Of a stretch of 60,567 nucleotides of DNA, positions 1 to 60,567 are shown in pieces (position 1 is the stretch's first letter; each line of letters opens with the position of its first letter). The stretch covers positions 51,798-112,364 of the forward strand of contig CAYGXQ010000002.1 of NCBI GenBank assembly GCA_964354025.1. Reading direction: 5' to 3'. Origin of the DNA: an uncultured Gammaproteobacteria bacterium. Lineage in GTDB: Bacteria > Patescibacteriota > Microgenomatia > 2-02-FULL-39-11. The notes beneath the pieces were generated by a model that saw nothing but the letters and a program-made list of their open reading frames with translations, made no database searches and was not told the DNA's origin. The translations under genes were made by a program, and so were the position numbers.

Positions 1-1
1 C

Positions 2-1012
2 GCTCGGTCCTATTTGTCCGGTCGCTCCCGTTCCGCCGGTTCCTCCCGTTGGTCCAGCGATACCGGTTGCCCCAGTGCCTCCGGTTGGACCGGTTTCTCC
101 TGCGCTTCCTGTTCCACCGGCACCTCCACTTCCTCCGGCACCGATAGCTCCGGTGGCTCCGATAGAACCGGCACTTCCGGCTGTTCCGGCCGTTCCCGCG
201 TCTCCTTTATCTCCCTGGTCACCTTTATCACCTTTATCTCCTTTAGTTCCGGCAAGTCCTGCCGATCCTATTTCTCCTTTTTCTCCCTGCGGCCCTTGCA
301 GTCCCATTGCTCCCGCGGGCCCGATTTCTCCCTGCGGTCCTCTGGCTCCCGCCTCTCCTTGATTTACAGTGACTCTTTCTGTTGTTTGGGCGGCGGCGGC
401 CGGTGCGGCTTGTGCCTGAGCTAAAATCACTTCCGCCGGTTTAAGAGTGGTCTGTATTTCTACAGCCATGGTTTTGGAAAAAGGAGCTACAATCGCGCTT
501 AGCGCGCCGGAAAGAGGACGAGGGAGAGAATATTTAGCACCGGATATTCTTAAATCTCTAAGCGGCCATAAAAAAATTAAAAGAAAAATGACTGCCGATG
601 AAATTATCGCGCCAAGATGAAGAAACTCATTGGGGAAAATTGAATGGCTGAAAAATTCAGTCAGCTTAGGTTGGATTTCTTTTTCCACTTCATCTTTCGC
701 CAATAGAAGATGATTGGTATTATCTTTCAGGATTTTTATATTGCCTTTTTTACCCCAGCGCCTTAGAGTTTGTTTGCTGATCCCCAGTTCGTGGATAGCT
801 TGACTGGCGGTAAGTACCGAAGATATAGGAAGCGGGCCGAATTTTTTTACCCGGACCAGCTCATCATGAGAAAATCTCCGGAATCCTCCCTTAGTTTTCA
901 GGCAGGTAATTTTATTATCATTTACCCACCTGCGTAAAGTCATCACGGACTTGCCTAAAAATCTGGCGGCTTCGCCTATCGAATAGATTTGTTTAGTGGT
1001 TTGGGCAGTCAC
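2..1012 (-). CDS. HTH(x2)-TM-collagen-like repeat protein; 3' end lies outside the window
   Basis: Open frame not in the ORF track because there is no stop in the window. GTG at 1012 is preceded by an in-frame TAA (1022-1024). The translation has two MerR/excisionase-type HTH motifs (IYSIGEAARFLGKSVMTLRRWVNDNKI and VLTASQAIHELGISKQTLRRWGKKGNI). A hydrophobic helix follows (HLGAIISSAVIFLLIFLWPL). From about nt 370 down to nt 2 there are uninterrupted Gly-X-Y triplets (GEAGARGPQGEIGPAGAMGLQGPQGEKGEIG...). Confidence 0.7.
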   Translation of the reverse strand, partial: MTAQTTKQIYSIGEAARFLGKSVMTLRRWVNDNKITCLKTKGGFRRFSHDELVRVKKFGPLPISSVLTASQAIHELGISKQTLRRWGKKGNIKILKDNTNHLLLAKDEVEKEIQPKLTEFFSHSIFPNEFLHLGAIISSAVIFLLIFLWPLRDLRISGAKYSLPRPLSGALSAIVAPFSKTMAVEIQTTLKPAEVILAQAQAAPAAAAQTTERVTVNQGEAGARGPQGEIGPAGAMGLQGPQGEKGEIGSAGLAGTKGDKGDKGDQGDKGDAGTAGTAGSAGSIGATGAIGAGGSGGAGGTGSAGETGPTGGTGATGIAGPTGGTGGTGATGQIGPS

Positions 1013-1018
1013 AAGAAA

Positions 1019-1140
1019 AAATTACAAATTACAAATTATAAATTACAAATTAAATTCTGAATTTCTGAATGTCTGAATTAATTTAGAATTTGGTAATTTA
1101 GACATTTAATTTAGCATTTAGAATTTATAATTTATCATTT
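1019..1140. repeat. AT-rich quasi-palindromic word repeat (copy 1)
   Basis: About 120 nt built from 7-8 nt words (AATTACA, TTCTGAA, TTTAGAA) with mutually inverted arms. A second copy at 54475-54590 has the central block (AAATGCTAAAT.AAATGTCTAAAT...AATTAATTCAGA) in the opposite orientation. Lies directly upstream of the start at 1012. Confidence 0.7.
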
Positions 1141-1348
1141 CTAAGATCTGTATAGCTTTGTATATCTTTTTAAGGCTAATTATGTATAGATTTGTATATG
1201 TTTAAATTCCATATTCTTATTATTAATGTAATATATATATAAATATATTGTCAAGTGTTTGTCTAATAAAAAAGAAAATGTATGTAGCTTTATTGTTCAA
1301 TGAAGCGTTCTTGAGGGATTTGTATAAAGAGGAATTACCTAGCTATTT

Positions 1349-1427
1349 GTCATTGCGAGGAGCGAAGCGACGTGGCAATCTCGGATGGGATTGCTTCTCC
1401 CTCGATATACTCGGGATCGCAATGACA
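1349..1427. repeat. REP-like palindromic element, family A (GTCATTGCGA...TCGCAATGAC)
   Basis: Terminal inverted repeats at 1349-1358 and 1418-1427. Related copies at 3406-3478, 30412-30467 (opposite orientation, truncated) and 31701-31807, plus a half site at 12609-12620. Confidence 0.8.
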
Positions 1428-1432
1428 CGAAC

Positions 1433-2416
1433 TCAGTAGACGATCCTTACTTTCCGCAGGTAAAAGGAGAAGAGGCCGCCGGCGAAGAAGAGTCCGGAAA
1501 TCACAATCAGCCAAGTCATATTTTGGACCATAAATAGAGGGGAAAATAATTCATCCACCGGTACCACCCGCAGGATGACCCATCCCTGATGGTCAACTGG
1601 GAGACTTACCCCGTTTACTCTCGTATTGACAATCGGGAGAAGCTCGTTCTCGATAGGAGAAATCACACCACTCCGCGCTTCCTTGAAATAGTTAGTCTCG
1701 GATAAAAGACCAAGATCCTCCTCTTTCGGGAATTCCTGGTTGGTGATAAAAGCAATTTGCCTTTTATCATCCAAAAGCATTAGCGTATTTTTTCCGTCAC
1801 TGTGTTTCTTCTTTTCCAAAACATTCTCCGTCGCTTTTTTCAGGTATTCCAGATCAATAGTGGCGGTGATTATGGCTACGGTTTCATTATTTTTCAATAC
1901 AGGTACGGCGGTGATAATCAACCTTTTACCCGAAAAAGAGCTGATAATGACTGTGGAAAGGGCCATCTTTTTGGTCTCTAATGCCTGTTGAAAATAAGGT
2001 TTGCTTTGAATATTTATTTCTTCTTCCTGCTTGGGAATGTCAAAACTAAATGCCAGCGAAGAGCCGTCAAGATTCATGATATTGATACTGTTGATGCTCG
2101 GTGATTTGGCAATGATCTCTTTCAAAATCAGGCGGCCATTTTCCTTATCCTTCACGATAACGTCATACAAATTGTTTTGGGCGATAATATCAGAAGTAAT
2201 TTGTCCCACCTGAAAACTTTCCTTGACGTATTCCGCTGCCAGTTTGGCGAAATCAGTATTTTCTGTATAAGCTTGAGCTCTTCGCGTGTCATACCAGAGA
2301 TCAACCACATAGAAGATGAAGATGAGAAAAGGGATAATGGAAATAAGATAGACAATCAGGAGTTTGACTTTCAATTTTCGGTGTTTAGTCAGCATAGCTA
2401 TTTCTATTATGCTCAT
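1433..2416 (-). CDS. Membrane protein with Cache-like extracytoplasmic sensor domain and no output domain
   Basis: N-terminal TM (LLIVYLISIIPFLIFIFYVV). About 250 aa with Cache-like patterns (NLDGSSLAFSF, KPYFQQALETKK, LIITAVPVLKNNETVAIITATIDLEYL). A C-terminal TM follows, then the stop codon. Confidence 0.5.
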   Translation of the reverse strand: MSIIEIAMLTKHRKLKVKLLIVYLISIIPFLIFIFYVVDLWYDTRRAQAYTENTDFAKLAAEYVKESFQVGQITSDIIAQNNLYDVIVKDKENGRLILKEIIAKSPSINSINIMNLDGSSLAFSFDIPKQEEEINIQSKPYFQQALETKKMALSTVIISSFSGKRLIITAVPVLKNNETVAIITATIDLEYLKKATENVLEKKKHSDGKNTLMLLDDKRQIAFITNQEFPKEEDLGLLSETNYFKEARSGVISPIENELLPIVNTRVNGVSLPVDHQGWVILRVVPVDELFSPLFMVQNMTWLIVISGLFFAGGLFSFYLRKVRIVY

Positions 2417-2463
2417 AAAAACAGTTGCTTTTCAAGTGGAAGAAAGATATATTGTATTAGCGA

Positions 2464-2537
2464 CTAGTGGTTAGGGGTTAGTGATTAGTGAAATTTTTTT
2501 TGTAACTAAACCCTAGTGGCTAGTCACTATACCCTAA
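2464..2537. repeat. Heptamer-word imperfect hairpin (intergenic)
   Basis: CTAGTGG TTAGGGG TTAGTGA TTAGTG (2464-2490) faces TAACTAAACCCTAGTGGCTAGTCACTATACCCTAA (2504-2537). The second run is a partly complementary run of the same 7-nt words. Confidence 0.5.
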
Positions 2538-2541
2538 AATT

Positions 2542-3246
2542 ATGTCCGAAGTCATCCCAGCCATCTTAGAAAAAGATTTCTCCGAAATAGAAAAGAAAAT
2601 CCGTCTGGTTGAGAATTTAGTTTCTTGGGTCCAGATCGACCTGGCTGATGGGACACTGGTTCCCAACACCACTTTTCTTGATCCGACTCTTTTTGCCGGT
2701 ATTATAAAAGGCCTTAAAGACACCTCGAAGGTGTTCCGAAGGGACTCCTTCGAGGTGGAGGAAATAGTAAAGAGTAAGGCGCATAAATTATCTTTTGAAC
2801 TTCACCTGATGGTTAAAGATCCCCTGAAATATATTGAGCCTTTTGCCAAAAGCGGTTTCAAACGTTTTTTTGCCCATGTGGAAGGGAAGAAAGTGGAGGA
2901 ATATATAGAGGACTGCAACCGTTTGGATGTGGAGATCGGTTTGGCCATAGACGGGCCGACTAATTGGCAGGCAGTTCATAAATATCTGAATGATATTGAC
3001 ACGGTTTTAGTCATGGCCATTGATGCCGGTTTCTCGGGAAGGCCTTTTCGGGAAGATACGGTTGAAAAAATCAGGAAAATCCGCGAAATAGATTTGGAAA
3101 TTCCGATTGCTGTTGACGGAGCGATGAATCCGGAAAATGCCGCCAAAGTGGTTGCCGCCGGCGCCACCAGGATAAACTCCAATTCCTACATTTTCAATTC
3201 TCCGGATATCAAAGCGGCGATTGAAAAGTTAAGAAATATAAAATAA
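2542..3246 (+). CDS. rpe: Ribulose-phosphate 3-epimerase
   Basis: Colinear Rpe motifs: IDLADGTLVPNTTF, HLMVKDP, AHVEG, VLVMAIDAGFSGRPF, IAVDGAM. Contains an in-frame insert (GLKDTSKVFRRDSFEVEE) encoded by the 53-nt element at 2711-2763. Confidence 0.85.
   Translation: MSEVIPAILEKDFSEIEKKIRLVENLVSWVQIDLADGTLVPNTTFLDPTLFAGIIKGLKDTSKVFRRDSFEVEEIVKSKAHKLSFELHLMVKDPLKYIEPFAKSGFKRFFAHVEGKKVEEYIEDCNRLDVEIGLAIDGPTNWQAVHKYLNDIDTVLVMAIDAGFSGRPFREDTVEKIRKIREIDLEIPIAVDGAMNPENAAKVVAAGATRINSNSYIFNSPDIKAAIEKLRNIK
2711..2763 (+). repeat. 53-nt palindromic element inserted in frame (copy 1, in rpe)
   Basis: GCCTTAAAGACACCTCGAAGGTGTTCCGAAGGGACTCCTTCGAGGTGGAGGAA is identical over 53/53 nt to 16573-16625 in tal. 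It has an internal perfect 11-bp inverted repeat, CACCTCGAAGG (2721-2731) / CCTTCGAGGTG (2747-2757). Confidence 0.9.
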
Positions 3247-3254
3247 ATTCCCTA

Positions 3255-3323
3255 AACAGGAATAGCGCGGACTAAAGTCCGCTAATCCGTTTCTGTTTGG
3301 AATAGCGCAATTTATTGCGCGCC
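3255..3323. repeat. REP-like family B (GGAATAGCGC + short palindrome), two tandem variants
   Basis: AACAGGAATAGCGCGGACTAAAGTCCGC and GGAATAGCGCAATTTATTGCGCGCC. Matches 8624-8655 (GAACAGGAATAGCGCAATTTATTGCGCGCCTT) and a partial copy at 22141-22163. Confidence 0.75.
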
Positions 3324-3342
3324 TTTGAAATGGGGCAAAAGA

Positions 3343-3390
3343 CTGGGTCTGGTGGCCGTCGCCCTCCTCGGCCTAATGTAGCCGTTAAGG
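3343..3390. repeat. Repeat family C (CTGGGTCT.GT.GCCGTCG..CTCCTCGGCC)
   Basis: CTGGGTCTGGTGGCCGTCGCCCTCCTCGGCCTAATGTAGCCGTTAAGG resembles 9107-9157 (CCTGGGTCTTGTCGCCGTCGTTCTCCTCGGCCTGTCGTGGCTGTTATAGCC). Confidence 0.7.
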
Positions 3391-3405
3391 ATTTGGTAAA
3401 ACTTT

Positions 3406-3478
3406 GTCATCGCGAGTCCCGACGTTACGTCGGGGCGTGGCGATCCCGACGGGATTGCTTCGCTACGCTCGCAATGAC
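3406..3478. repeat. REP-like family A copy
   Basis: GTCATCGCGAG...GGGATTGCTTCGCTACGCTCGCAATGAC. ORF 3404..3715 (+) lying over it is judged spurious. Confidence 0.8.
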
Positions 3479-3508
3479 ATGAGACAACGTTTTGAGATAG
3501 CTTCTATT

Positions 3509-6500
3509 TTATTGCGCGCTTTTTGGATTATTTTTTTTACTTCTGCCGGTATTTTTCCCAATAGAAGTTATGACGGCTGCGCAATAGGTGATAAGAGCTT
3601 CGGTAACAGCGTCCTGATCTCTACCAGAATATTTTCTCAGAAGGTTTGTTGCCATACTGCCTGTTTGATTATCCGTATGAGTTCCTATTCCTATACAGGG
3701 GAAAGATCCCAATAATTCCGCGATGTTTCTTAGTCCATTATGAGCGGAGCCTTCATCTATACCTGATGATGCTTCGATCCTTCCCAATGATAATCTGGCA
3801 TTGTCCCAGACAACTATAGCGGGCGGAAGAGAAGATAGATCACTATTTTGTAATATTGCTCTTCCGCAATAATTTACATCGCAATTATTGATAAGGACAG
3901 TTAATGTTCCTCCGTTTGGAAAAGAGATTAAATAAGTATCCAGGTATTTTGCTGATTTTTTCTCTATTGTCACATTTCCCGATTTTTCAAGAGCTTTAAT
4001 CAACGTTTTCATTAATATGACTGACATGTTATGAGGGGTACCGTCAGCCTCGGGGCCATTTCCCATAGCGATAATACAACGGTTACCATCATCAAGATGG
4101 GGAAGATATTCTGCAATATCATGGGCGATTCTCTCTGCGGCTTCATCAATTGCCTTTTGATGGTCGATGGCAGGTTGTCCATCGTCAGGTTCCAATATGG
4201 GCTGTCTCAATGTTTTTATGACTGGTCTTGAGGGTTTTGCATACTTTCCTAGGGAAACTGACCATGTTTTTGAATCAGGATTAAGTCTTGTTTGTTCGAT
4301 ATGAAGAGCTATTTCCTGAGCTTTTTTCCTGAGAATTTCTTCAGGTAATCTTATACCAAGATTGTCAAAAAGCATATTTTGGATAAACACCCCATCAGGT
4401 TTTTCCGCCGCGACAATTCTTTGGCAGGCCTCCATAATTTCATCGTATAAAAATGGCGACAGTCCAATATTTTCCATCGTGCCTCTATATGTTCTTTCGG
4501 TAATTTTCGTATCTGCAGTTTTGTCTTTTAATAATAAATTCAGGGGACCATGAGGATGTTGCAGTAAATGAATGATGCTTTTGTCGTATTCCTCTAACTC
4601 ATGAGCTAGGATTCTTTCTTCATTTTCTTGCGATGGAGTTAATATTTTACGCTCAAGTCCGTTATAATAAACTAGACCTCTTTGCAACACAATATTCACC
4701 AAATTGTCTTGAGGAATTTTCAACAGTCGTGAAAGTATGATGGTTTCTCTGATCAGTTTCCGGCCGTGTGCCCGGAATCTCAGGGTTTCTTCTTCTATTG
4801 ACAAAATTTTGTCGAAATCACTATTTTGCATGGACATGGAATGGATTATGGCTCTTGTTGCGGTCAGTCTGTCAGTTAGAAGGTCAGTCAATCTATTATG
4901 GTTAGGGTGGCCTGCATTTGATAACCTATTAATTTCCCTATGGATTTCCAGAAAGGATGATGTATCAAAGACAGAGATATTTCTTTTGTGTTTTTGCGAA
5001 AGCAGAGCCATTTCCAGTCTGTCTTTACCGCAGGCTACTTCCCAGACCCCGAGCTGGCCGAATTTTTCTTCCCTGCCTTCTATGCCGTTGATATTGATAA
5101 AATTTGCCAGTTCAATTCTTCTACCATCAGGCATGATATAGAACAGCTCGAAGTTTCTTCCGGTCAGATTACCGCCCAACTGTGGATTAGGCGTGCCGCC
5201 CTGTCTCCAGTTGCACGCCTTTTCAGAAAGGGTGACATTGTCAGGGGATATTCCCCGTTCAGCCAGTATTTTCAGGACGGCGTTTTCCGCAGGATGCACA
5301 ACTGCCCTGATCCTCGAAAAATCGAGTTTTTCCTGTCGGAAAAAGTCCAGTAAAGGATAAATCACTTCCCTTAAACTAATTTGGTCCTTTTCCCTGAGTA
5401 TGAAATATCCCAGCATTTCAAAACAAGCAGCCCTGGTAGGAGTCATACCTTTATCCAGTTCAGCTGCCAATTCTCGGGCATCGTTATCCCGAAGGCACAG
5501 TTGACTGCCTGAACGCAGGACTTCATATGCAGGGAAACTTTCGGATAAAGGTTTGCTCTCCTGGGATTTAGACAGGTATTCGATAAGAAGTTGCTCTATA
5601 TCAGACCTGCCGAGGGACCGGTTGTATTCTTTTTCGTCTTTGGGATAGATGACATTTTTTTCCGCCCTAAAAGGAAAATATTTTTGTTCCATAAACCCTG
5701 CAAATCTGTCTTCAATCTTTTCCGGATGATATTTTTCCTGAGATTTCTCAAATTCCGCAACACTGATGTGTGGAGTTCGAGAATAGCGATCAGTAGCACG
5801 AAGGTATGCCTCCGGCCTAAAAGTTCTTGTAATAGCTGTCGAGGAGTCTGGCCGAAGCTCAATGGGGACAGTATTAAAAAACAGTGCTCCCTGTATGGAT
5901 CTGTCTAAATTGACATCAGGGTTTTGGGAATTCAAAAGTATCAGTTCCCGCAATCCGCATATAATAAACGGATGATTATCGCAAATCCATTTTATTGCCT
6001 CAGCAAGCGGGGTCAATTCTCCGGCAGGTTTATTAACTTTTCCCCAGTATATTAGTTCAATTAAACCTTCTTGTCTTAATTCTCTTATATCTCCCGGGAG
6101 ATTATTATAAAAAAGATAAGTGGTTGAGAGAGAACCGCAAATACAATCTAATATATATTTATTTATGCCAAATTTTTGGTAGTGGTCAGGCAGAGGAATA
6201 GAGTTTATTTTTGCATAAATATCAGGATGATTTTTTTCCAGAAAATCCAGCCAGCAGGATACCGATATGGGCAATGTTTCCTGACTGGTTTCAAATAATA
6301 AGTTTCTATTTTCATAATCACTCCTCTGGGGAGATACTTCTTGATCATAGTGTTGTCCGCTTATAAGCGCAGATATAAAATCCCGGCCAACGCTTTTTCT
6401 TGCCTCTTTTAAACAAACTGAGAATTTTCCGTTACCATCTCTTTTAAGGACAATTTCATTCAACCAGTTTTCCATTACCCTGTATCTGCCCGTAAACACA

Positions 6501-8524
6501 GCAAGAGCTATTTTATCAGCTTGTTGTGTTCCCAATCTTTTCAAAACGGTTTCTCTTAATTTCAGTTTATCTTCTTTAGGCAGATAAAGCGTCGCCGAAG
6601 CCTGTTCCAAGAGCAGGCTGATAAGAAATCCCATATCATCCAACTCTTTTACCAAATGATCTGTATCAGTTAAATCAACCCGGAGATGTCTATAAGGTTT
6701 TTGGCATCTTCGAGTAAAATCCCACGCGTGTTCCATGATTATCTTTACATGGCCATTATGAGTAGCACCAAATTCATGCCTAAAACGGATTGTATCTTCA
6801 GTTAAAACAGTTAAGGGCGCCCGATCTACGGATACTCTTGGGCCGGTATGACCTAACATACGTGCTTTATTCACAAGAATATTTGGCATGGCTGATCCTA
6901 AATCTAATGCCAGTCCTTTTGAGTCGTATCTGTGTTTCAAAGAGAGTAAGAGTTCGTCATGTTCATGCTCTCTTTGGGCGGATGATATCAGATATTTGTG
7001 ATCTAATAGGTGCCTGCCCAGATCACTGAAACGATGACGGTTAAAATCACCATCAAGCATCTCATAGGCACCTTGCGTACTTCTTTCGAAATATCCCTGC
7101 AGCTGGTATGGGGATATGATCCTATCCTTAACACGCATTATATTCATAAGTTCTATGACGAGGTCTGTTCTGTATATTCCTGAGGCCAGGTAGTCCAGAA
7201 AATCCTGCGCGTCATTCCTTGTCACTCCCGCCCAGGCGGTTTTGGGCAAAGTGACTATATTAACCATTTCCTGTATCAGATCGCCGAATCTTTGGATAGT
7301 TGCATCATCTCTAGCAAACTCATATATATTACTACCTGCTGATGAGCTGTATTTAATATCAGTAAGAATATTTTCTACAAAGATATCTACCTGCGGACTG
7401 TGATAGACAAACGGACTTTTCAGTTCTTCAAGAGCTTGTATGGCGCGGGAAACCTGTCCGGCATCAGTGTTGCCTTCAATTATTTCTTCCACAGGCTTGG
7501 CGATTATGGAAGGTAAATCCAGATGATCTAAAACAGTAATAACAGCTTTACTGATTTCCAGAAATACAGGATTTCTAATAGATAGCGCGAATCTATTTTG
7601 GCTTGCCTGTTTATTTAAATGACCATCAAAAGTGACCTTTCCAGCTTCATCAACGCCTGCGTATACATATCTCACATTTCTCATTATCTGTCTCAAACTG
7701 ACGTTTTGATCTTCAAATATACCCTTATGGGCGTCAATTACCGTAAGTGCATCCCTGATCTTAGTTAATTCCTGTTCCTTTATGCCCCATTCTGTTAAGG
7801 TAAAAAAGGGTTCAAACAAATCCCAATTTTTAAGTATGGTATGGGCATCAATAGTTTTAAATGCCCGGTTCCATTGGTCCATGGTCCTTTCTATGGTGTT
7901 TGAGTCTGCTTTAACCACATAATCAGCAGTTTCCTGTCTTTTTCGTATAAGGTCAGGGAGATTTACAACCGGTTTTTCTATATGTTGAACTATTTCAGTA
8001 GTTCTAACAGCCGGAAGTTCTCTCTTTCGTCTCAGTTTCTTTACTTCATACGGTGGAATATTGTTAATGATCGGCTTCTGAATTATGAATGGAAGATTTG
8101 TTGTTTGGGGTTGGTCTGCTCCGTCATGAAATAATTTATCTCTACAATTTATCCTTCTTCTGGAATCAGCGCATTTTTTTTGATATATGTCAGCTTCAAC
8201 TGCAATTTGCTTTTTAATGGCTTGTCCTTGTTCAAGAGCAAAATCTCTCGTGAGATTTATTAAAGCAACAAGACTTGGAACCGGTATCTCTTCCAGGCCG
8301 TCATTCGGCGGATCACCGGGTACAACACCTTCAGTATCAAGAGGGCTAACCTCATTTATTCTACAGGCCTGACGTAATAATTCAATTAATTGCTTTTTTT
8401 CCCTCGGTGTCCATTGATCTGCCTCTTTTTTCATCACCATACCTTCTGGTGTTTCTATCCATGGTGGATCCGGTGAAGCATCATGACCATTTGCTATTCT
8501 TATCGTTTCTGTTATATTTCCCAT
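3509..8524 (-). CDS. Giant multidomain protein (1671 aa from the SD-preceded ATG; 1680 aa from 8551) with a degenerate AlaRS-like core
   Basis: Single uninterrupted ORF. GAGGTG lies 7 nt upstream of the ATG at 8524. Residues ~980-1410 (nt ~4320-5614) are colinear with the alanyl-tRNA synthetase N-terminal half. Matching motifs, giant vs AlaRS: SQLCLR vs SQRCVR; ACFEMLGYF vs TFFEMLGNF; CNWRQGG vs DNFWQMG; ELFYIM vs EIFYD. Also IELANFININ vs IEIWNIVFMQF; ACGKDRLEMALLSQ vs TGMGLERIAAVLQ; SVFDTSSF vs SNYDIDLF; TRAIIHS vs IADHIRS. Also GRKLIRETIILS vs GYVLRRIIRRA; HELEEY vs TEEEQF. The N-terminal ~980 aa and C-terminal ~200 aa are unassigned. Confidence 0.6.
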   Translation of the reverse strand: MGNITETIRIANGHDASPDPPWIETPEGMVMKKEADQWTPREKKQLIELLRQACRINEVSPLDTEGVVPGDPPNDGLEEIPVPSLVALINLTRDFALEQGQAIKKQIAVEADIYQKKCADSRRRINCRDKLFHDGADQPQTTNLPFIIQKPIINNIPPYEVKKLRRKRELPAVRTTEIVQHIEKPVVNLPDLIRKRQETADYVVKADSNTIERTMDQWNRAFKTIDAHTILKNWDLFEPFFTLTEWGIKEQELTKIRDALTVIDAHKGIFEDQNVSLRQIMRNVRYVYAGVDEAGKVTFDGHLNKQASQNRFALSIRNPVFLEISKAVITVLDHLDLPSIIAKPVEEIIEGNTDAGQVSRAIQALEELKSPFVYHSPQVDIFVENILTDIKYSSSAGSNIYEFARDDATIQRFGDLIQEMVNIVTLPKTAWAGVTRNDAQDFLDYLASGIYRTDLVIELMNIMRVKDRIISPYQLQGYFERSTQGAYEMLDGDFNRHRFSDLGRHLLDHKYLISSAQREHEHDELLLSLKHRYDSKGLALDLGSAMPNILVNKARMLGHTGPRVSVDRAPLTVLTEDTIRFRHEFGATHNGHVKIIMEHAWDFTRRCQKPYRHLRVDLTDTDHLVKELDDMGFLISLLLEQASATLYLPKEDKLKLRETVLKRLGTQQADKIALAVFTGRYRVMENWLNEIVLKRDGNGKFSVCLKEARKSVGRDFISALISGQHYDQEVSPQRSDYENRNLLFETSQETLPISVSCWLDFLEKNHPDIYAKINSIPLPDHYQKFGINKYILDCICGSLSTTYLFYNNLPGDIRELRQEGLIELIYWGKVNKPAGELTPLAEAIKWICDNHPFIICGLRELILLNSQNPDVNLDRSIQGALFFNTVPIELRPDSSTAITRTFRPEAYLRATDRYSRTPHISVAEFEKSQEKYHPEKIEDRFAGFMEQKYFPFRAEKNVIYPKDEKEYNRSLGRSDIEQLLIEYLSKSQESKPLSESFPAYEVLRSGSQLCLRDNDARELAAELDKGMTPTRAACFEMLGYFILREKDQISLREVIYPLLDFFRQEKLDFSRIRAVVHPAENAVLKILAERGISPDNVTLSEKACNWRQGGTPNPQLGGNLTGRNFELFYIMPDGRRIELANFININGIEGREEKFGQLGVWEVACGKDRLEMALLSQKHKRNISVFDTSSFLEIHREINRLSNAGHPNHNRLTDLLTDRLTATRAIIHSMSMQNSDFDKILSIEEETLRFRAHGRKLIRETIILSRLLKIPQDNLVNIVLQRGLVYYNGLERKILTPSQENEERILAHELEEYDKSIIHLLQHPHGPLNLLLKDKTADTKITERTYRGTMENIGLSPFLYDEIMEACQRIVAAEKPDGVFIQNMLFDNLGIRLPEEILRKKAQEIALHIEQTRLNPDSKTWSVSLGKYAKPSRPVIKTLRQPILEPDDGQPAIDHQKAIDEAAERIAHDIAEYLPHLDDGNRCIIAMGNGPEADGTPHNMSVILMKTLIKALEKSGNVTIEKKSAKYLDTYLISFPNGGTLTVLINNCDVNYCGRAILQNSDLSSLPPAIVVWDNARLSLGRIEASSGIDEGSAHNGLRNIAELLGSFPCIGIGTHTDNQTGSMATNLLRKYSGRDQDAVTEALITYCAAVITSIGKNTGRSKKNNPKSAQ

Positions 8525-8623
8525 AAAAATTTCACCTCGATTTTGAGGCATTTTGATAGATATTTATATATTTTGTGGTATTGTAGCAGAATATCTTATA
8601 GAGTTCAAAAATAGATCAGGCTT

Positions 8624-8655
8624 GAACAGGAATAGCGCAATTTATTGCGCGCCTT
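8624..8655. repeat. REP-like family B copy
   Basis: GAACAGGAATAGCGCAATTTATTGCGCGCCTT, with palindrome GCGCAAT/ATTGCGC. Confidence 0.75.
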
Positions 8656-8675
8656 ATCAAAGGGTATTAAGCCGC

Positions 8676-8706
8676 TTGACATCGCTAATTTTATTTGTGA
8701 TAGAAT
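8676..8706 (+). promoter_or_regulatory. Sigma70-like promoter for the small-membrane-protein operon
   Basis: TTGACA (8676-8681), 19-nt spacer, TAGAAT (8701-8706). The ATG at 8715 is only 8 nt downstream, so the mRNA is probably leaderless. Confidence 0.45.
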
Positions 8707-8714
8707 AATTATTG

Positions 8715-8915
8715 ATGACAGAATTAAGAGGAGAACCCAAAGTATATTCAGAATTTTTTACTAACGTGGCAGTAGCTTGGTTTTCAGCCGGAGTAATTAC
8801 TCCATTATTTATAAAGCCTACTGATCTATTTGGGTTTTTACCAAGCGCTATCGCCATAGTCGCTTCCTGGGCGTTTCTAAATATTGCTTCTGCGTTTGCA
8901 AAGGAGGTAAAATGA
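8715..8915 (+). CDS. Small 2-TM membrane protein, family member 1
   Basis: SEFFTNVAVAWFSAGVITPLF aligns with AEFLGNFALAWITFGLISPVF (18057..18254) and SEFTANLGLIFFATGVTPLF (58099..58308). The paralogs support the plus strand over antisense ORF 8657..8992. Confidence 0.65.
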   Translation: MTELRGEPKVYSEFFTNVAVAWFSAGVITPLFIKPTDLFGFLPSAIAIVASWAFLNIASAFAKEVK

Positions 8916-9004
8916 TCACTGAGAATATCTGGTTGGCTTACGCCATTGGGATTATTATGAGTAGTATCGTAATTTTTTATGCTTATTTTCACCTGAGAAA
9001 ATGA
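8912..9004 (+). CDS. 30-aa single-TM micropeptide
   Basis: Not in the ORF track (<60 aa). ATGA overlap with the upstream stop; AGGAGG lies 6 nt upstream. Sequence: MITENIWLAYAIGIIMSSIVIFYAYFHLRK. A positional equivalent is at 18259..18363. Confidence 0.5.
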   Translation: MITENIWLAYAIGIIMSSIVIFYAYFHLRK

Positions 9005-9011
9005 GGAATTT

Positions 9012-9095
9012 ATGAATATAAATACTATTGTTTATATCCTGGCTTTTGTTTTGGGCGCGGTTGCTTTCTACATTGCTTTCTTTAAAATAAAGTAA
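9012..9095 (+). CDS. 27-aa single-TM micropeptide (MNIN family)
   Basis: MNINTIVYILAFVLGAVAFYIAFFKIK, with a GAGGA SD-like box upstream. Paralogs: MNINTVNTILMIIAFILLAGLGYISFAKDRKK (18373..18471) and MNLNWLQTFYIVGALVLLAIAIIAYPTLKSRSKK (57998..58102). Confidence 0.55.
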   Translation: MNINTIVYILAFVLGAVAFYIAFFKIK

Positions 9096-9106
9096 AGATA
9101 TTCTTT

Positions 9107-9157
9107 CCTGGGTCTTGTCGCCGTCGTTCTCCTCGGCCTGTCGTGGCTGTTATAGCC
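9107..9157. repeat. Repeat family C copy
   Basis: See 3343-3390. Confidence 0.7.
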
Positions 9158-9254
9158 TCTTATACCACTTTCTATTCTATATCCTTTTCTTGAAAAAAAT
9201 TAGATAATAATTATAATCATCTCAAAACAAAAGAGTATAATATAACTTACATTT

Positions 9255-10406
9255 ATGTTGCAAGAAAATAGTCCCCCAACAGCTACACCGTCACTGGCGG
9301 ATGCCGAAACTCAACAATCTGAACCCCAACCATTGGAAATACTTGGTAGAGCCGTACGGGAGAGATATATTGTCCAGACGGCTGGGACATTGGCATTTTG
9401 CAGGTCATTAAAAGAGACAGACAGTATAATTTTTAGTACAGCATATTCCGGCGATGCAGGTGAAATACTTGATAGAATGGTGAGTAATATTAATGGAACA
9501 AAAGGATATGCCAGGGTTATTGATCTTCATAGCCAGAAGATTGGTTTTAAAGGTGTATTAGAGGATATTGATAAAGCATGTCAGGCAGTTTCAGTAGCAG
9601 GAAGTGCTAGACCTGCCGATGATTTTGCGGCAGAACCAGATAATACACCTACAACCAGACCAGTATTAGTTATCAAGGGGTTTGCAGATATCCCAAATAT
9701 TATTACTACCAGTCCAATGCTGAAAAAAAGGCTCGTAACCTTTCTACGATTATTTATGCAAAAATACAGTGATTATCCTCCTGAACAACGACCGCTCATT
9801 ATTACTGATGCCTCAAAAGATGAAATGATATCGCTGAATGATGTTCTTGAGGTTAATATAACAGACCAACCTTATTATCGAATTCTTTTTAATGCGCAAA
9901 AAGTGCCTTTCGACCGGCTGGAAAAGATTCCCGAAGCGGTAGCTCTTGTGGCAGGAAGATTATTAACTATCGCTGATGCCATATTCACAGCGGATAAGCC
10001 TGCCGTATATCGTTTAATGTTGCCTTATGATTATGGACTAATTGCCGATCTTACGATGGAAGAGCTGATAAACCGGAAGCTATTGCATATACCGCCAGGT
10101 GTAGAAAGCCAGATTCAGTTGATTAATGCCCACGAGGCATTTCTGATGGTAGAGGATTTAAGAAATAATCACACCAAAATACCCGTGCATACAGGACAGC
10201 ATGATATTACTATTCTTGGATTGAGTGTGGATACCAATTATCCTGTCTTACGCAATTTTGCCGGGACTGGCGGCAATATTATTGCCATAACATCCGAGGA
10301 TAGGAATGTAGATTTTAGTTATGGACGATATGAATATACCCTTGATAAACCTCCTGTTTTTTGCGGTTCAGGACCATCAAATCAAGCTCGTCACATACAG
10401 GAATAA
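9255..10406 (+). CDS. Hypothetical cytoplasmic protein (383 aa)
   Basis: Long ORF with no TM and no motif I can name with confidence. There is a weak AAA-like colinearity (RPVLVIKGFADI, PLIITDASKDEMI) without a Walker A motif. TATAAT at 9236-9241, no SD. Confidence 0.5.
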   Translation: MLQENSPPTATPSLADAETQQSEPQPLEILGRAVRERYIVQTAGTLAFCRSLKETDSIIFSTAYSGDAGEILDRMVSNINGTKGYARVIDLHSQKIGFKGVLEDIDKACQAVSVAGSARPADDFAAEPDNTPTTRPVLVIKGFADIPNIITTSPMLKKRLVTFLRLFMQKYSDYPPEQRPLIITDASKDEMISLNDVLEVNITDQPYYRILFNAQKVPFDRLEKIPEAVALVAGRLLTIADAIFTADKPAVYRLMLPYDYGLIADLTMEELINRKLLHIPPGVESQIQLINAHEAFLMVEDLRNNHTKIPVHTGQHDITILGLSVDTNYPVLRNFAGTGGNIIAITSEDRNVDFSYGRYEYTLDKPPVFCGSGPSNQARHIQE

Positions 10407-10546
10407 CTCCTGATTTCTCCGAAATTTTTCTCTTTAATAAGATATCTTAAGTTATATTAAATCATATTAGTTTATATATTATATCAGTACGAAACTATGC
10501 AGAGTAAAGCTATTTTTTTCCTTATGATGAAGCGTATAATTATGTT

Positions 10547-11071
10547 ATGTCCAAGCCCGGTTACGAGTATCTTCTGACCTATCAAAACTCAGTCGAAATT
10601 TACGATCTGACGGTGGAATTTGTCGGGAAATTCCTGCCGGGAAGAGAAAATCTTAGAACTCGGGAGCAGATGGTTCAAGCCGCCCGCTCATCCAAACAAT
10701 GTATAGTTGAGGGATACTTGCAGAAAAGTACGAAGGGTTACATCAAGCTTTTGGGAGTGACGAGGGGATCTTGGGAAGAATTACTGGAGGATTACCGTGA
10801 TTTTGCCAGAACAAGAGGTTTTCAGATAAGGGACAAGTGGGACACAAGGGGAAAAAGGGACAAAATGAGAAAATATCTACTTCCTCTCGACCCTCTTTAC
10901 CCTCTTAACCCCTTTATCCCTGTTAACTATCTGGCCAATCTTATCCGTCGGACCAACTATTTACTGGATAGACAGATGGCTTCTTTGGAGAAAAAGTTTA
11001 TCTCAGAGGGCGGTTATACAGAAAAACTCTTCAAAAAGCGTTTGGATTTCCGGAGAAATACGGTGAAATAA
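10547..11071 (+). CDS. Four-helix-bundle protein (23S rRNA IVS-protein-like family) with a low-complexity insert
   Basis: YLLTYQNSVEIYDLTVEFVGKFLP...QMVQAARSSKQCIVEGY fits the family pattern. A GGG-word arm (10829-10865) and a CCC-word arm (10891-10924) form an imperfect inverted repeat encoding RDKWDTRGKRDKMRKYLLPLDPLYPLNPFIPVN. Confidence 0.65.
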   Translation: MSKPGYEYLLTYQNSVEIYDLTVEFVGKFLPGRENLRTREQMVQAARSSKQCIVEGYLQKSTKGYIKLLGVTRGSWEELLEDYRDFARTRGFQIRDKWDTRGKRDKMRKYLLPLDPLYPLNPFIPVNYLANLIRRTNYLLDRQMASLEKKFISEGGYTEKLFKKRLDFRRNTVK

Positions 11072-11086
11072 TCATATGGGTAGAGC

Positions 11087-11917
11087 TTATCCTAAATATT
11101 TCTTCATGATCTCCCGGTAATTTTCACAGAAATCCGAGACGAACCGGCTGTCCGGCAGAAAATTCAGGAGGTCATATTTAAGTTTTTGCGGAGTAGCGGT
11201 TTTTTCGATCTGCGCCGAAAGCCTGTTTTTCAGCTCTTTTTCATTTCCCACACCGGTGATTTTTTTCAGACACTTCCAGTTCGGCGTCACTCCTTTATCA
11301 AAGTACCAGAAAAGGTCGTAGAAGTCCCGTCCCTTTATATCAATCTCATTTTTCTTCCCCTTAAACCACAACCGATATAAAAACGCATGGATTTTACCGG
11401 CCATCAGAGTGGGGAGGTCATAATGACGGACGATGAAATTAAATCCCATTCGGGAAACGGGAGTAAGTGACATCCCGGCAAAAGGTAAAATATCATTTTC
11501 CACCTCAATTTTTACATATAATTTATCACTTTCACCGGCTTCGGCCATGGACAACTTTTTTAAGATAGGGAATTTCAAATATATTCTTTTTGTTGATTGC
11601 ATTTTGGTTTCAAGAAGGGCGACATATCTCTCTTTTATTTCCTTTTCCAGATAGGCGTTGAGTTCTTTCAGGGAAAACTTTTCCCGCTTTCGGGTATCGA
11701 TATCGAAATCCAAATCTTCAGAAAGTCTGGGCAGTCCGAAACAGATTCGAAGGCATGATCCTCCCTTAAAAATCATATTTTTGTATTCTTTGCTGTTGTA
11801 AATATTTTCCAGTACGGCGTATTGGATATGCTCTTTCAGGTAGTTTAAGATGACAGGTTTAGCGATACCCATTTTTTTCTTTTCGGCAACGATCTGTTTC
11901 AGAATGTTTTTATACAT
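11087..11917 (-). CDS. AbiEii/DUF1814-type nucleotidyltransferase toxin
   Basis: FKGGSCLRICFGLPRLSEDLDFD motif. 8-nt overlap with the upstream partner gene. Confidence 0.8.
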   Translation of the reverse strand: MYKNILKQIVAEKKKMGIAKPVILNYLKEHIQYAVLENIYNSKEYKNMIFKGGSCLRICFGLPRLSEDLDFDIDTRKREKFSLKELNAYLEKEIKERYVALLETKMQSTKRIYLKFPILKKLSMAEAGESDKLYVKIEVENDILPFAGMSLTPVSRMGFNFIVRHYDLPTLMAGKIHAFLYRLWFKGKKNEIDIKGRDFYDLFWYFDKGVTPNWKCLKKITGVGNEKELKNRLSAQIEKTATPQKLKYDLLNFLPDSRFVSDFCENYREIMKKYLG

Positions 11918-12542
11918 AGTATTTTGATTGTATCAGATTATATACCTCGTTCACTTTTCTGCTTCCGGATAATTTAACATATTTATACATCGCCTTAAAT
12001 TCCGGTCTTTTCATGTTTTCCCAATTTATACGAAGCTCCTCAATTGTTTTTCCGTTTACCGGAGTATTTTTCAGGAAACGTAAATAAAGAAAATCAAAAA
12101 GAGCCTTAATTTTTCCGGCGCTAAAAACAGGATACTGATCATAGTTTTTAGCCGTAAAACCGGTAAATAGAGGAGGGGTGACGGAATAATAATAAAAAGC
12201 CCCCAATGCGTTTTTGAATATTTTGGTTTTTCTGGTGGAGACGCTGGTGATATTTGTTACCCCCTCAGTCAGCAGGCCGAATTTGCTCATGACATATTCA
12301 CCGGACAGATATGACGGTTCATAGATTTTATTCGCGATATATTCCGGAAATTCTTTATTCCCGGCTTCTTTTTCCCTTCTTTCACGGGTAATATATAGCC
12401 CGCTCTTCAGCAAAATCACTTCCCCCTTTTTTATCCAATAGGAAAGATTGTAATTTAACGAGTCTTCCCTCGGTTCAATTTGCCTGAGAGTTTCTTTGGT
12501 AAAGAGAATGACGTTATACTTCTTCAAATCCTGCAGTTTCAT
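11910..12542 (-). CDS. AbiEi-like antitoxin/transcriptional regulator
   Basis: Operon partner of the AbiEii-like gene. The N-terminal region (YWIKKGEVILLKSGLYI) resembles AbiEi wHTH proteins. Confidence 0.6.
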   Translation of the reverse strand: MKLQDLKKYNVILFTKETLRQIEPREDSLNYNLSYWIKKGEVILLKSGLYITRERREKEAGNKEFPEYIANKIYEPSYLSGEYVMSKFGLLTEGVTNITSVSTRKTKIFKNALGAFYYYSVTPPLFTGFTAKNYDQYPVFSAGKIKALFDFLYLRFLKNTPVNGKTIEELRINWENMKRPEFKAMYKYVKLSGSRKVNEVYNLIQSKYYV

Positions 12543-12673
12543 AACTATGGTTGTTTCCTAATTAATAGCAATATTCTAATAAATAAGAAACACTTTGTCA
12601 AGATGGATCCTCGCAATGACATGTTACTTGGAAACTATGGATAGGTACAAGTATATGTTTGCGACTGACTCTC

Positions 12674-15600
12674 TTATTTCTTTTTAGTATATTTCATGTA
12701 TTTATAAGTCGCGTAGCTTGAGTAGGGAGTTTTGCCGCCCAGCCAGCTTGACCACTCGCCTGGGGCGCAGCCGTTGCCGGCGCGCATTTTAAAATAATAA
12801 GTTTTTCCCGCAACAAGCTTTTTTATATCGATGGACCAGACGTGTCCATTCCCCGGATTGGCGGCAAATGACATGGCATATCTCTCGTCTCCCGGTTTGA
12901 AGCCGTAGATTATAAAATACGTATTCATATTTTCCTTGACGGTGGTGTAATAAAGAGTAGCTGAATTCTTTTTCATATTTATCTGGAATAAATCAGGATG
13001 GCCGAGAGGCTTGGGCTGTTGACACTTGGTATTGTCAGTGCTTTCGGATGAGCCGGAAGAATAAGTGTTGCTGGTGGAGTCAAGAGAGGCAAAATAAGAT
13101 AGATGGTAGGTATGAATTTTCGTATCAGTAGAATTTGAAATAAAACATTCTCCGGGGAAAGTTGGGGCGGTCGGATTGTCATATGTTCCACTGCAGGCAT
13201 TGGTAATTCTCACCCACGAAGAAGAGCCGACCGGTTTATACCCGATAGCGCCTGATGCGCCTTTGATGATGATGCTTATGGCTTTGTCAAATAAGAGTTC
13301 GACGCTGGTAGATCCTAAAGATGTGACATGGTCGCCTAGGGTATATCCGGACGGGATAGAATCGGTTGAAGGAGCGGTATAGATGACCGGAGGTTGAAAT
13401 TTACCGTCCCAGCCGCTGGGACCCATAATAACCGTTCCGTCCGGGATAGAGACAGTTACCTCCGGAGCCGAATTTAAAGTGGAAACAGTGACGCCGGTGC
13501 CGGTGATGCCTGAATCGAGCCTGACGACTTTATTGACGGTCATACTGGTGTCGCCGATAGTTATTGCGCCTGAAAGGTTCTGGGCAGTCAGATCATTATA
13601 CGTATAGTTTCCTAAAGCCATTAAGCCTCCGCCGATGTAGACGTTGCCGCCTGAGGCGGTACTCAGACCCGCCGAGGTGTCCAGATTGTTTGTTTTGTTG
13701 AGGGATATAGCCGTGATGCTGTTGGGCATTTGGACTTGGCCGGCGCTTGAAGAAAGCAATGTTGAGTCGGTGTAACTGCCGTTGGAAAGCACGGTCCGGT
13801 TAACATCAGTATAATACGGGTCATAGTCAACGTAATCGCTGACTGAGTCGCCGTCGGTATTGGGTCCTGTGGCGCTATTCCACCAGTTATTTTCGGCGTT
13901 CAGAGTCGCGGGTGAAGGATCATAGGCGACCACCACCGCTTTGTCGTAAGGAGCTGAGCCGGTGTCGTTGCCGGCAAAATTATTATTGTTGACCGTAATC
14001 CCGCCCAGAGTGATCCGGTCTGCCGTCAGCGTGGTGACGAAGGCCAGGCCGAAATCGTTACTGACAAAACCGTTATTGGAGACGGTCAAGCTGGTCAGTT
14101 TGGTTACCCCGTCGTTTGATTTTGGTATGATCAGGAGGCCGCCCCAATGCGAAGTGCTGGTATCGCTGGGAGTGAATTTGTTGCTGGTGACCGTGACGGC
14201 CGAAGTGTCATTGCCTCCATCGACCAGATAAAGTCTGACACCCGACCCGAAAGTATTACCCGAAATAGCAGCTGTTTGGAGTGAGGCAAATTTTATAGCG
14301 TAATGGACATCGCCGGTGGCGGTAAAAGTGTTATTGGTCAGGCTAAGATTACTCGTCACCCCATCGGTGGCAGTCGGATTAAAATTAAGGGCCACGTCAA
14401 GCCCGGTAGAATCATAGTTTAAAGTATTATTATTTATCGTCAGATGATCATAAGCACCTTCAAGAGAAATACCGGCAGTTGGTTCGCCGGTGGAATTGAT
14501 GATGCAATTTTTTATCGTCAAATAATTGGTGCCGGTGGTGATCTGTACCGGCCAGTCACCGGCTGCCGCTCCTGATGAAGGAGGGGAGAGGGTCATGCTG
14601 TCCAATATCACCTGATTGTCAGCCGTGCCGGCATAATTGACGATGACCGTTGCCCCGCCGGTGGCCGCTCTTTGGATGGTAGTATTGGCGGCGCCATTGC
14701 CTTTGATGGTTACCGGTTTCGTGACGGTAAAATTATCAGCATAAGTTCCTGAAGCGACGTTGATGGTACCGTTATCGGCTACCAATGTAAGGGCGTCGCT
14801 GACGAGCGCGCCGGCGGCATCGGTCTGGTTGACGTTGACGGTGGCCGCGGTGATGCCGGTGGTGCCGGCCACCAAAACAGCGCCGTTGGTCAAAGTAAAA
14901 CTAGTTGCCGTTGGACTACCGGTTCCGACCAGCTGGGCGCTTTTATTGATAGTGACGTCTTCAGCATATGTTCCGGCTCCGGCATTTATCGTCCCGCCGG
15001 CGGCAACCAGCGTCAAAGCGTCGGCTATTTTTGCTCCGGTTGCGCCAACCTGATCGACATTGATGGTTGCCGCGGTGATACCGGTGGTTCCGGAAACCAA
15101 AGTGGCACCGTTGGTCAAAGTAAAACTGGTCGTTGTCGGATCTCCGGTTCCGACCAGTTTAATATTTTTATTGATGGTGATGTCTTCGCCGTACGCGCCG
15201 GCAGCGATATTAATCGTTCCTTCAGCCGAGACCAAAGTCAGCGCGTCAGCGATTTTGGCGCCGGCCCCCCCGGTTTGGTCGACGTTAACCGTCGCCGAGC
15301 TGATACCCGTTGTCCCGGCCACCAGAGTCGCTGTGTTGGTGAGAGTAAAACTGGTGGCCGTCGGACTGCCGGTTCCGACCAGTTTAATATTTACATTGAT
15401 AGTGACGTCTTCGGCGTATTCACCGGCGGCGACATTGACTATATCGTCAGCGATAGCCACCGTCATTGCTTTGGTCATCGACAGATAAGCGCAATCCGGA
15501 GGCGAAATAGGAGGGGCATCGACCAGCCCGCTGCAGGTGATATCGTCTCCGTTCGTCCGTACATACATAGTTGTGGCGGCATGGGCTGACTCAGGCAAAA

Positions 15601-15724
15601 AAAAGAATAACAGGAGGAACATGGCGGTCAGATAGCCCAACTGAAGAAATGATTTCCGGTGAACGGATAATTGAAGAAAAAAAATGATCAGAAATAAAAA
15701 CACCAGGCAGCTGAGATAGTACAT
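12674..15724 (-). CDS. Large secreted/surface beta-helix repeat protein with C-terminal FN3-like domain
   Basis: The ORF extends to 15931, but the ATG at 15724 (MYYLSCLVFLFLIIFF) or 15622 (MFLLLFFFLPESAHA) gives a signal or anchor sequence. Contains three 75-aa tandem repeats, G/T/N-rich beta-helix-like sequence, and a C-terminus GKTYYFKMRAGNGCAPGEWSSW. Confidence 0.7.
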   Translation of the reverse strand: MYYLSCLVFLFLIIFFLQLSVHRKSFLQLGYLTAMFLLLFFFLPESAHAATTMYVRTNGDDITCSGLVDAPPISPPDCAYLSMTKAMTVAIADDIVNVAAGEYAEDVTINVNIKLVGTGSPTATSFTLTNTATLVAGTTGISSATVNVDQTGGAGAKIADALTLVSAEGTINIAAGAYGEDITINKNIKLVGTGDPTTTSFTLTNGATLVSGTTGITAATINVDQVGATGAKIADALTLVAAGGTINAGAGTYAEDVTINKSAQLVGTGSPTATSFTLTNGAVLVAGTTGITAATVNVNQTDAAGALVSDALTLVADNGTINVASGTYADNFTVTKPVTIKGNGAANTTIQRAATGGATVIVNYAGTADNQVILDSMTLSPPSSGAAAGDWPVQITTGTNYLTIKNCIINSTGEPTAGISLEGAYDHLTINNNTLNYDSTGLDVALNFNPTATDGVTSNLSLTNNTFTATGDVHYAIKFASLQTAAISGNTFGSGVRLYLVDGGNDTSAVTVTSNKFTPSDTSTSHWGGLLIIPKSNDGVTKLTSLTVSNNGFVSNDFGLAFVTTLTADRITLGGITVNNNNFAGNDTGSAPYDKAVVVAYDPSPATLNAENNWWNSATGPNTDGDSVSDYVDYDPYYTDVNRTVLSNGSYTDSTLLSSSAGQVQMPNSITAISLNKTNNLDTSAGLSTASGGNVYIGGGLMALGNYTYNDLTAQNLSGAITIGDTSMTVNKVVRLDSGITGTGVTVSTLNSAPEVTVSIPDGTVIMGPSGWDGKFQPPVIYTAPSTDSIPSGYTLGDHVTSLGSTSVELLFDKAISIIIKGASGAIGYKPVGSSSWVRITNACSGTYDNPTAPTFPGECFISNSTDTKIHTYHLSYFASLDSTSNTYSSGSSESTDNTKCQQPKPLGHPDLFQINMKKNSATLYYTTVKENMNTYFIIYGFKPGDERYAMSFAANPGNGHVWSIDIKKLVAGKTYYFKMRAGNGCAPGEWSSWLGGKTPYSSYATYKYMKYTKKK
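14726..15400 (-). repeat. Three tandem 225-nt coding repeats
   Basis: IN.NIKLVGTG.PT.TSFTLTN.ATLV.GTTGI.AAT.NVDQ...GAKIADALTLV...GTIN.AAG.Y.ED.T repeated three times. Confidence 0.85.
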
Positions 15725-15818
15725 TTTATATCTAAAATTATCGTATAGTATGTTTAACCATGCTGTCAAGTGTATTCGCTGCTGACTTTCAAATAAATAT
15801 TTGTTAAAATCATCCTGT

Positions 15819-16769
15819 ATGGTCAAGTCCGCTTTTTCTTCCAAAATCTTTCTCGACGGCGGGGTGTCGGAAGAAACAGCCGAAGCTAAAAAGCTACTAG
15901 GCTTTCTCGACGGCCAGACGACCAACCCCACATTGATCGCGAAGAATTTACTAAATAGAGGGGTATCAGGTATCAGGTATCAGGTATCAGGTATAGATAA
16001 GAAGAAAAAAATACTTAATACTAAATACTTAATACCTAATACCGAGAAAGCGGCTCTTGAGGAGTATAAAAGAATTGTAAGACAAATGAGTAAGGTTATC
16101 CTTCACGGATCCGTTTCTATCCAGGTTTTTGCCGATCAGAAGACCAAAACCGCCGAGATGATCAAACAAGCGAGAGTTAGGAGAAAATGGATTCCCAATT
16201 CTTCAATCAAAATTCCCTGCGTGGCCGAAGGCCTGAAAGCCGGAGAAATACTTTGTAAAGAAATGCCCCTCAATTTTACCCTCGTATTTTCCCAAAGCCA
16301 GGCGGCGGCTGTATATGAGGCAACAAAGGGAGCCAAATATCCGGTTTTCGTTTCACCATTTGTCGGCCGGCTCGATGACGGAGGAGAGAAGGGGATGGAC
16401 GTGATCGCCAATATATTAAGAATGTATGAAAAGAGCGATCATCATATTGAAGTGCTTACGGCCAGTGTACGGAATTTAGGCCATATTTTCCGTGCTTTTG
16501 AACTTAAATCAAACATTATTACTATTCCCTTCAAAATCCTGAAAGAATGGGCAAGTCTTGGATTCCCAACAAGCCTTAAAGACACCTCGAAGGTGTTCCG
16601 AAGGGACTCCTTCGAGGTGGAGGAATCAGCAAAGACTGATCTATTACCGATTTATTATGATTCAAGCGTCAGGCTCGGCCAACCCTGGCAGTCTTACGAC
16701 CTTCACCACGACCTGACTGACAAAGGCGTCACCTCTTTCTGGACCGACTGGATGGGATTGTTTTCATAA
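15819..16769 (+). CDS. tal: Transaldolase / fructose-6-phosphate aldolase family (short type)
   Basis: KIFLDGG...LDGQTTNPTLIAKN, SIKIPCVAEGLKAGE, NFTLVFSQSQAAA, VSPFVGRLDDGGEKG. The ATG at 15819 is preferred over the TTG at 15801. Carries two in-frame repeat-derived inserts. Confidence 0.85.
   Translation: MVKSAFSSKIFLDGGVSEETAEAKKLLGFLDGQTTNPTLIAKNLLNRGVSGIRYQVSGIDKKKKILNTKYLIPNTEKAALEEYKRIVRQMSKVILHGSVSIQVFADQKTKTAEMIKQARVRRKWIPNSSIKIPCVAEGLKAGEILCKEMPLNFTLVFSQSQAAAVYEATKGAKYPVFVSPFVGRLDDGGEKGMDVIANILRMYEKSDHHIEVLTASVRNLGHIFRAFELKSNIITIPFKILKEWASLGFPTSLKDTSKVFRRDSFEVEESAKTDLLPIYYDSSVRLGQPWQSYDLHHDLTDKGVTSFWTDWMGLFS
15959..16043 (+). repeat. Heptamer-periodic imperfect hairpin inside tal
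   Basis: (GGTATCA)x4 arm, A-rich loop, then the ATACTTA ATACTAA ATACTTA ATACCTA ATACC arm (about 25/33 complementary). Encodes GVSGIRYQVSGIDKKKKILNTKYLIPNT right after the conserved TTNPTLIAKN motif. Confidence 0.8.
16573..16625 (+). repeat. 53-nt palindromic element inserted in frame (copy 2, in tal)
   Basis: Identical to 2711-2763 and read in the same frame (LKDTSKVFRRDSFEVEE). Confidence 0.9.
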
Positions 16770-16872
16770 ATCTATCGATACCTTTTGCTATATCTGTTTA
16801 AAGATATTTTATCTATAATGCCTACGCTTACTTGTAGCTTTCCTCTGCGTTCCGTTATAATACCCTTCCGCT

Positions 16873-18018
16873 ATGGCTATTGAAGCGCTAACCCATCCAT
16901 TCTTAGAGGATAATGTACAAACACCTTTAGAGGAATTAGGAGAATCGATGGCGAAACAATATTTTGATAACCGTGACTATTATGACAATCTTCGAGGCGT
17001 AAGGCATGAAATGAGAAGACCGTTGACGTATATCGCCGGAATAGGACAAATGTTAGCCAACCATAATAAAGTAATTTTCAGAAGATTAGATGATGTTTCG
17101 GCAGGTATCCGCGCTTTTTCAGATATTTTTACTTTTGAAAGTGCATTGGCTAGACGAGTATTTGCCCATAATCCGGATTCGCAAAGGTTACGTAAGGATA
17201 CAGTCTTATTGACAGATGAATTAGTTAAAATCGATAGAATGGTTCGTGTAAATGAAGAAGTGTCAGATCAATTAAAAAGCAGATTAGCTGGGATGGAAAG
17301 AAGAGAATTGGCCGGTTGGGTAATAGGCGAGTTAGTAAAAGGAGCAGAAATAATAGGCAATTTTGTTAAGCCGGGAAATCCTCAGCATCCTTATCATCCT
17401 TCTAATATTACTAACGCTGAACTTAGAGGACAGATTCCAATCCTTCAAGCCAATATCGCCAGAGTCGGAGAGACATTCCCTTTTTTACGGGCAGAGTTGA
17501 CGGGGCAAGCCTATCAAAGGAGAGATGGGGATGAACCACTTGATTTTTGGCGGATTGTAGAAGAATCAAAAGACCAATTTAACTGGAAAGCAGGTTTAGT
17601 TTCCGGCTGGGATAAAGTAACTGATTATGTCAGAAAATTACGTTTTACCTCTGATCCCGGCCTTCTTCGGATTATTCTGGAAAATCTTTTCCGCAATGCC
17701 TATCGCTACAGCGATGAATATATCCGAGTTACTCTTCGTCTGTTTAACGCGACCGGAAATAGAAAGTTAATTATCACTGTTGAAAATGATGGATCAGTAA
17801 TACCTTACGAAGAACAGGAAAGGGTATGGGAAAAGGGACGAAGAGGCTCAAATGCCGCGAAAAAAGAAGGTTCCGGCTTCGGCCTTTATCTCACGGGGAA
17901 AGCAGTTGCGGTGCTGGGAGGAGAAGCTTGTCTGATCAGCGGCCTCACGATCAAAGGTCCAAGAACCCAAGTCAAAGTCTCTTTGCCGATTGAGGATAAA
18001 TATACCTTGCAAGGTTGA
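16873..18018 (+). CDS. Soluble histidine-kinase-like protein (HisKA-like H-box + HATPase_c)
   Basis: H-box RHEMRRPLTYI. ATPase motifs LENLFRNAYRYS, VENDG, GSGFGLYL. No TM and no adjacent response regulator. TATAAT at 16856-16861, 11 nt before the ATG. Confidence 0.7.
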   Translation: MAIEALTHPFLEDNVQTPLEELGESMAKQYFDNRDYYDNLRGVRHEMRRPLTYIAGIGQMLANHNKVIFRRLDDVSAGIRAFSDIFTFESALARRVFAHNPDSQRLRKDTVLLTDELVKIDRMVRVNEEVSDQLKSRLAGMERRELAGWVIGELVKGAEIIGNFVKPGNPQHPYHPSNITNAELRGQIPILQANIARVGETFPFLRAELTGQAYQRRDGDEPLDFWRIVEESKDQFNWKAGLVSGWDKVTDYVRKLRFTSDPGLLRIILENLFRNAYRYSDEYIRVTLRLFNATGNRKLIITVENDGSVIPYEEQERVWEKGRRGSNAAKKEGSGFGLYLTGKAVAVLGGEACLISGLTIKGPRTQVKVSLPIEDKYTLQG

Positions 18019-18056
18019 ACCTTTAAAGGGTGACATATGTTATTATAAATTTAGCC

Positions 18057-18254
18057 ATGAAAAAACTCAATTTGAGGCAGAAAGGTGTATTGGCGGAGTT
18101 TTTAGGGAATTTCGCTTTAGCCTGGATTACGTTTGGGTTAATATCACCGGTATTTACTAAAATAGATGATCCTACTCTTTTTATCACCAGATCAATCTCG
18201 TCTCTTATATTAACATTCTTCTCTTTAAAATTTGCTCTGGATTTAGTAAAGTAA
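18057..18254 (+). CDS. Small 2-TM membrane protein, family member 2
   Basis: Paralog of 8715..8915 (the ORF opens at 18030). Confidence 0.6.
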   Translation: MKKLNLRQKGVLAEFLGNFALAWITFGLISPVFTKIDDPTLFITRSISSLILTFFSLKFALDLVK

Positions 18255-18258
18255 TATT

Positions 18259-18363
18259 ATGAAAATAAATTTTGATACAGTATATTTTTTCGCTGTAATA
18301 ATGAGTACTCTTTTTCTTTATGGTATTTATTTTTTATTTATCAGAAAGAAGAAGAAAAGATAG
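18259..18363 (+). CDS. 34-aa single-TM micropeptide
   Basis: MKINFDTVYFFAVIMSTLFLYGIYFLFIRKKKKR. Same position as 8912..9004. Confidence 0.45.
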   Translation: MKINFDTVYFFAVIMSTLFLYGIYFLFIRKKKKR

Positions 18364-18372
18364 GCAATAATT

Positions 18373-18471
18373 ATGAATATCAATACAGTAAATACAATCT
18401 TGATGATTATTGCTTTTATATTATTGGCAGGCTTAGGTTATATTAGTTTTGCTAAAGATAGAAAAAAATAG
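18373..18471 (+). CDS. 32-aa single-TM micropeptide (MNIN family)
   Basis: MNINTVNTILMIIAFILLAGLGYISFAKDRKK. Confidence 0.55.
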   Translation: MNINTVNTILMIIAFILLAGLGYISFAKDRKK

Positions 18472-18475
18472 GATT

Positions 18476-18514
18476 AGATCTTCACAAACTCCCCATCCAG
18501 TTTGAGGTAGAGGA
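18476..18514 (-). repeat. Duplicated 3' end of the 20194..20556 gene (direct repeat flanking the pepD cassette)
   Basis: AGATCTTCACAAACTCCCCATCCAGTTTGAGGTAGAGGA vs 20196-20234 AGACCTTCACAAACTCCCCATCCAGTTTGAGGTAAAGGA (37/39, same orientation). Confidence 0.85.
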
Positions 18515-18516
18515 TT

Positions 18517-20082
18517 TTAGCTGTTGTCTCTGGAAGTCAAATATTTGATTAGTTCTTTGGAATAAAGGAAAAATTCCATCGCAGATGGCAATGATGCTAT
18601 TTCTTGGGGTGTATGCGGGTCTTGTATAGTCGGACCGATAGAGATGATTTGGGTTTCGTGAGGAAACATCCTTTGCCAGTATGCGCATTCCAGTCCGCCA
18701 TGGGTAACTCTGGCGACAATATCTTTGCCGAACATCACTTTATGGACGGCGTTTGCCGCAGTGAGTATCGGAGATTCAAAGTCCGGTTCCCAAGCAGGAT
18801 AAGGATCATCAGGAGTGTTAACCGATGCACGGTATTTGCCAGCAATTTGTGGCAACTCCGAGTCTATATAATCTCTTAATTTTTGCGCATCTGCACTTCT
18901 GCTCATAATATTAATATCCAGCGTACCGCTGTCAGTTTTAACTATTGCCAGGTTCGTTGATGTCCGTACGTCTCCTCCTTCTTGGCCAATCCAGTCGATT
19001 ACTCCATGTCTAAGGTCTGATAAAAGATCGATGACAGCTTGTGTTGATTGAACAGTCATAGGAATATTTTCAGCTTGTTGCGTTTGTTCATCCGGTAATA
19101 CGGCATAGGAATATGAAATATTTGTTTCTTCGGGAGGGAAAAATACCTTGTCATGTCGAGTATTTATTTGCTGCAAAGCTTTCTCAACGGATCTTGCTTC
19201 AGACTGGGGTACGGCAATAACCATTTGGGCGTCTTGAGGGATGGCATTCTTTTTTGCATTACTGGTGGTAAGAGAAACCAGTCTTAGACGAGCCTCCGGA
19301 TCGTCAAGACCTTTAGCTATATCCATCATTATTTTGATAGGATTGACGTGATTTCTGTTGATCTTCAGTCCGGAATGTCCTCCCTGGCAACCGGAAACAC
19401 AGACGGACATGTAAACTAAATCGTCAGTAGGTTTTTCTCTTTCAAGAGTTAATTTGACATTAGTATGGGCTCCGCCGGCGCCGCCGATGGTTGCTTCACC
19501 CATCTTTTCACTGTCCATATTCAATATTCTCGAGTAACCTTGAAGATCAGCCAATAATCCGAAATTTTTAGCTCCTTCCATACTGGTTTCTTCCTGAACT
19601 GTAAAAAGAAGCGCCAAGGGGCCGTGTTCTAAATCTTCGGATTGCGCCAGACTCAACATGGTTGCCAGGCCGAATCCGTTATCAGCACCCAGGGAAGTGC
19701 CGTCTCCCCTTAACCAGACACCGTCATCAGTCATTGCTTTTACTCCATGCAAATCGGGATTTATTACCGGATCGCTTGGGACGCCAACCATATCCATATG
19801 GCCTTGAAGGATTATCCCGGGTAATTTATCCAAGCCGCGTGAAGGAGGAACTAGAATCAAGAGATTTCCGGAATCATCCCTTTTATGAGTCCAGCCATTG
19901 GCTTTGGCTATTTCTGTCAAATAATTGCTTACGCCTGCTTCTTGGCCAGAACCGTGGGGGATCTCGCAGAGTCTATGAAAATGCCTCAGCATACCTATTA
20001 GCTGGTCATTTATTTCCGGTCGTTTAACCTCTTCAAGGACAAAACGTGACTGTATTAATGGTTGTTGTTCTAGAGGCGGCAT
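18517..20082 (-). CDS. pepD: M20-family dipeptidase (PepD / Xaa-His dipeptidase-like)
   Basis: ILQGHMDMV, GTSLGADNGFGLA, TVQEETSMEGAKNF, and length ~500 aa. Confidence 0.8.
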   Translation of the reverse strand: MPPLEQQPLIQSRFVLEEVKRPEINDQLIGMLRHFHRLCEIPHGSGQEAGVSNYLTEIAKANGWTHKRDDSGNLLILVPPSRGLDKLPGIILQGHMDMVGVPSDPVINPDLHGVKAMTDDGVWLRGDGTSLGADNGFGLATMLSLAQSEDLEHGPLALLFTVQEETSMEGAKNFGLLADLQGYSRILNMDSEKMGEATIGGAGGAHTNVKLTLEREKPTDDLVYMSVCVSGCQGGHSGLKINRNHVNPIKIMMDIAKGLDDPEARLRLVSLTTSNAKKNAIPQDAQMVIAVPQSEARSVEKALQQINTRHDKVFFPPEETNISYSYAVLPDEQTQQAENIPMTVQSTQAVIDLLSDLRHGVIDWIGQEGGDVRTSTNLAIVKTDSGTLDINIMSRSADAQKLRDYIDSELPQIAGKYRASVNTPDDPYPAWEPDFESPILTAANAVHKVMFGKDIVARVTHGGLECAYWQRMFPHETQIISIGPTIQDPHTPQEIASLPSAMEFFLYSKELIKYLTSRDNS

Positions 20083-20193
20083 AAATAAAAAATCCTACAT
20101 TTTTAGCAGGCGGTATTACATCGAAACTGAATTTTATACTACCTTGAAGATACTGTCAATATAAATGTCTTTATATCACACCTTAACAAATCA

Positions 20194-20556
20194 TCAGACC
20201 TTCACAAACTCCCCATCCAGTTTGAGGTAAAGGAGGAAGATTTTGAGGTGGGGGAATTTAGCGCTAATCGCTTTTTTGGCTGCCGTCAAATCATTTTGGT
20301 GTTTCTCCAATGATCCTTCCGTTCCATACGCCCCGCAGTCTTCGTGGTTGATGAGGTAAACTTCTTTGACATGATGCAAACGGATGGAGATGTCTATTTG
20401 CTTTAAAACATATGTCATATCTTTCACCGCTCCGGCGATGGAAAGCTTGTCATAGCCGCCCGGGAGGTTTTTCGCTGTCCATTTCTCGATATATTTCTGC
20501 AGCCGGAAATCGATACAGGTAACTACAATTGCTTGACAAGAGTGTTGATTTAACAT
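20194..20556 (-). CDS. Small beta-carbonic-anhydrase-like protein
   Basis: CIDFR ... HEDCG spacing resembles the beta-CA zinc ligand motifs (CxDxR, HxxC), but the protein is only 120 aa. Confidence 0.4.
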   Translation of the reverse strand: MLNQHSCQAIVVTCIDFRLQKYIEKWTAKNLPGGYDKLSIAGAVKDMTYVLKQIDISIRLHHVKEVYLINHEDCGAYGTEGSLEKHQNDLTAAKKAISAKFPHLKIFLLYLKLDGEFVKV

Positions 20557-20581
20557 AGAAAAATATTATAACATAAAACAA

Positions 20582-21454
20582 ATGGCCAAATTCGTCCCTG
20601 ACGTCAAAACCCAAAGATGGATTATCATTGCCCCTGTCCGGCAGGACCGGCCTGCCTCGCTCGCCTCGCTGCGAAGCGGGCCGAGTCAAGGCGGGCCTGA
20701 TGAACACCATGGGCCGGAGAAGAAAACCGTTTGCCCTTTTTGCTCCGGCAATGAGAAAGAGACGCCGCCTGAGATTATGCGTCTCGGGGGAGGAGAGAAA
20801 GATACTCCGGGCTGGCAGATCAGGGTTGTTCCCAATAAATTCCCCATCACGGATATCCACGAAGTAATCATCCACAGCCCGGATCACAACAAAGATATAG
20901 AGGATTTTGATTTATCACAATTGGAAAAACTGCTTAATGTTTACCACCAACGCTTCCTTGAACATCAAAATGACGGGCATGTCATGATCTTTTGCAATCA
21001 CGGCGAGCACGCCGGCGCTTCTTTAGCTCATCCTCATTCCCAGTTAGTGGTTATCCCCAGACAAATAAATCTGGATGCGCTGGTGAAAGAACCGGTTAAA
21101 AATATCGTTGAGGATAATAATTTTTTTGTCACCTACTGCCCTGATTTTTCCCAATGGCCTTATGAAGTCTGGATTGCTCCGAAGAAGGTAGGGACGACTT
21201 TTGCCGATGTTACGGATGAGGAGATGAAAGACTTAGCAGTTATTTTACAAAAAACAGTCCGGCGTTTAAGAGTCAAATATGAAGGGAAGCTTTTTGCCTA
21301 CAATTACTATATCCATCACGCCAAAGATTGGTTTATCAGGATCATTCCCCGTTTTGTCCATCGGGCCGGTTTTGAGCTGGGGACGGGTTTGTCAGTAAAT
21401 ATTATCGATCCTACCGTTGCCGCGGAAGAGTTGAAGAAGATAGAAGTGGAATAA
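20582..21454 (+). CDS. galT: Galactose-1-phosphate uridylyltransferase (HIT superfamily)
   Basis: CPFCSGNE zinc-knuckle motif and the HPHSQL (HxHxQ) active site. Confidence 0.85.
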   Translation: MAKFVPDVKTQRWIIIAPVRQDRPASLASLRSGPSQGGPDEHHGPEKKTVCPFCSGNEKETPPEIMRLGGGEKDTPGWQIRVVPNKFPITDIHEVIIHSPDHNKDIEDFDLSQLEKLLNVYHQRFLEHQNDGHVMIFCNHGEHAGASLAHPHSQLVVIPRQINLDALVKEPVKNIVEDNNFFVTYCPDFSQWPYEVWIAPKKVGTTFADVTDEEMKDLAVILQKTVRRLRVKYEGKLFAYNYYIHHAKDWFIRIIPRFVHRAGFELGTGLSVNIIDPTVAAEELKKIEVE

Positions 21455-21505
21455 GGATAATTTTTCCTTGACAAACTTTGTATTTATATCATACAATCTT
21501 TGTAT

Positions 21506-21796
21506 ATGAATACTACTATCAATATTTCCTTACCAAAAACCATGTACCAGGATGCCAAAAAAATACAGAAGGCACGCCGGTATTCCTCCATCAGCGAATT
21601 AATCCGCGATCTTCTGCGCGGATTTCTTTATCCCAGACTGACGGAAAACGGCTTTACGCCGGAGTTTGAGGCGGAAGTTTTGAAATCCGCGGCAGAACCC
21701 GTAGATAATGACATTGTTTTAAAAACAGAGAAAGATGTTGATGATTATTTTAATAATCTAAAACTTCCCCCAGAGAAAAAACATGCTAAAAGTTAA
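21506..21796 (+). CDS. RHH/CopG-like antitoxin
   Basis: MNTTINISLPKTMYQDAKK...SISELIRDLLR. 14-nt overlap with the toxin gene. TTGACA (21468-21473), 18-nt spacer, TACAAT (21492-21497), then 8 nt to the ATG. Confidence 0.6.
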   Translation: MNTTINISLPKTMYQDAKKIQKARRYSSISELIRDLLRGFLYPRLTENGFTPEFEAEVLKSAAEPVDNDIVLKTEKDVDDYFNNLKLPPEKKHAKS

Positions 21797-22061
21797 AATC
21801 AACGGGAATTACGATAAGATGCGAAGGGAATTAATAGACCAGAATCCATGTTTGAAAGAGACGATTAACGCCAAAGTTAAATTATTCATGCATAATCCCG
21901 ACGATACCAGACTGTTCAATCATCCTTTGACTGGCGTCATGGATGGGCAACATGCTTTTTCCATTACCGATGATATCAGGATTGTTTACGAATGGTTTGG
22001 TAAAAATACCGTTAGGTTCCTAGGTATTGGCGGCCATCCAAAGGTTTATAGCAGGAATTAG
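21783..22061 (+). CDS. RelE/YafQ-type mRNA interferase toxin
   Basis: NHPLTGVMDGQHAFSITDDIRIVYEW...VRFLGIGGHPKVY matches the RelE-family C-terminal pattern. Confidence 0.7.
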   Translation: MLKVKINGNYDKMRRELIDQNPCLKETINAKVKLFMHNPDDTRLFNHPLTGVMDGQHAFSITDDIRIVYEWFGKNTVRFLGIGGHPKVYSRN

Positions 22062-22156
22062 GGCGGGATGGTTTGAATCGTAAAGTAGCAATTAATCCTC
22101 AGCGGCCGCATGTCAATTAATATATTATCGATTTATTTATGGAATAGCGCAATTTA

Positions 22157-22366
22157 TTACTCCTTAGTCTGCAATCCCAGAAGCCACATGACGGCTTCTT
22201 TTTTATACCGGCGGTCGCCTCGTGAGTTGATGCGGATGGCCGGCAGTTTGCCTCTTTTGCCCCATCTTTTTATGGTGAGCGGTGAGACGCGCAGAATTTT
22301 TGCCACTTCCCTTACGGTTAAAAGGTCCGGCCAGTCTTGTCCTAGAGACATATTATTAAGTATCAA
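22157..22366 (-). CDS. Excisionase-family/MerR-like HTH DNA-binding protein
   Basis: LLTVREVAKILRVSPLTIKRWGKRGKLPAIRINSRGDRRY. Confidence 0.7.
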   Translation of the reverse strand: MILNNMSLGQDWPDLLTVREVAKILRVSPLTIKRWGKRGKLPAIRINSRGDRRYKKEAVMWLLGLQTKE

Positions 22367-22563
22367 GTATTAAGTATCAGGTATTAAGTATATAACTTAA
22401 TCACAAAATATTTCTACTTGAGCCCTCCAATTGTTTGCGGACAGAAAAATTTATAAGGAGGCAGATTATCTAATCAATTTGATATGTAATGTAACATAAC
22501 CCATTTTATGTTGTCAATAGACATCAAAGAAGGGCAGGTAGTTTGAAATAGAATGATGTATAT

Positions 22564-23514
22564 TTAACCCTGCGCTTTCCGGTGATGGCGCAAACGAAGA
22601 CCTGTGACAGAGTTCAGTTGATGATATAAATGCATCGCTTCTCTTGCACGTGAACTATCATTGGTTTGTAATTCGGCAATCGGAAATTCTTGGAAACGAT
22701 AAGTGCCTCCAAATTGTGATATTAAAGCGGGAATTACTTCGGTGAGCAACCTATCTTGATTCCCATCTGAAAGGAGAGCCGATAAGACTGGGATTAATGT
22801 GATATTGTCATTAACTATCCAATGACGTACCCATTGTAAACCAGCATTCAGGTAGGAGCCGGTATGGAAAATATTTCCATCTCCTGAAGGAAAATTATTA
22901 AAGCCATGATCAGGGAAATAAAAGAAGATTTTTTTTAAAATTACATGTGAAAGTCTGGCAGAGGCAGAATTTACCCTCCCGTCTAAGTCGTACAGCCAAG
23001 TTTCGCTTACCGCCTCTGGATAATAGACGGCTTTTACTTCATCTCTAGGTGTTAGAAGTAATAGATCATCTTCCCACACCTGCTGATGCCGAGGACGAGT
23101 ATTTACCCAGATTTCTTTTCGGGTAACTCCAGCTAGGTTACTTGAAGGTTCTCCAAAAGAAGCAGAGTTGGCAGTTTTCTTGGAAGAATCAAAACGTATT
23201 CTGGCAGAGGTGTGTAACAAGTTGGGATGCTGATAGTATAAATCCAGACAATGATAGCTAGTCCAGTTAACCGGTTGTCCTGGCAGCGAAGTCATCTGTG
23301 CAAGTTGCGGTAATAATGCCATAAATTGATTTTCCTTCTCTATTGAAGTCAAGTCAAAAGCAGCTTCGCCGCAGTGATTTACAATTACCGGTTTATTAGG
23401 CAACAGTCCGGTATTTCGTAATTCCAAGATGAATCTCTGCATGCTTTGAAACTCGTCTTTAGGTATATGGGCAGGTATCTCTAGGCTTGTCATAAATATG
23501 TAATATTTTCTCAT
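22564..23514 (-). CDS. Hypothetical protein (316 aa)
   Basis: Long ORF with no recognisable motif, divergent from the radical SAM gene. Confidence 0.5.
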   Translation of the reverse strand: MRKYYIFMTSLEIPAHIPKDEFQSMQRFILELRNTGLLPNKPVIVNHCGEAAFDLTSIEKENQFMALLPQLAQMTSLPGQPVNWTSYHCLDLYYQHPNLLHTSARIRFDSSKKTANSASFGEPSSNLAGVTRKEIWVNTRPRHQQVWEDDLLLLTPRDEVKAVYYPEAVSETWLYDLDGRVNSASARLSHVILKKIFFYFPDHGFNNFPSGDGNIFHTGSYLNAGLQWVRHWIVNDNITLIPVLSALLSDGNQDRLLTEVIPALISQFGGTYRFQEFPIAELQTNDSSRAREAMHLYHQLNSVTGLRLRHHRKAQG

Positions 23515-23590
23515 ACCAAGTCAAATTTAGGTAAAATTTACTATCAATTTGGATTTATTGTGGAAAAAATATATAATTCACTTCTATATT

Positions 23591-25090
23591 ATGAGACATG
23601 AACAAGATAGACCGAAAATCGTTATTGCTACTTCAGTTACCGGAAATACGCTGCCGGTTCCTTCCAGAACAGCAGCGGTATTGGCCGGTTGTGCCCAAAG
23701 AGAAGAATTTTCTGCTGAGGTAATAGATGCAGGCAGAGTAAACTTGGTGGAGGCTGTAAGAAAAAGTCAACCTTTATTTACAGGATTAAGTGTCATGTTG
23801 CCCGGTGAGTTATTGGAATTGGACAAGATTACTCGACAAATTCGTCAGGCTGCCCCTAATACCATTATTGGAGTCGGCGGTAGTCCGGTTACTTTACAAA
23901 CGGCTGAAACATTCCGAAGTGCGCCGGAAATTGATTTAATATTCAGAGGTATTTCTGATAGGTCATGGCGTGATTTTTTGGCTTTATTAAAAAGTGGCAT
24001 AAGGAGAGAAAATATTTTCCAGATAAGTGATGACTATCCCGGTATATGCCGTCCAAGTGGAGATTTAACCATCTCGCCTTATTTACCTTTAAGGATGGTA
24101 AATCCGCCTGATTATTCACGTTTATCTCCAGGTCTTTCGAGTTATTTTCACTCCGGCGGCACCGAAACTTCATGGTTTGAAATGTACAAGCATAAACAAA
24201 TGCTGGATGTTCTGACTCATATAGGCTGTTATTACGGTTGTGTTTTTTGCTTCAATACCCAACTGCAGCAGTTGGAAGAGGGTACCGGAAGACCTAAGGT
24301 CGAATTTAGACCTCCAGCGCAGGTGGCAGATGAGATAGAAGAGGTAGTGGAAAGGTTGCGTTTTGAAACTATACCGGTGTATTTGGCGGGAGTGAATTGT
24401 TTTGCCGACCCGGACAATCTTGAAGAAACTGTCCGAATTTTACTTGAAAGAGGGTTAGACCGTCGAGTTAGGATGAACTGTGATAGTATAGTAAAACATT
24501 TATTGCATGCAGATAAGAAAAAACCTCAACTGTTAGAGTTATGTTGCCATGCAGGACTAAGGTATATAAAATTAGGGGTGGAACATCTTCATCATGATAT
24601 GCAGAAATACATCAGAAAGATAGTCTCTCCTGATGAAATTAGTCAGGCAGTAACAAGGATTTGGCAGGCCGGGATAGTGCCCGAACTGGAATTTGTTTTA
24701 GGATTACCGCCTGAAACTAGCGAGACGCTACAGTTTTTCTACGAAACTATCTTACGATTAAAAAAAGAGCTGCCGCCATTTATTATCCAAGTGCATAGAG
24801 CCGTACCCTTTGCCGGAACTGATCTTCACGATGAGGTGATAGAATCTAGATTATTAGGCAGAGACAATCACATACCCAGTAAGTGGTTTGGGGGAGCCTG
24901 TATGCCGACACGCAGTTTGACAGCCGAGGAAGTATCACGAGGAATCTGGAGAATTATGTCCGCTTTCTATTCCGATGGATATCTTTCAAGTCTTGAGGGT
25001 ATTCCGGGAGAACAGGGTGAACTTGTGCGATTTGAAGCTAGTAAGAAAATTAGCCGTGCCAGAGAATTATTATCTATTATGGAAGAGTAA
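23591..25090 (+). CDS. Radical SAM enzyme with N-terminal B12-binding-like domain
   Basis: CYYGCVFC (CxxxCxxC) cluster motif after a ~200-aa Rossmann-like N-terminal domain. The ORF opens at TTG 23549. TATAAT at 23572-23577. Confidence 0.7.
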   Translation: MRHEQDRPKIVIATSVTGNTLPVPSRTAAVLAGCAQREEFSAEVIDAGRVNLVEAVRKSQPLFTGLSVMLPGELLELDKITRQIRQAAPNTIIGVGGSPVTLQTAETFRSAPEIDLIFRGISDRSWRDFLALLKSGIRRENIFQISDDYPGICRPSGDLTISPYLPLRMVNPPDYSRLSPGLSSYFHSGGTETSWFEMYKHKQMLDVLTHIGCYYGCVFCFNTQLQQLEEGTGRPKVEFRPPAQVADEIEEVVERLRFETIPVYLAGVNCFADPDNLEETVRILLERGLDRRVRMNCDSIVKHLLHADKKKPQLLELCCHAGLRYIKLGVEHLHHDMQKYIRKIVSPDEISQAVTRIWQAGIVPELEFVLGLPPETSETLQFFYETILRLKKELPPFIIQVHRAVPFAGTDLHDEVIESRLLGRDNHIPSKWFGGACMPTRSLTAEEVSRGIWRIMSAFYSDGYLSSLEGIPGEQGELVRFEASKKISRARELLSIMEE

Positions 25091-26426
25091 CTTGTTTAAA
25101 AAAATCCGCTAGGTTATGAGGTCCCCAACGGTCAGATGAATTGATCAGCAGTTCTTTAATCAGACCGCATAACTGATCTTGTACAGTAAATCCAGTGATA
25201 GTATAGTTATCAGCGGAAAAGGTGAGTCGAGGGAGGTAAGGTATTAGAGCTGGACCGTATCGTTTTAAACTTAAAATAAACGGATGCCTAAGATAGTCAG
25301 AAGGCGGTTGATTCATACAAATTATGGCATTACTGGTTAAGCATAACTGCAGAGAAATATTCTTTTCCTTCGCTAATTCTAGAATTTTAATAGCAATATC
25401 AAAATAGGAAGTATCAGGAGACATACCCAATTCAACCGCAATTTGGGCGATTCTTTCTTTTTGGCAGGCTAATACCGGATCATCCTTTTGAGCTGACAGA
25501 AGCCGGAATAAAGAATAGGCATGACCCAGCCTGATATTTTGTAAACGGATAGCAGAAATAATATTTTCTAATCCGGCAGCAGTCTCTTCGTCCTTAAGTT
25601 CACCAGTATGTAGACTATAAAGCAATCTACTGTCTTTTAGACGTTGCAGGAAGGGAGAAATGGCGGCTACAGACTTAACTTTTTCGTCATCGCTTATATC
25701 CACACCCATAATAAGACCATCAATTTTTAGGCCTTGGAGTTCATCAATAAACATGTCCGTAGCCCGATCCTCAGGGTAGTTCATATACCAGGTTTCGCCC
25801 TGTGGACGATTGCGTCTTAAAGAAGCTATAATTGGTCTTTCCAATCCCGCATGTAGTGCGGTAAGATATTGCCTGGTTTCCAGCGAAACAAAATCTTTAG
25901 GAAATTTATCGCCTCCATATTTTTCAGCCGCTTTTTTTGCTAAACCTGAACCATTCAAAGTTGTTCTTCTTTGTGAATCGGCAGACAGATTGAACATACA
26001 GCAGTAAAATGGAACTGTCTCTAAAATACCTATTTTGTCTGCCTGTCCTTTTACTTTTCTTCCCAACTTAAAAGCAACTGTCATCATGGCTTTTTGTTGG
26101 AGAAGGAGATATCTGTGCGCTGTCTGTTCGTAGCCGGATATTACCGTTTGAAACGGTGTATTATCTGATATTGAGGCTAATTCAGCCTCGGGATGACGAT
26201 AAGCATCCAGCATTTTTATCTGCCAATTTCCTGTAGGGTATCTATTAACCATACAACTCAGCCAGCTATTTTCAGACGCTGTCCAAGGTTCATCTCTTGA
26301 TGGATCATCGCATGTCCCTTCCACATGATTGTGGTCCGAGTGTGCTATTTGATAATAGATTTCATCTTGAAGTCTACGTAATCTGTCCGCAGTGGTTATC
26401 GGTAGTTGCCCCTCTATTTGATACAT
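25077..26426 (-). CDS. Adenosine/AMP-deaminase-like amidohydrolase with a long N-terminal extension
   Basis: SLHTGE, IRLGHAY, LQLCLTSN and a C-terminal FSADNY in the order of the ADA metal/catalytic motifs. Overlaps the rSAM gene 3' end by 14 nt (convergent). Confidence 0.6.
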   Translation of the reverse strand: MYQIEGQLPITTADRLRRLQDEIYYQIAHSDHNHVEGTCDDPSRDEPWTASENSWLSCMVNRYPTGNWQIKMLDAYRHPEAELASISDNTPFQTVISGYEQTAHRYLLLQQKAMMTVAFKLGRKVKGQADKIGILETVPFYCCMFNLSADSQRRTTLNGSGLAKKAAEKYGGDKFPKDFVSLETRQYLTALHAGLERPIIASLRRNRPQGETWYMNYPEDRATDMFIDELQGLKIDGLIMGVDISDDEKVKSVAAISPFLQRLKDSRLLYSLHTGELKDEETAAGLENIISAIRLQNIRLGHAYSLFRLLSAQKDDPVLACQKERIAQIAVELGMSPDTSYFDIAIKILELAKEKNISLQLCLTSNAIICMNQPPSDYLRHPFILSLKRYGPALIPYLPRLTFSADNYTITGFTVQDQLCGLIKELLINSSDRWGPHNLADFFKQVTLP

Positions 26427-26527
26427 TTTGTATTATTGGTAGATAAATTTATATATTTAGAGAGATAAATAAGTATTCTACCAAGAGAGACAATTTAATA
26501 CAAGTAATCCGGTAAAAAAATCATTAA

Positions 26528-26911
26528 TTACTTCAACTCTACCGTCGCTCCGGCCGTAGTCAATTTTGTCTTGGCTTCCTCTGCCGTTTTTTTGTTGACT
26601 CCGGTTAAGACTTCTTTGGGAGCTGATTCCACCAATGTTTTGGCCTCCTGAAGACCGAGAGTCTGTACCAGTTCACGGACGGCTTTGATGACGCCGATTT
26701 TGTTGGTGCCGGCATTACTCAGCACCACATTGAAAGTCGTTTGTTCGGGAGCGGCTTCTCCTGCCGGTGCGCCTCCTGCTGGAGCTGCGACCGCCACTGG
26801 GGCTGCTGAAACACCGAATTTCTCTTCCAAAGCTTTGACGAGGTCTGCCAGTTCAAGGACTGACATTTCCTCAACTGATTTTAAGATTTCTTCTTTACTT
26901 AATTTTGCCAT
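26528..26911 (-). CDS. rplL: Ribosomal protein L7/L12
   Basis: [19 protein letters not shown] hinge, then [31 protein letters not shown]. Confidence 0.97.
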
Positions 26912-26936
26912 AAACTTCTTTCACCCCCGTTCGTTA

Positions 26937-27458
26937 TTATTTTTTATTTTTAACATTTCCCAATACAGTTACTAATCTCTGTATATTCCAACTCAACGCG
27001 TAGTGCAGTCCCTGTATCGGTGAATTTAACCTGCCGGCCAAAGTAGCCAGGAGTACATCACGGGTTGGCAATGTCGCCAGTTTTAAAAAGTCGGCTTCAT
27101 TGGCCAGTTTACCGGCAAATACGCCGATTTTGATTTTAGGAAGCTGAAGAGTCTTGATGAATTTAGCCAGTTCCCTGATGGGTGCGATCTCGTCGCCGTA
27201 GATGAAGAGGGTAGCGGTGGGATTTTTCAGCTCCTTCGCCAAATCGTCTAATTGGGCAAATTTATTTTCTGACAGGGCAATTTTAACCAAAGTGTTTTTG
27301 GCCACCACCAGTTCCGCCTCGACTTTTTTGAGAGCCCGGCGCAGTTGTTCCAGCTGTTGGTGGGTGAGTCCGCGGTATTCGGCCAGAAAGACCGCCTTGG
27401 CGCGGCTCAATTTTTCTTTGATCAGTTTTACCTGGTCTGTTTTTCTTTGTGTCGGCAT
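26937..27458 (-). CDS. rplJ: Ribosomal protein L10
   Basis: MPTQRKTDQVKLIKEKLSRAKAVFLAEYRGLTHQQLEQLRRALKK. The ATG at 27458 is preferred over the ORF opening at 27491. Confidence 0.93.
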   Translation of the reverse strand: MPTQRKTDQVKLIKEKLSRAKAVFLAEYRGLTHQQLEQLRRALKKVEAELVVAKNTLVKIALSENKFAQLDDLAKELKNPTATLFIYGDEIAPIRELAKFIKTLQLPKIKIGVFAGKLANEADFLKLATLPTRDVLLATLAGRLNSPIQGLHYALSWNIQRLVTVLGNVKNKK

Positions 27459-27560
27459 ATATAAAATAAAACCTCGGCATTGCCGAGGCAACTAAACGCT
27501 AGACGCTATTCTCTAGACGCTAATCATTTCCTCGGCAAGACTTATTTTTGTGCTTGTTGT
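27459..27560 (-). promoter_or_regulatory. Possible rplJ leader structure
   Basis: Nested CCTCGGCA/TGCCGAGG inverted repeats (27473-27490 and 27530-27540) lie immediately upstream of rplJ. L10 leaders are known autoregulatory RNAs, but the identity here is not demonstrable by eye. Confidence 0.3.
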
Positions 27561-27661
27561 CTTCGGATACTCATATTTATACCACAAAATATTTTCGCAG
27601 ACAAGAGGGAAAAAGCCAAAGATTGCATTCCTGAAAAAGCAAGCTATAATTATAGGTCATT

Positions 27662-29311
27662 ATGGCTTTAGCAGAAACACTTAGAAAAGTCGAACGGTCT
27701 GGTGAGCTTCCTCAGATTACCCGGATAGTTGGTAGTGTCGTATTTGGACAGGAAGGAAACAAACAGGAAGCACTAATAGGTTTTTCTCCTGATGGTGGTT
27801 TGATTGCCTCTTCCGAAGAGGGATCCGTAGAAAGTCACGAATTACGAAGTTTTAGAATTGCCAATGCGGCTCAAGGAGAGACAACCAGGATAGAACTTGA
27901 CCCATCTATCAGGCGCGTTATCCCTGTCAGTATAGATTTGAATAATTCGGATATGTTACGAATTCCCGATATGTCAACTGCAAGAGGTACCAGGTATGAT
28001 ATTAGTCTCCCTCTTATTACTCCTATTAGAATAGGTAGAACTGAATACTATCAAGAGTCAAAAATACGGAATTTTCCTTTACCGCAATTGTTATACTTAT
28101 TTTCAGCTGTATCTTCCCCCAAACCGATTTTGGAGTTTATGGATACACGGGTTTTGCCTGAAAGAGCAGTCAGACGGAGGTCAAGCAGGCTTTGTTTATG
28201 TATGAAAGATCCGGAACAGACAGACACGGCGATTTTGATGTTTTTTGTCAATAGGCATGAGGGTACTTTTCAACGGCAGGAAGAGGAAATAGACAGCTGG
28301 GGCATGGCCCATCTTTTTTTCAACCGGATTTTAGCAAACTTAAACCCTATATATGAAAAAGACACTAAAGGAATTCTAGCCAGAATCAGGAGACAGCCTG
28401 AATATAAGAAAGCTCGGAGGGAACTCATCCGGGACCTGATGGAGCTTCAAGCGATTGCCACTATTGAGCATTACAGGCAATATCGGCAGACTCATAGAGA
28501 TCTAGTCGATGATGCAGTGTATGCTTCTATCCAGGCCGGACTGATGGATCTTCCCAATAAAGCTGGCAGTCGGGAAGCGGTCTTGAATCTTTTCCGTCCG
28601 CCGGAAGAATCTTCCAGCAGTGCGCCTCTTTCAAGAACAGAGTTGCCCGAATCAGAAAAAAGGAGAACGGAGTTTGATGAGGTTTTTAATAAGCTTGATT
28701 CTTTGTTAGGTTCTGAACCTGCTGTAATGGGATCAGATATTTGGGTGAAATATTACACTCAAGTATATCAAATTGCAGAAGAAGCAGATGAACCAAATAT
28801 AGTCAGGGCAGCCATTGCCAGGTTGGAATATTATGCTAAATATATCAAAGCAGAAAGTAAATTGACTTTAAAGGAGAGAAGGTCTCAGCATTCTTATGCA
28901 AGATCAGATCAATTAAGAACAGCCCAATTGACTTTCCACCAGAAATATCTGGAGGATGAGATGCAAGCGGCCGCCAATGCCCTTTGGTTGAGGTTGATCG
29001 GTTTTGCTAAATATTACGCATCAAGAAGAGACGCTGTTCGTACTCTAGAGATAATTGATGATTTCGAAGCGAACCTGGACCGGGATGACCCGCTTATGTT
29101 GCCACGCGAATTTTTCCTGGCCTTAGGAGAAATCGGCAGGAGTACAAAATTGAAAGATGAGATACTGGTGCGTCTTGAGAGGTACCAATACCAGGATAGG
29201 TATGCTTTCAGATATATTGAGGTTTATGAAGAGGGACTTAAATGGAGAAAACAAATCCGGACTCTTATTTCAGAAAACATCCGCGATATAGAAGAAAAAA
29301 AATTGGATTAA
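27662..29311 (+). CDS. Hypothetical cytoplasmic protein (549 aa)
   Basis: Long ORF, largely helical C-terminal half, no known motif. TTGCAT (27623-27628), 16-nt spacer, TATAAT (27645-27650), then 11 nt to the ATG. Confidence 0.55.
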   Translation: MALAETLRKVERSGELPQITRIVGSVVFGQEGNKQEALIGFSPDGGLIASSEEGSVESHELRSFRIANAAQGETTRIELDPSIRRVIPVSIDLNNSDMLRIPDMSTARGTRYDISLPLITPIRIGRTEYYQESKIRNFPLPQLLYLFSAVSSPKPILEFMDTRVLPERAVRRRSSRLCLCMKDPEQTDTAILMFFVNRHEGTFQRQEEEIDSWGMAHLFFNRILANLNPIYEKDTKGILARIRRQPEYKKARRELIRDLMELQAIATIEHYRQYRQTHRDLVDDAVYASIQAGLMDLPNKAGSREAVLNLFRPPEESSSSAPLSRTELPESEKRRTEFDEVFNKLDSLLGSEPAVMGSDIWVKYYTQVYQIAEEADEPNIVRAAIARLEYYAKYIKAESKLTLKERRSQHSYARSDQLRTAQLTFHQKYLEDEMQAAANALWLRLIGFAKYYASRRDAVRTLEIIDDFEANLDRDDPLMLPREFFLALGEIGRSTKLKDEILVRLERYQYQDRYAFRYIEVYEEGLKWRKQIRTLISENIRDIEEKKLD

Positions 29312-29349
29312 ACCACAACCATACACTAGGGTACACTAGGGGTACACTA

Positions 29350-29400
29350 GGGGACGGTCCTTTGATATCTTGACATGACGCCTCAGAAATGAAGTAGTTT
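29350..29400 (+). repeat. Solo copy of the left end of the RAYT unit
   Basis: GGGGACGGTCCTTTGATATCTTGACA... matches 38786-38838. Preceded by three tandem GTACACTAGGG units (29321-29352). Confidence 0.75.
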
Positions 29401-29407
29401 GCGGCAA

Positions 29408-30400
29408 TTACGGCAAAATGATTAGCGACCATTGCCGGAGAGTATTATATATCTGTTTGAAAAAATCAGTTGTTTTTTCCACCGTTTTCCTGATGGAGAT
29501 AAATGGAGTCGGTACGACAGGAGTTGTAGTCGGTTCAAATGTTTGTCTGTCCGTGGTCCCTCCGGCATTCATCTGACTATTCGGATAGTTGATGGGTTCC
29601 TGTATCGGTTCTTCGGTCGGATCTCTCGAAATTCTCTGGGTTTCTTGAGTCGGCCGGACAAAGGTATTGGGTCGGTTGATGGCTGGATTGGTCGGGCCAA
29701 GAACCGGAGTGTGATAGTTTTGCGGCGGATTGGTCGGTTGGAGATTTGCAGCTTGGGTGGGTGATAATTGGCCGTGGTAGTCCGGCTGGTTAGGAATAAT
29801 AGTGTCTTCCGCGTCCTGAAACGGCGGGACATAGCGGGTGGGTGACGGGCCGTAAGTGGGTGTTGGCGGAAGAGGCGTCGCAGTCGGTTTGGGCTTTTTA
29901 GTCGGTGTGGGGACAGGCGTTTCCGTCGGTTCTTCCTCGTATTCCGGCGGCTCGTTGTAGCAGTAGCCGCCTGATCCTGGCGGATTTTGAGCGTCGTATG
30001 CTTCTCCGGACATGATTACTTCACCGCAGCATTCGCTATTGCAAGTGCCGGCACACCCGCCGGTGAAATCTCCTCTACGGCAGGGATCATTATGGGAAAA
30101 TTTACAGGGTCCGTAAGGATAATCAGTATGATAAAGCACGCGGATGCATTGAGAGCAGAGGCTGCCGTTACCGTTATCCACCAGGCAGGAATTCACTTCA
30201 AAGCCATGCGCGTCATATTTGCCGTAATCGCATTCAGGAGTATCATTGAAGCGTCTGCCGCCGTCCGGACAATAAGTGTCTGCTGCTTTACTTCTGGTTT
30301 CCAATTGGCTGTTTTGTATAAAGATCGAAGTGCCGACTACAGACAGAGAGAAAACGCTGAGGAAAATTAAAAAATAAATATTTCTGTTACGGGTTTTCAT
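29408..30400 (-). CDS. Secreted Cys-rich / Pro-Thr-rich protein
   Basis: N-terminal signal anchor, about 20 Cys in about 110 aa, then PT-rich low-complexity sequence. Confidence 0.6.
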   Translation of the reverse strand: MKTRNRNIYFLIFLSVFSLSVVGTSIFIQNSQLETRSKAADTYCPDGGRRFNDTPECDYGKYDAHGFEVNSCLVDNGNGSLCSQCIRVLYHTDYPYGPCKFSHNDPCRRGDFTGGCAGTCNSECCGEVIMSGEAYDAQNPPGSGGYCYNEPPEYEEEPTETPVPTPTKKPKPTATPLPPTPTYGPSPTRYVPPFQDAEDTIIPNQPDYHGQLSPTQAANLQPTNPPQNYHTPVLGPTNPAINRPNTFVRPTQETQRISRDPTEEPIQEPINYPNSQMNAGGTTDRQTFEPTTTPVVPTPFISIRKTVEKTTDFFKQIYNTLRQWSLIILP

Positions 30401-30411
30401 ATATTTCTTTT

Positions 30412-30467
30412 GTCATTGCGATCCCGAGCCTGTCGAGGGAGAAGCAATCCCGTCCGAGATTGCCACG
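30412..30467. repeat. REP-like family A copy (reverse orientation, truncated)
   Basis: GTCATTGCGATCCCGAGCCTGTCGAGGGAGAAGCAATCCCGTCCGAGATTGCCACG matches the reverse complement of 1349-1427. Confidence 0.8.
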
Positions 30468-30473
30468 GCTACT

Positions 30474-30914
30474 TCATTGATAGTTGTATTCAATGTCTAA
30501 TAATGCCGTTTGGTCGTCGCCCAGCCCTTTTGCCCTCAGCCAGTCGAAGAAATTGATTTTTGCCAAAGCCTGACTGTCTTTATTGAGAGTGACGGTGAAG
30601 AAAAAATGGCCATTTTTAAATCCGCCGGTTTTCACGGAAAAATTTTCCGCCTTGTAGGGACTCAAGTTTGCTAAAAAGACATCCGGATGGTTAATCCTTT
30701 GGAACTCTTTTTCCTTTTCCGCCGCTTTTTCCGGGAAAGTATCGATGAAAGCGGTGGTGACTGTTGGTTTTTTGATCTCCAGCGGTTGGTAGCTGTTGGT
30801 GAATTTTTGAGATTCGGGCGATTCGGTAGCTTTTTTCAATGACAACACTAGGATAAGGATAACGAGAAGAACCAGACCGACGGCGATTATGATCAATAAC
30901 TTCTTTTTGTTCAT
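30474..30914 (-). CDS. Membrane-anchored hypothetical protein (146 aa)
   Basis: N-terminal TM (LLIIIAVGLVLLVILILVL). ATGA overlap with the upstream CHAP gene. Confidence 0.55.
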   Translation of the reverse strand: MNKKKLLIIIAVGLVLLVILILVLSLKKATESPESQKFTNSYQPLEIKKPTVTTAFIDTFPEKAAEKEKEFQRINHPDVFLANLSPYKAENFSVKTGGFKNGHFFFTVTLNKDSQALAKINFFDWLRAKGLGDDQTALLDIEYNYQ

Positions 30915-31615
30915 ATTCTTCTCAACCAGCCGCGAAAATATGGCGCATCAATTGTTTCGATTCTTCCTATCCGAACTAGCCCTCGGCCATCCCAATGTCC
31001 TTCGGCGACTTCAAAAGTATCGGCGTCATAGATTTTCGTCACATAGGCCATATGACCATAAGTATACCAATCCCAAAGAGGCAGGTCGCCCACCTCAATT
31101 TGGATTGTACCATTATTTTTGTCGACAAATTGGTAACCGGTGGGCGGAGTGGTGATATAAGCCTTAGCGTAGAGAGTTTCGGGGAAAGTAGTCCCGCTGG
31201 CAGTCAGATCAGCCGCTTTCACGAAGCCGACGCATTGAAGATAAGTGTTATTAAAGGTCGAAGTACGCATGACATCGATGACTTGGGGTGGAAGAGGAGG
31301 GGTGATGTTTTCCACACAGGAAAAATTGCGGATGGTTACTCTGCCCCAGACGCCATCTTCTTCGCAATTGGCTATTATTGAGTTTATCAGTTGTTCAACT
31401 TGGTCCAAATCTTCAGGCGGGATATTGGTAATGTAGGGGATTATCGGCGTCGGGGTCGTCGGTTCCGGCGTGGGAGTAATCGTTGGTGTCGGGGTGATTG
31501 TCGGCCTTGGCGGCTGCCAGAATTTGAGCTTGATAGTGAAAGGGTCGAAGGCAGAAACAGGTTGAGGAATAATGAGAATAACAAATAAAATGAATAAAAT
31601 TTTTCTGAATGACAT
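30911..31615 (-). CDS. Secreted CHAP-domain peptidoglycan hydrolase-like protein
   Basis: Signal peptide MSFRKILFILFVILIIPQPVSA, PT linker, Cys motif QCVGFVK and His motif GHMAYVTKI...VAEGHW. GAGGA SD lies before the ATG at 31615. Confidence 0.6.
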   Translation of the reverse strand: MSFRKILFILFVILIIPQPVSAFDPFTIKLKFWQPPRPTITPTPTITPTPEPTTPTPIIPYITNIPPEDLDQVEQLINSIIANCEEDGVWGRVTIRNFSCVENITPPLPPQVIDVMRTSTFNNTYLQCVGFVKAADLTASGTTFPETLYAKAYITTPPTGYQFVDKNNGTIQIEVGDLPLWDWYTYGHMAYVTKIYDADTFEVAEGHWDGRGLVRIGRIETIDAPYFRGWLRRI

Positions 31616-31700
31616 AACAATCCTCATTTCCAGTTTAGATTCTGTTGGAAGATCAGTCAAGGAGGAAGGAAGGTGTCTATTTAGAGTTTCCCGATAGCAG

Positions 31701-31807
31701 GTCATCGCGAGCGATCCGCCAGTTGGCGGAGAGCGTGGCGATCCCGTAGGAATTACTGTAGCATAACGGGATTGCTTCTCCCGATTTCCATCAGGATCGC
31801 AATGACA
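31701..31807. repeat. REP-like family A copy (long form)
   Basis: GTCATCGCGAGCG...GGATCGCAATGAC. Confidence 0.8.
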
Positions 31808-31862
31808 TTGTTTTTCGGGAAGAACTGAATAATTACGAAGGAAGGAAAACTTCAGTCAGAAT

Positions 31863-34127
31863 TTATTCAGCCGCCGGAGGTGTAGGTTCGCCGGAGAAAA
31901 CGGTTGTAGCTTTAGGAAGAGATGCGGGAATAGGAATATCTGCGGCTAGAAATATTTGTTCCATCCGTTTACGGTCCAGTTGCGGGTGTTGGGCTAGATC
32001 TACAGCGGCCGATAATCTGTCCCGCCATTGTGGTAATTCTTGTATTTTATAGAATACCCGTGAAGCTGCATACATTTTAATATCCGATAATGTTTTATGA
32101 AACGTGTCTGGTGACATGTCAGAAGGAAGCATTATGGCTATCGCTACAAACCAATTGAAAAGAGCTGTGGTGACCATATGTTCAAGCGTGACCGTGTCTA
32201 TTTGTTTTTTCAAGCTGGCCGCTGGTAGTTGCATAAGATCAACAAGAGCGCTTTCTTGTTGTTTCAGAAGACGAGATGTCAAGGCAGATAATATTTCTTC
32301 AGCTCGGTCTGCCATTATTGCGTTTTGACGAAAAGCATCCTCTGCTACATTAAAAAAATCAGTAGAAGCAAGAGCTTCGAGGATAGTTCTACATTCTTCA
32401 AGTCCAAAGTGGCGTTTTTTATCGAGAGAAAAATAATCCACAAAGACGCTATCTTCAGCTATTTGTTTTTTGGCACGATGCGGTGTCTTTGTGGATGTCA
32501 ATACCCGGAGAAGCTGTTCTTTTTCCCATAGCGAGTATTCCGGTTGGGGAGGCAGACCATGTCGTTCAGGAGCAAGGTTATTTAAACCGGCGATAAGCGC
32601 GTCTGCTTTGGTAATCCTTTTAGCGATTAAATCATCTGCCAATCCAGCTATATAAGGTTTTACATTCTCAAAAATCTTTTTCCATCGTTCTGTTCTTTCC
32701 GCCACTAAATACTCATCATTCGGAGCAATTCCGTCCGCCTTGAGCCAGGCGTCCTGTTTGGCGTCGAGGATGGCATTGATCAAAGGTCTCTTATCTTCCG
32801 AGTAAAATCTTTCGGCTATTATATCAAGGAAAAAGTCTCTCTGTTGTTCTGGAAGATCACCGTCACGTAAAAGCTGGATCCATACCGGCGATTGGCGATC
32901 AGTACCGGCTGGGGGTACTTTCAGCAGGAATTCTGGTCTGCTCGCCAAGAGGAGTGTCATAAGTGTATTTGTATAATCACGGGAATTCGGTATTATCTTA
33001 TAAGTTTCCCACATCGTTTTATCGTCAGCCCTGCTAAATAATTCCCGGCTTATACCGGCAGCTTTGTCTTCTAGCCATTTATTATCAGTTAGTATTATTT
33101 TTCGCTTTCTTTCATTTAATATACAGGCGATGAGATGATCAGACGTGATTGCTTGAGCCTTTTCTGCCTCCGGTAATGAATCTTCCAGTCTGACGGCGGT
33201 TATACGGGCATAATTTAATTGTTGAGGATATGAAGTGTGATTCATTTCTCTTTCCTGTAAACCTAAAGTGTGAGTCCAGACTGCCTGGACTAAGGTTAAA
33301 TTTCCTTTTGGCAAACGGTCTAAAAAGTTTTGATAAGCGGTTAGATCCTCGTCGTAAAGGCGACCAACTTGCGCTTTCTGAAAAAATTCTGTAATCAAGT
33401 TTTGATGATCGATTAAAACTTCTTCCGGCACACGGCTTAAGATAGGCATAGTCTTTTTATGTGTGAAATGATTCTGTGCTTCTTGAATCCCATCAAGCAT
33501 GACATCCTCAGCTATTTGTTTCCAAAAAGTAGTGTTCTCCGGCGGTGGCGGAGCGGTCTCTGTATAATTTGCTAACAGATTTAGCCATTGGTTTGCTACT
33601 ATTGGTTCTCTCCGGTATGTCGAGGCAAATTCCCTGGTTTGGGTGTATAGGAGATATTTATTTTCAGCGGAAAAGTTTTCCTCCGGCATAGTCATCATCT
33701 GTCCGATGACAGCCAGCACATCTCCCGTTCTATCGGCCGGCCGATCACTAGCGTCAATAAAAGGTTTTGCATCCGTGGGGGTAAGCCCAAAAATATGGAA
33801 AAGTTCAGCGCTTCGGGTGACAACTTTCTTAAAGGGATTTTCTCCTTTCCCCGTAACACTATTAAATGCCGCTAGGCAGCTTGTTAATACAAGACCTTTT
33901 CCTTCTTCGCCAAGCAGGCTAACTCCCGGGATTATTCCAAGCGGAGTTTCCATTAATTCACGGTTTCCTGTTTCCCAGGTAGCGTTTCCAGACTGAAGGT
34001 AACTTTGTAGTAATGTGGGTAAACTAGCGGCAAATCCTATTAATAAATCTTTTCTTGTTAATGGTGAAGATTCTTGAACTTGTTCAGTGGCAATTGCTTT
34101 TTCTCGAGCTACTTCTTGTAGTGCCAT
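31863..34127 (-). CDS. Hypothetical all-alpha protein (754 aa)
   Basis: Long uninterrupted ORF with no recognisable motif. Confidence 0.55.
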   Translation of the reverse strand: MALQEVAREKAIATEQVQESSPLTRKDLLIGFAASLPTLLQSYLQSGNATWETGNRELMETPLGIIPGVSLLGEEGKGLVLTSCLAAFNSVTGKGENPFKKVVTRSAELFHIFGLTPTDAKPFIDASDRPADRTGDVLAVIGQMMTMPEENFSAENKYLLYTQTREFASTYRREPIVANQWLNLLANYTETAPPPPENTTFWKQIAEDVMLDGIQEAQNHFTHKKTMPILSRVPEEVLIDHQNLITEFFQKAQVGRLYDEDLTAYQNFLDRLPKGNLTLVQAVWTHTLGLQEREMNHTSYPQQLNYARITAVRLEDSLPEAEKAQAITSDHLIACILNERKRKIILTDNKWLEDKAAGISRELFSRADDKTMWETYKIIPNSRDYTNTLMTLLLASRPEFLLKVPPAGTDRQSPVWIQLLRDGDLPEQQRDFFLDIIAERFYSEDKRPLINAILDAKQDAWLKADGIAPNDEYLVAERTERWKKIFENVKPYIAGLADDLIAKRITKADALIAGLNNLAPERHGLPPQPEYSLWEKEQLLRVLTSTKTPHRAKKQIAEDSVFVDYFSLDKKRHFGLEECRTILEALASTDFFNVAEDAFRQNAIMADRAEEILSALTSRLLKQQESALVDLMQLPAASLKKQIDTVTLEHMVTTALFNWFVAIAIMLPSDMSPDTFHKTLSDIKMYAASRVFYKIQELPQWRDRLSAAVDLAQHPQLDRKRMEQIFLAADIPIPASLPKATTVFSGEPTPPAAE

Positions 34128-34204
34128 AAAAAACCTACCTCTTGGGCAGGGGATAGTAATATTGGCGGATTATAGCACGCCGGGTCAAAAAATATCAAAT
34201 TCCC

Positions 34205-34230
34205 GCTTTTCTCCCCGGGCTCAGGGTGGA
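34205..34230 (-). repeat. rplA 3'-end remnant G
   Basis: GCTTTTCTCCCCGGGCTCAGGGTGGA vs the rplA-copy end ACTTTTATCCCCGGACTCATGGTGGA (38384-38409). Confidence 0.6.
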
Positions 34231-34304
34231 TATTGGTATGACATTTTAGTATTAAAATGCATATTGACACTTTGCAATTTAGTAGTAAAATGAAAGGTAG
34301 AAAT

Positions 34305-35456
34305 ATGCTTAAACGTGCGATTGAGGCTAAAATAGAGGAGTATTTACGGGGGAAAGATTATAAAACCTTCTATATTTGGGGTCCGCGGCGTTCCGGGAAA
34401 ACAACGCTCCTGCAAAAACTCTCCCAGAAACTGAAGGTGCCGATTTTTAATTTTGATTTTTCTTCGGATCACGAGAAGTTTAAACCGGACAGAGAAACAC
34501 TGGAAAAACTGGTTAGCCAAAACCGGGTAATTCTCATCGATGAAGTGCAAAACTATCCGCAGGCGACAGTCGCCCTGAAACTATTGCACGATGAGTTTAA
34601 AACCAAAGTGATCGCCACTGGAAGCAGTGAACTTAAACAAAAAGGCAAAGAGTTTGATACTCAGGTGGGCCGGTTCACAGAGCACTATTGTTTACCACTG
34701 TCCATTTCGGAAATTAAAGCAAACAGTACTTACAAAGCGTACGATGAAAAAGCTTTTGAGAAGAAGCTGCTTGAAAATCTTCAGATTTTTGGCTCATACC
34801 CGGAAGTTTACGCGCCGGGGACTATCACGGATGAGGCAAAGATCAAATTACTTGAAAATATTGTCAATGCTTATGTCTTAAAAGACGTGATTGACATCTA
34901 TGAACTTAAAAATGAGAAACTGGCCCGGGACATCCTCACCAAAATTGCCCTCCAGTTAGGCAGCGAAGTCTCCATCCGGGAAATTGCCGCCAGCTTAGGT
35001 TCAAATGGCGTCACGGTGGCAAACTACATTGAAATTTTTATTAAAAACTATATTCTAATTCCTCTGCCGTCCTTCAAAACCAACACCAGAAAAGCCGTCT
35101 CGGAAAACCGGAAACTCTATTTTTATGATTTAGGCGTCCGTAACGCCCTGGTCAAAGATTTCAGGGAAACCAGGCTGCGGCCGGATCAGGGCGGACTATT
35201 TGAAAATTTCATTATTCTGGAAATTGAGAAACAGCGGAAAAATACCGAGGTGAAACGCAATCTCTATTTCTACCGGGAATACGGCGGAAAAGAGATTGAC
35301 TTGGTGATTGAGGACTATTTCAAAAAGTACAATTGTGTTGAGATTAAAATGCAAAAGCACGGAGGCAATAAGGATATTTTTCCTTTGCCCCATACCTATA
35401 CTAAAATCGACGGCGATAATTATTTTGCAAAAACCTCACGAGTGTTGGATCATTAA
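34305..35456 (+). CDS. AAA ATPase, DUF4143-containing family
   Basis: Walker A GPRRSGKTTLL, Walker B VILIDEVQ. C-terminal part is typical of the AAA_14/DUF4143 architecture. Paralog at 49062..50285. Confidence 0.8.
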   Translation: MLKRAIEAKIEEYLRGKDYKTFYIWGPRRSGKTTLLQKLSQKLKVPIFNFDFSSDHEKFKPDRETLEKLVSQNRVILIDEVQNYPQATVALKLLHDEFKTKVIATGSSELKQKGKEFDTQVGRFTEHYCLPLSISEIKANSTYKAYDEKAFEKKLLENLQIFGSYPEVYAPGTITDEAKIKLLENIVNAYVLKDVIDIYELKNEKLARDILTKIALQLGSEVSIREIAASLGSNGVTVANYIEIFIKNYILIPLPSFKTNTRKAVSENRKLYFYDLGVRNALVKDFRETRLRPDQGGLFENFIILEIEKQRKNTEVKRNLYFYREYGGKEIDLVIEDYFKKYNCVEIKMQKHGGNKDIFPLPHTYTKIDGDNYFAKTSRVLDH

Positions 35457-35550
35457 ACTTGTACTTATCCCCGGACTCATGAATTAATCCTTAAATTACC
35501 CCATAATTTATTTCTCTCAACCGTAAAAAGCCTGTTAGATAATATATAAT
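35457..35550. repeat. rplA 3'-end remnant E plus a ~70-nt block shared with 41857-41925
   Basis: ACTTGTACTTATCCCCGGACTCATG, then GAATTAATCCTTAAATTACCCCATAATTTATTTCTCTCAACCGTAAAAAGCCTGTTAGATAATATATAAT. The block is nearly identical in both copies. Confidence 0.75.
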
Positions 35551-35621
35551 CCCAAAGTTGCTCTTTATTAGCCATTAACCTATAATACACCGTTAGCCCA
35601 AAAGTAGAGCGAGGGTAAAAT

Positions 35622-37427
35622 ATGAATGCTGAAATTGATTACCGCAGATTTCATGCTCCAGCTGCCCGTAATGAGCAAATTACTTATGGGCAGTCACTCT
35701 TGGTTGAGGCTGTAGGGATCAATAATAATGATCAACCAGCCTTAGAAGCTTTTAAAGGTAAATTAGGTTTACCGGAAGGAGTGACATTTCAGAGTGTAAC
35801 TGATTATTTAAATCATTTTGTAGCAGAATCTGATTTGCCGACATTTGCCATAGCAACGACTTTGGCCACTTTATCAAAAGATGTTAGCGGTTTTATTCCT
35901 GATTCCCAGGAAGAGCTTCGGTTATATAAACCCATTCCTTCTTTAGATATGCCAATAAAATTTAGATTCGGACAGACATTGTCTTGGAAAGATATATTGC
36001 TACGGATTAGTATCCAAGCGTATACCTATCATGAGATTCTTAATTATTTTGGTAACATACACCCAGATAATTTATCAGAATTTGTTACATATTTAAAAGC
36101 TGAAAAGAAATCTAATTACGGTAGAGATCTGAATAAGATGGTAGAACTAGGATTTTTATCTTGTACTGATTTGACAATTACTGCGTGTCAGTCTGCTGAT
36201 AACCAAACCATCTTTAATATGCATGTTCCAGGAAAAGATGTTCTAGAATATAATTTGACCCGTTTGTTAGATCCTATAAAGGAAGCACATCCTAACTCTG
36301 ATCGTTCTGCCTATTTACTATGCGGATTATTTAATCCAACATTAATAGAATTGATACGTTTAGAAGGAGTTAATCACTCATTTTTTAAAGCCTTTGGAAA
36401 AGCCAATGCCACGGCTTTATTAGATATACTGAGATCGCAGGATTTTGAAGCCATCGACCGATTAGCCAGTCATTGGAAGAAATTATTTGATACTTGGGAA
36501 CAAACTTCGGCAATTTCCATGAACCTACCAGTCCTGACTCATTACGGTCCGGTTAAGGATTGGTGTTTGGGAAAGGCTCCCCAAGGTGTTACTTCTGATG
36601 GCAGACTGACTCCGGAATTTATCAGATGGATATTTTATGAAGCGACTGATGAGCAAAGAGAGGAGTATTCCCAAGTCATGGTTACGCAAATTGAAGCCGG
36701 GATGACCATGACCGGAGTAGATCGGATCGAATGGGATTTCTGGAAAGAAGTATTTGGCAGAATGGAAGCGGAAAATTTGCATGCCATAAATGTAGTTGAT
36801 GAAGGCGGTAGTGCCGGATTAGTCACCCAGCAATTATTTACTGATAGACGGACAGGAGCTTTACATCTTAAAGGTAGATTGGCACATGTAGTTAATGTTG
36901 ACCGGATACCTTCAGAACAAGCGATGTTAAACCGTATTTATAGATTTAATCCTGCTCGTTATGATGAAACTTTAGAGTTGTTGTCACAGGATGACGCAAC
37001 AGAGCTTTATAATCAATCGTTAGCAGCGTTCAGAGAACTACACGGAAATATTTATAGTTTTGTAGGATCAGTCGATACTTCAAAAGCTGATTTATCGGCT
37101 GTTCTCAAACAGCAAAACATTAATCAAGCTCATCTTATCTTAAACATGCGGGCTCAGGGACTGCATGGTAGACCTGAAGAATTGGAAGCAGTTTATCAGC
37201 GCTCATTGCCGCTTCTGGCAGAAGGCGGCCGGTTTTATCTCCAGCGGGGATTACCGATTTACGGTCATCTGGTTTTGGGAGTTTTGTATAAAAAAATAAA
37301 AGGTCAGCCGGTAGTTGAAGCAATTCAGTTAAACAATCACGGAGAATCAGTTACAGTCTGGAGATTGGATAGAAACGGTAATGAATCTACAAGCTGGAAA
37401 GACGAAATAAGGGCAATTTACGGGTAA
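35622..37427 (+). CDS. Hypothetical 601-aa protein with a C-terminal SAM-methyltransferase-like region
   Basis: VVDEGGSAG (motif I-like) ... LLAEGGRFYLQ (post-motif-like) in the last ~230 aa. N-terminal 370 aa unassigned. Confidence 0.45.
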   Translation: MNAEIDYRRFHAPAARNEQITYGQSLLVEAVGINNNDQPALEAFKGKLGLPEGVTFQSVTDYLNHFVAESDLPTFAIATTLATLSKDVSGFIPDSQEELRLYKPIPSLDMPIKFRFGQTLSWKDILLRISIQAYTYHEILNYFGNIHPDNLSEFVTYLKAEKKSNYGRDLNKMVELGFLSCTDLTITACQSADNQTIFNMHVPGKDVLEYNLTRLLDPIKEAHPNSDRSAYLLCGLFNPTLIELIRLEGVNHSFFKAFGKANATALLDILRSQDFEAIDRLASHWKKLFDTWEQTSAISMNLPVLTHYGPVKDWCLGKAPQGVTSDGRLTPEFIRWIFYEATDEQREEYSQVMVTQIEAGMTMTGVDRIEWDFWKEVFGRMEAENLHAINVVDEGGSAGLVTQQLFTDRRTGALHLKGRLAHVVNVDRIPSEQAMLNRIYRFNPARYDETLELLSQDDATELYNQSLAAFRELHGNIYSFVGSVDTSKADLSAVLKQQNINQAHLILNMRAQGLHGRPEELEAVYQRSLPLLAEGGRFYLQRGLPIYGHLVLGVLYKKIKGQPVVEAIQLNNHGESVTVWRLDRNGNESTSWKDEIRAIYG

Positions 37428-37440
37428 ATTATTAAAAGTT

Positions 37441-37467
37441 GACTTTTATCCCCGGGCTCATGGTGGA
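37441..37467 (-). repeat. rplA 3'-end remnant D
   Basis: GACTTTTATCCCCGGGCTCATGGTGGA. Confidence 0.7.
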
Positions 37468-37480
37468 CCTGTTTCACCGA

Positions 37481-38137
37481 TTATTTCGTGATTTTCCGGC
37501 CGATTTCCAAAGAGAGGTTCCGGAAAAAAGATTGCAAAACGGTGAGTTTCAAAGGCTTGATCATTTTGGGTAAAAAAGTAAAATCCTCGGCTTTCAAAAA
37601 GTCCGAGGCAATCAGGAATTGGTCTGTTTCCAGGTGAAATTTAGCTTCAAGTCCATATATTAAATCCCAGATGGTATATTTTTTTAGGAGATAGTAAAGA
37701 TCGACGAAGTCTTTAACATCAGTCCTTTGATTGATAGTTAATAATTTATTAGTCGCGATGTCTCTTAAACTATCCACTGATAAAGGCCCGTCCATTTTTC
37801 CTTTGTGGATCTGTTTATATGGGTAATAGCCGAAATCAATTTTCAGTTCTTTTTTATCAGGAAACTCAAGAAAGAACATATAAACTACTTCGCTGAATTT
37901 AGAAGAAAATTTATAACCGTATTTTTGGGACCATTTATCTACTTTTGAATAAATAACTTCATTATCAAACTTGTTTAAACTGAAAAAATCCAGATCTTCG
38001 GAATAGCGGTGTTTCAAGTGGTACAGGCTTAATGCTGTCCCGCCGGTGAAATAAAAGTTGGAACAAAGAAAAGGGTCATTTTTCAATTCATCCAGTATGA
38101 TTTTTTGATTTCTGGTGATGATTGGTATTTTCCCCAT
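37481..38137 (-). CDS. AbiEii/DUF1814-like nucleotidyltransferase
   Basis: FYFTGGTALSLYHLKHRYSEDLDFF motif. Confidence 0.7.
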   Translation of the reverse strand: MGKIPIITRNQKIILDELKNDPFLCSNFYFTGGTALSLYHLKHRYSEDLDFFSLNKFDNEVIYSKVDKWSQKYGYKFSSKFSEVVYMFFLEFPDKKELKIDFGYYPYKQIHKGKMDGPLSVDSLRDIATNKLLTINQRTDVKDFVDLYYLLKKYTIWDLIYGLEAKFHLETDQFLIASDFLKAEDFTFLPKMIKPLKLTVLQSFFRNLSLEIGRKITK

Positions 38138-38325
38138 ATCAAAAGCTCCAATAAACGCTTTGGTAATCTATATATATGCAATTGATCCCAATTGTATTTA
38201 ATAAAGTGAAGATCCAGTTTTGTCTTACCGGGTCCGTAATTTATCAGTCTCTCCAGCATAAAAAGCCGGCCTTTTTTAGTTTTTCTTAACTCCTTTTCAT
38301 CATAGTCCCAAAGGTGTTTCATCAT
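38083..38325 (-). CDS. Small partner protein of the AbiEii-like gene (80 aa)
   Basis: Overlaps the downstream gene by 55 nt in another frame. The same arrangement is conserved in the second copy (48678..48917). Confidence 0.4.
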   Translation of the reverse strand: MMKHLWDYDEKELRKTKKGRLFMLERLINYGPGKTKLDLHFIKYNWDQLHIYRLPKRLLELLIWGKYQSSPEIKKSYWMN

Positions 38326-38371
38326 ATTAGAATTATATCAGACAGAAGGGGGTATGGGCAACCTGAGTTAA

Positions 38372-38789
38372 TTAATTGAATTTTACTTTTATCCCCGGAC
38401 TCATGGTGGATTTCAGAGTAATATTCTTGATCTTTGTTTCTCCGACGGATTTGGTGAAAGCTTGGAAATTTTCTTCAAGCTGTTTGTCTTTGAAAGACAA
38501 TTTGCCGATGACCTGGTGGATGATGGGAAAATCTGCCTCGGTTTTCCAGGCGATTTCTCCGCCGGTCAGCTTTTCCGCTACTTTTTCCGGAGTAGGTGAG
38601 ATAGTGCCGTTTTTGGGATTGGGCATCAGGCCTTTGGGGCCTAGGAATCGGGCCACTTTGGCCATCACTTGCGGGTGGGCAACGAGGGCGTCAAAATCGA
38701 TTTTGCCTTTTTCCACCGCTTCCACGATTTTATCGATAGTAGCGTTGTCAGCGATGGCTACCCTGATCTTTTTGCCGGTCCCATAGGGG
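38372..38789 (-). pseudogene. rplA: 5'-truncated second copy of rplA (C-terminal ~139 codons)
   Basis: Colinear with 50356-50775 (~85% nt identity by eye). Protein GTGKKIRVAIADNATIDKIVEAVEKGKIDFDALVAHPQVMAKVARFLGPKGLMPNPKNG...SPGIKVKFN. Homology stops at ~38790, exactly where the RAYT-unit inverted repeat begins. Confidence 0.85.
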
Positions 38790-39556
38790 ACGGTCCTTTG
38801 ATATCTTGACAGGACAATCTAGAAATGCAATAGTTTAAACAGATATGCCCCGCGGACCCAGAATTGCTTTCGAGAATGCTTTTTATCACGTCTTCAATAG
38901 GGGAATCGCCTACCAAAAGATTTTTATTGACGATAGCGATTACATAAAGTTCCTAAAAAGGCTTGAAGATCTCAATAATGTCAACGGTTACGATCACAGT
39001 ATTTATTCCTATGTCTTGATGCCCAATCACTTTCATCTTCTTATCCAAACGAAGAAGACTCCTCTTGCCAAAGTCATGTCTTCGCTTCTGACCAGTTACT
39101 CCATGTATTTTAACAGGAAATACAAAAGGATCGGTACTCTTTTCCAAAACAGGTTTAAAAGCAAACTTTGCGATAAAGACAGCTATTTCCTGGGTGCCTC
39201 AAGATATATTCATCTTAATCCTGTTGAAGCAGGTTTAGCAGAAAAGGTTGACGATTATCTTTGGAGCAGTTTTGGGGAGATATTTGGTCATTCTCAATAT
39301 TCAATCATCGATAAAAATGAGATTACCAGATTGGTAGGGGAAACAAACAAAGAGAGGGAATCCTATCGGCAATTTATCCTCTCTGGGATAAAGATAATGG
39401 AAGATATTAAAAATAGCTATTCTTTTGATAAAGATATTGAAGGCAAGCCCAGATTTCAGACTCTCACCCAAAAGAAATATTTGAGAAGAAAAAGACGCAG
39501 AAAGTAAACTATTTAAAATCTAGAAGATCACAACAAGCAATCAAAGGACCGTCCCC
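38786..39556 (+). mobile_element. RAYT/IS200-like unit bounded by a perfect 16-bp inverted repeat
   Basis: GGGGACGGTCCTTTGA (38786-38801) and TCAAAGGACCGTCCCC (39541-39556) flank the Y1 transposase gene. Confidence 0.75.
38845..39507 (+). CDS. Y1 (HUH) transposase, IS200/REP-associated tyrosine transposase-like
   Basis: YHVFNRG, YVLMPNHFHLLI (HUH), GTLFQNRFKS, RYIHLNPVEAGL (catalytic Tyr region), YLWSSF. Confidence 0.8.
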   Translation: MPRGPRIAFENAFYHVFNRGIAYQKIFIDDSDYIKFLKRLEDLNNVNGYDHSIYSYVLMPNHFHLLIQTKKTPLAKVMSSLLTSYSMYFNRKYKRIGTLFQNRFKSKLCDKDSYFLGASRYIHLNPVEAGLAEKVDDYLWSSFGEIFGHSQYSIIDKNEITRLVGETNKERESYRQFILSGIKIMEDIKNSYSFDKDIEGKPRFQTLTQKKYLRRKRRRK

Positions 39557-39578
39557 TAACGGTTCCCTAACGTCGTCT

Positions 39579-39633
39579 ATTACCCTGTCAAATTTTTAGA
39601 TTTGCTTTTCTTGTTGCATAAGCCTATAATATC
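39579..39633 (+). promoter_or_regulatory. Conserved 55-nt promoter block (copy 1)
   Basis: 54/55 identical to 45404-45458. TTGCTT (39602-39607), 17-nt spacer, TATAAT (39625-39630). Confidence 0.65.
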
Positions 39634-39710
39634 CTGTCGCCCAATATATGGGCTTATATTTTATGGGGAAAAAAGAATATAACATCGATTTATGGTGAAA
39701 GGATGATTTT

Positions 39711-41738
39711 ATGATAAGAGATGAACGACAATCAATATCACTTCCGTTTTTTGAAAGACATCCGGAGTATTCGCATCTGGTGGAGCAGGTGAATATAGAT
39801 AGAATAAGAGACAGAATAGACATCTTGTCCGGTATCGCTCATGGGGGTAAGATCGGTGAAGGCGGAGGCAGAGGCCAATTTACACAAGAGGATTTCCGGG
39901 CCAGGGAGACGATGGAAGACTGGGTATGGCAGATGGCCGGCGGGCAGGCAGTTTCAGACAGAGTGGAGACTTACCCTCAGGCGGGAAGATTAAGAAGAAG
40001 TGAAAGTCTCGGATTATCCGTCTGGCAAAATCCTTCAGGCTTAGTGGTATATTTTGAAGGGGAGGATCCGGAAAAAGATGAGCCTTCCGTCGCCGGTTCC
40101 CACACTGATACGATTTATAATGACGCGGGGACGGAAGACGGACAGGAAGGCTGTGCGGCCGCTTTCGAGACTTTAGAAATACTGGTTAATAATTTTCGAG
40201 AGACGGGTAAAAAACCAAAAAGAGGATTTGCGGTGTTGATCGTCACCGGAGAAGACACTCCGCCATACTTTTCCGGCAGCCAGGCTTTGGTTCGAGGACT
40301 TAACAAAGAAGTTCTTGATACCGTTTTAACTCAAGACATCACCTTAAGAGAGGGAATATTAAATTGGGCCAGACATTTCGGAATAAAAGATCTAAAGGAA
40401 GAGAATGTCGATCGGGTTATGTCCCAGCCGCTTCTTGACCAGTCTCCTTATTCCTGGAGTTGGATGTATAGCCATCTTGAACTTCATCCTTTTCCCAATA
40501 ATTCATCAAGAGAGCTTCCGGATATGCTCATGTCAGCGGAAAAAGTACTTGGTTCAACGAAATTAAAATTGACTTTAGAAAAAATTCCATCAATAAAACA
40601 GGTTGATTCAGAGACAATTACCAGTAATGCGCTGATATCTTTTGGCATTAGGGTTACAGGTACCGAAGGACACGCCGCTTCCTTACCTATGGAAGAGAGG
40701 GTGGATGCAGTAAGACTAGTATTGGCCTGGCGGCAAAAAATCCGGGAAATATTGTCACAGGAAAAATATAGAGGGATCACTCTTTATCCATTTGAATTTT
40801 CTATCCCTAATGGTGTGCCAAACAGGGTAGCCGGGTTATCAGAAATGTATTTCACATTGGCATATCCCGTACAGGATAGAAGTAAACAAAGAGAAGTTAG
40901 TAAACTCCTTATGCAGGCAAGAAGAGAAATCGAAGATGAGATCAAACAAGCAAAAACTAAAGAATTGGGAGAAGAAAAAAGCGCAGCAGACTTTTTGGAT
41001 ATAAGTGTTCCAGCTATAGCATTCTCACCGCATTATAAACCCGAAGATCTTGATTATCTTCTTGATCTTGCGGAAAAATATATCTATCTGATTGATTATA
41101 CGTGCAGAGAAAGTACAGCTCATCACAGTAATATGTATCAGACTGCAACTGTCGGAACTATAGGTTTGAGAAACGGGAAAATAGAATTTACTTTGGATTT
41201 AAGATCAGAAGGTAAAACAGCTTTGAAAGTTCTTATATATGATTTAATTAAAACATTTTTCTACCCTCCGTTAAATGTTGCAAAACAAATGATTGTACCT
41301 CTTTTTAAGAGAGATGCTTTAATTATGGGGAGTTATATAAAGCGATTAAAATTAGATCCTGTTGTACGAGATTTAACATTTGATAGAGTCATGTATTTAG
41401 AAAAGGATAAATCAACTAAGAATCCTTTTCCTTATATACTCTCTATAGATGGACCTTTAAGCGGAAGTGAACCTCCGGTAACGATGGACCCGGGACTGAT
41501 TGAGGAGCTGGACGAATTGGGCAAGAGGTTTGCCGGAGTACCGGTTCCGAAAAAATTAATTTTTGCCGGAGAAGATCACCAGGTTCTTGTGGAAAGAGTG
41601 GTAAATGGAAGGATTGGGATGATTTTTCCGGCTTCAAATAATACCCATAAAAAAGATGAACAGACTCCAGTTGAAGCTTTAGAAAAGGCCGCCAAAGTCC
41701 TCGTGGCGCAAAAGATCTCAGAGGTATACGAAGATTAA
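39711..41738 (+). CDS. Oversized (675 aa) M20/carbamoylase-family amidohydrolase-like protein, paralog 1
   Basis: Colinear with the allantoate-amidohydrolase/N-carbamoyl-amino-acid-hydrolase N-terminus: GKIGEGGGRGQFTQEDFRARE, VAGSHTDT, GTEDGQEGCAAAFE, VLIVTGEDTPPYFSGSQAL. The usual EE is replaced by ED. About 260 extra residues. Confidence 0.5.
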   Translation: MIRDERQSISLPFFERHPEYSHLVEQVNIDRIRDRIDILSGIAHGGKIGEGGGRGQFTQEDFRARETMEDWVWQMAGGQAVSDRVETYPQAGRLRRSESLGLSVWQNPSGLVVYFEGEDPEKDEPSVAGSHTDTIYNDAGTEDGQEGCAAAFETLEILVNNFRETGKKPKRGFAVLIVTGEDTPPYFSGSQALVRGLNKEVLDTVLTQDITLREGILNWARHFGIKDLKEENVDRVMSQPLLDQSPYSWSWMYSHLELHPFPNNSSRELPDMLMSAEKVLGSTKLKLTLEKIPSIKQVDSETITSNALISFGIRVTGTEGHAASLPMEERVDAVRLVLAWRQKIREILSQEKYRGITLYPFEFSIPNGVPNRVAGLSEMYFTLAYPVQDRSKQREVSKLLMQARREIEDEIKQAKTKELGEEKSAADFLDISVPAIAFSPHYKPEDLDYLLDLAEKYIYLIDYTCRESTAHHSNMYQTATVGTIGLRNGKIEFTLDLRSEGKTALKVLIYDLIKTFFYPPLNVAKQMIVPLFKRDALIMGSYIKRLKLDPVVRDLTFDRVMYLEKDKSTKNPFPYILSIDGPLSGSEPPVTMDPGLIEELDELGKRFAGVPVPKKLIFAGEDHQVLVERVVNGRIGMIFPASNNTHKKDEQTPVEALEKAAKVLVAQKISEVYED

Positions 41739-41769
41739 ATATTGGACTAGAGATTATAGGGACGGATTA

Positions 41770-41925
41770 TAGGGACGGGGGCAGCGCAAGTTGATAGCAT
41801 CATCTAAAAGACCTTATTTTTCTTGGGAGAATTTTACCTTTCTCCCCGGGCTCTGGGATTAATCCAAAAATTACCCCATAATTTAATTCTCTCAACCGTA
41901 AAAAGCCTGTTAGATAATATATAAT
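41770..41925. repeat. Conserved downstream flank + rplA remnant F + shared 70-nt block
   Basis: 41770-41853 is ~87% identical (73/84 by hand) to 47511-47594 and ends in the remnant GAATTTTACCTTTCTCCCCGGGCTC. 41857-41925 matches 35481-35550. Confidence 0.8.
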
Positions 41926-41968
41926 TTAATCAGTTGCGCAAACAAATATTATAGGTTATAATCCGATT

Positions 41969-42820
41969 ATGCGTCAGGCTTTCAATATTCGCGATGAGTT
42001 TAGCAAACTCAAAGAAGTAATTATCGGCACGGCCGCAAATTTTATTCAGGGAGAAAAGATCAATCGCGGTATGCGCCGGTATTATGGGAAAAAATACGGT
42101 CCTACCAGGCAAAAACTCACGGCAGAATATCTCTATTTAAAAAAAATTTTAGAAGCTCAAGACGTCAAAGTTTATTCTCCCAATCCTTCAAAAGATATTT
42201 CTCAGCAGTTAGCCCCCCGTGACATTGGTTTTGTCGTAGATAGTACGTTTGTCATCTGCAATATGAAATTTGACAGCAGAAAACATGAGATTGATGCGAT
42301 CAGGCACATATTGAATAGATTTACCGGAAAAATTATTAAAACTCCGGATGATGTCAATCTAGAAGGCGGTAACGTATTGGTTGACGGCAAAACAATATTT
42401 CTGGGCATAGGTATAAGAACCAGTCCCAATGCGGTTGATTTTATGAAGAAAAAATTCGGTAAAAAATTCAGGATTATGCCTCTCTACCTTGACCAGAAGG
42501 AGGAAACCATCCATCTTGACGGGGTATTTAATATGATCGGAGATAAAGTCGCTCTTGTCTATCCTCGGGAAATAAAAAAATTGCCCGGAATATTAAGTAC
42601 TTACAAGTTGCTCAAAGTCACCCATGAGGAAAAATTGCTCGGCGCCTGTAATGTTATGGTTGTTGATAATCAAACGGTCATTATCAGAAACAAGCTTCCC
42701 CGGATCAAAAAAATTCTTACAAAATCAGGCTTTAAAGTTTTAATCACTCCCTGGGATGAATCAGGAAAAACCGGTACTACCGGACCTAGATGTGCTTGTC
42801 TGCCGTTAATCAGAAGTTAA
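41969..42820 (+). CDS. Guanidino-group-modifying enzyme fold (amidinotransferase/arginine deiminase/DDAH superfamily)
   Basis: C-terminal TGTTGPRCACLPLIR matches the GGGPRCM..PL nucleophile-Cys motif. LEGGNVLVDGKTIFLGIGIRT and IHLDGVF are also family-like. TATAAT at 41957-41962, 6 nt before the ATG. Confidence 0.65.
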   Translation: MRQAFNIRDEFSKLKEVIIGTAANFIQGEKINRGMRRYYGKKYGPTRQKLTAEYLYLKKILEAQDVKVYSPNPSKDISQQLAPRDIGFVVDSTFVICNMKFDSRKHEIDAIRHILNRFTGKIIKTPDDVNLEGGNVLVDGKTIFLGIGIRTSPNAVDFMKKKFGKKFRIMPLYLDQKEETIHLDGVFNMIGDKVALVYPREIKKLPGILSTYKLLKVTHEEKLLGACNVMVVDNQTVIIRNKLPRIKKILTKSGFKVLITPWDESGKTGTTGPRCACLPLIRS

Positions 42821-42835
42821 TCCTCAATATTTTCG

Positions 42836-43558
42836 TTAAAAACTCTCGACGATTTTACTTTTTAATTTATGAACTGTGTTGGGGAATTCGGCGGTTCTGT
42901 TTACAAATACCTTCTTTATTTTTCCCGGTACTCCCGACAAAATATAAATTCTGTCTCCAAGAGTGATGGCTTCGTCCGTATCATGGGTGACGAAGATGAT
43001 GGTGGTTCTCAACACTTTATGGATATGTAAAAGCAGCTTCTGCATCCGTTTTCTGGTTGTCGGATCAAGAGAGCCGAAAGGTTCATCCAGAAGTAAAACC
43101 TGCGGTTTAAGAACTAAGCTGCGGGCCAGGGCTAGCCTCTGTTTCATCCCTCCGGAAAGCTCAAACGGGTAATATTGCCCGAAAGGCGCCAAACCGACCA
43201 TTTTCAAATATTGCCGGGTAGTTTTTTCAATTTCGGGCATTCCTCTCATTCTTAATCCGAAAGCGACATTTTCGGCCGTCTTCAGCCAGGGAAACAGCCG
43301 CAGATCCTGGAAGACTACGCCGAGGTCGCCGGAGGCGGGAGAAGTGATGATTTTCTTATCCAGCCTGATCTCGCCTGAGGTAGGTTTTACCAGGCCGGCG
43401 ATCAGGCAAAGGAGGGTAGTCTTGCCGCAGCCGGACGGGCCCAAAACCACGTGGATTTTTCCCTTTTCAAAATCGCAATTGATCTTCGCCAGGATTTTGG
43501 CTGTTTGGCCGTTTTTCCGGTAATCTTTACTCAGATTAGTTATCCTCAGGTAATTCAT
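42836..43558 (-). CDS. ABC transporter ATPase (NitT/TauT family)
   Basis: Start MNYLRITNLSK at 43558, directly after the permease stop. Walker A GPSGCGKTT, signature LSGGMKQR, Walker B LLLDEP. The longer ORF to 43993 overlaps the permease and is rejected. Confidence 0.9.
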   Translation of the reverse strand: MNYLRITNLSKDYRKNGQTAKILAKINCDFEKGKIHVVLGPSGCGKTTLLCLIAGLVKPTSGEIRLDKKIITSPASGDLGVVFQDLRLFPWLKTAENVAFGLRMRGMPEIEKTTRQYLKMVGLAPFGQYYPFELSGGMKQRLALARSLVLKPQVLLLDEPFGSLDPTTRKRMQKLLLHIHKVLRTTIIFVTHDTDEAITLGDRIYILSGVPGKIKKVFVNRTAEFPNTVHKLKSKIVESF

Positions 43559-43560
43559 AT

Positions 43561-44361
43561 TTAAAGCTCCAGTATTTTTGACTTTTCCGCCCAGGGGAAT
43601 AATTTCCCATAGGCAAATTTCAATAAACTGTCGATGGTCAGGGCCACCGCCGCGCTGATGACTACCAGGCTGAATATTTCGGTGATATGGACATAACGCT
43701 GGGCCAGTACCAGCCGGTAGCCGATGCCGGAATTGGCGCCTAAGACTTCCGCCAATACGACCGTTGACCAGCTGCTGCCCAGTTCTATCCGGCAGATATC
43801 CCAGATTTGGGGGAAAATCCGGGGGAAAACGATTTTTGTCAGGATCTGTTTTTGGTTTGCTCCCAATACTTTGCCCATCTCGATGTATTCTTTTTCCACA
43901 TTGGCCGCGGCACTGCTGATATACAGTACCAGATAAGGAAGGGCCCGGATGAAAATAAGGGCGATTTTCCCGAATTCTCCCACCCCGAACCACAAGATAA
44001 GCAAAGGGATCATGGCGGCGGCTGGGATAAATCTTAAAAAATTAAAGTAGGGTTCAAAGATATTCTGTATCGGTTTATGGATTCCGCACATTATCCCAAC
44101 CGGGATTCCGACTATGGCGGCCGCAGCAAAACCGGTAGCGACCCGAAAAAGGCTGATGGCGACGTCTTTCAATATTTCTTTATTCCAAATAAGCTGCCAT
44201 ATATCTGCGGCCACACTGGCCGGTTTGGGCAGGGTCAAATCACCGATACCGAATATAGTTTTCAGTATTATCCAGAGAAAGATAAAGATGGCGATAGAGA
44301 AGGGGATCAGCAAAAAGGAGGGATAGGGCGATTTTCTGTTTTTGGTGAAAAATGCGGGCAT
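43561..44361 (-). CDS. ABC transporter permease (NitT/TauT family)
   Basis: Six hydrophobic segments and an SsuC/TauC-like EAA region (MGKVLGANQKQILTKIVFPRIFPQIW). Confidence 0.85.
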   Translation of the reverse strand: MPAFFTKNRKSPYPSFLLIPFSIAIFIFLWIILKTIFGIGDLTLPKPASVAADIWQLIWNKEILKDVAISLFRVATGFAAAAIVGIPVGIMCGIHKPIQNIFEPYFNFLRFIPAAAMIPLLILWFGVGEFGKIALIFIRALPYLVLYISSAAANVEKEYIEMGKVLGANQKQILTKIVFPRIFPQIWDICRIELGSSWSTVVLAEVLGANSGIGYRLVLAQRYVHITEIFSLVVISAAVALTIDSLLKFAYGKLFPWAEKSKILEL

Positions 44362-44370
44362 GGAATCAGT

Positions 44371-45366
44371 TTATCTCAACTTTCCCAAAGTTGACAAATC
44401 GATTATCTCAGAGGCGGTCATCTGCTTGGAGATGATCTTTTCCGCCTGCGCCACGTCAATGATTGACTGGGTGACTTCAAAAACCATTCCTTTTTTATCC
44501 TCCGTGCCGAAATACGCGAGGTTATCCTTTTTGTCAAGCCAGCGGACGGATTCGATGGCTTTGCCAAACTCTACGGCGGTCATGCCGTATTCTTTGGCCA
44601 TGATTTCATTAGCCTCTGTGGGATTGTTTTTCCAGTATTCGAGGCTGTCAAACCAGGCCTTTGCCAGTCCGATAAAAGCGGTCTGTTTATTTTTTACCGC
44701 GTCATTTCTGGCCAGAACAATATCAGTCACCACGTTGGGCGTCTCTTTGCTGGAGATAAGGATATGGCCTTTCCCCTGGGCGACGACATTGCTGATCCAC
44801 GGCTCCATCATCGCTCCGGCGTCTATTTTGCCGGCCAGCATGGCCGGGCCGATCGTCTCATCCGGCATATCCAGAATTTTGATATCTTTATCCTGCAATC
44901 CGTTTTTATTCATCAGGTATTTAAGGAAAAAATAATTGGTAAAGCCTTTGGTGGCGGCCACGGTTTTGCCTTTCAGGTCGGCAAAAGTCTTGATGCTGTT
45001 TTTAGCCACAATGGCGTCGCCGCCGAAAGAAGTATCATAGGCCATGATAATCTTCAGATCCATGCCGGCGTTGATATTAAATACGGCTCCGTCTATCGTT
45101 GGGGTGAGGAAATCTACCTGTCCGGAAGCCAACATCCCTCTTCTGGCGTCGGAACTGCCCACCTTTTCAATTTTTAATTCCAGTCCGTATTTTTTGTCAA
45201 GATTTTTATTTTTAGCCAGATAAAAAGGGGCAAAACCAACCCATTTACCCGAATCAGCGGTAGTGATTTGTGTCAGCTGCGGCGCAGTCTTGTTTTTGGA
45301 ATAAACGGTAAAGAATAAGGAGAAAGCGGCAATGGCCAATATAATTACCAGAATTTTTTTGATCAT
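44371..45366 (-). CDS. ABC transporter substrate-binding protein (SsuA/NMT1-like)
   Basis: Start MIKKILVIILAIAAFSLFF at 45366 (signal peptide). The upstream 51 codons of the ORF run through the conserved promoter block and are rejected. Confidence 0.8.
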   Translation of the reverse strand: MIKKILVIILAIAAFSLFFTVYSKNKTAPQLTQITTADSGKWVGFAPFYLAKNKNLDKKYGLELKIEKVGSSDARRGMLASGQVDFLTPTIDGAVFNINAGMDLKIIMAYDTSFGGDAIVAKNSIKTFADLKGKTVAATKGFTNYFFLKYLMNKNGLQDKDIKILDMPDETIGPAMLAGKIDAGAMMEPWISNVVAQGKGHILISSKETPNVVTDIVLARNDAVKNKQTAFIGLAKAWFDSLEYWKNNPTEANEIMAKEYGMTAVEFGKAIESVRWLDKKDNLAYFGTEDKKGMVFEVTQSIIDVAQAEKIISKQMTASEIIDLSTLGKLR

Positions 45367-45403
45367 ATTTTTATTTATCTTACTATAACAATCTCCATTA
45401 TAC

Positions 45404-45458
45404 ATTACCCTGTCAAATTTTGAGATTTGCTTTTCTTGTTGCATAAGCCTATAATATC
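45404..45458 (+). promoter_or_regulatory. Conserved 55-nt promoter block (copy 2)
   Basis: TTGCTT (45427-45432), 17-nt spacer, TATAAT (45450-45455). The ATG at 45467 is 11 nt downstream, with no SD. Confidence 0.65.
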
Positions 45459-45466
45459 TAGCTATT

Positions 45467-47491
45467 ATGATTGAACGAGATAGGGGAGAAAGAATTCCTG
45501 CTTCATTGGCTGAAATCAAGCCGGGTTTGGCTCTTATTTCCCCTGATTCAATCGAATCTTACAGAAATAGATTGTCCGCCTATTCTTCAGTGGTTACCAG
45601 AGATGGCGACCATCATTATGTTTCTGAAGCCTCCGGTCAACTTATCGGTGAAGGCGGAGGCCGGGCGGCTTTTACCGAACACGGCGATTTCAAAGTGAGA
45701 GAGGAAATTATCACTATCGTCAGGGAAATGCTAACCGGAAAAGCAGGCCAAGAGGGAAGAGAGCTGAAGGAAGAAAGTAGTAAAGATGAAAAAGGAATTT
45801 ATACTATATTCCCTGAATATGGAATTACCATCTGGAATAGTCCGGCCGGTCTGGTTGTCACCTACGCGCCTTCCGGAACCGATGATAAGAAAAAACCCCT
45901 GCGGACTGGTTCGCATCTGGATACACCGGAAGGCAATGCCGGCAGAGAAGACGGCCAGGGAGGTATAGCAGTCACTTTAGAGATGCTTCGCTGTATGATT
46001 GAATCAAAGTATATTCCCGAAAGTCCCATCCAATTGGTCTTCGACACCGCTGAAGAATCAGGGAAGCGGGCTTTCTTAGGCGCCGCCATGTTTGCCCAAG
46101 GCATAGAAGATATTGAACTGGATATCCGGCTTGAAATAGGATTATCTGTAAGGGAGGCAATAGAAAGATGGAGAAAATATTTCCACGCTGACCATTTTGA
46201 TATAAGTTGTCTGTCTGCGCCGCTGTTGCCGCAAGGCCGTTGCTACATCGAGCCCCATGCTTTCCCGGGTAAATTAGATGAAAAAATTATTTTAGCCGCT
46301 CCGGAATCAATCCCCGCTGCCAGAAGGTTTGAAATTATAGTAGAACCTATTGAAAAAGCCGCCAAACAAGCAGTAGAAGTTATGACAAGTAAATATACTC
46401 AGGCTCTGACAATAAAGACCACTGGTACACCGGGTCATCATGCAAGTTTTAAACCAGATGAAAAACTAAGCGCACTGGATAGGCTCGCCAGATTTTTTCC
46501 AAACCTTAAACAAGCCATAACTGAGGTAGAAGGAATTGAGGTTTATATTGTCGAAATGGGTATAAACGGTAAACAGGCGATGAATGTTGTACCCGGAGAG
46601 GCGGAAATGACGTTAGTCGTGGCCGGTGACACGAAAGAAACGGTAACAAATGTAATACAGACTATCGAAGCCGCAAAAGAAGAACATAATGAGCGTCATC
46701 TTTGGCCATATCCTTGTAAATATCCAATTGTCATCAGCCATTCTCCCACTCCTCCTACAATAGATAGCTTGTTTTATGATGCCCAAACCACCTTCAGGTC
46801 TTTCGAAATTACCGCAAGAATGATTAATATTATTGAAAGAAATATAAACTTTTTAGGTAGGATAGCAAACGGTAGAGGAAATATAGGGATACTGGAATAC
46901 AATCCCAGTGGTGAAATCAGTTTTAATGTAGATGTGAGAAGTACTGACTTACACTGGTTAAACGATTGTATCTCCAGTTTCTTAGAAACCATAATACTTG
47001 GTTATCCTAGAGCTGGTAGAAAACCAATAGAAGAAATAGCAGTGGCAGGAACATTAATGACAGAAAAACAACTAAAAAAAATATTTCTAGCTTCGGAAAG
47101 GAGCGTCTATGATGCCATTCTTTATCATCATGTTGATAGTATAAATAATTCAGAACAAGCACTAGGTCATAGGTATATGGATTTTCCTCTACCCACACAC
47201 GTTATTAATTTTAACGGTCCGCTTCCCGGCAGCGTGGATCCTTTATTTCCATCAAAAGATTTACATAGAGTTATTCAGGATGTAGCTCGTGATCTTTATA
47301 AACAGTATGTGCGAAAATTCCCGATCACGGCCGGTGAATCCGGACAGGTTTTTCAGCATATTTCCGATATGGTAAATATGATCTTTGTCCAACAGCAGGG
47401 CGTGACTCACCAACCATCTGAGTATGTGGAACCGGAGCATTGGGCTATGGCCGCAGCCACTCTCTGGGGGACGCTTCATCAGGTTAGATAA
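45467..47491 (+). CDS. Oversized (674 aa) M20/carbamoylase-family amidohydrolase-like protein, paralog 2
   Basis: LIGEGGGRAAFTEHGDFKVRE, RTGSHLDTPEGNAGREDGQGGIAV, VFDTAEESGKRAFLGAAM (EE retained). Colinear with paralog 1, but only motif-level identity. Confidence 0.5.
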   Translation: MIERDRGERIPASLAEIKPGLALISPDSIESYRNRLSAYSSVVTRDGDHHYVSEASGQLIGEGGGRAAFTEHGDFKVREEIITIVREMLTGKAGQEGRELKEESSKDEKGIYTIFPEYGITIWNSPAGLVVTYAPSGTDDKKKPLRTGSHLDTPEGNAGREDGQGGIAVTLEMLRCMIESKYIPESPIQLVFDTAEESGKRAFLGAAMFAQGIEDIELDIRLEIGLSVREAIERWRKYFHADHFDISCLSAPLLPQGRCYIEPHAFPGKLDEKIILAAPESIPAARRFEIIVEPIEKAAKQAVEVMTSKYTQALTIKTTGTPGHHASFKPDEKLSALDRLARFFPNLKQAITEVEGIEVYIVEMGINGKQAMNVVPGEAEMTLVVAGDTKETVTNVIQTIEAAKEEHNERHLWPYPCKYPIVISHSPTPPTIDSLFYDAQTTFRSFEITARMINIIERNINFLGRIANGRGNIGILEYNPSGEISFNVDVRSTDLHWLNDCISSFLETIILGYPRAGRKPIEEIAVAGTLMTEKQLKKIFLASERSVYDAILYHHVDSINNSEQALGHRYMDFPLPTHVINFNGPLPGSVDPLFPSKDLHRVIQDVARDLYKQYVRKFPITAGESGQVFQHISDMVNMIFVQQQGVTHQPSEYVEPEHWAMAAATLWGTLHQVR

Positions 47492-47510
47492 TTGAAGAAT
47501 TATCCGCTAT

Positions 47511-47602
47511 TAGGGACGGGGGCAGAAGAAGTTGATAGTATCATCTAAAATACCTTATTTTTCTTAGGCGAATTTCACTTTTATTCCCGGGCTCATGGCG
47601 GA
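47511..47602. repeat. Conserved downstream flank + rplA remnant C
   Basis: See 41770-41853. The remnant is GAATTTCACTTTTATTCCCGGGCTCATGGCGGA (47570-47602). Confidence 0.8.
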
Positions 47603-47650
47603 CCCAGCCTCGTCGGCAGGCAGGTTTGAGGGTGATACTTCGCGGCAAAC

Positions 47651-48046
47651 TCAAGGAGAAGCGGGGAAAGGATAGAATTTTAGAGATTTGATTTGTCGGA
47701 AATGTTTTAGATTTCGGGTCGCCAGTTTGGCTTTCAGATAAATTGCAGTTTGGGCGATGATATAATCGGCCAAGGGTAAATTCACTTTTTGTCCGTTTTT
47801 GGCGATCCCCGTAAATCGGGCCAGTTCTTTGTCAAAAGGGATAACGGGAAAATTATTCACCAGCTCCGAGAGCAGTTTGTTTGTTTCGACGTCCATTCTT
47901 CCGGCAAAAAGTTCCACGACAGTGACGGAGGAGAGGTATAGTTGGATTTTCCCTGCTAATTGGAGATTTAGAAGTTCTTCATACCAGCTTTTTCCGGTTC
48001 TGAGATAATCGATAATGATATCGCTGTCTAGGATGACTTTTTCCAT
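47651..48046 (-). CDS. vapC: PIN-domain toxin (VapC-like)
   Basis: LDSDIIIDYL, VVELF, ADYIIAQTA, TRNLKHF: acidic residues in PIN order. Confidence 0.8.
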   Translation of the reverse strand: MEKVILDSDIIIDYLRTGKSWYEELLNLQLAGKIQLYLSSVTVVELFAGRMDVETNKLLSELVNNFPVIPFDKELARFTGIAKNGQKVNLPLADYIIAQTAIYLKAKLATRNLKHFRQIKSLKFYPFPASP

Positions 48047-48054
48047 AAAAGAAT

Positions 48055-48339
48055 TTATGCGCCTAACTGACGCATGTAACGGATTTCTTTTTTGCCGCGG
48101 AAGAAATTATTATTATAATCAATCTTTATTTTTCCGATCAGTTTCCGGGAGATAGACAACAGTTTTTTTGCTTGTTCTCTGGCTGTTTGTTCAACCGGAA
48201 TCACTTTCAATATCGTTTTGCCGTCTTTTTCTATCAGTACTTCGCCACCGTCTTCAACCAGGCGGTCGGTTAAGCTGAAAATATTTTTCCTGAAATCAGT
48301 GATGGGGATGAGTACATTCATATGTACGTCAGTGTACAT
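48055..48339 (-). CDS. Phd/YefM-like antitoxin
   Basis: MNVLIPITDFRKNIFSLTDRLVEDGGEVLIEKDGKTILKVIP (probable start 48321). Lies directly upstream of vapC. Confidence 0.6.
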   Translation of the reverse strand: MYTDVHMNVLIPITDFRKNIFSLTDRLVEDGGEVLIEKDGKTILKVIPVEQTAREQAKKLLSISRKLIGKIKIDYNNNFFRGKKEIRYMRQLGA

Positions 48340-48378
48340 AATATGTTAGGGTTTGTCAAGAGGGAGATCAGCTGACTT

Positions 48379-48732
48379 TTACTTCGTGATTTTTCGGCCG
48401 ATTTCCAAAGATAGGTTCCGGAAAAAAGATTGAAGAGTGGTAAGTTCCAAAGGTTTGATCATTTTAGGCAGAAAGTCGAAATCATCGACTTTCAAAAAGT
48501 CAGAGGCGATCAGGAATTGGTCAGTTTTTAGATGAAATTTAGCTTCAAGTCCATATATTAAATCCCAGATTGTATATTTTTTTAAGAGATAATAAAGATC
48601 GACGAAGTCTTTAATATCAGTCCTTTGATTGATAGTCAATAATTTATTGGTCGCGATGTCCCTAAAAGGGTCATTTTTCAATTCATCCAGTATGATTTTT
48701 TGATTTCTGGTGATGATTGGTATTTTCCCCAT
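48379..48732 (-). pseudogene. AbiEii-like gene copy with an in-frame ~101-codon deletion
   Basis: Near-identical to 37481..38137 but jumps from ...LKNDPF to RDIATNKLL..., removing the GG...DLDF nucleotidyltransferase core. Confidence 0.75.
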
Positions 48733-48917
48733 ATCAAAAGCTCCAATAAACGCTTTGGTAATCTATATATATGCAGTTGATCCCAATTGTTTTTTATAGA
48801 GTGAAGATCCAGTTTTGTCTTACCGGGTCCGTAATTTATCAATCTCTCCAGCATAAAGAGCCGGCCTTTTTTGGTTTTTCTTAACTCCTTTTCATCATAG
48901 TCCCAAAGGTGTTTCAT
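48678..48917 (-). CDS. Second copy of the small AbiEii-partner protein
   Basis: 77 of 79 aligned residues identical to 38083..38325. Confidence 0.4.
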   Translation of the reverse strand: MKHLWDYDEKELRKTKKGRLFMLERLINYGPGKTKLDLHSIKNNWDQLHIYRLPKRLLELLIWGKYQSSPEIKKSYWMN

Positions 48918-48968
48918 CGTATTGGAATTATATCAGACAGAAGGGGGAAAGGGCAACTTTAGAGATAA

Positions 48969-49007
48969 TCAATTGAATTTAACCTTTATCCCCGGGCTCA
49001 TGGTGGA
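48969..49007 (-). repeat. rplA 3'-end remnant B
   Basis: TCAATTGAATTTAACCTTTATCCCCGGGCTCATGGTGGA vs 38372-38410 TTAATTGAATTTTACTTTTATCCCCGGACTCATGGTGGA. Followed by a small hairpin TGCCTGAC-AACA-GTCAGGCA. Confidence 0.85.
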
Positions 49008-49061
49008 CATGCCTCGACTGCCTGACAACAGTCAGGCAAGGCGGGTTTCAGAGTTACATTT

Positions 49062-50285
49062 TTAAAAAACGGTCATGGTCAGAAAATCGATGATATTGAT
49101 CTGTTTAATACCCTTATAATCACCCTGTGTCATTTCATCCATGGAAACAACCATTTTAGGATAGTTATCAGGAACATCCAGGAGGTTGCCGAACTCTCTT
49201 TGTTTGACTTTGGGCGAAGTGATCAGATAAGCCACTTGGACATAGATCCTTTTACCGCTTTTCTCGCCGACAAAATCGATGTCTTTTTTATCCAACTGAC
49301 CGATGGATACTTTATAACCCAGATAAGTCAGGTGGCCGAAAACCAGATTTTCCAAAATTTTATTAATGTCCGCCTGCCGGTAACCGATGTAAGTATGCCT
49401 AAGACCTAAATCCTGCCAATAATATTTTTCGTTCACTTCAAAGATTTTCTTGCCGATCACTTCCATCCGGGGTACTTTATGGACAATGAAACTGGAACTC
49501 AGGTTTGAGAGGTAGTTTAAAACAGTATTGGGAGAAAGGGCTATATGCTGGGATTTCAGAAAATCGCTGATTTTTTTGGCCGAAACCAGACTCCCTGTAT
49601 TATCCGCCAGATACTCAACCAGCCTTAAAAGAAAATTGACATTTCTGATGGTATATCTTTCCACCACATCCTTCAATATGATGGTATTGGCGACGCTCTG
49701 TAGATAACCGTAGACAATTTCATCGGTCAGGTCAAGATGGATCAGGTAGGGAAGCCCTCCGTATTTGATATATTTCAGGAGCGAATCGCTGTTTTTTTCC
49801 AGACGGTGGAAATGCAGAAATTCCGGGAATGAAAGCGGATAGACCGGAATTTCCAAAAATCTGCCTGACAAAAGAGTCGCCAGCTCTCCGGAGAGGAGAT
49901 TGGCATTACTGCCGGTACAGTAGATGTCGTATTTTTTGGAAGCAGCCAGATCTCTCAGGGCTTTTTCGAAAAACTGGATATCCTGGATTTCGTCGATAAA
50001 AAGGTAATTTTTCCCCGCTTTTGAGGTTTTGGATTTAATGTATTTGAGTAAGTCATGATATGTACGGATCTGGTCAAACTTATACAATTCTTTATTGATA
50101 TAGATAAAGGCGGCTTTGGGATGGCTTTTTTTGATCTCATCCATAATCTGGAAAAGAAGATAACTTTTACCCGCTCTCCGTTGGCCGGTCAGCACCTTGA
50201 TAATTTCTTTATCTATAAAGGGCTTCACCTTGTCTAGGTATTTCCCTCTTTTGATATATCTTTTAACCATACTTAAAATATACAC
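49062..50285 (-). CDS. AAA ATPase, DUF4143-containing family (paralog 2)
   Basis: Walker A GQRRAGKSYLL, Walker B YLFIDEIQ. Probable start MVKRYIKRG at 50270. Confidence 0.8.
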   Translation of the reverse strand: MYILSMVKRYIKRGKYLDKVKPFIDKEIIKVLTGQRRAGKSYLLFQIMDEIKKSHPKAAFIYINKELYKFDQIRTYHDLLKYIKSKTSKAGKNYLFIDEIQDIQFFEKALRDLAASKKYDIYCTGSNANLLSGELATLLSGRFLEIPVYPLSFPEFLHFHRLEKNSDSLLKYIKYGGLPYLIHLDLTDEIVYGYLQSVANTIILKDVVERYTIRNVNFLLRLVEYLADNTGSLVSAKKISDFLKSQHIALSPNTVLNYLSNLSSSFIVHKVPRMEVIGKKIFEVNEKYYWQDLGLRHTYIGYRQADINKILENLVFGHLTYLGYKVSIGQLDKKDIDFVGEKSGKRIYVQVAYLITSPKVKQREFGNLLDVPDNYPKMVVSMDEMTQGDYKGIKQINIIDFLTMTVF

Positions 50286-50355
50286 GGAATATATATAATA
50301 TTTTAATTATACTTAAAATAGATAATTTGTCAAGGATAGAGGAAATTAGTGGTTA

Positions 50356-51234
50356 TTAATTGAATTTAATTTTGATGCCGGGACTCATCGTTGATTTTAA
50401 AGTAATATTCTTGATCTTCGTCTCTCCGACGGATTTGGTGAAGGCTTTGAAATTTTCCTCAAGCTGTTTGTCTTTAAAAGAGAGTTTACCGATTACCTGG
50501 TGGATGATGGGGAAGTCCGCCTCGGTTTTCCAGGCGATTTCTCCGCCGGCCAGCTTGGCCGCCACTTTTTCCGGAGTGGGTGAAATGGTTCCATTTTTCG
50601 GATTAGGCATGAGACCCTTGGGGCCTAAAAAGCGGGCCACTTTGGCCAGCTTGGCCATCACCTGCGGATGAGCCACCAGGGCGTCAAAGTCGATTTTCCC
50701 TTTTTCGACGGCTTCCACGATTTTATCTATGGTAGTGTTGTCGGCGATGGCGACCCTGATCTTTTTGCCGGTGCCGTGGGGCAGTTGGACATTGCCGCGC
50801 AGACCTTTTTCCGCTACGTTAATATGGAGTTCTACCGTACCGTCAAATTTAGTCAGGGAAATCTGTCGAAGAAGGGCAAGGGCTTCATCAATCGGATAAA
50901 CTTTTTTGTGCTCGATCTTCATCACCGCCGCTTTATAATTGCCTGATCGTACCCGTATTTTGGCTTTTCTTTTGGGTTTTTCCGCTTCAATCTTTATTCC
51001 TTCAGCCTGGTCTTTTTCCACCTGTTCGGTCAGTTTGGCCAGCCGATTAAGTTCCTCTTCACTTTCCGCCCCGACACTCTTTATCCTTTCGCCGCCTTTC
51101 ATGCCGGCGATGTGGATTTTTTCCGGCTTTGCCGCGTGTTCCCTTTTTTTCTTTTCCTCACGGCGAACCTTCTGCTTTTCACGCAGTGCTTCTTCGTTTT
51201 CTCCGCCTAAAGTAGCAACTTTTATTTTTCCCAT
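50356..51234 (-). CDS. rplA: Ribosomal protein L1 with a ~95-aa Lys/Glu-rich N-terminal extension
   Basis: YPIDEALALLRQISLTKFDGTVELHINV...LPHGTGKKIRVAI...ARFLGPKGLMPNPKNGT. 292 aa. Confidence 0.93.
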   Translation of the reverse strand: MGKIKVATLGGENEEALREKQKVRREEKKKREHAAKPEKIHIAGMKGGERIKSVGAESEEELNRLAKLTEQVEKDQAEGIKIEAEKPKRKAKIRVRSGNYKAAVMKIEHKKVYPIDEALALLRQISLTKFDGTVELHINVAEKGLRGNVQLPHGTGKKIRVAIADNTTIDKIVEAVEKGKIDFDALVAHPQVMAKLAKVARFLGPKGLMPNPKNGTISPTPEKVAAKLAGGEIAWKTEADFPIIHQVIGKLSFKDKQLEENFKAFTKSVGETKIKNITLKSTMSPGIKIKFN

Positions 51235-51236
51235 AA

Positions 51237-51662
51237 TTACTCAACTTTTATTCCCATACTCCTCGCCGTGCCTTCGACGATTTTAGCAGCGGCTTCGGGA
51301 GTATCACAATTTAAGTCAGCCATTTTTTCTTTGCCGATTTCGGCAGCTTGCGCTTTGGTCAGGGTGCCGGATGATTCCCGTCCCGCTTTTCCTGAACCTT
51401 TGGCGATACCCAATTTTTTCTTGATCATTTCCGCTACCGGCGGAAGTTTGGTGATAAAAGAGAAAGTCCTGTCAGTATAAACTGTGATAACTGCGGGAAT
51501 AATTTGTCCTTTTTGTTTGGCGGTTTTATCGTTGTAAGCGCGGACGAAATCCATAATCGACAGTCCGTGCTGTCCCAGAGCCGGCCCGACGGGGGGAGCG
51601 GGAGTGGCTTCTCCTGCGGGAAGATTGAGTTTGACGATTGTTTTTACTTTTTTCGCTGGCAT
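51237..51662 (-). CDS. rplK: Ribosomal protein L11
   Basis: KLNLPAGEATPAPPVGPALGQHGLSIMDFVRAYN. GGGAGG SD upstream. Confidence 0.97.
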   Translation of the reverse strand: MPAKKVKTIVKLNLPAGEATPAPPVGPALGQHGLSIMDFVRAYNDKTAKQKGQIIPAVITVYTDRTFSFITKLPPVAEMIKKKLGIAKGSGKAGRESSGTLTKAQAAEIGKEKMADLNCDTPEAAAKIVEGTARSMGIKVE

Positions 51663-51880
51663 ATTGTTCGCCTCCCTATATTTAATTACTTAATAATAAA
51701 TACAGGTATTTGATATATTACCATAATGTTTTCAGAATGAAAAGGGGTGTATTGCAAGGCTATCTAAGTTATAGGCTGTTGATAATTTATCCACATAAAA
51801 ACCTATAGTGAGAGATAATATAAATTATATAGGATATAGAACATATAATATGGAGTGATTTATGAGGGATTTCGTGGGAT

Positions 51881-52516
51881 TTATAATTTAGCGATTTGTA
51901 GAAAATCTAACTCAACAGGAGTTTCTCTTCCGAAGATGGAAACTAGCACTTTTACCTTGCCGCGGGTTTCGTCAACTGAATCAATTGATCCTAAAAAGTC
52001 GGCAAACGGGCCGTCAATGATTTTTACCGCCTCGCCGATGGAAAACTTGGTCTTAAACTTCGGCGCTTCAAGTTTCATAAACTGCATGATGGCTTTGACT
52101 TCACTGTCTGAAATCGGGGTCGGTTTGTGTCCCATTCCCACAAAAGCAGTCACTCCCGGGGTAGTCCGTACTGCCAGCCAGCTTTCATCATCAAGCGTCA
52201 TCCGCACCAGGATATAGCCGGGAAAAATTTTCTCTTTGGATTCTTCTTTTTTGCCGTGGCGGACCTGGACAATATTACGGGTGGGGACGACGATCTCATA
52301 GATTTTTCCGCCCAAATTCATGGCGGTGATTCTTTGTTTAAGGGCGGCAGACGCTTTATTCTCATGGCCGGAGTAGGTGTGGACGACGAACCATTGGCCT
52401 TTATCAGGTTGTAAGTTGTCAGTTGTAGGTTGTAGGTTGTTAGGTTGTTCCACTGGTTGCTTCACCTCGCCGACTGGTGTTTGGTTTTCTTTTTTTTCTT
52501 GTTTTTTGTCTGCCAT
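51881..52516 (-). CDS. nusG: Transcription termination/antitermination factor NusG
   Basis: WFVVHTYSGHENKA (NGN) and a C-terminal KOW (GEAVKIIDGPFADFLGSIDSVD). The N-terminal ~40 aa are low complexity, encoded by a heptamer tract at ~52405-52450. Confidence 0.93.
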   Translation of the reverse strand: MADKKQEKKENQTPVGEVKQPVEQPNNLQPTTDNLQPDKGQWFVVHTYSGHENKASAALKQRITAMNLGGKIYEIVVPTRNIVQVRHGKKEESKEKIFPGYILVRMTLDDESWLAVRTTPGVTAFVGMGHKPTPISDSEVKAIMQFMKLEAPKFKTKFSIGEAVKIIDGPFADFLGSIDSVDETRGKVKVLVSIFGRETPVELDFLQIAKL

Positions 52517-52527
52517 ATATTAAAAAA

Positions 52528-52749
52528 TTATTTCTTAATCAATAAATCCGTCAATTTCGTCATAACCATGTCCAGCCCGCCGATGTAAATGCCTATGACG
52601 ACCGAAACAACGATGACGATGGCCGTCAGTTTGATCACTTCCGGACGGGTCGGCCAGACGACTTTGGACAGCTCGCTTTTGACTTCTTTAAAAAAGACAA
52701 TCGGGCTGGCCTTAAAATCCGGTAACATCGGTTTAGGTAAGTCTGCCAT
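52528..52749 (-). CDS. secE: Preprotein translocase subunit SecE
   Basis: FFKEVKSELSKVVWPTRPEV followed by a single TM. Lies upstream of nusG. Confidence 0.88.
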   Translation of the reverse strand: MADLPKPMLPDFKASPIVFFKEVKSELSKVVWPTRPEVIKLTAIVIVVSVVIGIYIGGLDMVMTKLTDLLIKK

Positions 52750-52818
52750 GCTTCACTTTGTTGCAGTTTATCACAACCGGTGTTGACTTGTAAAGCCGAG
52801 TTACGGTATGATCATTTC

Positions 52819-53703
52819 ATGAAAAGGTCATATCCCAAGATCAAAAAGGCTGTTATTCCCGCCGCAGGATTCGGTACCCGATTCCTTCCCCAAACCAAGG
52901 CCATGCCTAAAGAGATGCTTCCCATCGTCGACAAGCCGGTTATCCAGTATGTGGTTGAGGAAATAGTCGCTTCAGGTATTACCGATATCGTCATGATCAC
53001 CGGCTGGCACAAGCGCTCGATCGAGGATCATTTTGACTATCCTTTTGAACTGGAGAAAAGGCTGGAGGAAGCCGGCAAAGAAAAAGAGCTGGCCGAGGTG
53101 CGCCGGATTGCCGATATGGCCAACTTCATTTACGTGAGACAAAAAGGCCCTTACGGCAATGCTACTCCCGTACTTTGCGCAAAAAATGTGATAGGTAATG
53201 AGCCTTTTGCCGTCCTTTGGGGTGACGAATTTATTTACGCGCATCCGCCAAGGCTAAAACAGATGATCGACGTCTATGAAGAATACGGCAAGCCGGTTAT
53301 CTCTGGGGTACGGATTAAGGAGAAAAAAGATCTGTCCCGCTACGGGATAGCCAAAATCAAACCGGTGAAAGATAATATTTATGAGATAGAGGGAATTGTC
53401 GAGAAGCCGGATCCGGACAAAGCGCCTTCAAACCTGGCTACCCATGGAGCATATATTCTTCCTCCGGAAATATTTCCTATCATCGAAAATCTCAAGCCGG
53501 GCAGGGGCGGCGAGCTTTGGCTTCCGGAAGCCATAGAACAGCTCTTAAAGATCGAAAAAGTCTATGCCTGTGAGATAAAAGACGCCCGTTACTTTGACAC
53601 CGGCAACCAGCTGGAATATCTCAAAACCGTGATCACACTGGCTCTTGAGCATCCGGGGTTAAACGGCGAGCTGAAAAAATACCTCAAAGGCCTCAAACTA
53701 TAA
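52819..53703 (+). CDS. galU: UTP-glucose-1-phosphate uridylyltransferase
   Basis: KAVIPAAGFGTRFLPQTKAMPKEMLPIVDKPVIQYVVEE. ATG at 52819 preferred. Confidence 0.92.
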   Translation: MKRSYPKIKKAVIPAAGFGTRFLPQTKAMPKEMLPIVDKPVIQYVVEEIVASGITDIVMITGWHKRSIEDHFDYPFELEKRLEEAGKEKELAEVRRIADMANFIYVRQKGPYGNATPVLCAKNVIGNEPFAVLWGDEFIYAHPPRLKQMIDVYEEYGKPVISGVRIKEKKDLSRYGIAKIKPVKDNIYEIEGIVEKPDPDKAPSNLATHGAYILPPEIFPIIENLKPGRGGELWLPEAIEQLLKIEKVYACEIKDARYFDTGNQLEYLKTVITLALEHPGLNGELKKYLKGLKL

Positions 53704-54471
53704 TCCAGTCTGGAAATATTTCATTTCAGTAGAAAATTTTCTGTCTGTTTCATCCCGTAAAGTTATCTGATAAAAATAAACCGTATCCGGTTCCAGGTCG
53801 GTTAATAATAACTGATGGGAGGAAGAAAGCGTTGCCGAAATATATTTCTCCTTCATCTGGAGAGTTGATTTCCCGTAGGAAATTATTGATATAACCGGTG
53901 TTTTGGTTTGGAAAGTGATACTGACGATTGACGGGGAAATCGGTTTCACCTGCAGCTTCGTCATCATTTGAGTTGCCTGTATCCGTTGGTCTTTGGCGTT
54001 TTGTAAAGTGAGAGTGGTCACGAAGGTGGCGAAAAATAAAAGAGCGACGAAAAGGGCCGGGACAAAAACGACTGAAAGGGCGGGGAAAGCGACTTTACTC
54101 ATTTTGTATTCCTTGACGGTTTCTTCCTGTTTGCCCTTAAAAGCTTCAAGGGCTTTTTGGGTGGCCCAGACGCCGTGGCATTTATCGCATCGCAGGAGAG
54201 TAACCCGGGCGGGGACGCTTTCACCGCGATATCTGGATAATTCTATCCTGCAATGCGGACAAAGGTGAGTATTGGTTGTATACAATTGATGCTTGGGAAG
54301 CACGGTTAGCTTAGCTAAATTGACGATCTCATGATAGGGAATCCGGTTTATTTCGTACGGATCAAACCAGGTGCCGCCGCATCTGCCGCAGTGGTCGATG
54401 TCGAACTTGCCGCCGGAAGAGGTGGTCACTGACAGTTTCTGCAATAAATAATTACATGAAGGACAGAACAT
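53698..54471 (-). CDS. Double zinc-ribbon (TFIIB-type Zn-finger) - TM - extracytoplasmic domain protein
   Basis: CPSC...CGRCGGTWFD and CPHC...CDKCHGVWA, then a TM (VVFVPALFVALLFFATFV), then a beta-rich C-terminus. Confidence 0.55.
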   Translation of the reverse strand: MFCPSCNYLLQKLSVTTSSGGKFDIDHCGRCGGTWFDPYEINRIPYHEIVNLAKLTVLPKHQLYTTNTHLCPHCRIELSRYRGESVPARVTLLRCDKCHGVWATQKALEAFKGKQEETVKEYKMSKVAFPALSVVFVPALFVALLFFATFVTTLTLQNAKDQRIQATQMMTKLQVKPISPSIVSITFQTKTPVISIISYGKSTLQMKEKYISATLSSSHQLLLTDLEPDTVYFYQITLRDETDRKFSTEMKYFQTGL

Positions 54472-54474
54472 AAG

Positions 54475-54590
54475 AAATTACAAATTAAAAATTACAAATG
54501 CTAAATGAAATGTCTAAATGATAAAATGCCAAATTAATTCAGAAATTTAGAAATTTATAATTAATTTATAATTTGTAATTTATAATTTAT
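54475..54590. repeat. AT-rich quasi-palindromic word repeat (copy 2)
   Basis: See 1019-1140. Confidence 0.7.
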
Positions 54591-55780
54591 CATTTAATAA
54601 GATTATTATTAACAATCGCATCCACAATCTTCTGTGAAAAAAGTAATTTTCCTTCATCCGACGGATGCAGGTGGTCTGATTGGTTGATATAGCGTTCCTG
54701 TCCATTACCGGAAGAGTCAAGCGACGGATGGAATGCGTCAGCCAAAGGGTAGTGTTCACTGGTGGCAAAATTGACCAGGTTTTGGAGATATGCTTTGGTG
54801 ATGGCGGCCGCGTTCCATTTGAGGTCCTGCGGCCAGTTGAGTTTGCCGTCGCCGAAAACCAAACCGTTGGGAGCAATCGCCGCGCCTAAAATAATTTTGG
54901 TTTCCGGAGATTCTTTTTTGACCGTGTCGATGATTTTGGCGATGGTCAGCCATTGACGGTCAAAGTTGAAGATTTCGCCTGACCAATGGTTGTAGGCGAA
55001 AGATTCGACCACTAAAATATCCGGTTTGTAGGTAAGAAGCCCGGGAAAATCCTGATCAAGATATCTGGTTGTATCGGTCAGCCGGTATAAGCCGCTGTCC
55101 AGGTCGGTGGCTCCCTGTCCGTAATTGAGGAGTAAAAATGAATATTTGGGAAAAGCTTTGGCCAAAAGGTTTTGCAGGTGGGGAAGATCTTTACCCATAG
55201 TTTCCACCATGGAGTCTCCCAATAGAGCGATAGTGTATGATGTTTTTTCCGGATTTTCATCCATCACCCCGATATTAGTCATTGGTCTTTGGTCGTTAGT
55301 CGTTGGCAGTTCTTGGTTCTCAGTTCTAAGTTCTAAATTTTCAGGATTTTGTTCTATGTTATCTGTTATCTGACTTACTGCTTCATCCGCCAAGATTGTC
55401 TGGATTTTCGGATGATAAGTCGGCGCCGGGGTGGTGGCCAGGGTATAGATGTTATCCGCCATTTCCGTCTTCGGAGTGATGTTTAACTCGGCCAACTGTT
55501 GTTGCGATTCACCGGACATCTCATCTAACCGGGCTAATAATTGTTCCGTCTTCTGTTCCCGTTCCTCGGTCGTTTGGCCAAGTATCCGTCCAAAAGTAGG
55601 CGGGGACGCTTGGTCAATATCAGCCGGCTGGCCGATAACCGGGAATTGATAATGTCTGGCTTCGAAAAGTTTGCCGAAAAAAACCACCGGGAAAAACAAA
55701 ATAAAGCAAATGAAAAACAGACGGACATATTTTACCATCTTAAATCCATTGTAGGGGGGTAGCTCTTCGGATGTCAACAA
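54590..55780 (-). CDS. Membrane-anchored SGNH/GDSL-family hydrolase
   Basis: IALLGDSMVE (GDS block) and SDHLHPSDEG (DxxH block). A low-complexity insert PENLELRTENQELPTTNDQRPMTN is encoded by word repeats at ~55270-55345. Probable start is the ATG at 55738. Confidence 0.65.
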   Translation of the reverse strand: MLTSEELPPYNGFKMVKYVRLFFICFILFFPVVFFGKLFEARHYQFPVIGQPADIDQASPPTFGRILGQTTEEREQKTEQLLARLDEMSGESQQQLAELNITPKTEMADNIYTLATTPAPTYHPKIQTILADEAVSQITDNIEQNPENLELRTENQELPTTNDQRPMTNIGVMDENPEKTSYTIALLGDSMVETMGKDLPHLQNLLAKAFPKYSFLLLNYGQGATDLDSGLYRLTDTTRYLDQDFPGLLTYKPDILVVESFAYNHWSGEIFNFDRQWLTIAKIIDTVKKESPETKIILGAAIAPNGLVFGDGKLNWPQDLKWNAAAITKAYLQNLVNFATSEHYPLADAFHPSLDSSGNGQERYINQSDHLHPSDEGKLLFSQKIVDAIVNNNLIK

Positions 55781-55793
55781 TTACCAACAATTA

Positions 55794-56315
55794 TTACTGG
55801 CACTTTCCCCACAAGCCTCTGTTTTCTGCCTTTGCTTCTTTTTCCGCTTCTTTAAATTGTAAGGAGAATTTCGTGTCCGGTGGGATGGTCATCTCGCGGT
55901 CGTAGCCCTGGCGGATGAGGAAATCGTTGATAAAGATGTCATCAAGATAGATATACCGTAGCTGTCGGCCGTAAATATCCTTGTCTTCTTTATCCGTTTC
56001 CAATTCAATTGTTTGACCGTTTAACAATTGGACAATAATATTTTTTGCTTCTTCGGCAAAACAGTCAGGTGGTTTGGAACCATAGTTTATTTCCGGAGCG
56101 TCAAGGCCGATGAGACGGACTTTTCTTTTACCTTCCAGTTGGATGGTATCGCCGTCATAAACGAAGGTGACCTGGACTTTTTCCCTGATTTCTTCCTCAG
56201 TCGGCTTTTCCCGATAATAATACCGGAAACAGAAGAAAATAAGGGCAATAACGGCAACTGCGAGAAGAATAACAGTAATCGATTTATTCTTTTTGTTTTT
56301 CTTATTATTGGACAT
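55794..56315 (-). CDS. Membrane-anchored thermonuclease (SNase-like)
   Basis: VYDGDTIQL...VRLIGLDAPE...YGRQLRYIYL...AEKEAKAENRGLW. Confidence 0.85.
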   Translation of the reverse strand: MSNNKKNKKNKSITVILLAVAVIALIFFCFRYYYREKPTEEEIREKVQVTFVYDGDTIQLEGKRKVRLIGLDAPEINYGSKPPDCFAEEAKNIIVQLLNGQTIELETDKEDKDIYGRQLRYIYLDDIFINDFLIRQGYDREMTIPPDTKFSLQFKEAEKEAKAENRGLWGKCQ

Positions 56316-56319
56316 GCGC

Positions 56320-56883
56320 TTACGGAGTGACGGTTATCGGCGCAACGGAAATCTTTACGGTTGGCGAGGCGGATTGGGTGGCAGCGCGGGTGGCGGAAAC
56401 GGAAGCAACCGGAATAATGATAGCCGAGCCGGTGGCCGGAATCGGTGTCTCGGAAGGGATGACCTTGACTTCGACTGTGGGGATGACGGTTGCCGTTGGG
56501 ACGACTGCCGGTATTTTGGGAGCGGCCGGTTTGTTTATAAAATAATTATATGCAAAGGAAACACCGAAGCCGGCGATAATCACCAGCAGGAATATGGTGA
56601 TAATCATAAAAGTGGATTTGCCGCCGGATTTTGGATGTTCGTCAACAGCCATCACCATTGGTGGAGGCGGCGGAGAGATTATCGGCGGCGGCAATGGACT
56701 GCCATAGTTGTTACCAACTATCGGGATTGGTGGTGGTGACGGCGGTGGAGAGATCGGATCAGGCAGGGGATTGGCGGGAGGGTTATTGTTAGCTGTTTGT
56801 TTAGAGGATGGCGGGAAACCGGCCAGCGGATTATTTTCCGCCGGAGGCGGGGGATTATTCGGGCTATTTTGGACAGGATCCAT
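56320..56883 (-). CDS. Proline-rich single-TM protein
   Basis: PPPP-rich N-terminus, TM (FMIITIFLLVIIAGFGVSF), T/V/P-rich tail. Confidence 0.5.
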   Translation of the reverse strand: MDPVQNSPNNPPPPAENNPLAGFPPSSKQTANNNPPANPLPDPISPPPSPPPIPIVGNNYGSPLPPPIISPPPPPMVMAVDEHPKSGGKSTFMIITIFLLVIIAGFGVSFAYNYFINKPAAPKIPAVVPTATVIPTVEVKVIPSETPIPATGSAIIIPVASVSATRAATQSASPTVKISVAPITVTP

Positions 56884-57070
56884 AATATAAAACTAAAATA
56901 GTTTACATTCTATGTCAAGAGAGGAGTTTTTTCTAAGAAGTATTTTGCCCTCCGCAACTTTCCATTCGCCTTACCTATTATTCATAGCGCGGCTCATGGA
57001 GCGTTTACTGGCGGGCACAAGAATCTCTAATTCTCTCCGTCAACTGTCGGATCGGAAAGAGATTCTAGTG

Positions 57071-57141
57071 CAGGGCCAGGTGGAGTCGAACCACCATCAA
57101 AGGTTTTGGAGACCTCTATTCTGCCATTAAACTATGGCCCT
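57071..57141 (-). tRNA. trnW: tRNA-Trp (anticodon CCA)
   Basis: AGGGCCATAGTTTAATGGCAGAATAGAGGTCTCCAAAACCTTTGATGGTGGTTCGACTCCACCTGGCCCTG. Acceptor stem AGGGCCA/TGGCCCT, anticodon loop CTCCAAA, T arm GGTGG-TTCGACT-CCACC, CCA not encoded. Classic position upstream of secE-nusG. Confidence 0.9.
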
Positions 57142-57171
57142 ATTTTCGCTTAATTATACCAGATTTATATG

Positions 57172-57744
57172 TTATTGGATAAATTTGAAGGAAGAAAGAG
57201 CTTGCCGGAAAATGGTACCGTAGCCGGCGATGATGACCTCCAGATTTTTCGACGGGTGTTTGACGATCACTTCATCCCTCGGTGTGCCGTCTTTGGCGTT
57301 TTGGTCATGATACAAAGTGGCGGCCACTCCATCCAAAATTATTGACTCGATTTTATCGGCAGTAAGCGGCGGTTTGGGGATTTCTTCCTGGCAGGCGGTG
57401 GCTACCCCTTCTTCAGGCTTATCCGGATTGGTGAAAATCTGCGACTGGCTGTTTTCCGTTTTTTGTTTCAGGTAGCTGCTTGGGAAAGTCAGGCGGAAAC
57501 CGCAGGTCTGGTCGGTGACCGTGGAAGTTTCGGCATTGGCGGAAGTTGTGGCGGAAGAGGTAGGTGGTAAGTTCAGTTGGACAGTCGGGATAAGAGTCGG
57601 GGAAACAGATACCGGCGGATTCGTCGGCACAGGCAGATTAGGTACATCTGTATTCTTTCCAATCTTCTTGCCGAGATTGATCCCGATTAATAAGGTAGCG
57701 ACTATACAAAGGAAAAAAAGAAGTAGCGCAGTATTTTTAACCAT
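57172..57744 (-). CDS. Membrane-anchored hypothetical protein (190 aa)
   Basis: N-terminal TM (ALLLFFLCIVATLLIGI). Starts 3 nt after the rpmG stop. Confidence 0.5.
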   Translation of the reverse strand: MVKNTALLLFFLCIVATLLIGINLGKKIGKNTDVPNLPVPTNPPVSVSPTLIPTVQLNLPPTSSATTSANAETSTVTDQTCGFRLTFPSSYLKQKTENSQSQIFTNPDKPEEGVATACQEEIPKPPLTADKIESIILDGVAATLYHDQNAKDGTPRDEVIVKHPSKNLEVIIAGYGTIFRQALSSFKFIQ

Positions 57745-57746
57745 TT

Positions 57747-57920
57747 TTAGTCTAATTTATCCGTCTCTTTATGCTCCGTATGTTTTCTGCAGCGCTTGCA
57801 GTACTTATTGCAAACCAGCTTCTCCTTGTGGTTGAGCTTGTTTTTCTTAGTGATATAGTTTTGGCTCTTGCAGGTCTGGCAGACGAGAGCGATGACGATT
57901 GTTTGTTCTTTTTTAGCCAT
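57747..57920 (-). CDS. rpmG: Ribosomal protein L33
   Basis: Not in the ORF track (57 aa). [57 protein letters not shown], with the CxxC...CxxC pattern and KHT.H.E. Confidence 0.88.
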
Positions 57921-57997
57921 GGGGCAATTATAAAGAATTAAGACTCAGGAATCAAGAATTAAACGTCCCGGCATGATTCGGCAGGGTTTTGAATCCA

Positions 57998-58102
57998 TTA
58001 TTTTTTTGAACGACTCTTAAGCGTAGGATAAGCAATGATAGCAATCGCCAGAAGTACAAGTGCTCCTACAATATAGAAAGTTTGTAACCAATTCAGGTTC
58101 AT
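57998..58102 (-). CDS. 34-aa single-TM micropeptide (MNIN/MNLN family)
   Basis: ATGA overlap with the stop of 58099..58308. MNLNWLQTFYIVGALVLLAIAIIAYPTLKSRSKK. Confidence 0.5.
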   Translation of the reverse strand: MNLNWLQTFYIVGALVLLAIAIIAYPTLKSRSKK

Positions 58103-58308
58103 TTTTCTACTCCTTTCAATAATAATAAACTCATAATTAGACAGCCTAGTGTCAATATTATACTTATCTCAAAAATAAGCGTATCTACTTTATTAGCTTG
58201 AGAAAATAATGGCGTTACTCCTGTAGCGAAAAATATCAGTCCAAGGTTTGCTGTAAATTCTGACAATCTATCAAGCTGCAACAAGCTTAGCTTAGGAATG
58301 ATTTTCAT
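58099..58308 (-). CDS. Small 2-TM membrane protein, family member 3
   Basis: LSEFTANLGLIFFATGVTPLF. Paralog of 8715..8915 and 18057..18254. Confidence 0.6.
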   Translation of the reverse strand: MKIIPKLSLLQLDRLSEFTANLGLIFFATGVTPLFSQANKVDTLIFEISIILTLGCLIMSLLLLKGVEK

Positions 58309-58381
58309 CTAAGTCATTATAACACAGTTAAATTGGAGAATTTTTCAGGAAGCAAGGAAGAGAAAAAGTAAAGAAGAGTTA

Positions 58382-59968
58382 TTATTTTTGGCCCATATCA
58401 ATCTCAATAAAAGTAGCCGCTTCTAATGAAACTGGTTGCAACTTAGGATCGGAACAGTATATTGTTGGTTGGGTAATTTGGACACGAACTTGGGCTGATG
58501 TACCGGGTTGAGATGAAATGATAAACGTTCCAATCCATTCATTGGATGGTCCTAGAATTGGTCCTAGCAAATCGCTGCTCCGAGTCATCCTTATATCCGT
58601 ACATTGTGATGCTTTGTCACAAAATTGTGCTTTAGCGGTAGCGTCTTTTAGGGAGCCAGAGCCTCTAACTGTGACAATTCGCTCGCCGTTGCTATTAGCA
58701 TAACTTACGGTAACGATAGGGATATCCGGTTGATATGCCGGTTGCTCACAGACAATGGTCGGACCAGCACATCCACGACTAATATCTGGAGGGTTACATC
58801 CGGGATTTGTATATACTTTATTTATTTTTGTTGTAGGTAGCTTTGCTGTTGGTGTAGCAGTAGTTTCGGGTAAAGGAAGCTTGACAGCTTTTGGAGTACG
58901 GCTCGGAGCTGTAGTGGATGGAATTGGCGGGTGGCCTTTTGACCAGAGGTCAATATTTTCTGGAGGACAACCGATGCCTGAATAATAGCGATATGGATTT
59001 TCCGGATTTTCGAGAAAAACAACCCAGCTTGGTTTTTTCGATTCGTCAACTTCGCACGCCGGAGAATATTTGCCTACTTGTATAGTATCACCCGGATTAT
59101 AATATGGATTCTTATTAAAGGACCATTGCGTCGGGGGGCATGTACACATTCCTTCACGGGGCTGGATGGTTGGATCAGGAAAGGCTGTTGCGGGTGATGT
59201 AGCTGGGATTGTTTGAGATTGATCAGGAGGTTTACCACAACCCGCTGTTATAACGGCTGTTCCTGCCAAGGTCAATCCAAGGAGTCCAACAGCGACCCAT
59301 GGTGGAAACAGCGGAGGAGATTTTGCCGCTTCCGGTTCAGGTTTCGGCTGATGTTGAAAGATTACTGTTGGTTTTACAGCTTGAGTTGCAGAATCAGTCT
59401 GAATATCTGGTTTTGGTAGAAAACGATCATTAACCTCTGTGACTTCATATGCGTCAGTTACAATCCTGCTCAATGACTTTAAAGCGGCGCATTCTGCTCT
59501 TTTAAAACGACTTTGCCATACTCTGGCTTTTTTAGAGCTAGGTTTATGTTTATCGGGATGTTTTTCAGCTCGTAATTTTATCAGCTGTACTAATGCTTCT
59601 TCGAACCTTGTGGAAGCAGGTTCTATCAAAGATGGTTGTTCGTGGTCAAGTGCTTTTGGTGTAGCGCAAAAACGAACAGAAGGACAACCGAGCATGGAAA
59701 TTTTTATCTCTGCGGGTCTGAAAGTCGGTCTACTAGATGGATGTGTCACCATTCGTTCATACAGAGACAAAGCTAATGCTTCTCTGGCCAGATCAGTAAG
59801 GTTAATGGAAAAAGACCTTTCCGAGAGAGCGGTTTGAATTTCTTCATCCACAAACCTATCTCCAAGTCGGCGGGTAATATGTTCCGTCAAACCCAAATCC
59901 GGCTGGATAGCTGGTTGGGTAACAAGAGAAAATGTTCTACCAGATTCTACTTCTGCTAAAGAAACCAT
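58382..59968 (-). CDS. Hypothetical bitopic protein (528 aa): cytoplasmic N-domain, TM, Cys-containing extracytoplasmic domain
   Basis: TM WVAVGLLGLTLAGTAVITAGC at ~residue 225. TATAAT (59980-59975) lies 6 nt before the ATG. Confidence 0.55.
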   Translation of the reverse strand: MVSLAEVESGRTFSLVTQPAIQPDLGLTEHITRRLGDRFVDEEIQTALSERSFSINLTDLAREALALSLYERMVTHPSSRPTFRPAEIKISMLGCPSVRFCATPKALDHEQPSLIEPASTRFEEALVQLIKLRAEKHPDKHKPSSKKARVWQSRFKRAECAALKSLSRIVTDAYEVTEVNDRFLPKPDIQTDSATQAVKPTVIFQHQPKPEPEAAKSPPLFPPWVAVGLLGLTLAGTAVITAGCGKPPDQSQTIPATSPATAFPDPTIQPREGMCTCPPTQWSFNKNPYYNPGDTIQVGKYSPACEVDESKKPSWVVFLENPENPYRYYSGIGCPPENIDLWSKGHPPIPSTTAPSRTPKAVKLPLPETTATPTAKLPTTKINKVYTNPGCNPPDISRGCAGPTIVCEQPAYQPDIPIVTVSYANSNGERIVTVRGSGSLKDATAKAQFCDKASQCTDIRMTRSSDLLGPILGPSNEWIGTFIISSQPGTSAQVRVQITQPTIYCSDPKLQPVSLEAATFIEIDMGQK

Positions 59969-60192
59969 ACGGGTATTATACTATGGGGTAGCAAGTTTTT
60001 TTACCTTATTTATTTCTTTTAGGCTTAGGGCTCGTTCGTAAATAACATGCAATGGTATTTATGAATACGAGCCCTTGTGCCGCATCTTTCTATGAAAAGA
60101 TATCAAGTTATTAATGGATGCGGCCTTAATCTCGATTCTTTTCCCCTGATAGTCAAATACAACCTTTGAGTAAGACAGGAAATAACAGATAA

Positions 60193-60393
60193 TCAAATTT
60201 GAGTGAGGATATAGGTAGCATAATCTTTGGGAATTTTCGTGATCAAAGGCTCTTTAACGCCTTTTTCCTGAGATTTCTGATAAGCCTCTTTGGGAGATTT
60301 GCCGTTACCCACCACTTCGCCGGTAGATTCTTTTATAGCTACCCATTGGTTAGGATATTTTTCTGATAGTTTTTTTAATTTTGCCGATGTCAT
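60193..60393 (-). CDS. DUF5678-like small protein (possible antitoxin-like)
   Basis: KYPNQWVAIKESTGEVVGNGKSPKEAYQKSQEKGVKEPLITKIP resembles the DUF5678 pattern. No partner gene was recognised. Confidence 0.4.
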   Translation of the reverse strand: MTSAKLKKLSEKYPNQWVAIKESTGEVVGNGKSPKEAYQKSQEKGVKEPLITKIPKDYATYILTQI

Positions 60394-60567
60394 AAATATA
60401 AGTATACCACATAAAGAGGAACAGTTGAGTCACCCTACATTCTATATGGGGTAGCAAGTTTTTGTTCTGTTCTGAATATATTTACCTGACTTTCCCAAAT
60501 TAGTGTCCTGGCTCCAGCTTTTGTATATGTTTGTGGATATCTTCCCTCCGGTTCCCGTTAAAGTAGC

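Follow-up and report, generated by a model that had tools for sequence, protein, structure and literature searches.

Two genes for peptidase family M20 proteins in a CPR-type bacterium raise the question of why short non-coding flanks should be far more alike than the genes that they bracket. The genes, M20-1 (39711..41738, + strand, 675 aa) and M20-2 (45467..47491, + strand, 674 aa), lie in a stretch of 60,567 nt, hereafter the window, and each has one conserved block upstream and another downstream. A preliminary description of this DNA likened the arrangement to integron cassettes, and proposed that the flanks are recombination and/or regulatory sites under selection. Here we propose that the two flanks arose separately, the upstream block being a recently copied promoter and the downstream block a scar of repeated foreign-DNA insertion beside rplA, through homology-anchored recombination, a reading to which we give about an even chance.

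The M20 genes and their predicted promoter

Pairwise nucleotide and protein alignments upheld the contrast between genes and flanks. The upstream blocks are 98% and the downstream blocks 87% identical, whereas the coding DNA of M20-1 and M20-2 gave no blastn match (word size 9, E<=1e-3), and the two proteins, compared from end to end, share 25% of their residues (BLASTP 135 bits). M20-2 scores higher with protein P0003 (188 bits) than with M20-1 (135 bits), and the closest relative of M20-1 is P0005/L206; because each window protein is nearer to an outside protein than to its partner, the two appear to be old paralogs. Relatives are rare, with only 6 proteins at E<=1e-30 among 1.84 billion representatives. 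Both proteins match Pfam PF01546, M20-1 is carbamoylase-like, and the nearest NCBIfam models for the pair are those of carbamoylases and allantoate amidohydrolases, all scores being far below cutoff. As in the N-carbamoyl-amino-acid amidohydrolase/allantoate amidohydrolase branch of family M20, the catalytic segment at the N-terminus has matching GSHxDT and EDGQ motifs, and the C-terminal part can be aligned too (nearest solved structure PDB 3n5f), but the window proteins have ~675 aa as against ~410 aa.

The two genes stand on either side of a conserved module made of an ADI/DDAH-fold, guanidino-group-modifying enzyme (41969..42820, + strand; PF02274 and PF19420) and an NMT1-type ABC transporter with ATPase, permease and binding protein (42836..45366, − strand). 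Its synteny is plain in L207, an unrelated contig with an orthologous M20 gene, where the order SBP-permease-ATPase-ADI-M20 is colinear with that of the window at 54-71% amino acid identity (54% for the ADI-like enzyme, 61-71% for the transporter genes). The M20 units would belong functionally to a single ABC-transporter, ADI-like and M20 module for a guanidino/ureido compound, in which the ADI-fold partner would make the ureido substrate for the M20 enzyme.

The upstream blocks, copies of what we call block A (39579..39633 and 45404..45458, + strand), agree at 54/55 positions (blastn E=9e-20), as in the preliminary description, and direct reading of the sequence finds TTGCTT-N17-TATAAT in both, a predicted sigma70-type promoter whose -35 hexamer agrees with TTGACA at 3/6 positions. 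The first copy lies 78 nt 5' of the M20-1 ATG. The second is the predicted native promoter of M20-2, whose mRNA is probably near-leaderless, because the ATG stands 11 nt past the end of the -10 hexamer and the start region has no Shine-Dalgarno sequence. The M20 gene of L207 is preceded by TTGCTG-N17-TATAAT-N11-ATGATTGAA, so that it has the layout TTGCT-N17-TATAAT-N11-ATG in common with M20-2; anchored at the ATG, the two promoters are identical at 24/45 positions (~53%), a score equalled by only 17/121,044 window positions (p ~1e-4). This homology points to the 55-nt block as the native promoter of the M20 lineage. Since the L207 ortholog keeps the architecture at only ~53% identity, the 98% identity of the two window copies would indicate recent copying rather than selection. 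The regulatory role proposed for the upstream flank thus stands, as does a recombination role for the downstream flank, but selection on the promoter block does not. Block A, which lies away from any cassette boundary, may have been homogenised recently between the paralogs by non-allelic gene conversion, or copied once; the one observation behind gene conversion is the 98% identity of block A beside 87% in the other flank. Both genes would then fire from the same predicted promoter. M20-1 has in addition a 77-nt leader (39634..39710, + strand) with a REP-like hairpin, GCCCAATATATGGGC, and a T-run (39639-39653; a terminator-like match with a computed fold), followed by the Shine-Dalgarno sequence AAAGGA. 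This leader has no counterpart in M20-2, and L207 carries a similar hairpin, CCCAATATAATCGGG.

Displaced rplA tails

The downstream blocks (41770-41853 and 47511-47594) match at 73/84 positions (blastn E=6e-22), and each ends in an rplA 3' remnant, both as the preliminary description had it. They open with 53 nt that carry a RAYT/IS200-type tip motif, and continue with the last ~35-39 nt of rplA in antisense. In the first block two tandem copies of the tip motif, ATTATAGGGACGG, together with the remainder of the proximal 53 nt, occupy 41753..41822 (+ strand), and in the second the proximal 53 nt (TAGGGACGGGGGCAG...) occupy 47511..47563 (+ strand). The motif TAGGGACGG is found 3 times where 0.3 would be expected, is homologous to inverted repeats around a RAYT-like ORF in L139 (0/1000 shuffles), and adjoins the M20 gene of L003 too. 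This 84-nt block, a junction scar not specific to the M20 genes, is one among seven displaced rplA tails.

Live rplA (50356..51234, − strand) differs in its last ~7 codons from the 96%-identical gene of L126. Between it and the oldest displaced tail lies an accretion zone of 16.1 kb (34231..50355), and the gap between live rplA/rplK/nusG and rplJ/rplL amounts to 23 kb. The rplA-tail core TCCCCGGGCTCATGG is present in 7 copies on the + strand against 1.1 expected, a number reached in 0/100 shuffles, and the seven displaced tails share one orientation (− strand). The most diverged, r1 (34205..34230), is followed by r2 (35455..35482), which is fused to a further repeat, block C; r3 (37432..37467); and r4 (38372..38788), a 417-nt C-terminal pseudo-copy covering Ribosomal_L1 positions 81-198, 85% identical to 50355-50781 and cut at the tip of a RAYT element. 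Tail r5 (41823..41857) has a mutated stop codon, and its junction is chimeric, because it resembles r6 on the left and r2 on the right. The composite r6 (47564..47638) is made of a tail (47564-47602), a GC-rich 22-nt insert (47603-47624) and the upstream half ATCACCCTCAAA (47625-47638), and has an 87%-identical counterpart 3' of live rplA in L138. The last, r7 (48969..49053), consists of a tail, a 38-nt hairpin and a CTCTGAAA half, a structure found directly 3' of live rplA in strain L126.

Conserved ends with divergent cargo, as first described, are a real property of the locus, where sharp-edged blocks bracket diverged or unrelated sequences. Block C forms a third such pair, its copies being 96% identical over 68 nt ahead of differing cargo, namely an unrelated 601-aa ORF (copy 1, 35483-35550) and the ADI-like gene (copy 2, 41858..41925, + strand). 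A second locus has the same signature, in that a PepD-like gene stands between two copies of a 42-nt tail from a carbonic-anhydrase-like gene.

The arrangement recurs in relatives, in which the rplA-to-rplJ spacing varies from 0.26 to >7 kb. Additional displaced tails were found in L111, L126, L129, L138, L140, L143 and L192, with MazE-Doc, ParE-like, AbiE or unknown cargo, mostly toxin-antitoxin pairs. Homologs of CHAP and p146 come after the remnants in L140 and L143, and are therefore native rplA-downstream genes of the clade, which r1 adjoins in the window.

Joining of the units

As a possible route, DNA of related bacteria would recombine into the chromosome with conserved rplA as homology anchor, the donor bringing a new rplA tail and whatever stood 3' of its own rplA, while the old tail and earlier cargo of the recipient would be displaced away from the live gene. 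The accumulated tails could then act as portable homology where units are reshuffled, and both M20 units may have arrived or been duplicated in this way. Crossovers within the live tail fall at different points: in L129, 143 nt that are 100% identical give way to sharp divergence, in L140 divergence begins at -14, and between the window and L126 at about -21. This variation favours homology-anchored recombination, which we infer to be the joining mechanism. Two considerations weigh on the other side. A join that duplicates its anchor is an unusual outcome for homology-facilitated illegitimate recombination, which counts against an anchor mechanism. Furthermore, 9/16 displaced tails start at the identical base, between AAA and TCCACC, several of them preceded by ...CAGG, and in 5 a GC-rich palindrome lies exactly at this recurrent breakpoint, a pattern that resembles site-specific joining and that homologous recombination by itself does not predict.

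The same breakpoint, recurring at -39 next to unrelated sequences, is what would be expected if a tyrosine or serine integrase, acting in trans or lost from all units, used the rplA tail as its attB/attP core, as in tandem islands at tRNA or tmRNA genes. Target-gene tails form direct repeats around each unit while the live gene stays intact, L126 and the window look like the empty and the occupied state of a site for the AAA_14b unit, and precedent exists in tycheposons, where sequential integration leaving partial target copies is documented (bioRxiv 10.1101/2020.12.28.424599). We nevertheless consider site-specific integration unlikely. The 60-kb window yielded no integrase, and neither did the 25 listed of the 45 families matched by 73 gap ORFs from related loci; tail length varies (33 to 417 nt), as does the position of the crossover within the live tail; and in L129 the 143-nt 5' part of the remnant matches the host gene at 100% identity, unexpected for element-borne DNA.

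Y1_Tnp is the sole recombinase family in the gap ORFs, among the matches listed, and the window holds a RAYT/IS200-like Y1 transposase element (38784..39558, + strand; 54-nt inverted repeats tipped by TAGGGGACGG) with an intact gene (38845..39507) that has the HUH motif as HFH, YIHLNP and a catalytic Tyr motif. Such a transposase might nick single-stranded DNA at hairpins, or between AAA and TCC beside rplA, and mobilise or capture adjacent segments, with the 53-nt block and the GC-rich palindromes as its footprints. At 38788 the tip of the element directly adjoins rplA sequence, homologs lie inside the rplA-rplJ gap of L130 and of L196, whose rplA is truncated by the element, and the motif that opens the M20 downstream blocks flanks the RAYT-like ORF of L139 and adjoins the L003 M20 gene. 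This agency is doubtful, however, as IS200/IS605-type transposition is not known to make a target duplication, most displaced tails (r1-r3, r7; L111, L129, L140, L143, L192) lack an adjacent RAYT-type sequence, the inverted repeat of the window element has no significant similarity to the 53-nt block, and motif counts are small.

Purifying selection alone, on a promoter/operator and on a terminator or 3' UTR element of two co-regulated paralogs, with no role for recombination, would agree with the promoter architecture kept in L207 and with the place of both paralogs in one metabolic module. We hold it very improbable, as the ~53% identity of the L207 promoter means that selection does not hold the sequence at 98%, the downstream blocks fold no better than shuffles (z = 0.06 and -0.22) and gave no match in an Rfam search, and part of each is a dead rplA tail with five further copies in the island.

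An integron-like array with attC-type flanks is hardly credible, even though a ~30-nt site recurs at the borders of the small units in the array and their toxin-antitoxin cargo is typical of chromosomal integrons: the cassette analogy drawn at the outset fails, as the 60 kb contain no IntI-like gene or other integrase, the blocks have neither an imperfect-palindrome fold (z ~0) nor a GTTRRRY core, the units point in both directions and bring promoters of their own, and the repeated site is a gene tail. An artefact of metagenome assembly behind the repeated blocks or the unit order is scarcely conceivable either, although unit order across short repeats rests on one MAG assembly, Logan contigs end within repeats and none independently bridges the joint of r5 and block C (41849-41896); Logan assemblies of two independent runs reproduce each gene with its flanks at 100% identity (L001, 39604-41849; L002, 45429-48562), the repeats of 55-86 nt, with exact runs of ~30 nt, are shorter than one read, and related loci from other projects have the same architecture.

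Comparison with known systems

Chromosomal integron cassette arrays likewise have small units, rich in toxin-antitoxin genes, separated by a short repeated site, but the window lacks IntI, attI, a Pc promoter and an attC fold, its repeated site is a gene remnant, and its units carry their own promoters in mixed orientation. With REP/RAYT systems (REPtrons, REPINs) the locus shares a single-copy Y1 HUH transposase gene between inverted copies of a short motif, and solo copies in intergenic DNA directly 3' of genes; the copies here are few, as counted in 60 kb alone, the motif has no obvious stable palindrome, and a tie to rplA tails and an M20 clade is no described RAYT property.

Homology-facilitated illegitimate recombination and 'minimal mobile elements' are known in naturally transformable bacteria. 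There too a conserved flanking gene serves as anchor, and whole genes are swapped between conserved flanks without a dedicated recombinase, with divergent alleles in between. The window differs in the repeated duplication of the anchor tail into an array, and in the recurrent -39 breakpoint, unexpected under such a mechanism.

In tandem genomic islands and tycheposon-type arrays, at the 3' end of tRNA and tmRNA genes, DNA also enters beside a conserved gene whose 3' end is regenerated, older units and partial target copies are pushed deeper, cargo is variable with some units lacking mobility genes, and related genomes share the hotspot. Here, by contrast, the array lies in a CPR-type bacterium and its target, rplA, encodes a ribosomal protein; none of the units yielded an integrase, and the variable tail length and crossover point suggest homologous rather than site-specific exchange. 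The rplA locus would thus be an unusual example of an already known type of gene-insertion hotspot.

Repeat pairs flanking the M20 genes

Self-comparison of the window by blastn showed that the sequences upstream of the two M20-like genes, at 39579-39633 and 45404-45458 (block A), agree at 54 of 55 positions (E = 9e-20), and that those downstream, at 41770-41853 and 47511-47594, agree at 73 of 84 (E = 6e-22), which bears out the near-identical upstream and ~87% identical downstream blocks of the preliminary description. The coding regions, M20-1 (39711..41738, 675 aa) and M20-2 (45467..47491, 674 aa), gave no DNA match in the same comparison, and the proteins are 25% identical when aligned end to end, so that the divergence of genes between conserved flanks, also claimed there, holds. 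Each gene was recovered with its flanks at 100% identity in independent Logan assemblies of two sequencing runs, whose contigs end inside the repeats. M20-2 scored 188 bits against the M20 homolog P0003 and M20-1 scored 158 bits against the homolog at locus L206; against each other, the window proteins scored 135 bits. Since each is nearer to an outside protein than to its partner, the genes are old paralogs and the promoter alone is young; a recent duplication of the pair is thereby ruled out.

The M20 proteins scored 35 and 46 bits against Pfam PF01546 (cutoff 24.6 bits) and fell far below the cutoff of all NCBIfam carbamoylase/AllC models (71 vs 399 bits); they belong to peptidase family M20, outside every named subfamily. 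The nearest enzymes are N-carbamoyl-amino-acid and allantoate amidohydrolases, than which the window proteins are about 265 aa longer. Word-indexed homolog searches with both proteins returned self-matches alone, and a profile built from the two, run against 1.84 billion representatives, found only six sequences at E <= 1e-30, including both window proteins. One homolog, P0006, was located on contig L207 (15.8 kb). Genes for an NMT1-type binding protein, a permease, an ATPase and an ADI/DDAH-fold enzyme are followed there, all in the same direction, by an internally deleted M20 gene. The first four products are 71, 65, 61 and 54% identical to the proteins encoded at 41969-45366 of the window, where the M20 genes flank the ABC and ADI set on either side, and this colinearity indicates that ABC, ADI and M20 genes form a conserved module. 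Look-ups of the ADI-like gene and of the window's RAYT gene gave only repeat-truncated contigs or nothing. It is plausible that the ADI-fold enzyme makes a ureido compound which the carbamoylase-like hydrolase then cleaves, and the M20 pair, ADI-fold enzyme and ABC transporter together constitute a rare, testable catabolic module.

By reading, the sequence upstream of M20-2 is TTGCTT-N17-TATAAT-N11-ATGATTGAA, as had been described for the hexamers, and that upstream of the L207 M20 gene is TTGCTG-N17-TATAAT-N11-ATGATTGAA, with the same spacing from the -10 hexamer to the ATG and with -35 and -10 hexamers and a 17-nt spacer of sigma70 type. Anchored at the ATG, block A and L207 agree at 24 of 45 bases, a level reached at only 17 of 121,044 window positions. 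From this shared layout block A is predicted to be the native sigma70-type promoter of this M20 lineage. At M20-2 the -10 hexamer ends 11 nt before the ATG and there is no Shine-Dalgarno sequence, and the predicted transcript would be a nearly leaderless mRNA. The proposal that selection keeps the two copies alike fails, since the L207 promoter is only about 53% identical and a selected promoter function does not account for 54/55; both copies must therefore derive from a recent common source. Non-allelic gene conversion over a short patch of ancestral homology would be the simplest origin. The patch is limited in copy 1 by a RAYT element on the left and by a 77-nt leader on the right, the latter containing a REP-like hairpin and a Shine-Dalgarno sequence. 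At L207 11070-11460, after the degraded M20 gene, at least six different GC-rich hairpins form a BIME-like region, one of which, GTCCCAATATAATCGGGAC, resembles the M20-1 leader hairpin. It had also been suggested that the flanks be sought in metagenomes; exact searches found no match to block A in JGI metagenomes or viral contigs, and none in viral contigs to a third repeat pair, block C (35483-35550 and 41858-41925), and neither block has relatives across the 1.66 Mb of loci compared.

The downstream block has another composition. On the rplA strand both copies read as an rplA tail followed by 53 nt ending in CCGTCCCTAAT, so that the distal part, recognized earlier as an rplA remnant, is simply the fifth (r5, after M20-1) or sixth (r6, after M20-2) of seven displaced rplA tails in the window. 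Tail r6 reads ...SAMSPGIKVKFA-stop, and the stop codon of r5 is mutated. The proximal 53 nt open with TAGGGACGGGGGCAG, which occurs three times where 0.3 would be expected, is confined to the sequences behind the M20 genes, with a tandem pair behind M20-1, and closely resembles the TAGGGGACGG tips of 54-nt inverted repeats at the window RAYT gene. Similarity of the whole 53-nt block to that inverted repeat is not significant, so the link to RAYT ends rests instead on locus L139, where the motif matched the inverted terminal repeats of a RAYT-like ORF at a score reached by 0 of 1000 shuffles. Two tandem copies of ATTATCAGGGACGGGG adjoin P0003 in opposite orientation, just upstream of the gene at L003 140-177, where two tandem 20-nt repeats (AGACCCCGTCCCTGATAAT) carry the motif found downstream of the window M20 genes. 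The 53-nt motif has no exact match in viral contigs. Shuffled sequences fold as well as the blocks do (z = 0.06, -0.22, 0.70, 0.70), the repeat search reported no inverted repeats within the downstream blocks, and the flanks matched no Rfam family; with the RNA structure and Rfam searches negative, we discarded the readings as riboswitch, sRNA, terminator or attC.

At r5 the junction is chimeric. The left side is r6-like; on the right stands the 68-nt block C at 41858-41925, which is 96% identical to 35483-35550, the sequence to the right of r2. Block C precedes an unrelated 601-aa ORF after r2 and the ADI-like gene after r5. The two arms of r5 thus match different tails and assort independently around them, which would be the expected product of recombination within tails. 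The view of the flanks as recombination or regulatory sites under selection therefore stands in part, one flank being regulatory and the other a recombination junction, and falls as to selection. The flanks themselves have ordinary explanations, and the wider structure with its seven tails is the more interesting.

Displaced rplA tails and the accretion zone

The tRNA-Trp, nusG, rplK and rplA genes lie at 50.4-57.1 kb on the minus strand and rplJ-rplL at 26.5-27.5 kb, which separates rplA from rplJ by about 23 kb; the two are normally only a few hundred bases apart. By L1/L11 similarity the nearest named relatives are Levyibacteriota and Curtissbacteria MAGs, and the L1 identity of 44-53% suggests a genome of CPR/Patescibacteria type. 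The core of the last rplA codons, TCCCCGGGCTCATGG, has seven plus-strand copies at 34.2-49.0 kb (1.1 expected; seven reached in 0 of 100 shuffles). Alignment identified all seven as copies of the rplA tail in one orientation, many with the stop codon and each next to a different sequence, while the live rplA is intact. One of them (38372-38788) reaches 417 nt and is 85% identical to live rplA. Between them lie two AAA_14/DUF4143 ATPases (34257-35456 and 49062-50285, on opposite strands and 26% identical, a second strongly diverged paralog pair in the island), a 601-aa ORF of unknown function, two AbiE toxin-antitoxin copies, a Phd/PIN pair, a RAYT-like Y1 transposase and the M20/ADI/ABC gene set. 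GC content does not distinguish these units. Pfam scans of ORFs of at least 100 aa found no integrase, resolvase or DDE transposase in the 60 kb, the Y1 transposase being the sole recombinase, and the window encodes no natural competence machinery.

A protein-guided scan yielded 80 metagenomic loci with rplA relatives, in which rplJ lies from 0.26 kb to more than 7 kb from rplA, many having no rplJ within 10 kb. Displaced tails occur downstream of live rplA at L111 (two), L126, L129, L138, L140 (two), L143 and L192, and the cargo at related loci is MazE-Doc, a ParE-like pair, AbiE or ORFs of unknown function. A 19-nt degenerate rplA-tail pattern run over genome contigs was unspecific, with 118 mostly unrelated matches, and gave L102 and L111. 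In L126, where L1 shows 96% identity to that of the window, the AAA_14b unit is absent, and rplA differs from the window gene only in the last ~7 codons. Homologs of the window's CHAP-domain and 146-aa genes come after the tails at L140 and L143; in the window these genes sit just past the first tail (r1), which makes r1 the oldest tail and defines the accretion zone as 34231-50355. Among 73 gap ORFs (at least 120 aa) at related loci, Y1_Tnp, at two loci, was the only recombinase-type family, and no integrase was present, among the 25 families listed of 45 hit. The rplA-rplJ interval of L196 holds a RAYT homolog of 49% identity (6380-7260), and the element end replaces the last ~23 rplA codons. 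GC-rich palindromes of 20-38 nt are found exactly between ...ATCACCCTCAAA and TCCACC... of displaced tails (window 47603-47638 and 49008-49053; L126 1789-1834; L138 5322-5355; L140 about 3650-3688), the L138 insert CCTGCCTGCCGGCAGGCAGG being a perfect palindrome.

Other repeats occur elsewhere in the window. The displaced-tail signature recurs at 18473-20234, where a PepD-like M20 dipeptidase gene (18517..20082, minus) lies between 42-nt direct repeats, 93% identical, that correspond to the 3' end of the adjacent carbonic-anhydrase-like gene (20194..20556). A 63-68-nt block with hairpins (2706-2773 and 16568-16635, 95% identical) precedes two unrelated genes, one ribulose-phosphate epimerase-like and one for a HATPase_c protein. 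A 57-nt repeat in both orientations (1371-1427, 30411-30467 and 31768-31807, 86-93% identical) looks like a dispersed intergenic hairpin element, and the hairpin motif GGAATAGCGCAATTTATTGCGCGCC is present at three intergenic sites (3299-3334, 8629-8664 and 22127-22158). AT-rich 95-nt inverted repeats, 82% complementary and 53 kb apart (1048-1142 and 54473-54567), enclose most of the window. A 1085-aa ORF without a Pfam match contains three tandem 225-nt repeats (14808-15482) with 70-72% identity, and a 1680-aa ORF (3509-8551) has a C-terminal peptidyl-tRNA hydrolase as its only recognisable domain.

Possible modes of joining

We give an even chance to homology-anchored exchange at rplA, in which donor DNA would replace the live rplA tail and the host's own end would be retained behind the cargo. 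Live and displaced tails diverge at about -37 within the tail in L129, after 143/143 identical bases, and at -14 in L140, and window and L126 tails diverge at about -21; the 5' part of a displaced tail is identical to the host gene, and the tail of the live gene is foreign. Varying divergence points and host-type remnants favour such an anchored exchange over a fixed-site recombinase, against which tail lengths of 33-417 nt also speak. However, nine of 16 displaced tails start at one base, -39 (AAA|TCCACC), and five have a 20-38-nt GC-rich palindrome exactly there, a pattern that looks site-specific, argues against the homology-anchored model and is unreconciled with the other evidence. This conflict between a recurrent breakpoint and variable crossovers sets the weight we give to anchored exchange and to its rivals. 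The recurrent AAA|TCCACC start speaks for a trans-acting integrase that joined the units at the rplA tail; we consider this unlikely, none having been found in the window or among the 25 families listed of 45 hit in gap ORFs. Somewhat less likely still, the last 39 nt of rplA could be a universal docking site in one CPR clade, with accretion by trans-acting joining and no unit-borne integrase. The accreting units, which comprise toxin-antitoxin pairs, ATPases and a metabolic module, would all carry a portable promoter block. A trans-acting Y1 (RAYT-type) enzyme, or some other site-specific activity that cuts AAA|TCCACC, would join them, and the result would amount to an "integron without an integron integrase" founded on a ribosomal protein gene. 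Joining driven by a RAYT process is improbable.

Seven displaced rplA tails mark a recurrent accretion site, with no integrase detected. CPR/Patescibacteria have tiny genomes, and their route of gene gain is poorly understood. Here one spot beside a ribosomal protein gene has gathered 16 kb of foreign units. Several related environmental genomes vary at this spot and bear the same displaced-tail scars, with no integrase detected among the families listed for them. Should joining prove homology-anchored, it would show how highly conserved genes offer landing pads to DNA taken up from relatives; a site-specific mode would imply a recombination activity not yet known. Annotators are warned by this case that "conserved non-coding flanks" may turn out to be dead gene tails or recent promoter copies instead of selected regulatory elements. 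Searching the literature brought up no account of an rplA hotspot in Patescibacteria, and a paper on gene exchange in this group (PMC12455944) does not mention one.

Comparison with known systems

Integron cassettes, to which the flanks had been likened, have IntI, attI and Pc beside the array, whereas Pfam scans of ORFs of at least 100 aa found a Y1 transposase as the only recombinase in the window; attC is an imperfect inverted repeat with a GTTRRRY core that folds into a hairpin, and the downstream blocks have no such fold; and cassettes are mostly promoterless and in one orientation, whereas here promoter-like blocks A and C lie inside units with genes on both strands. As all of these tested features fail, the likeness to an integron cassette array is not upheld.

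The RAYT gene of the window has the signature of a Y1 HUH transposase (PF01797 at 5e-10, with HFH and YIHLNP motifs), with 65 bits against NF047646 REP_Tyr_transpos, under the 80-bit cutoff. RAYT genes are flanked by inverted repeat copies, as this one is by 54-nt arms (38784-38837 and 39505-39558, 76% complementary), and inverted copies of TAGGGACGG likewise flank the RAYT-like ORF of L139. REP/RAYT systems have many dispersed extragenic copies; within these 60 kb there are three of TAGGGGACGG and three of TAGGGACGG.

Tandem islands at the 3' end of a conserved gene share more with this locus: direct repeats copy the target end, the live gene stays intact, and one site holds different cargo in relatives, here L111, L126, L129, L138, L140, L143 and L192. 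Such islands carry an integrase in at least some units, which went undetected here (window, and 25 listed of 45 gap families), and have a fixed crossover core; here the live-tail points vary, but 9/16 remnants start at -39. Tycheposons, as one described example, accrete in tandem beside a conserved gene's 3' end and leave partial target copies (bioRxiv 10.1101/2020.12.28.424599). From tycheposon-type arrays the present locus differs in its ribosomal-protein target, its CPR host, its lack of a detected integrase and its variable crossover. Among known kinds, it comes closest to integrative elements that accrete in tandem at a conserved gene's 3' end.
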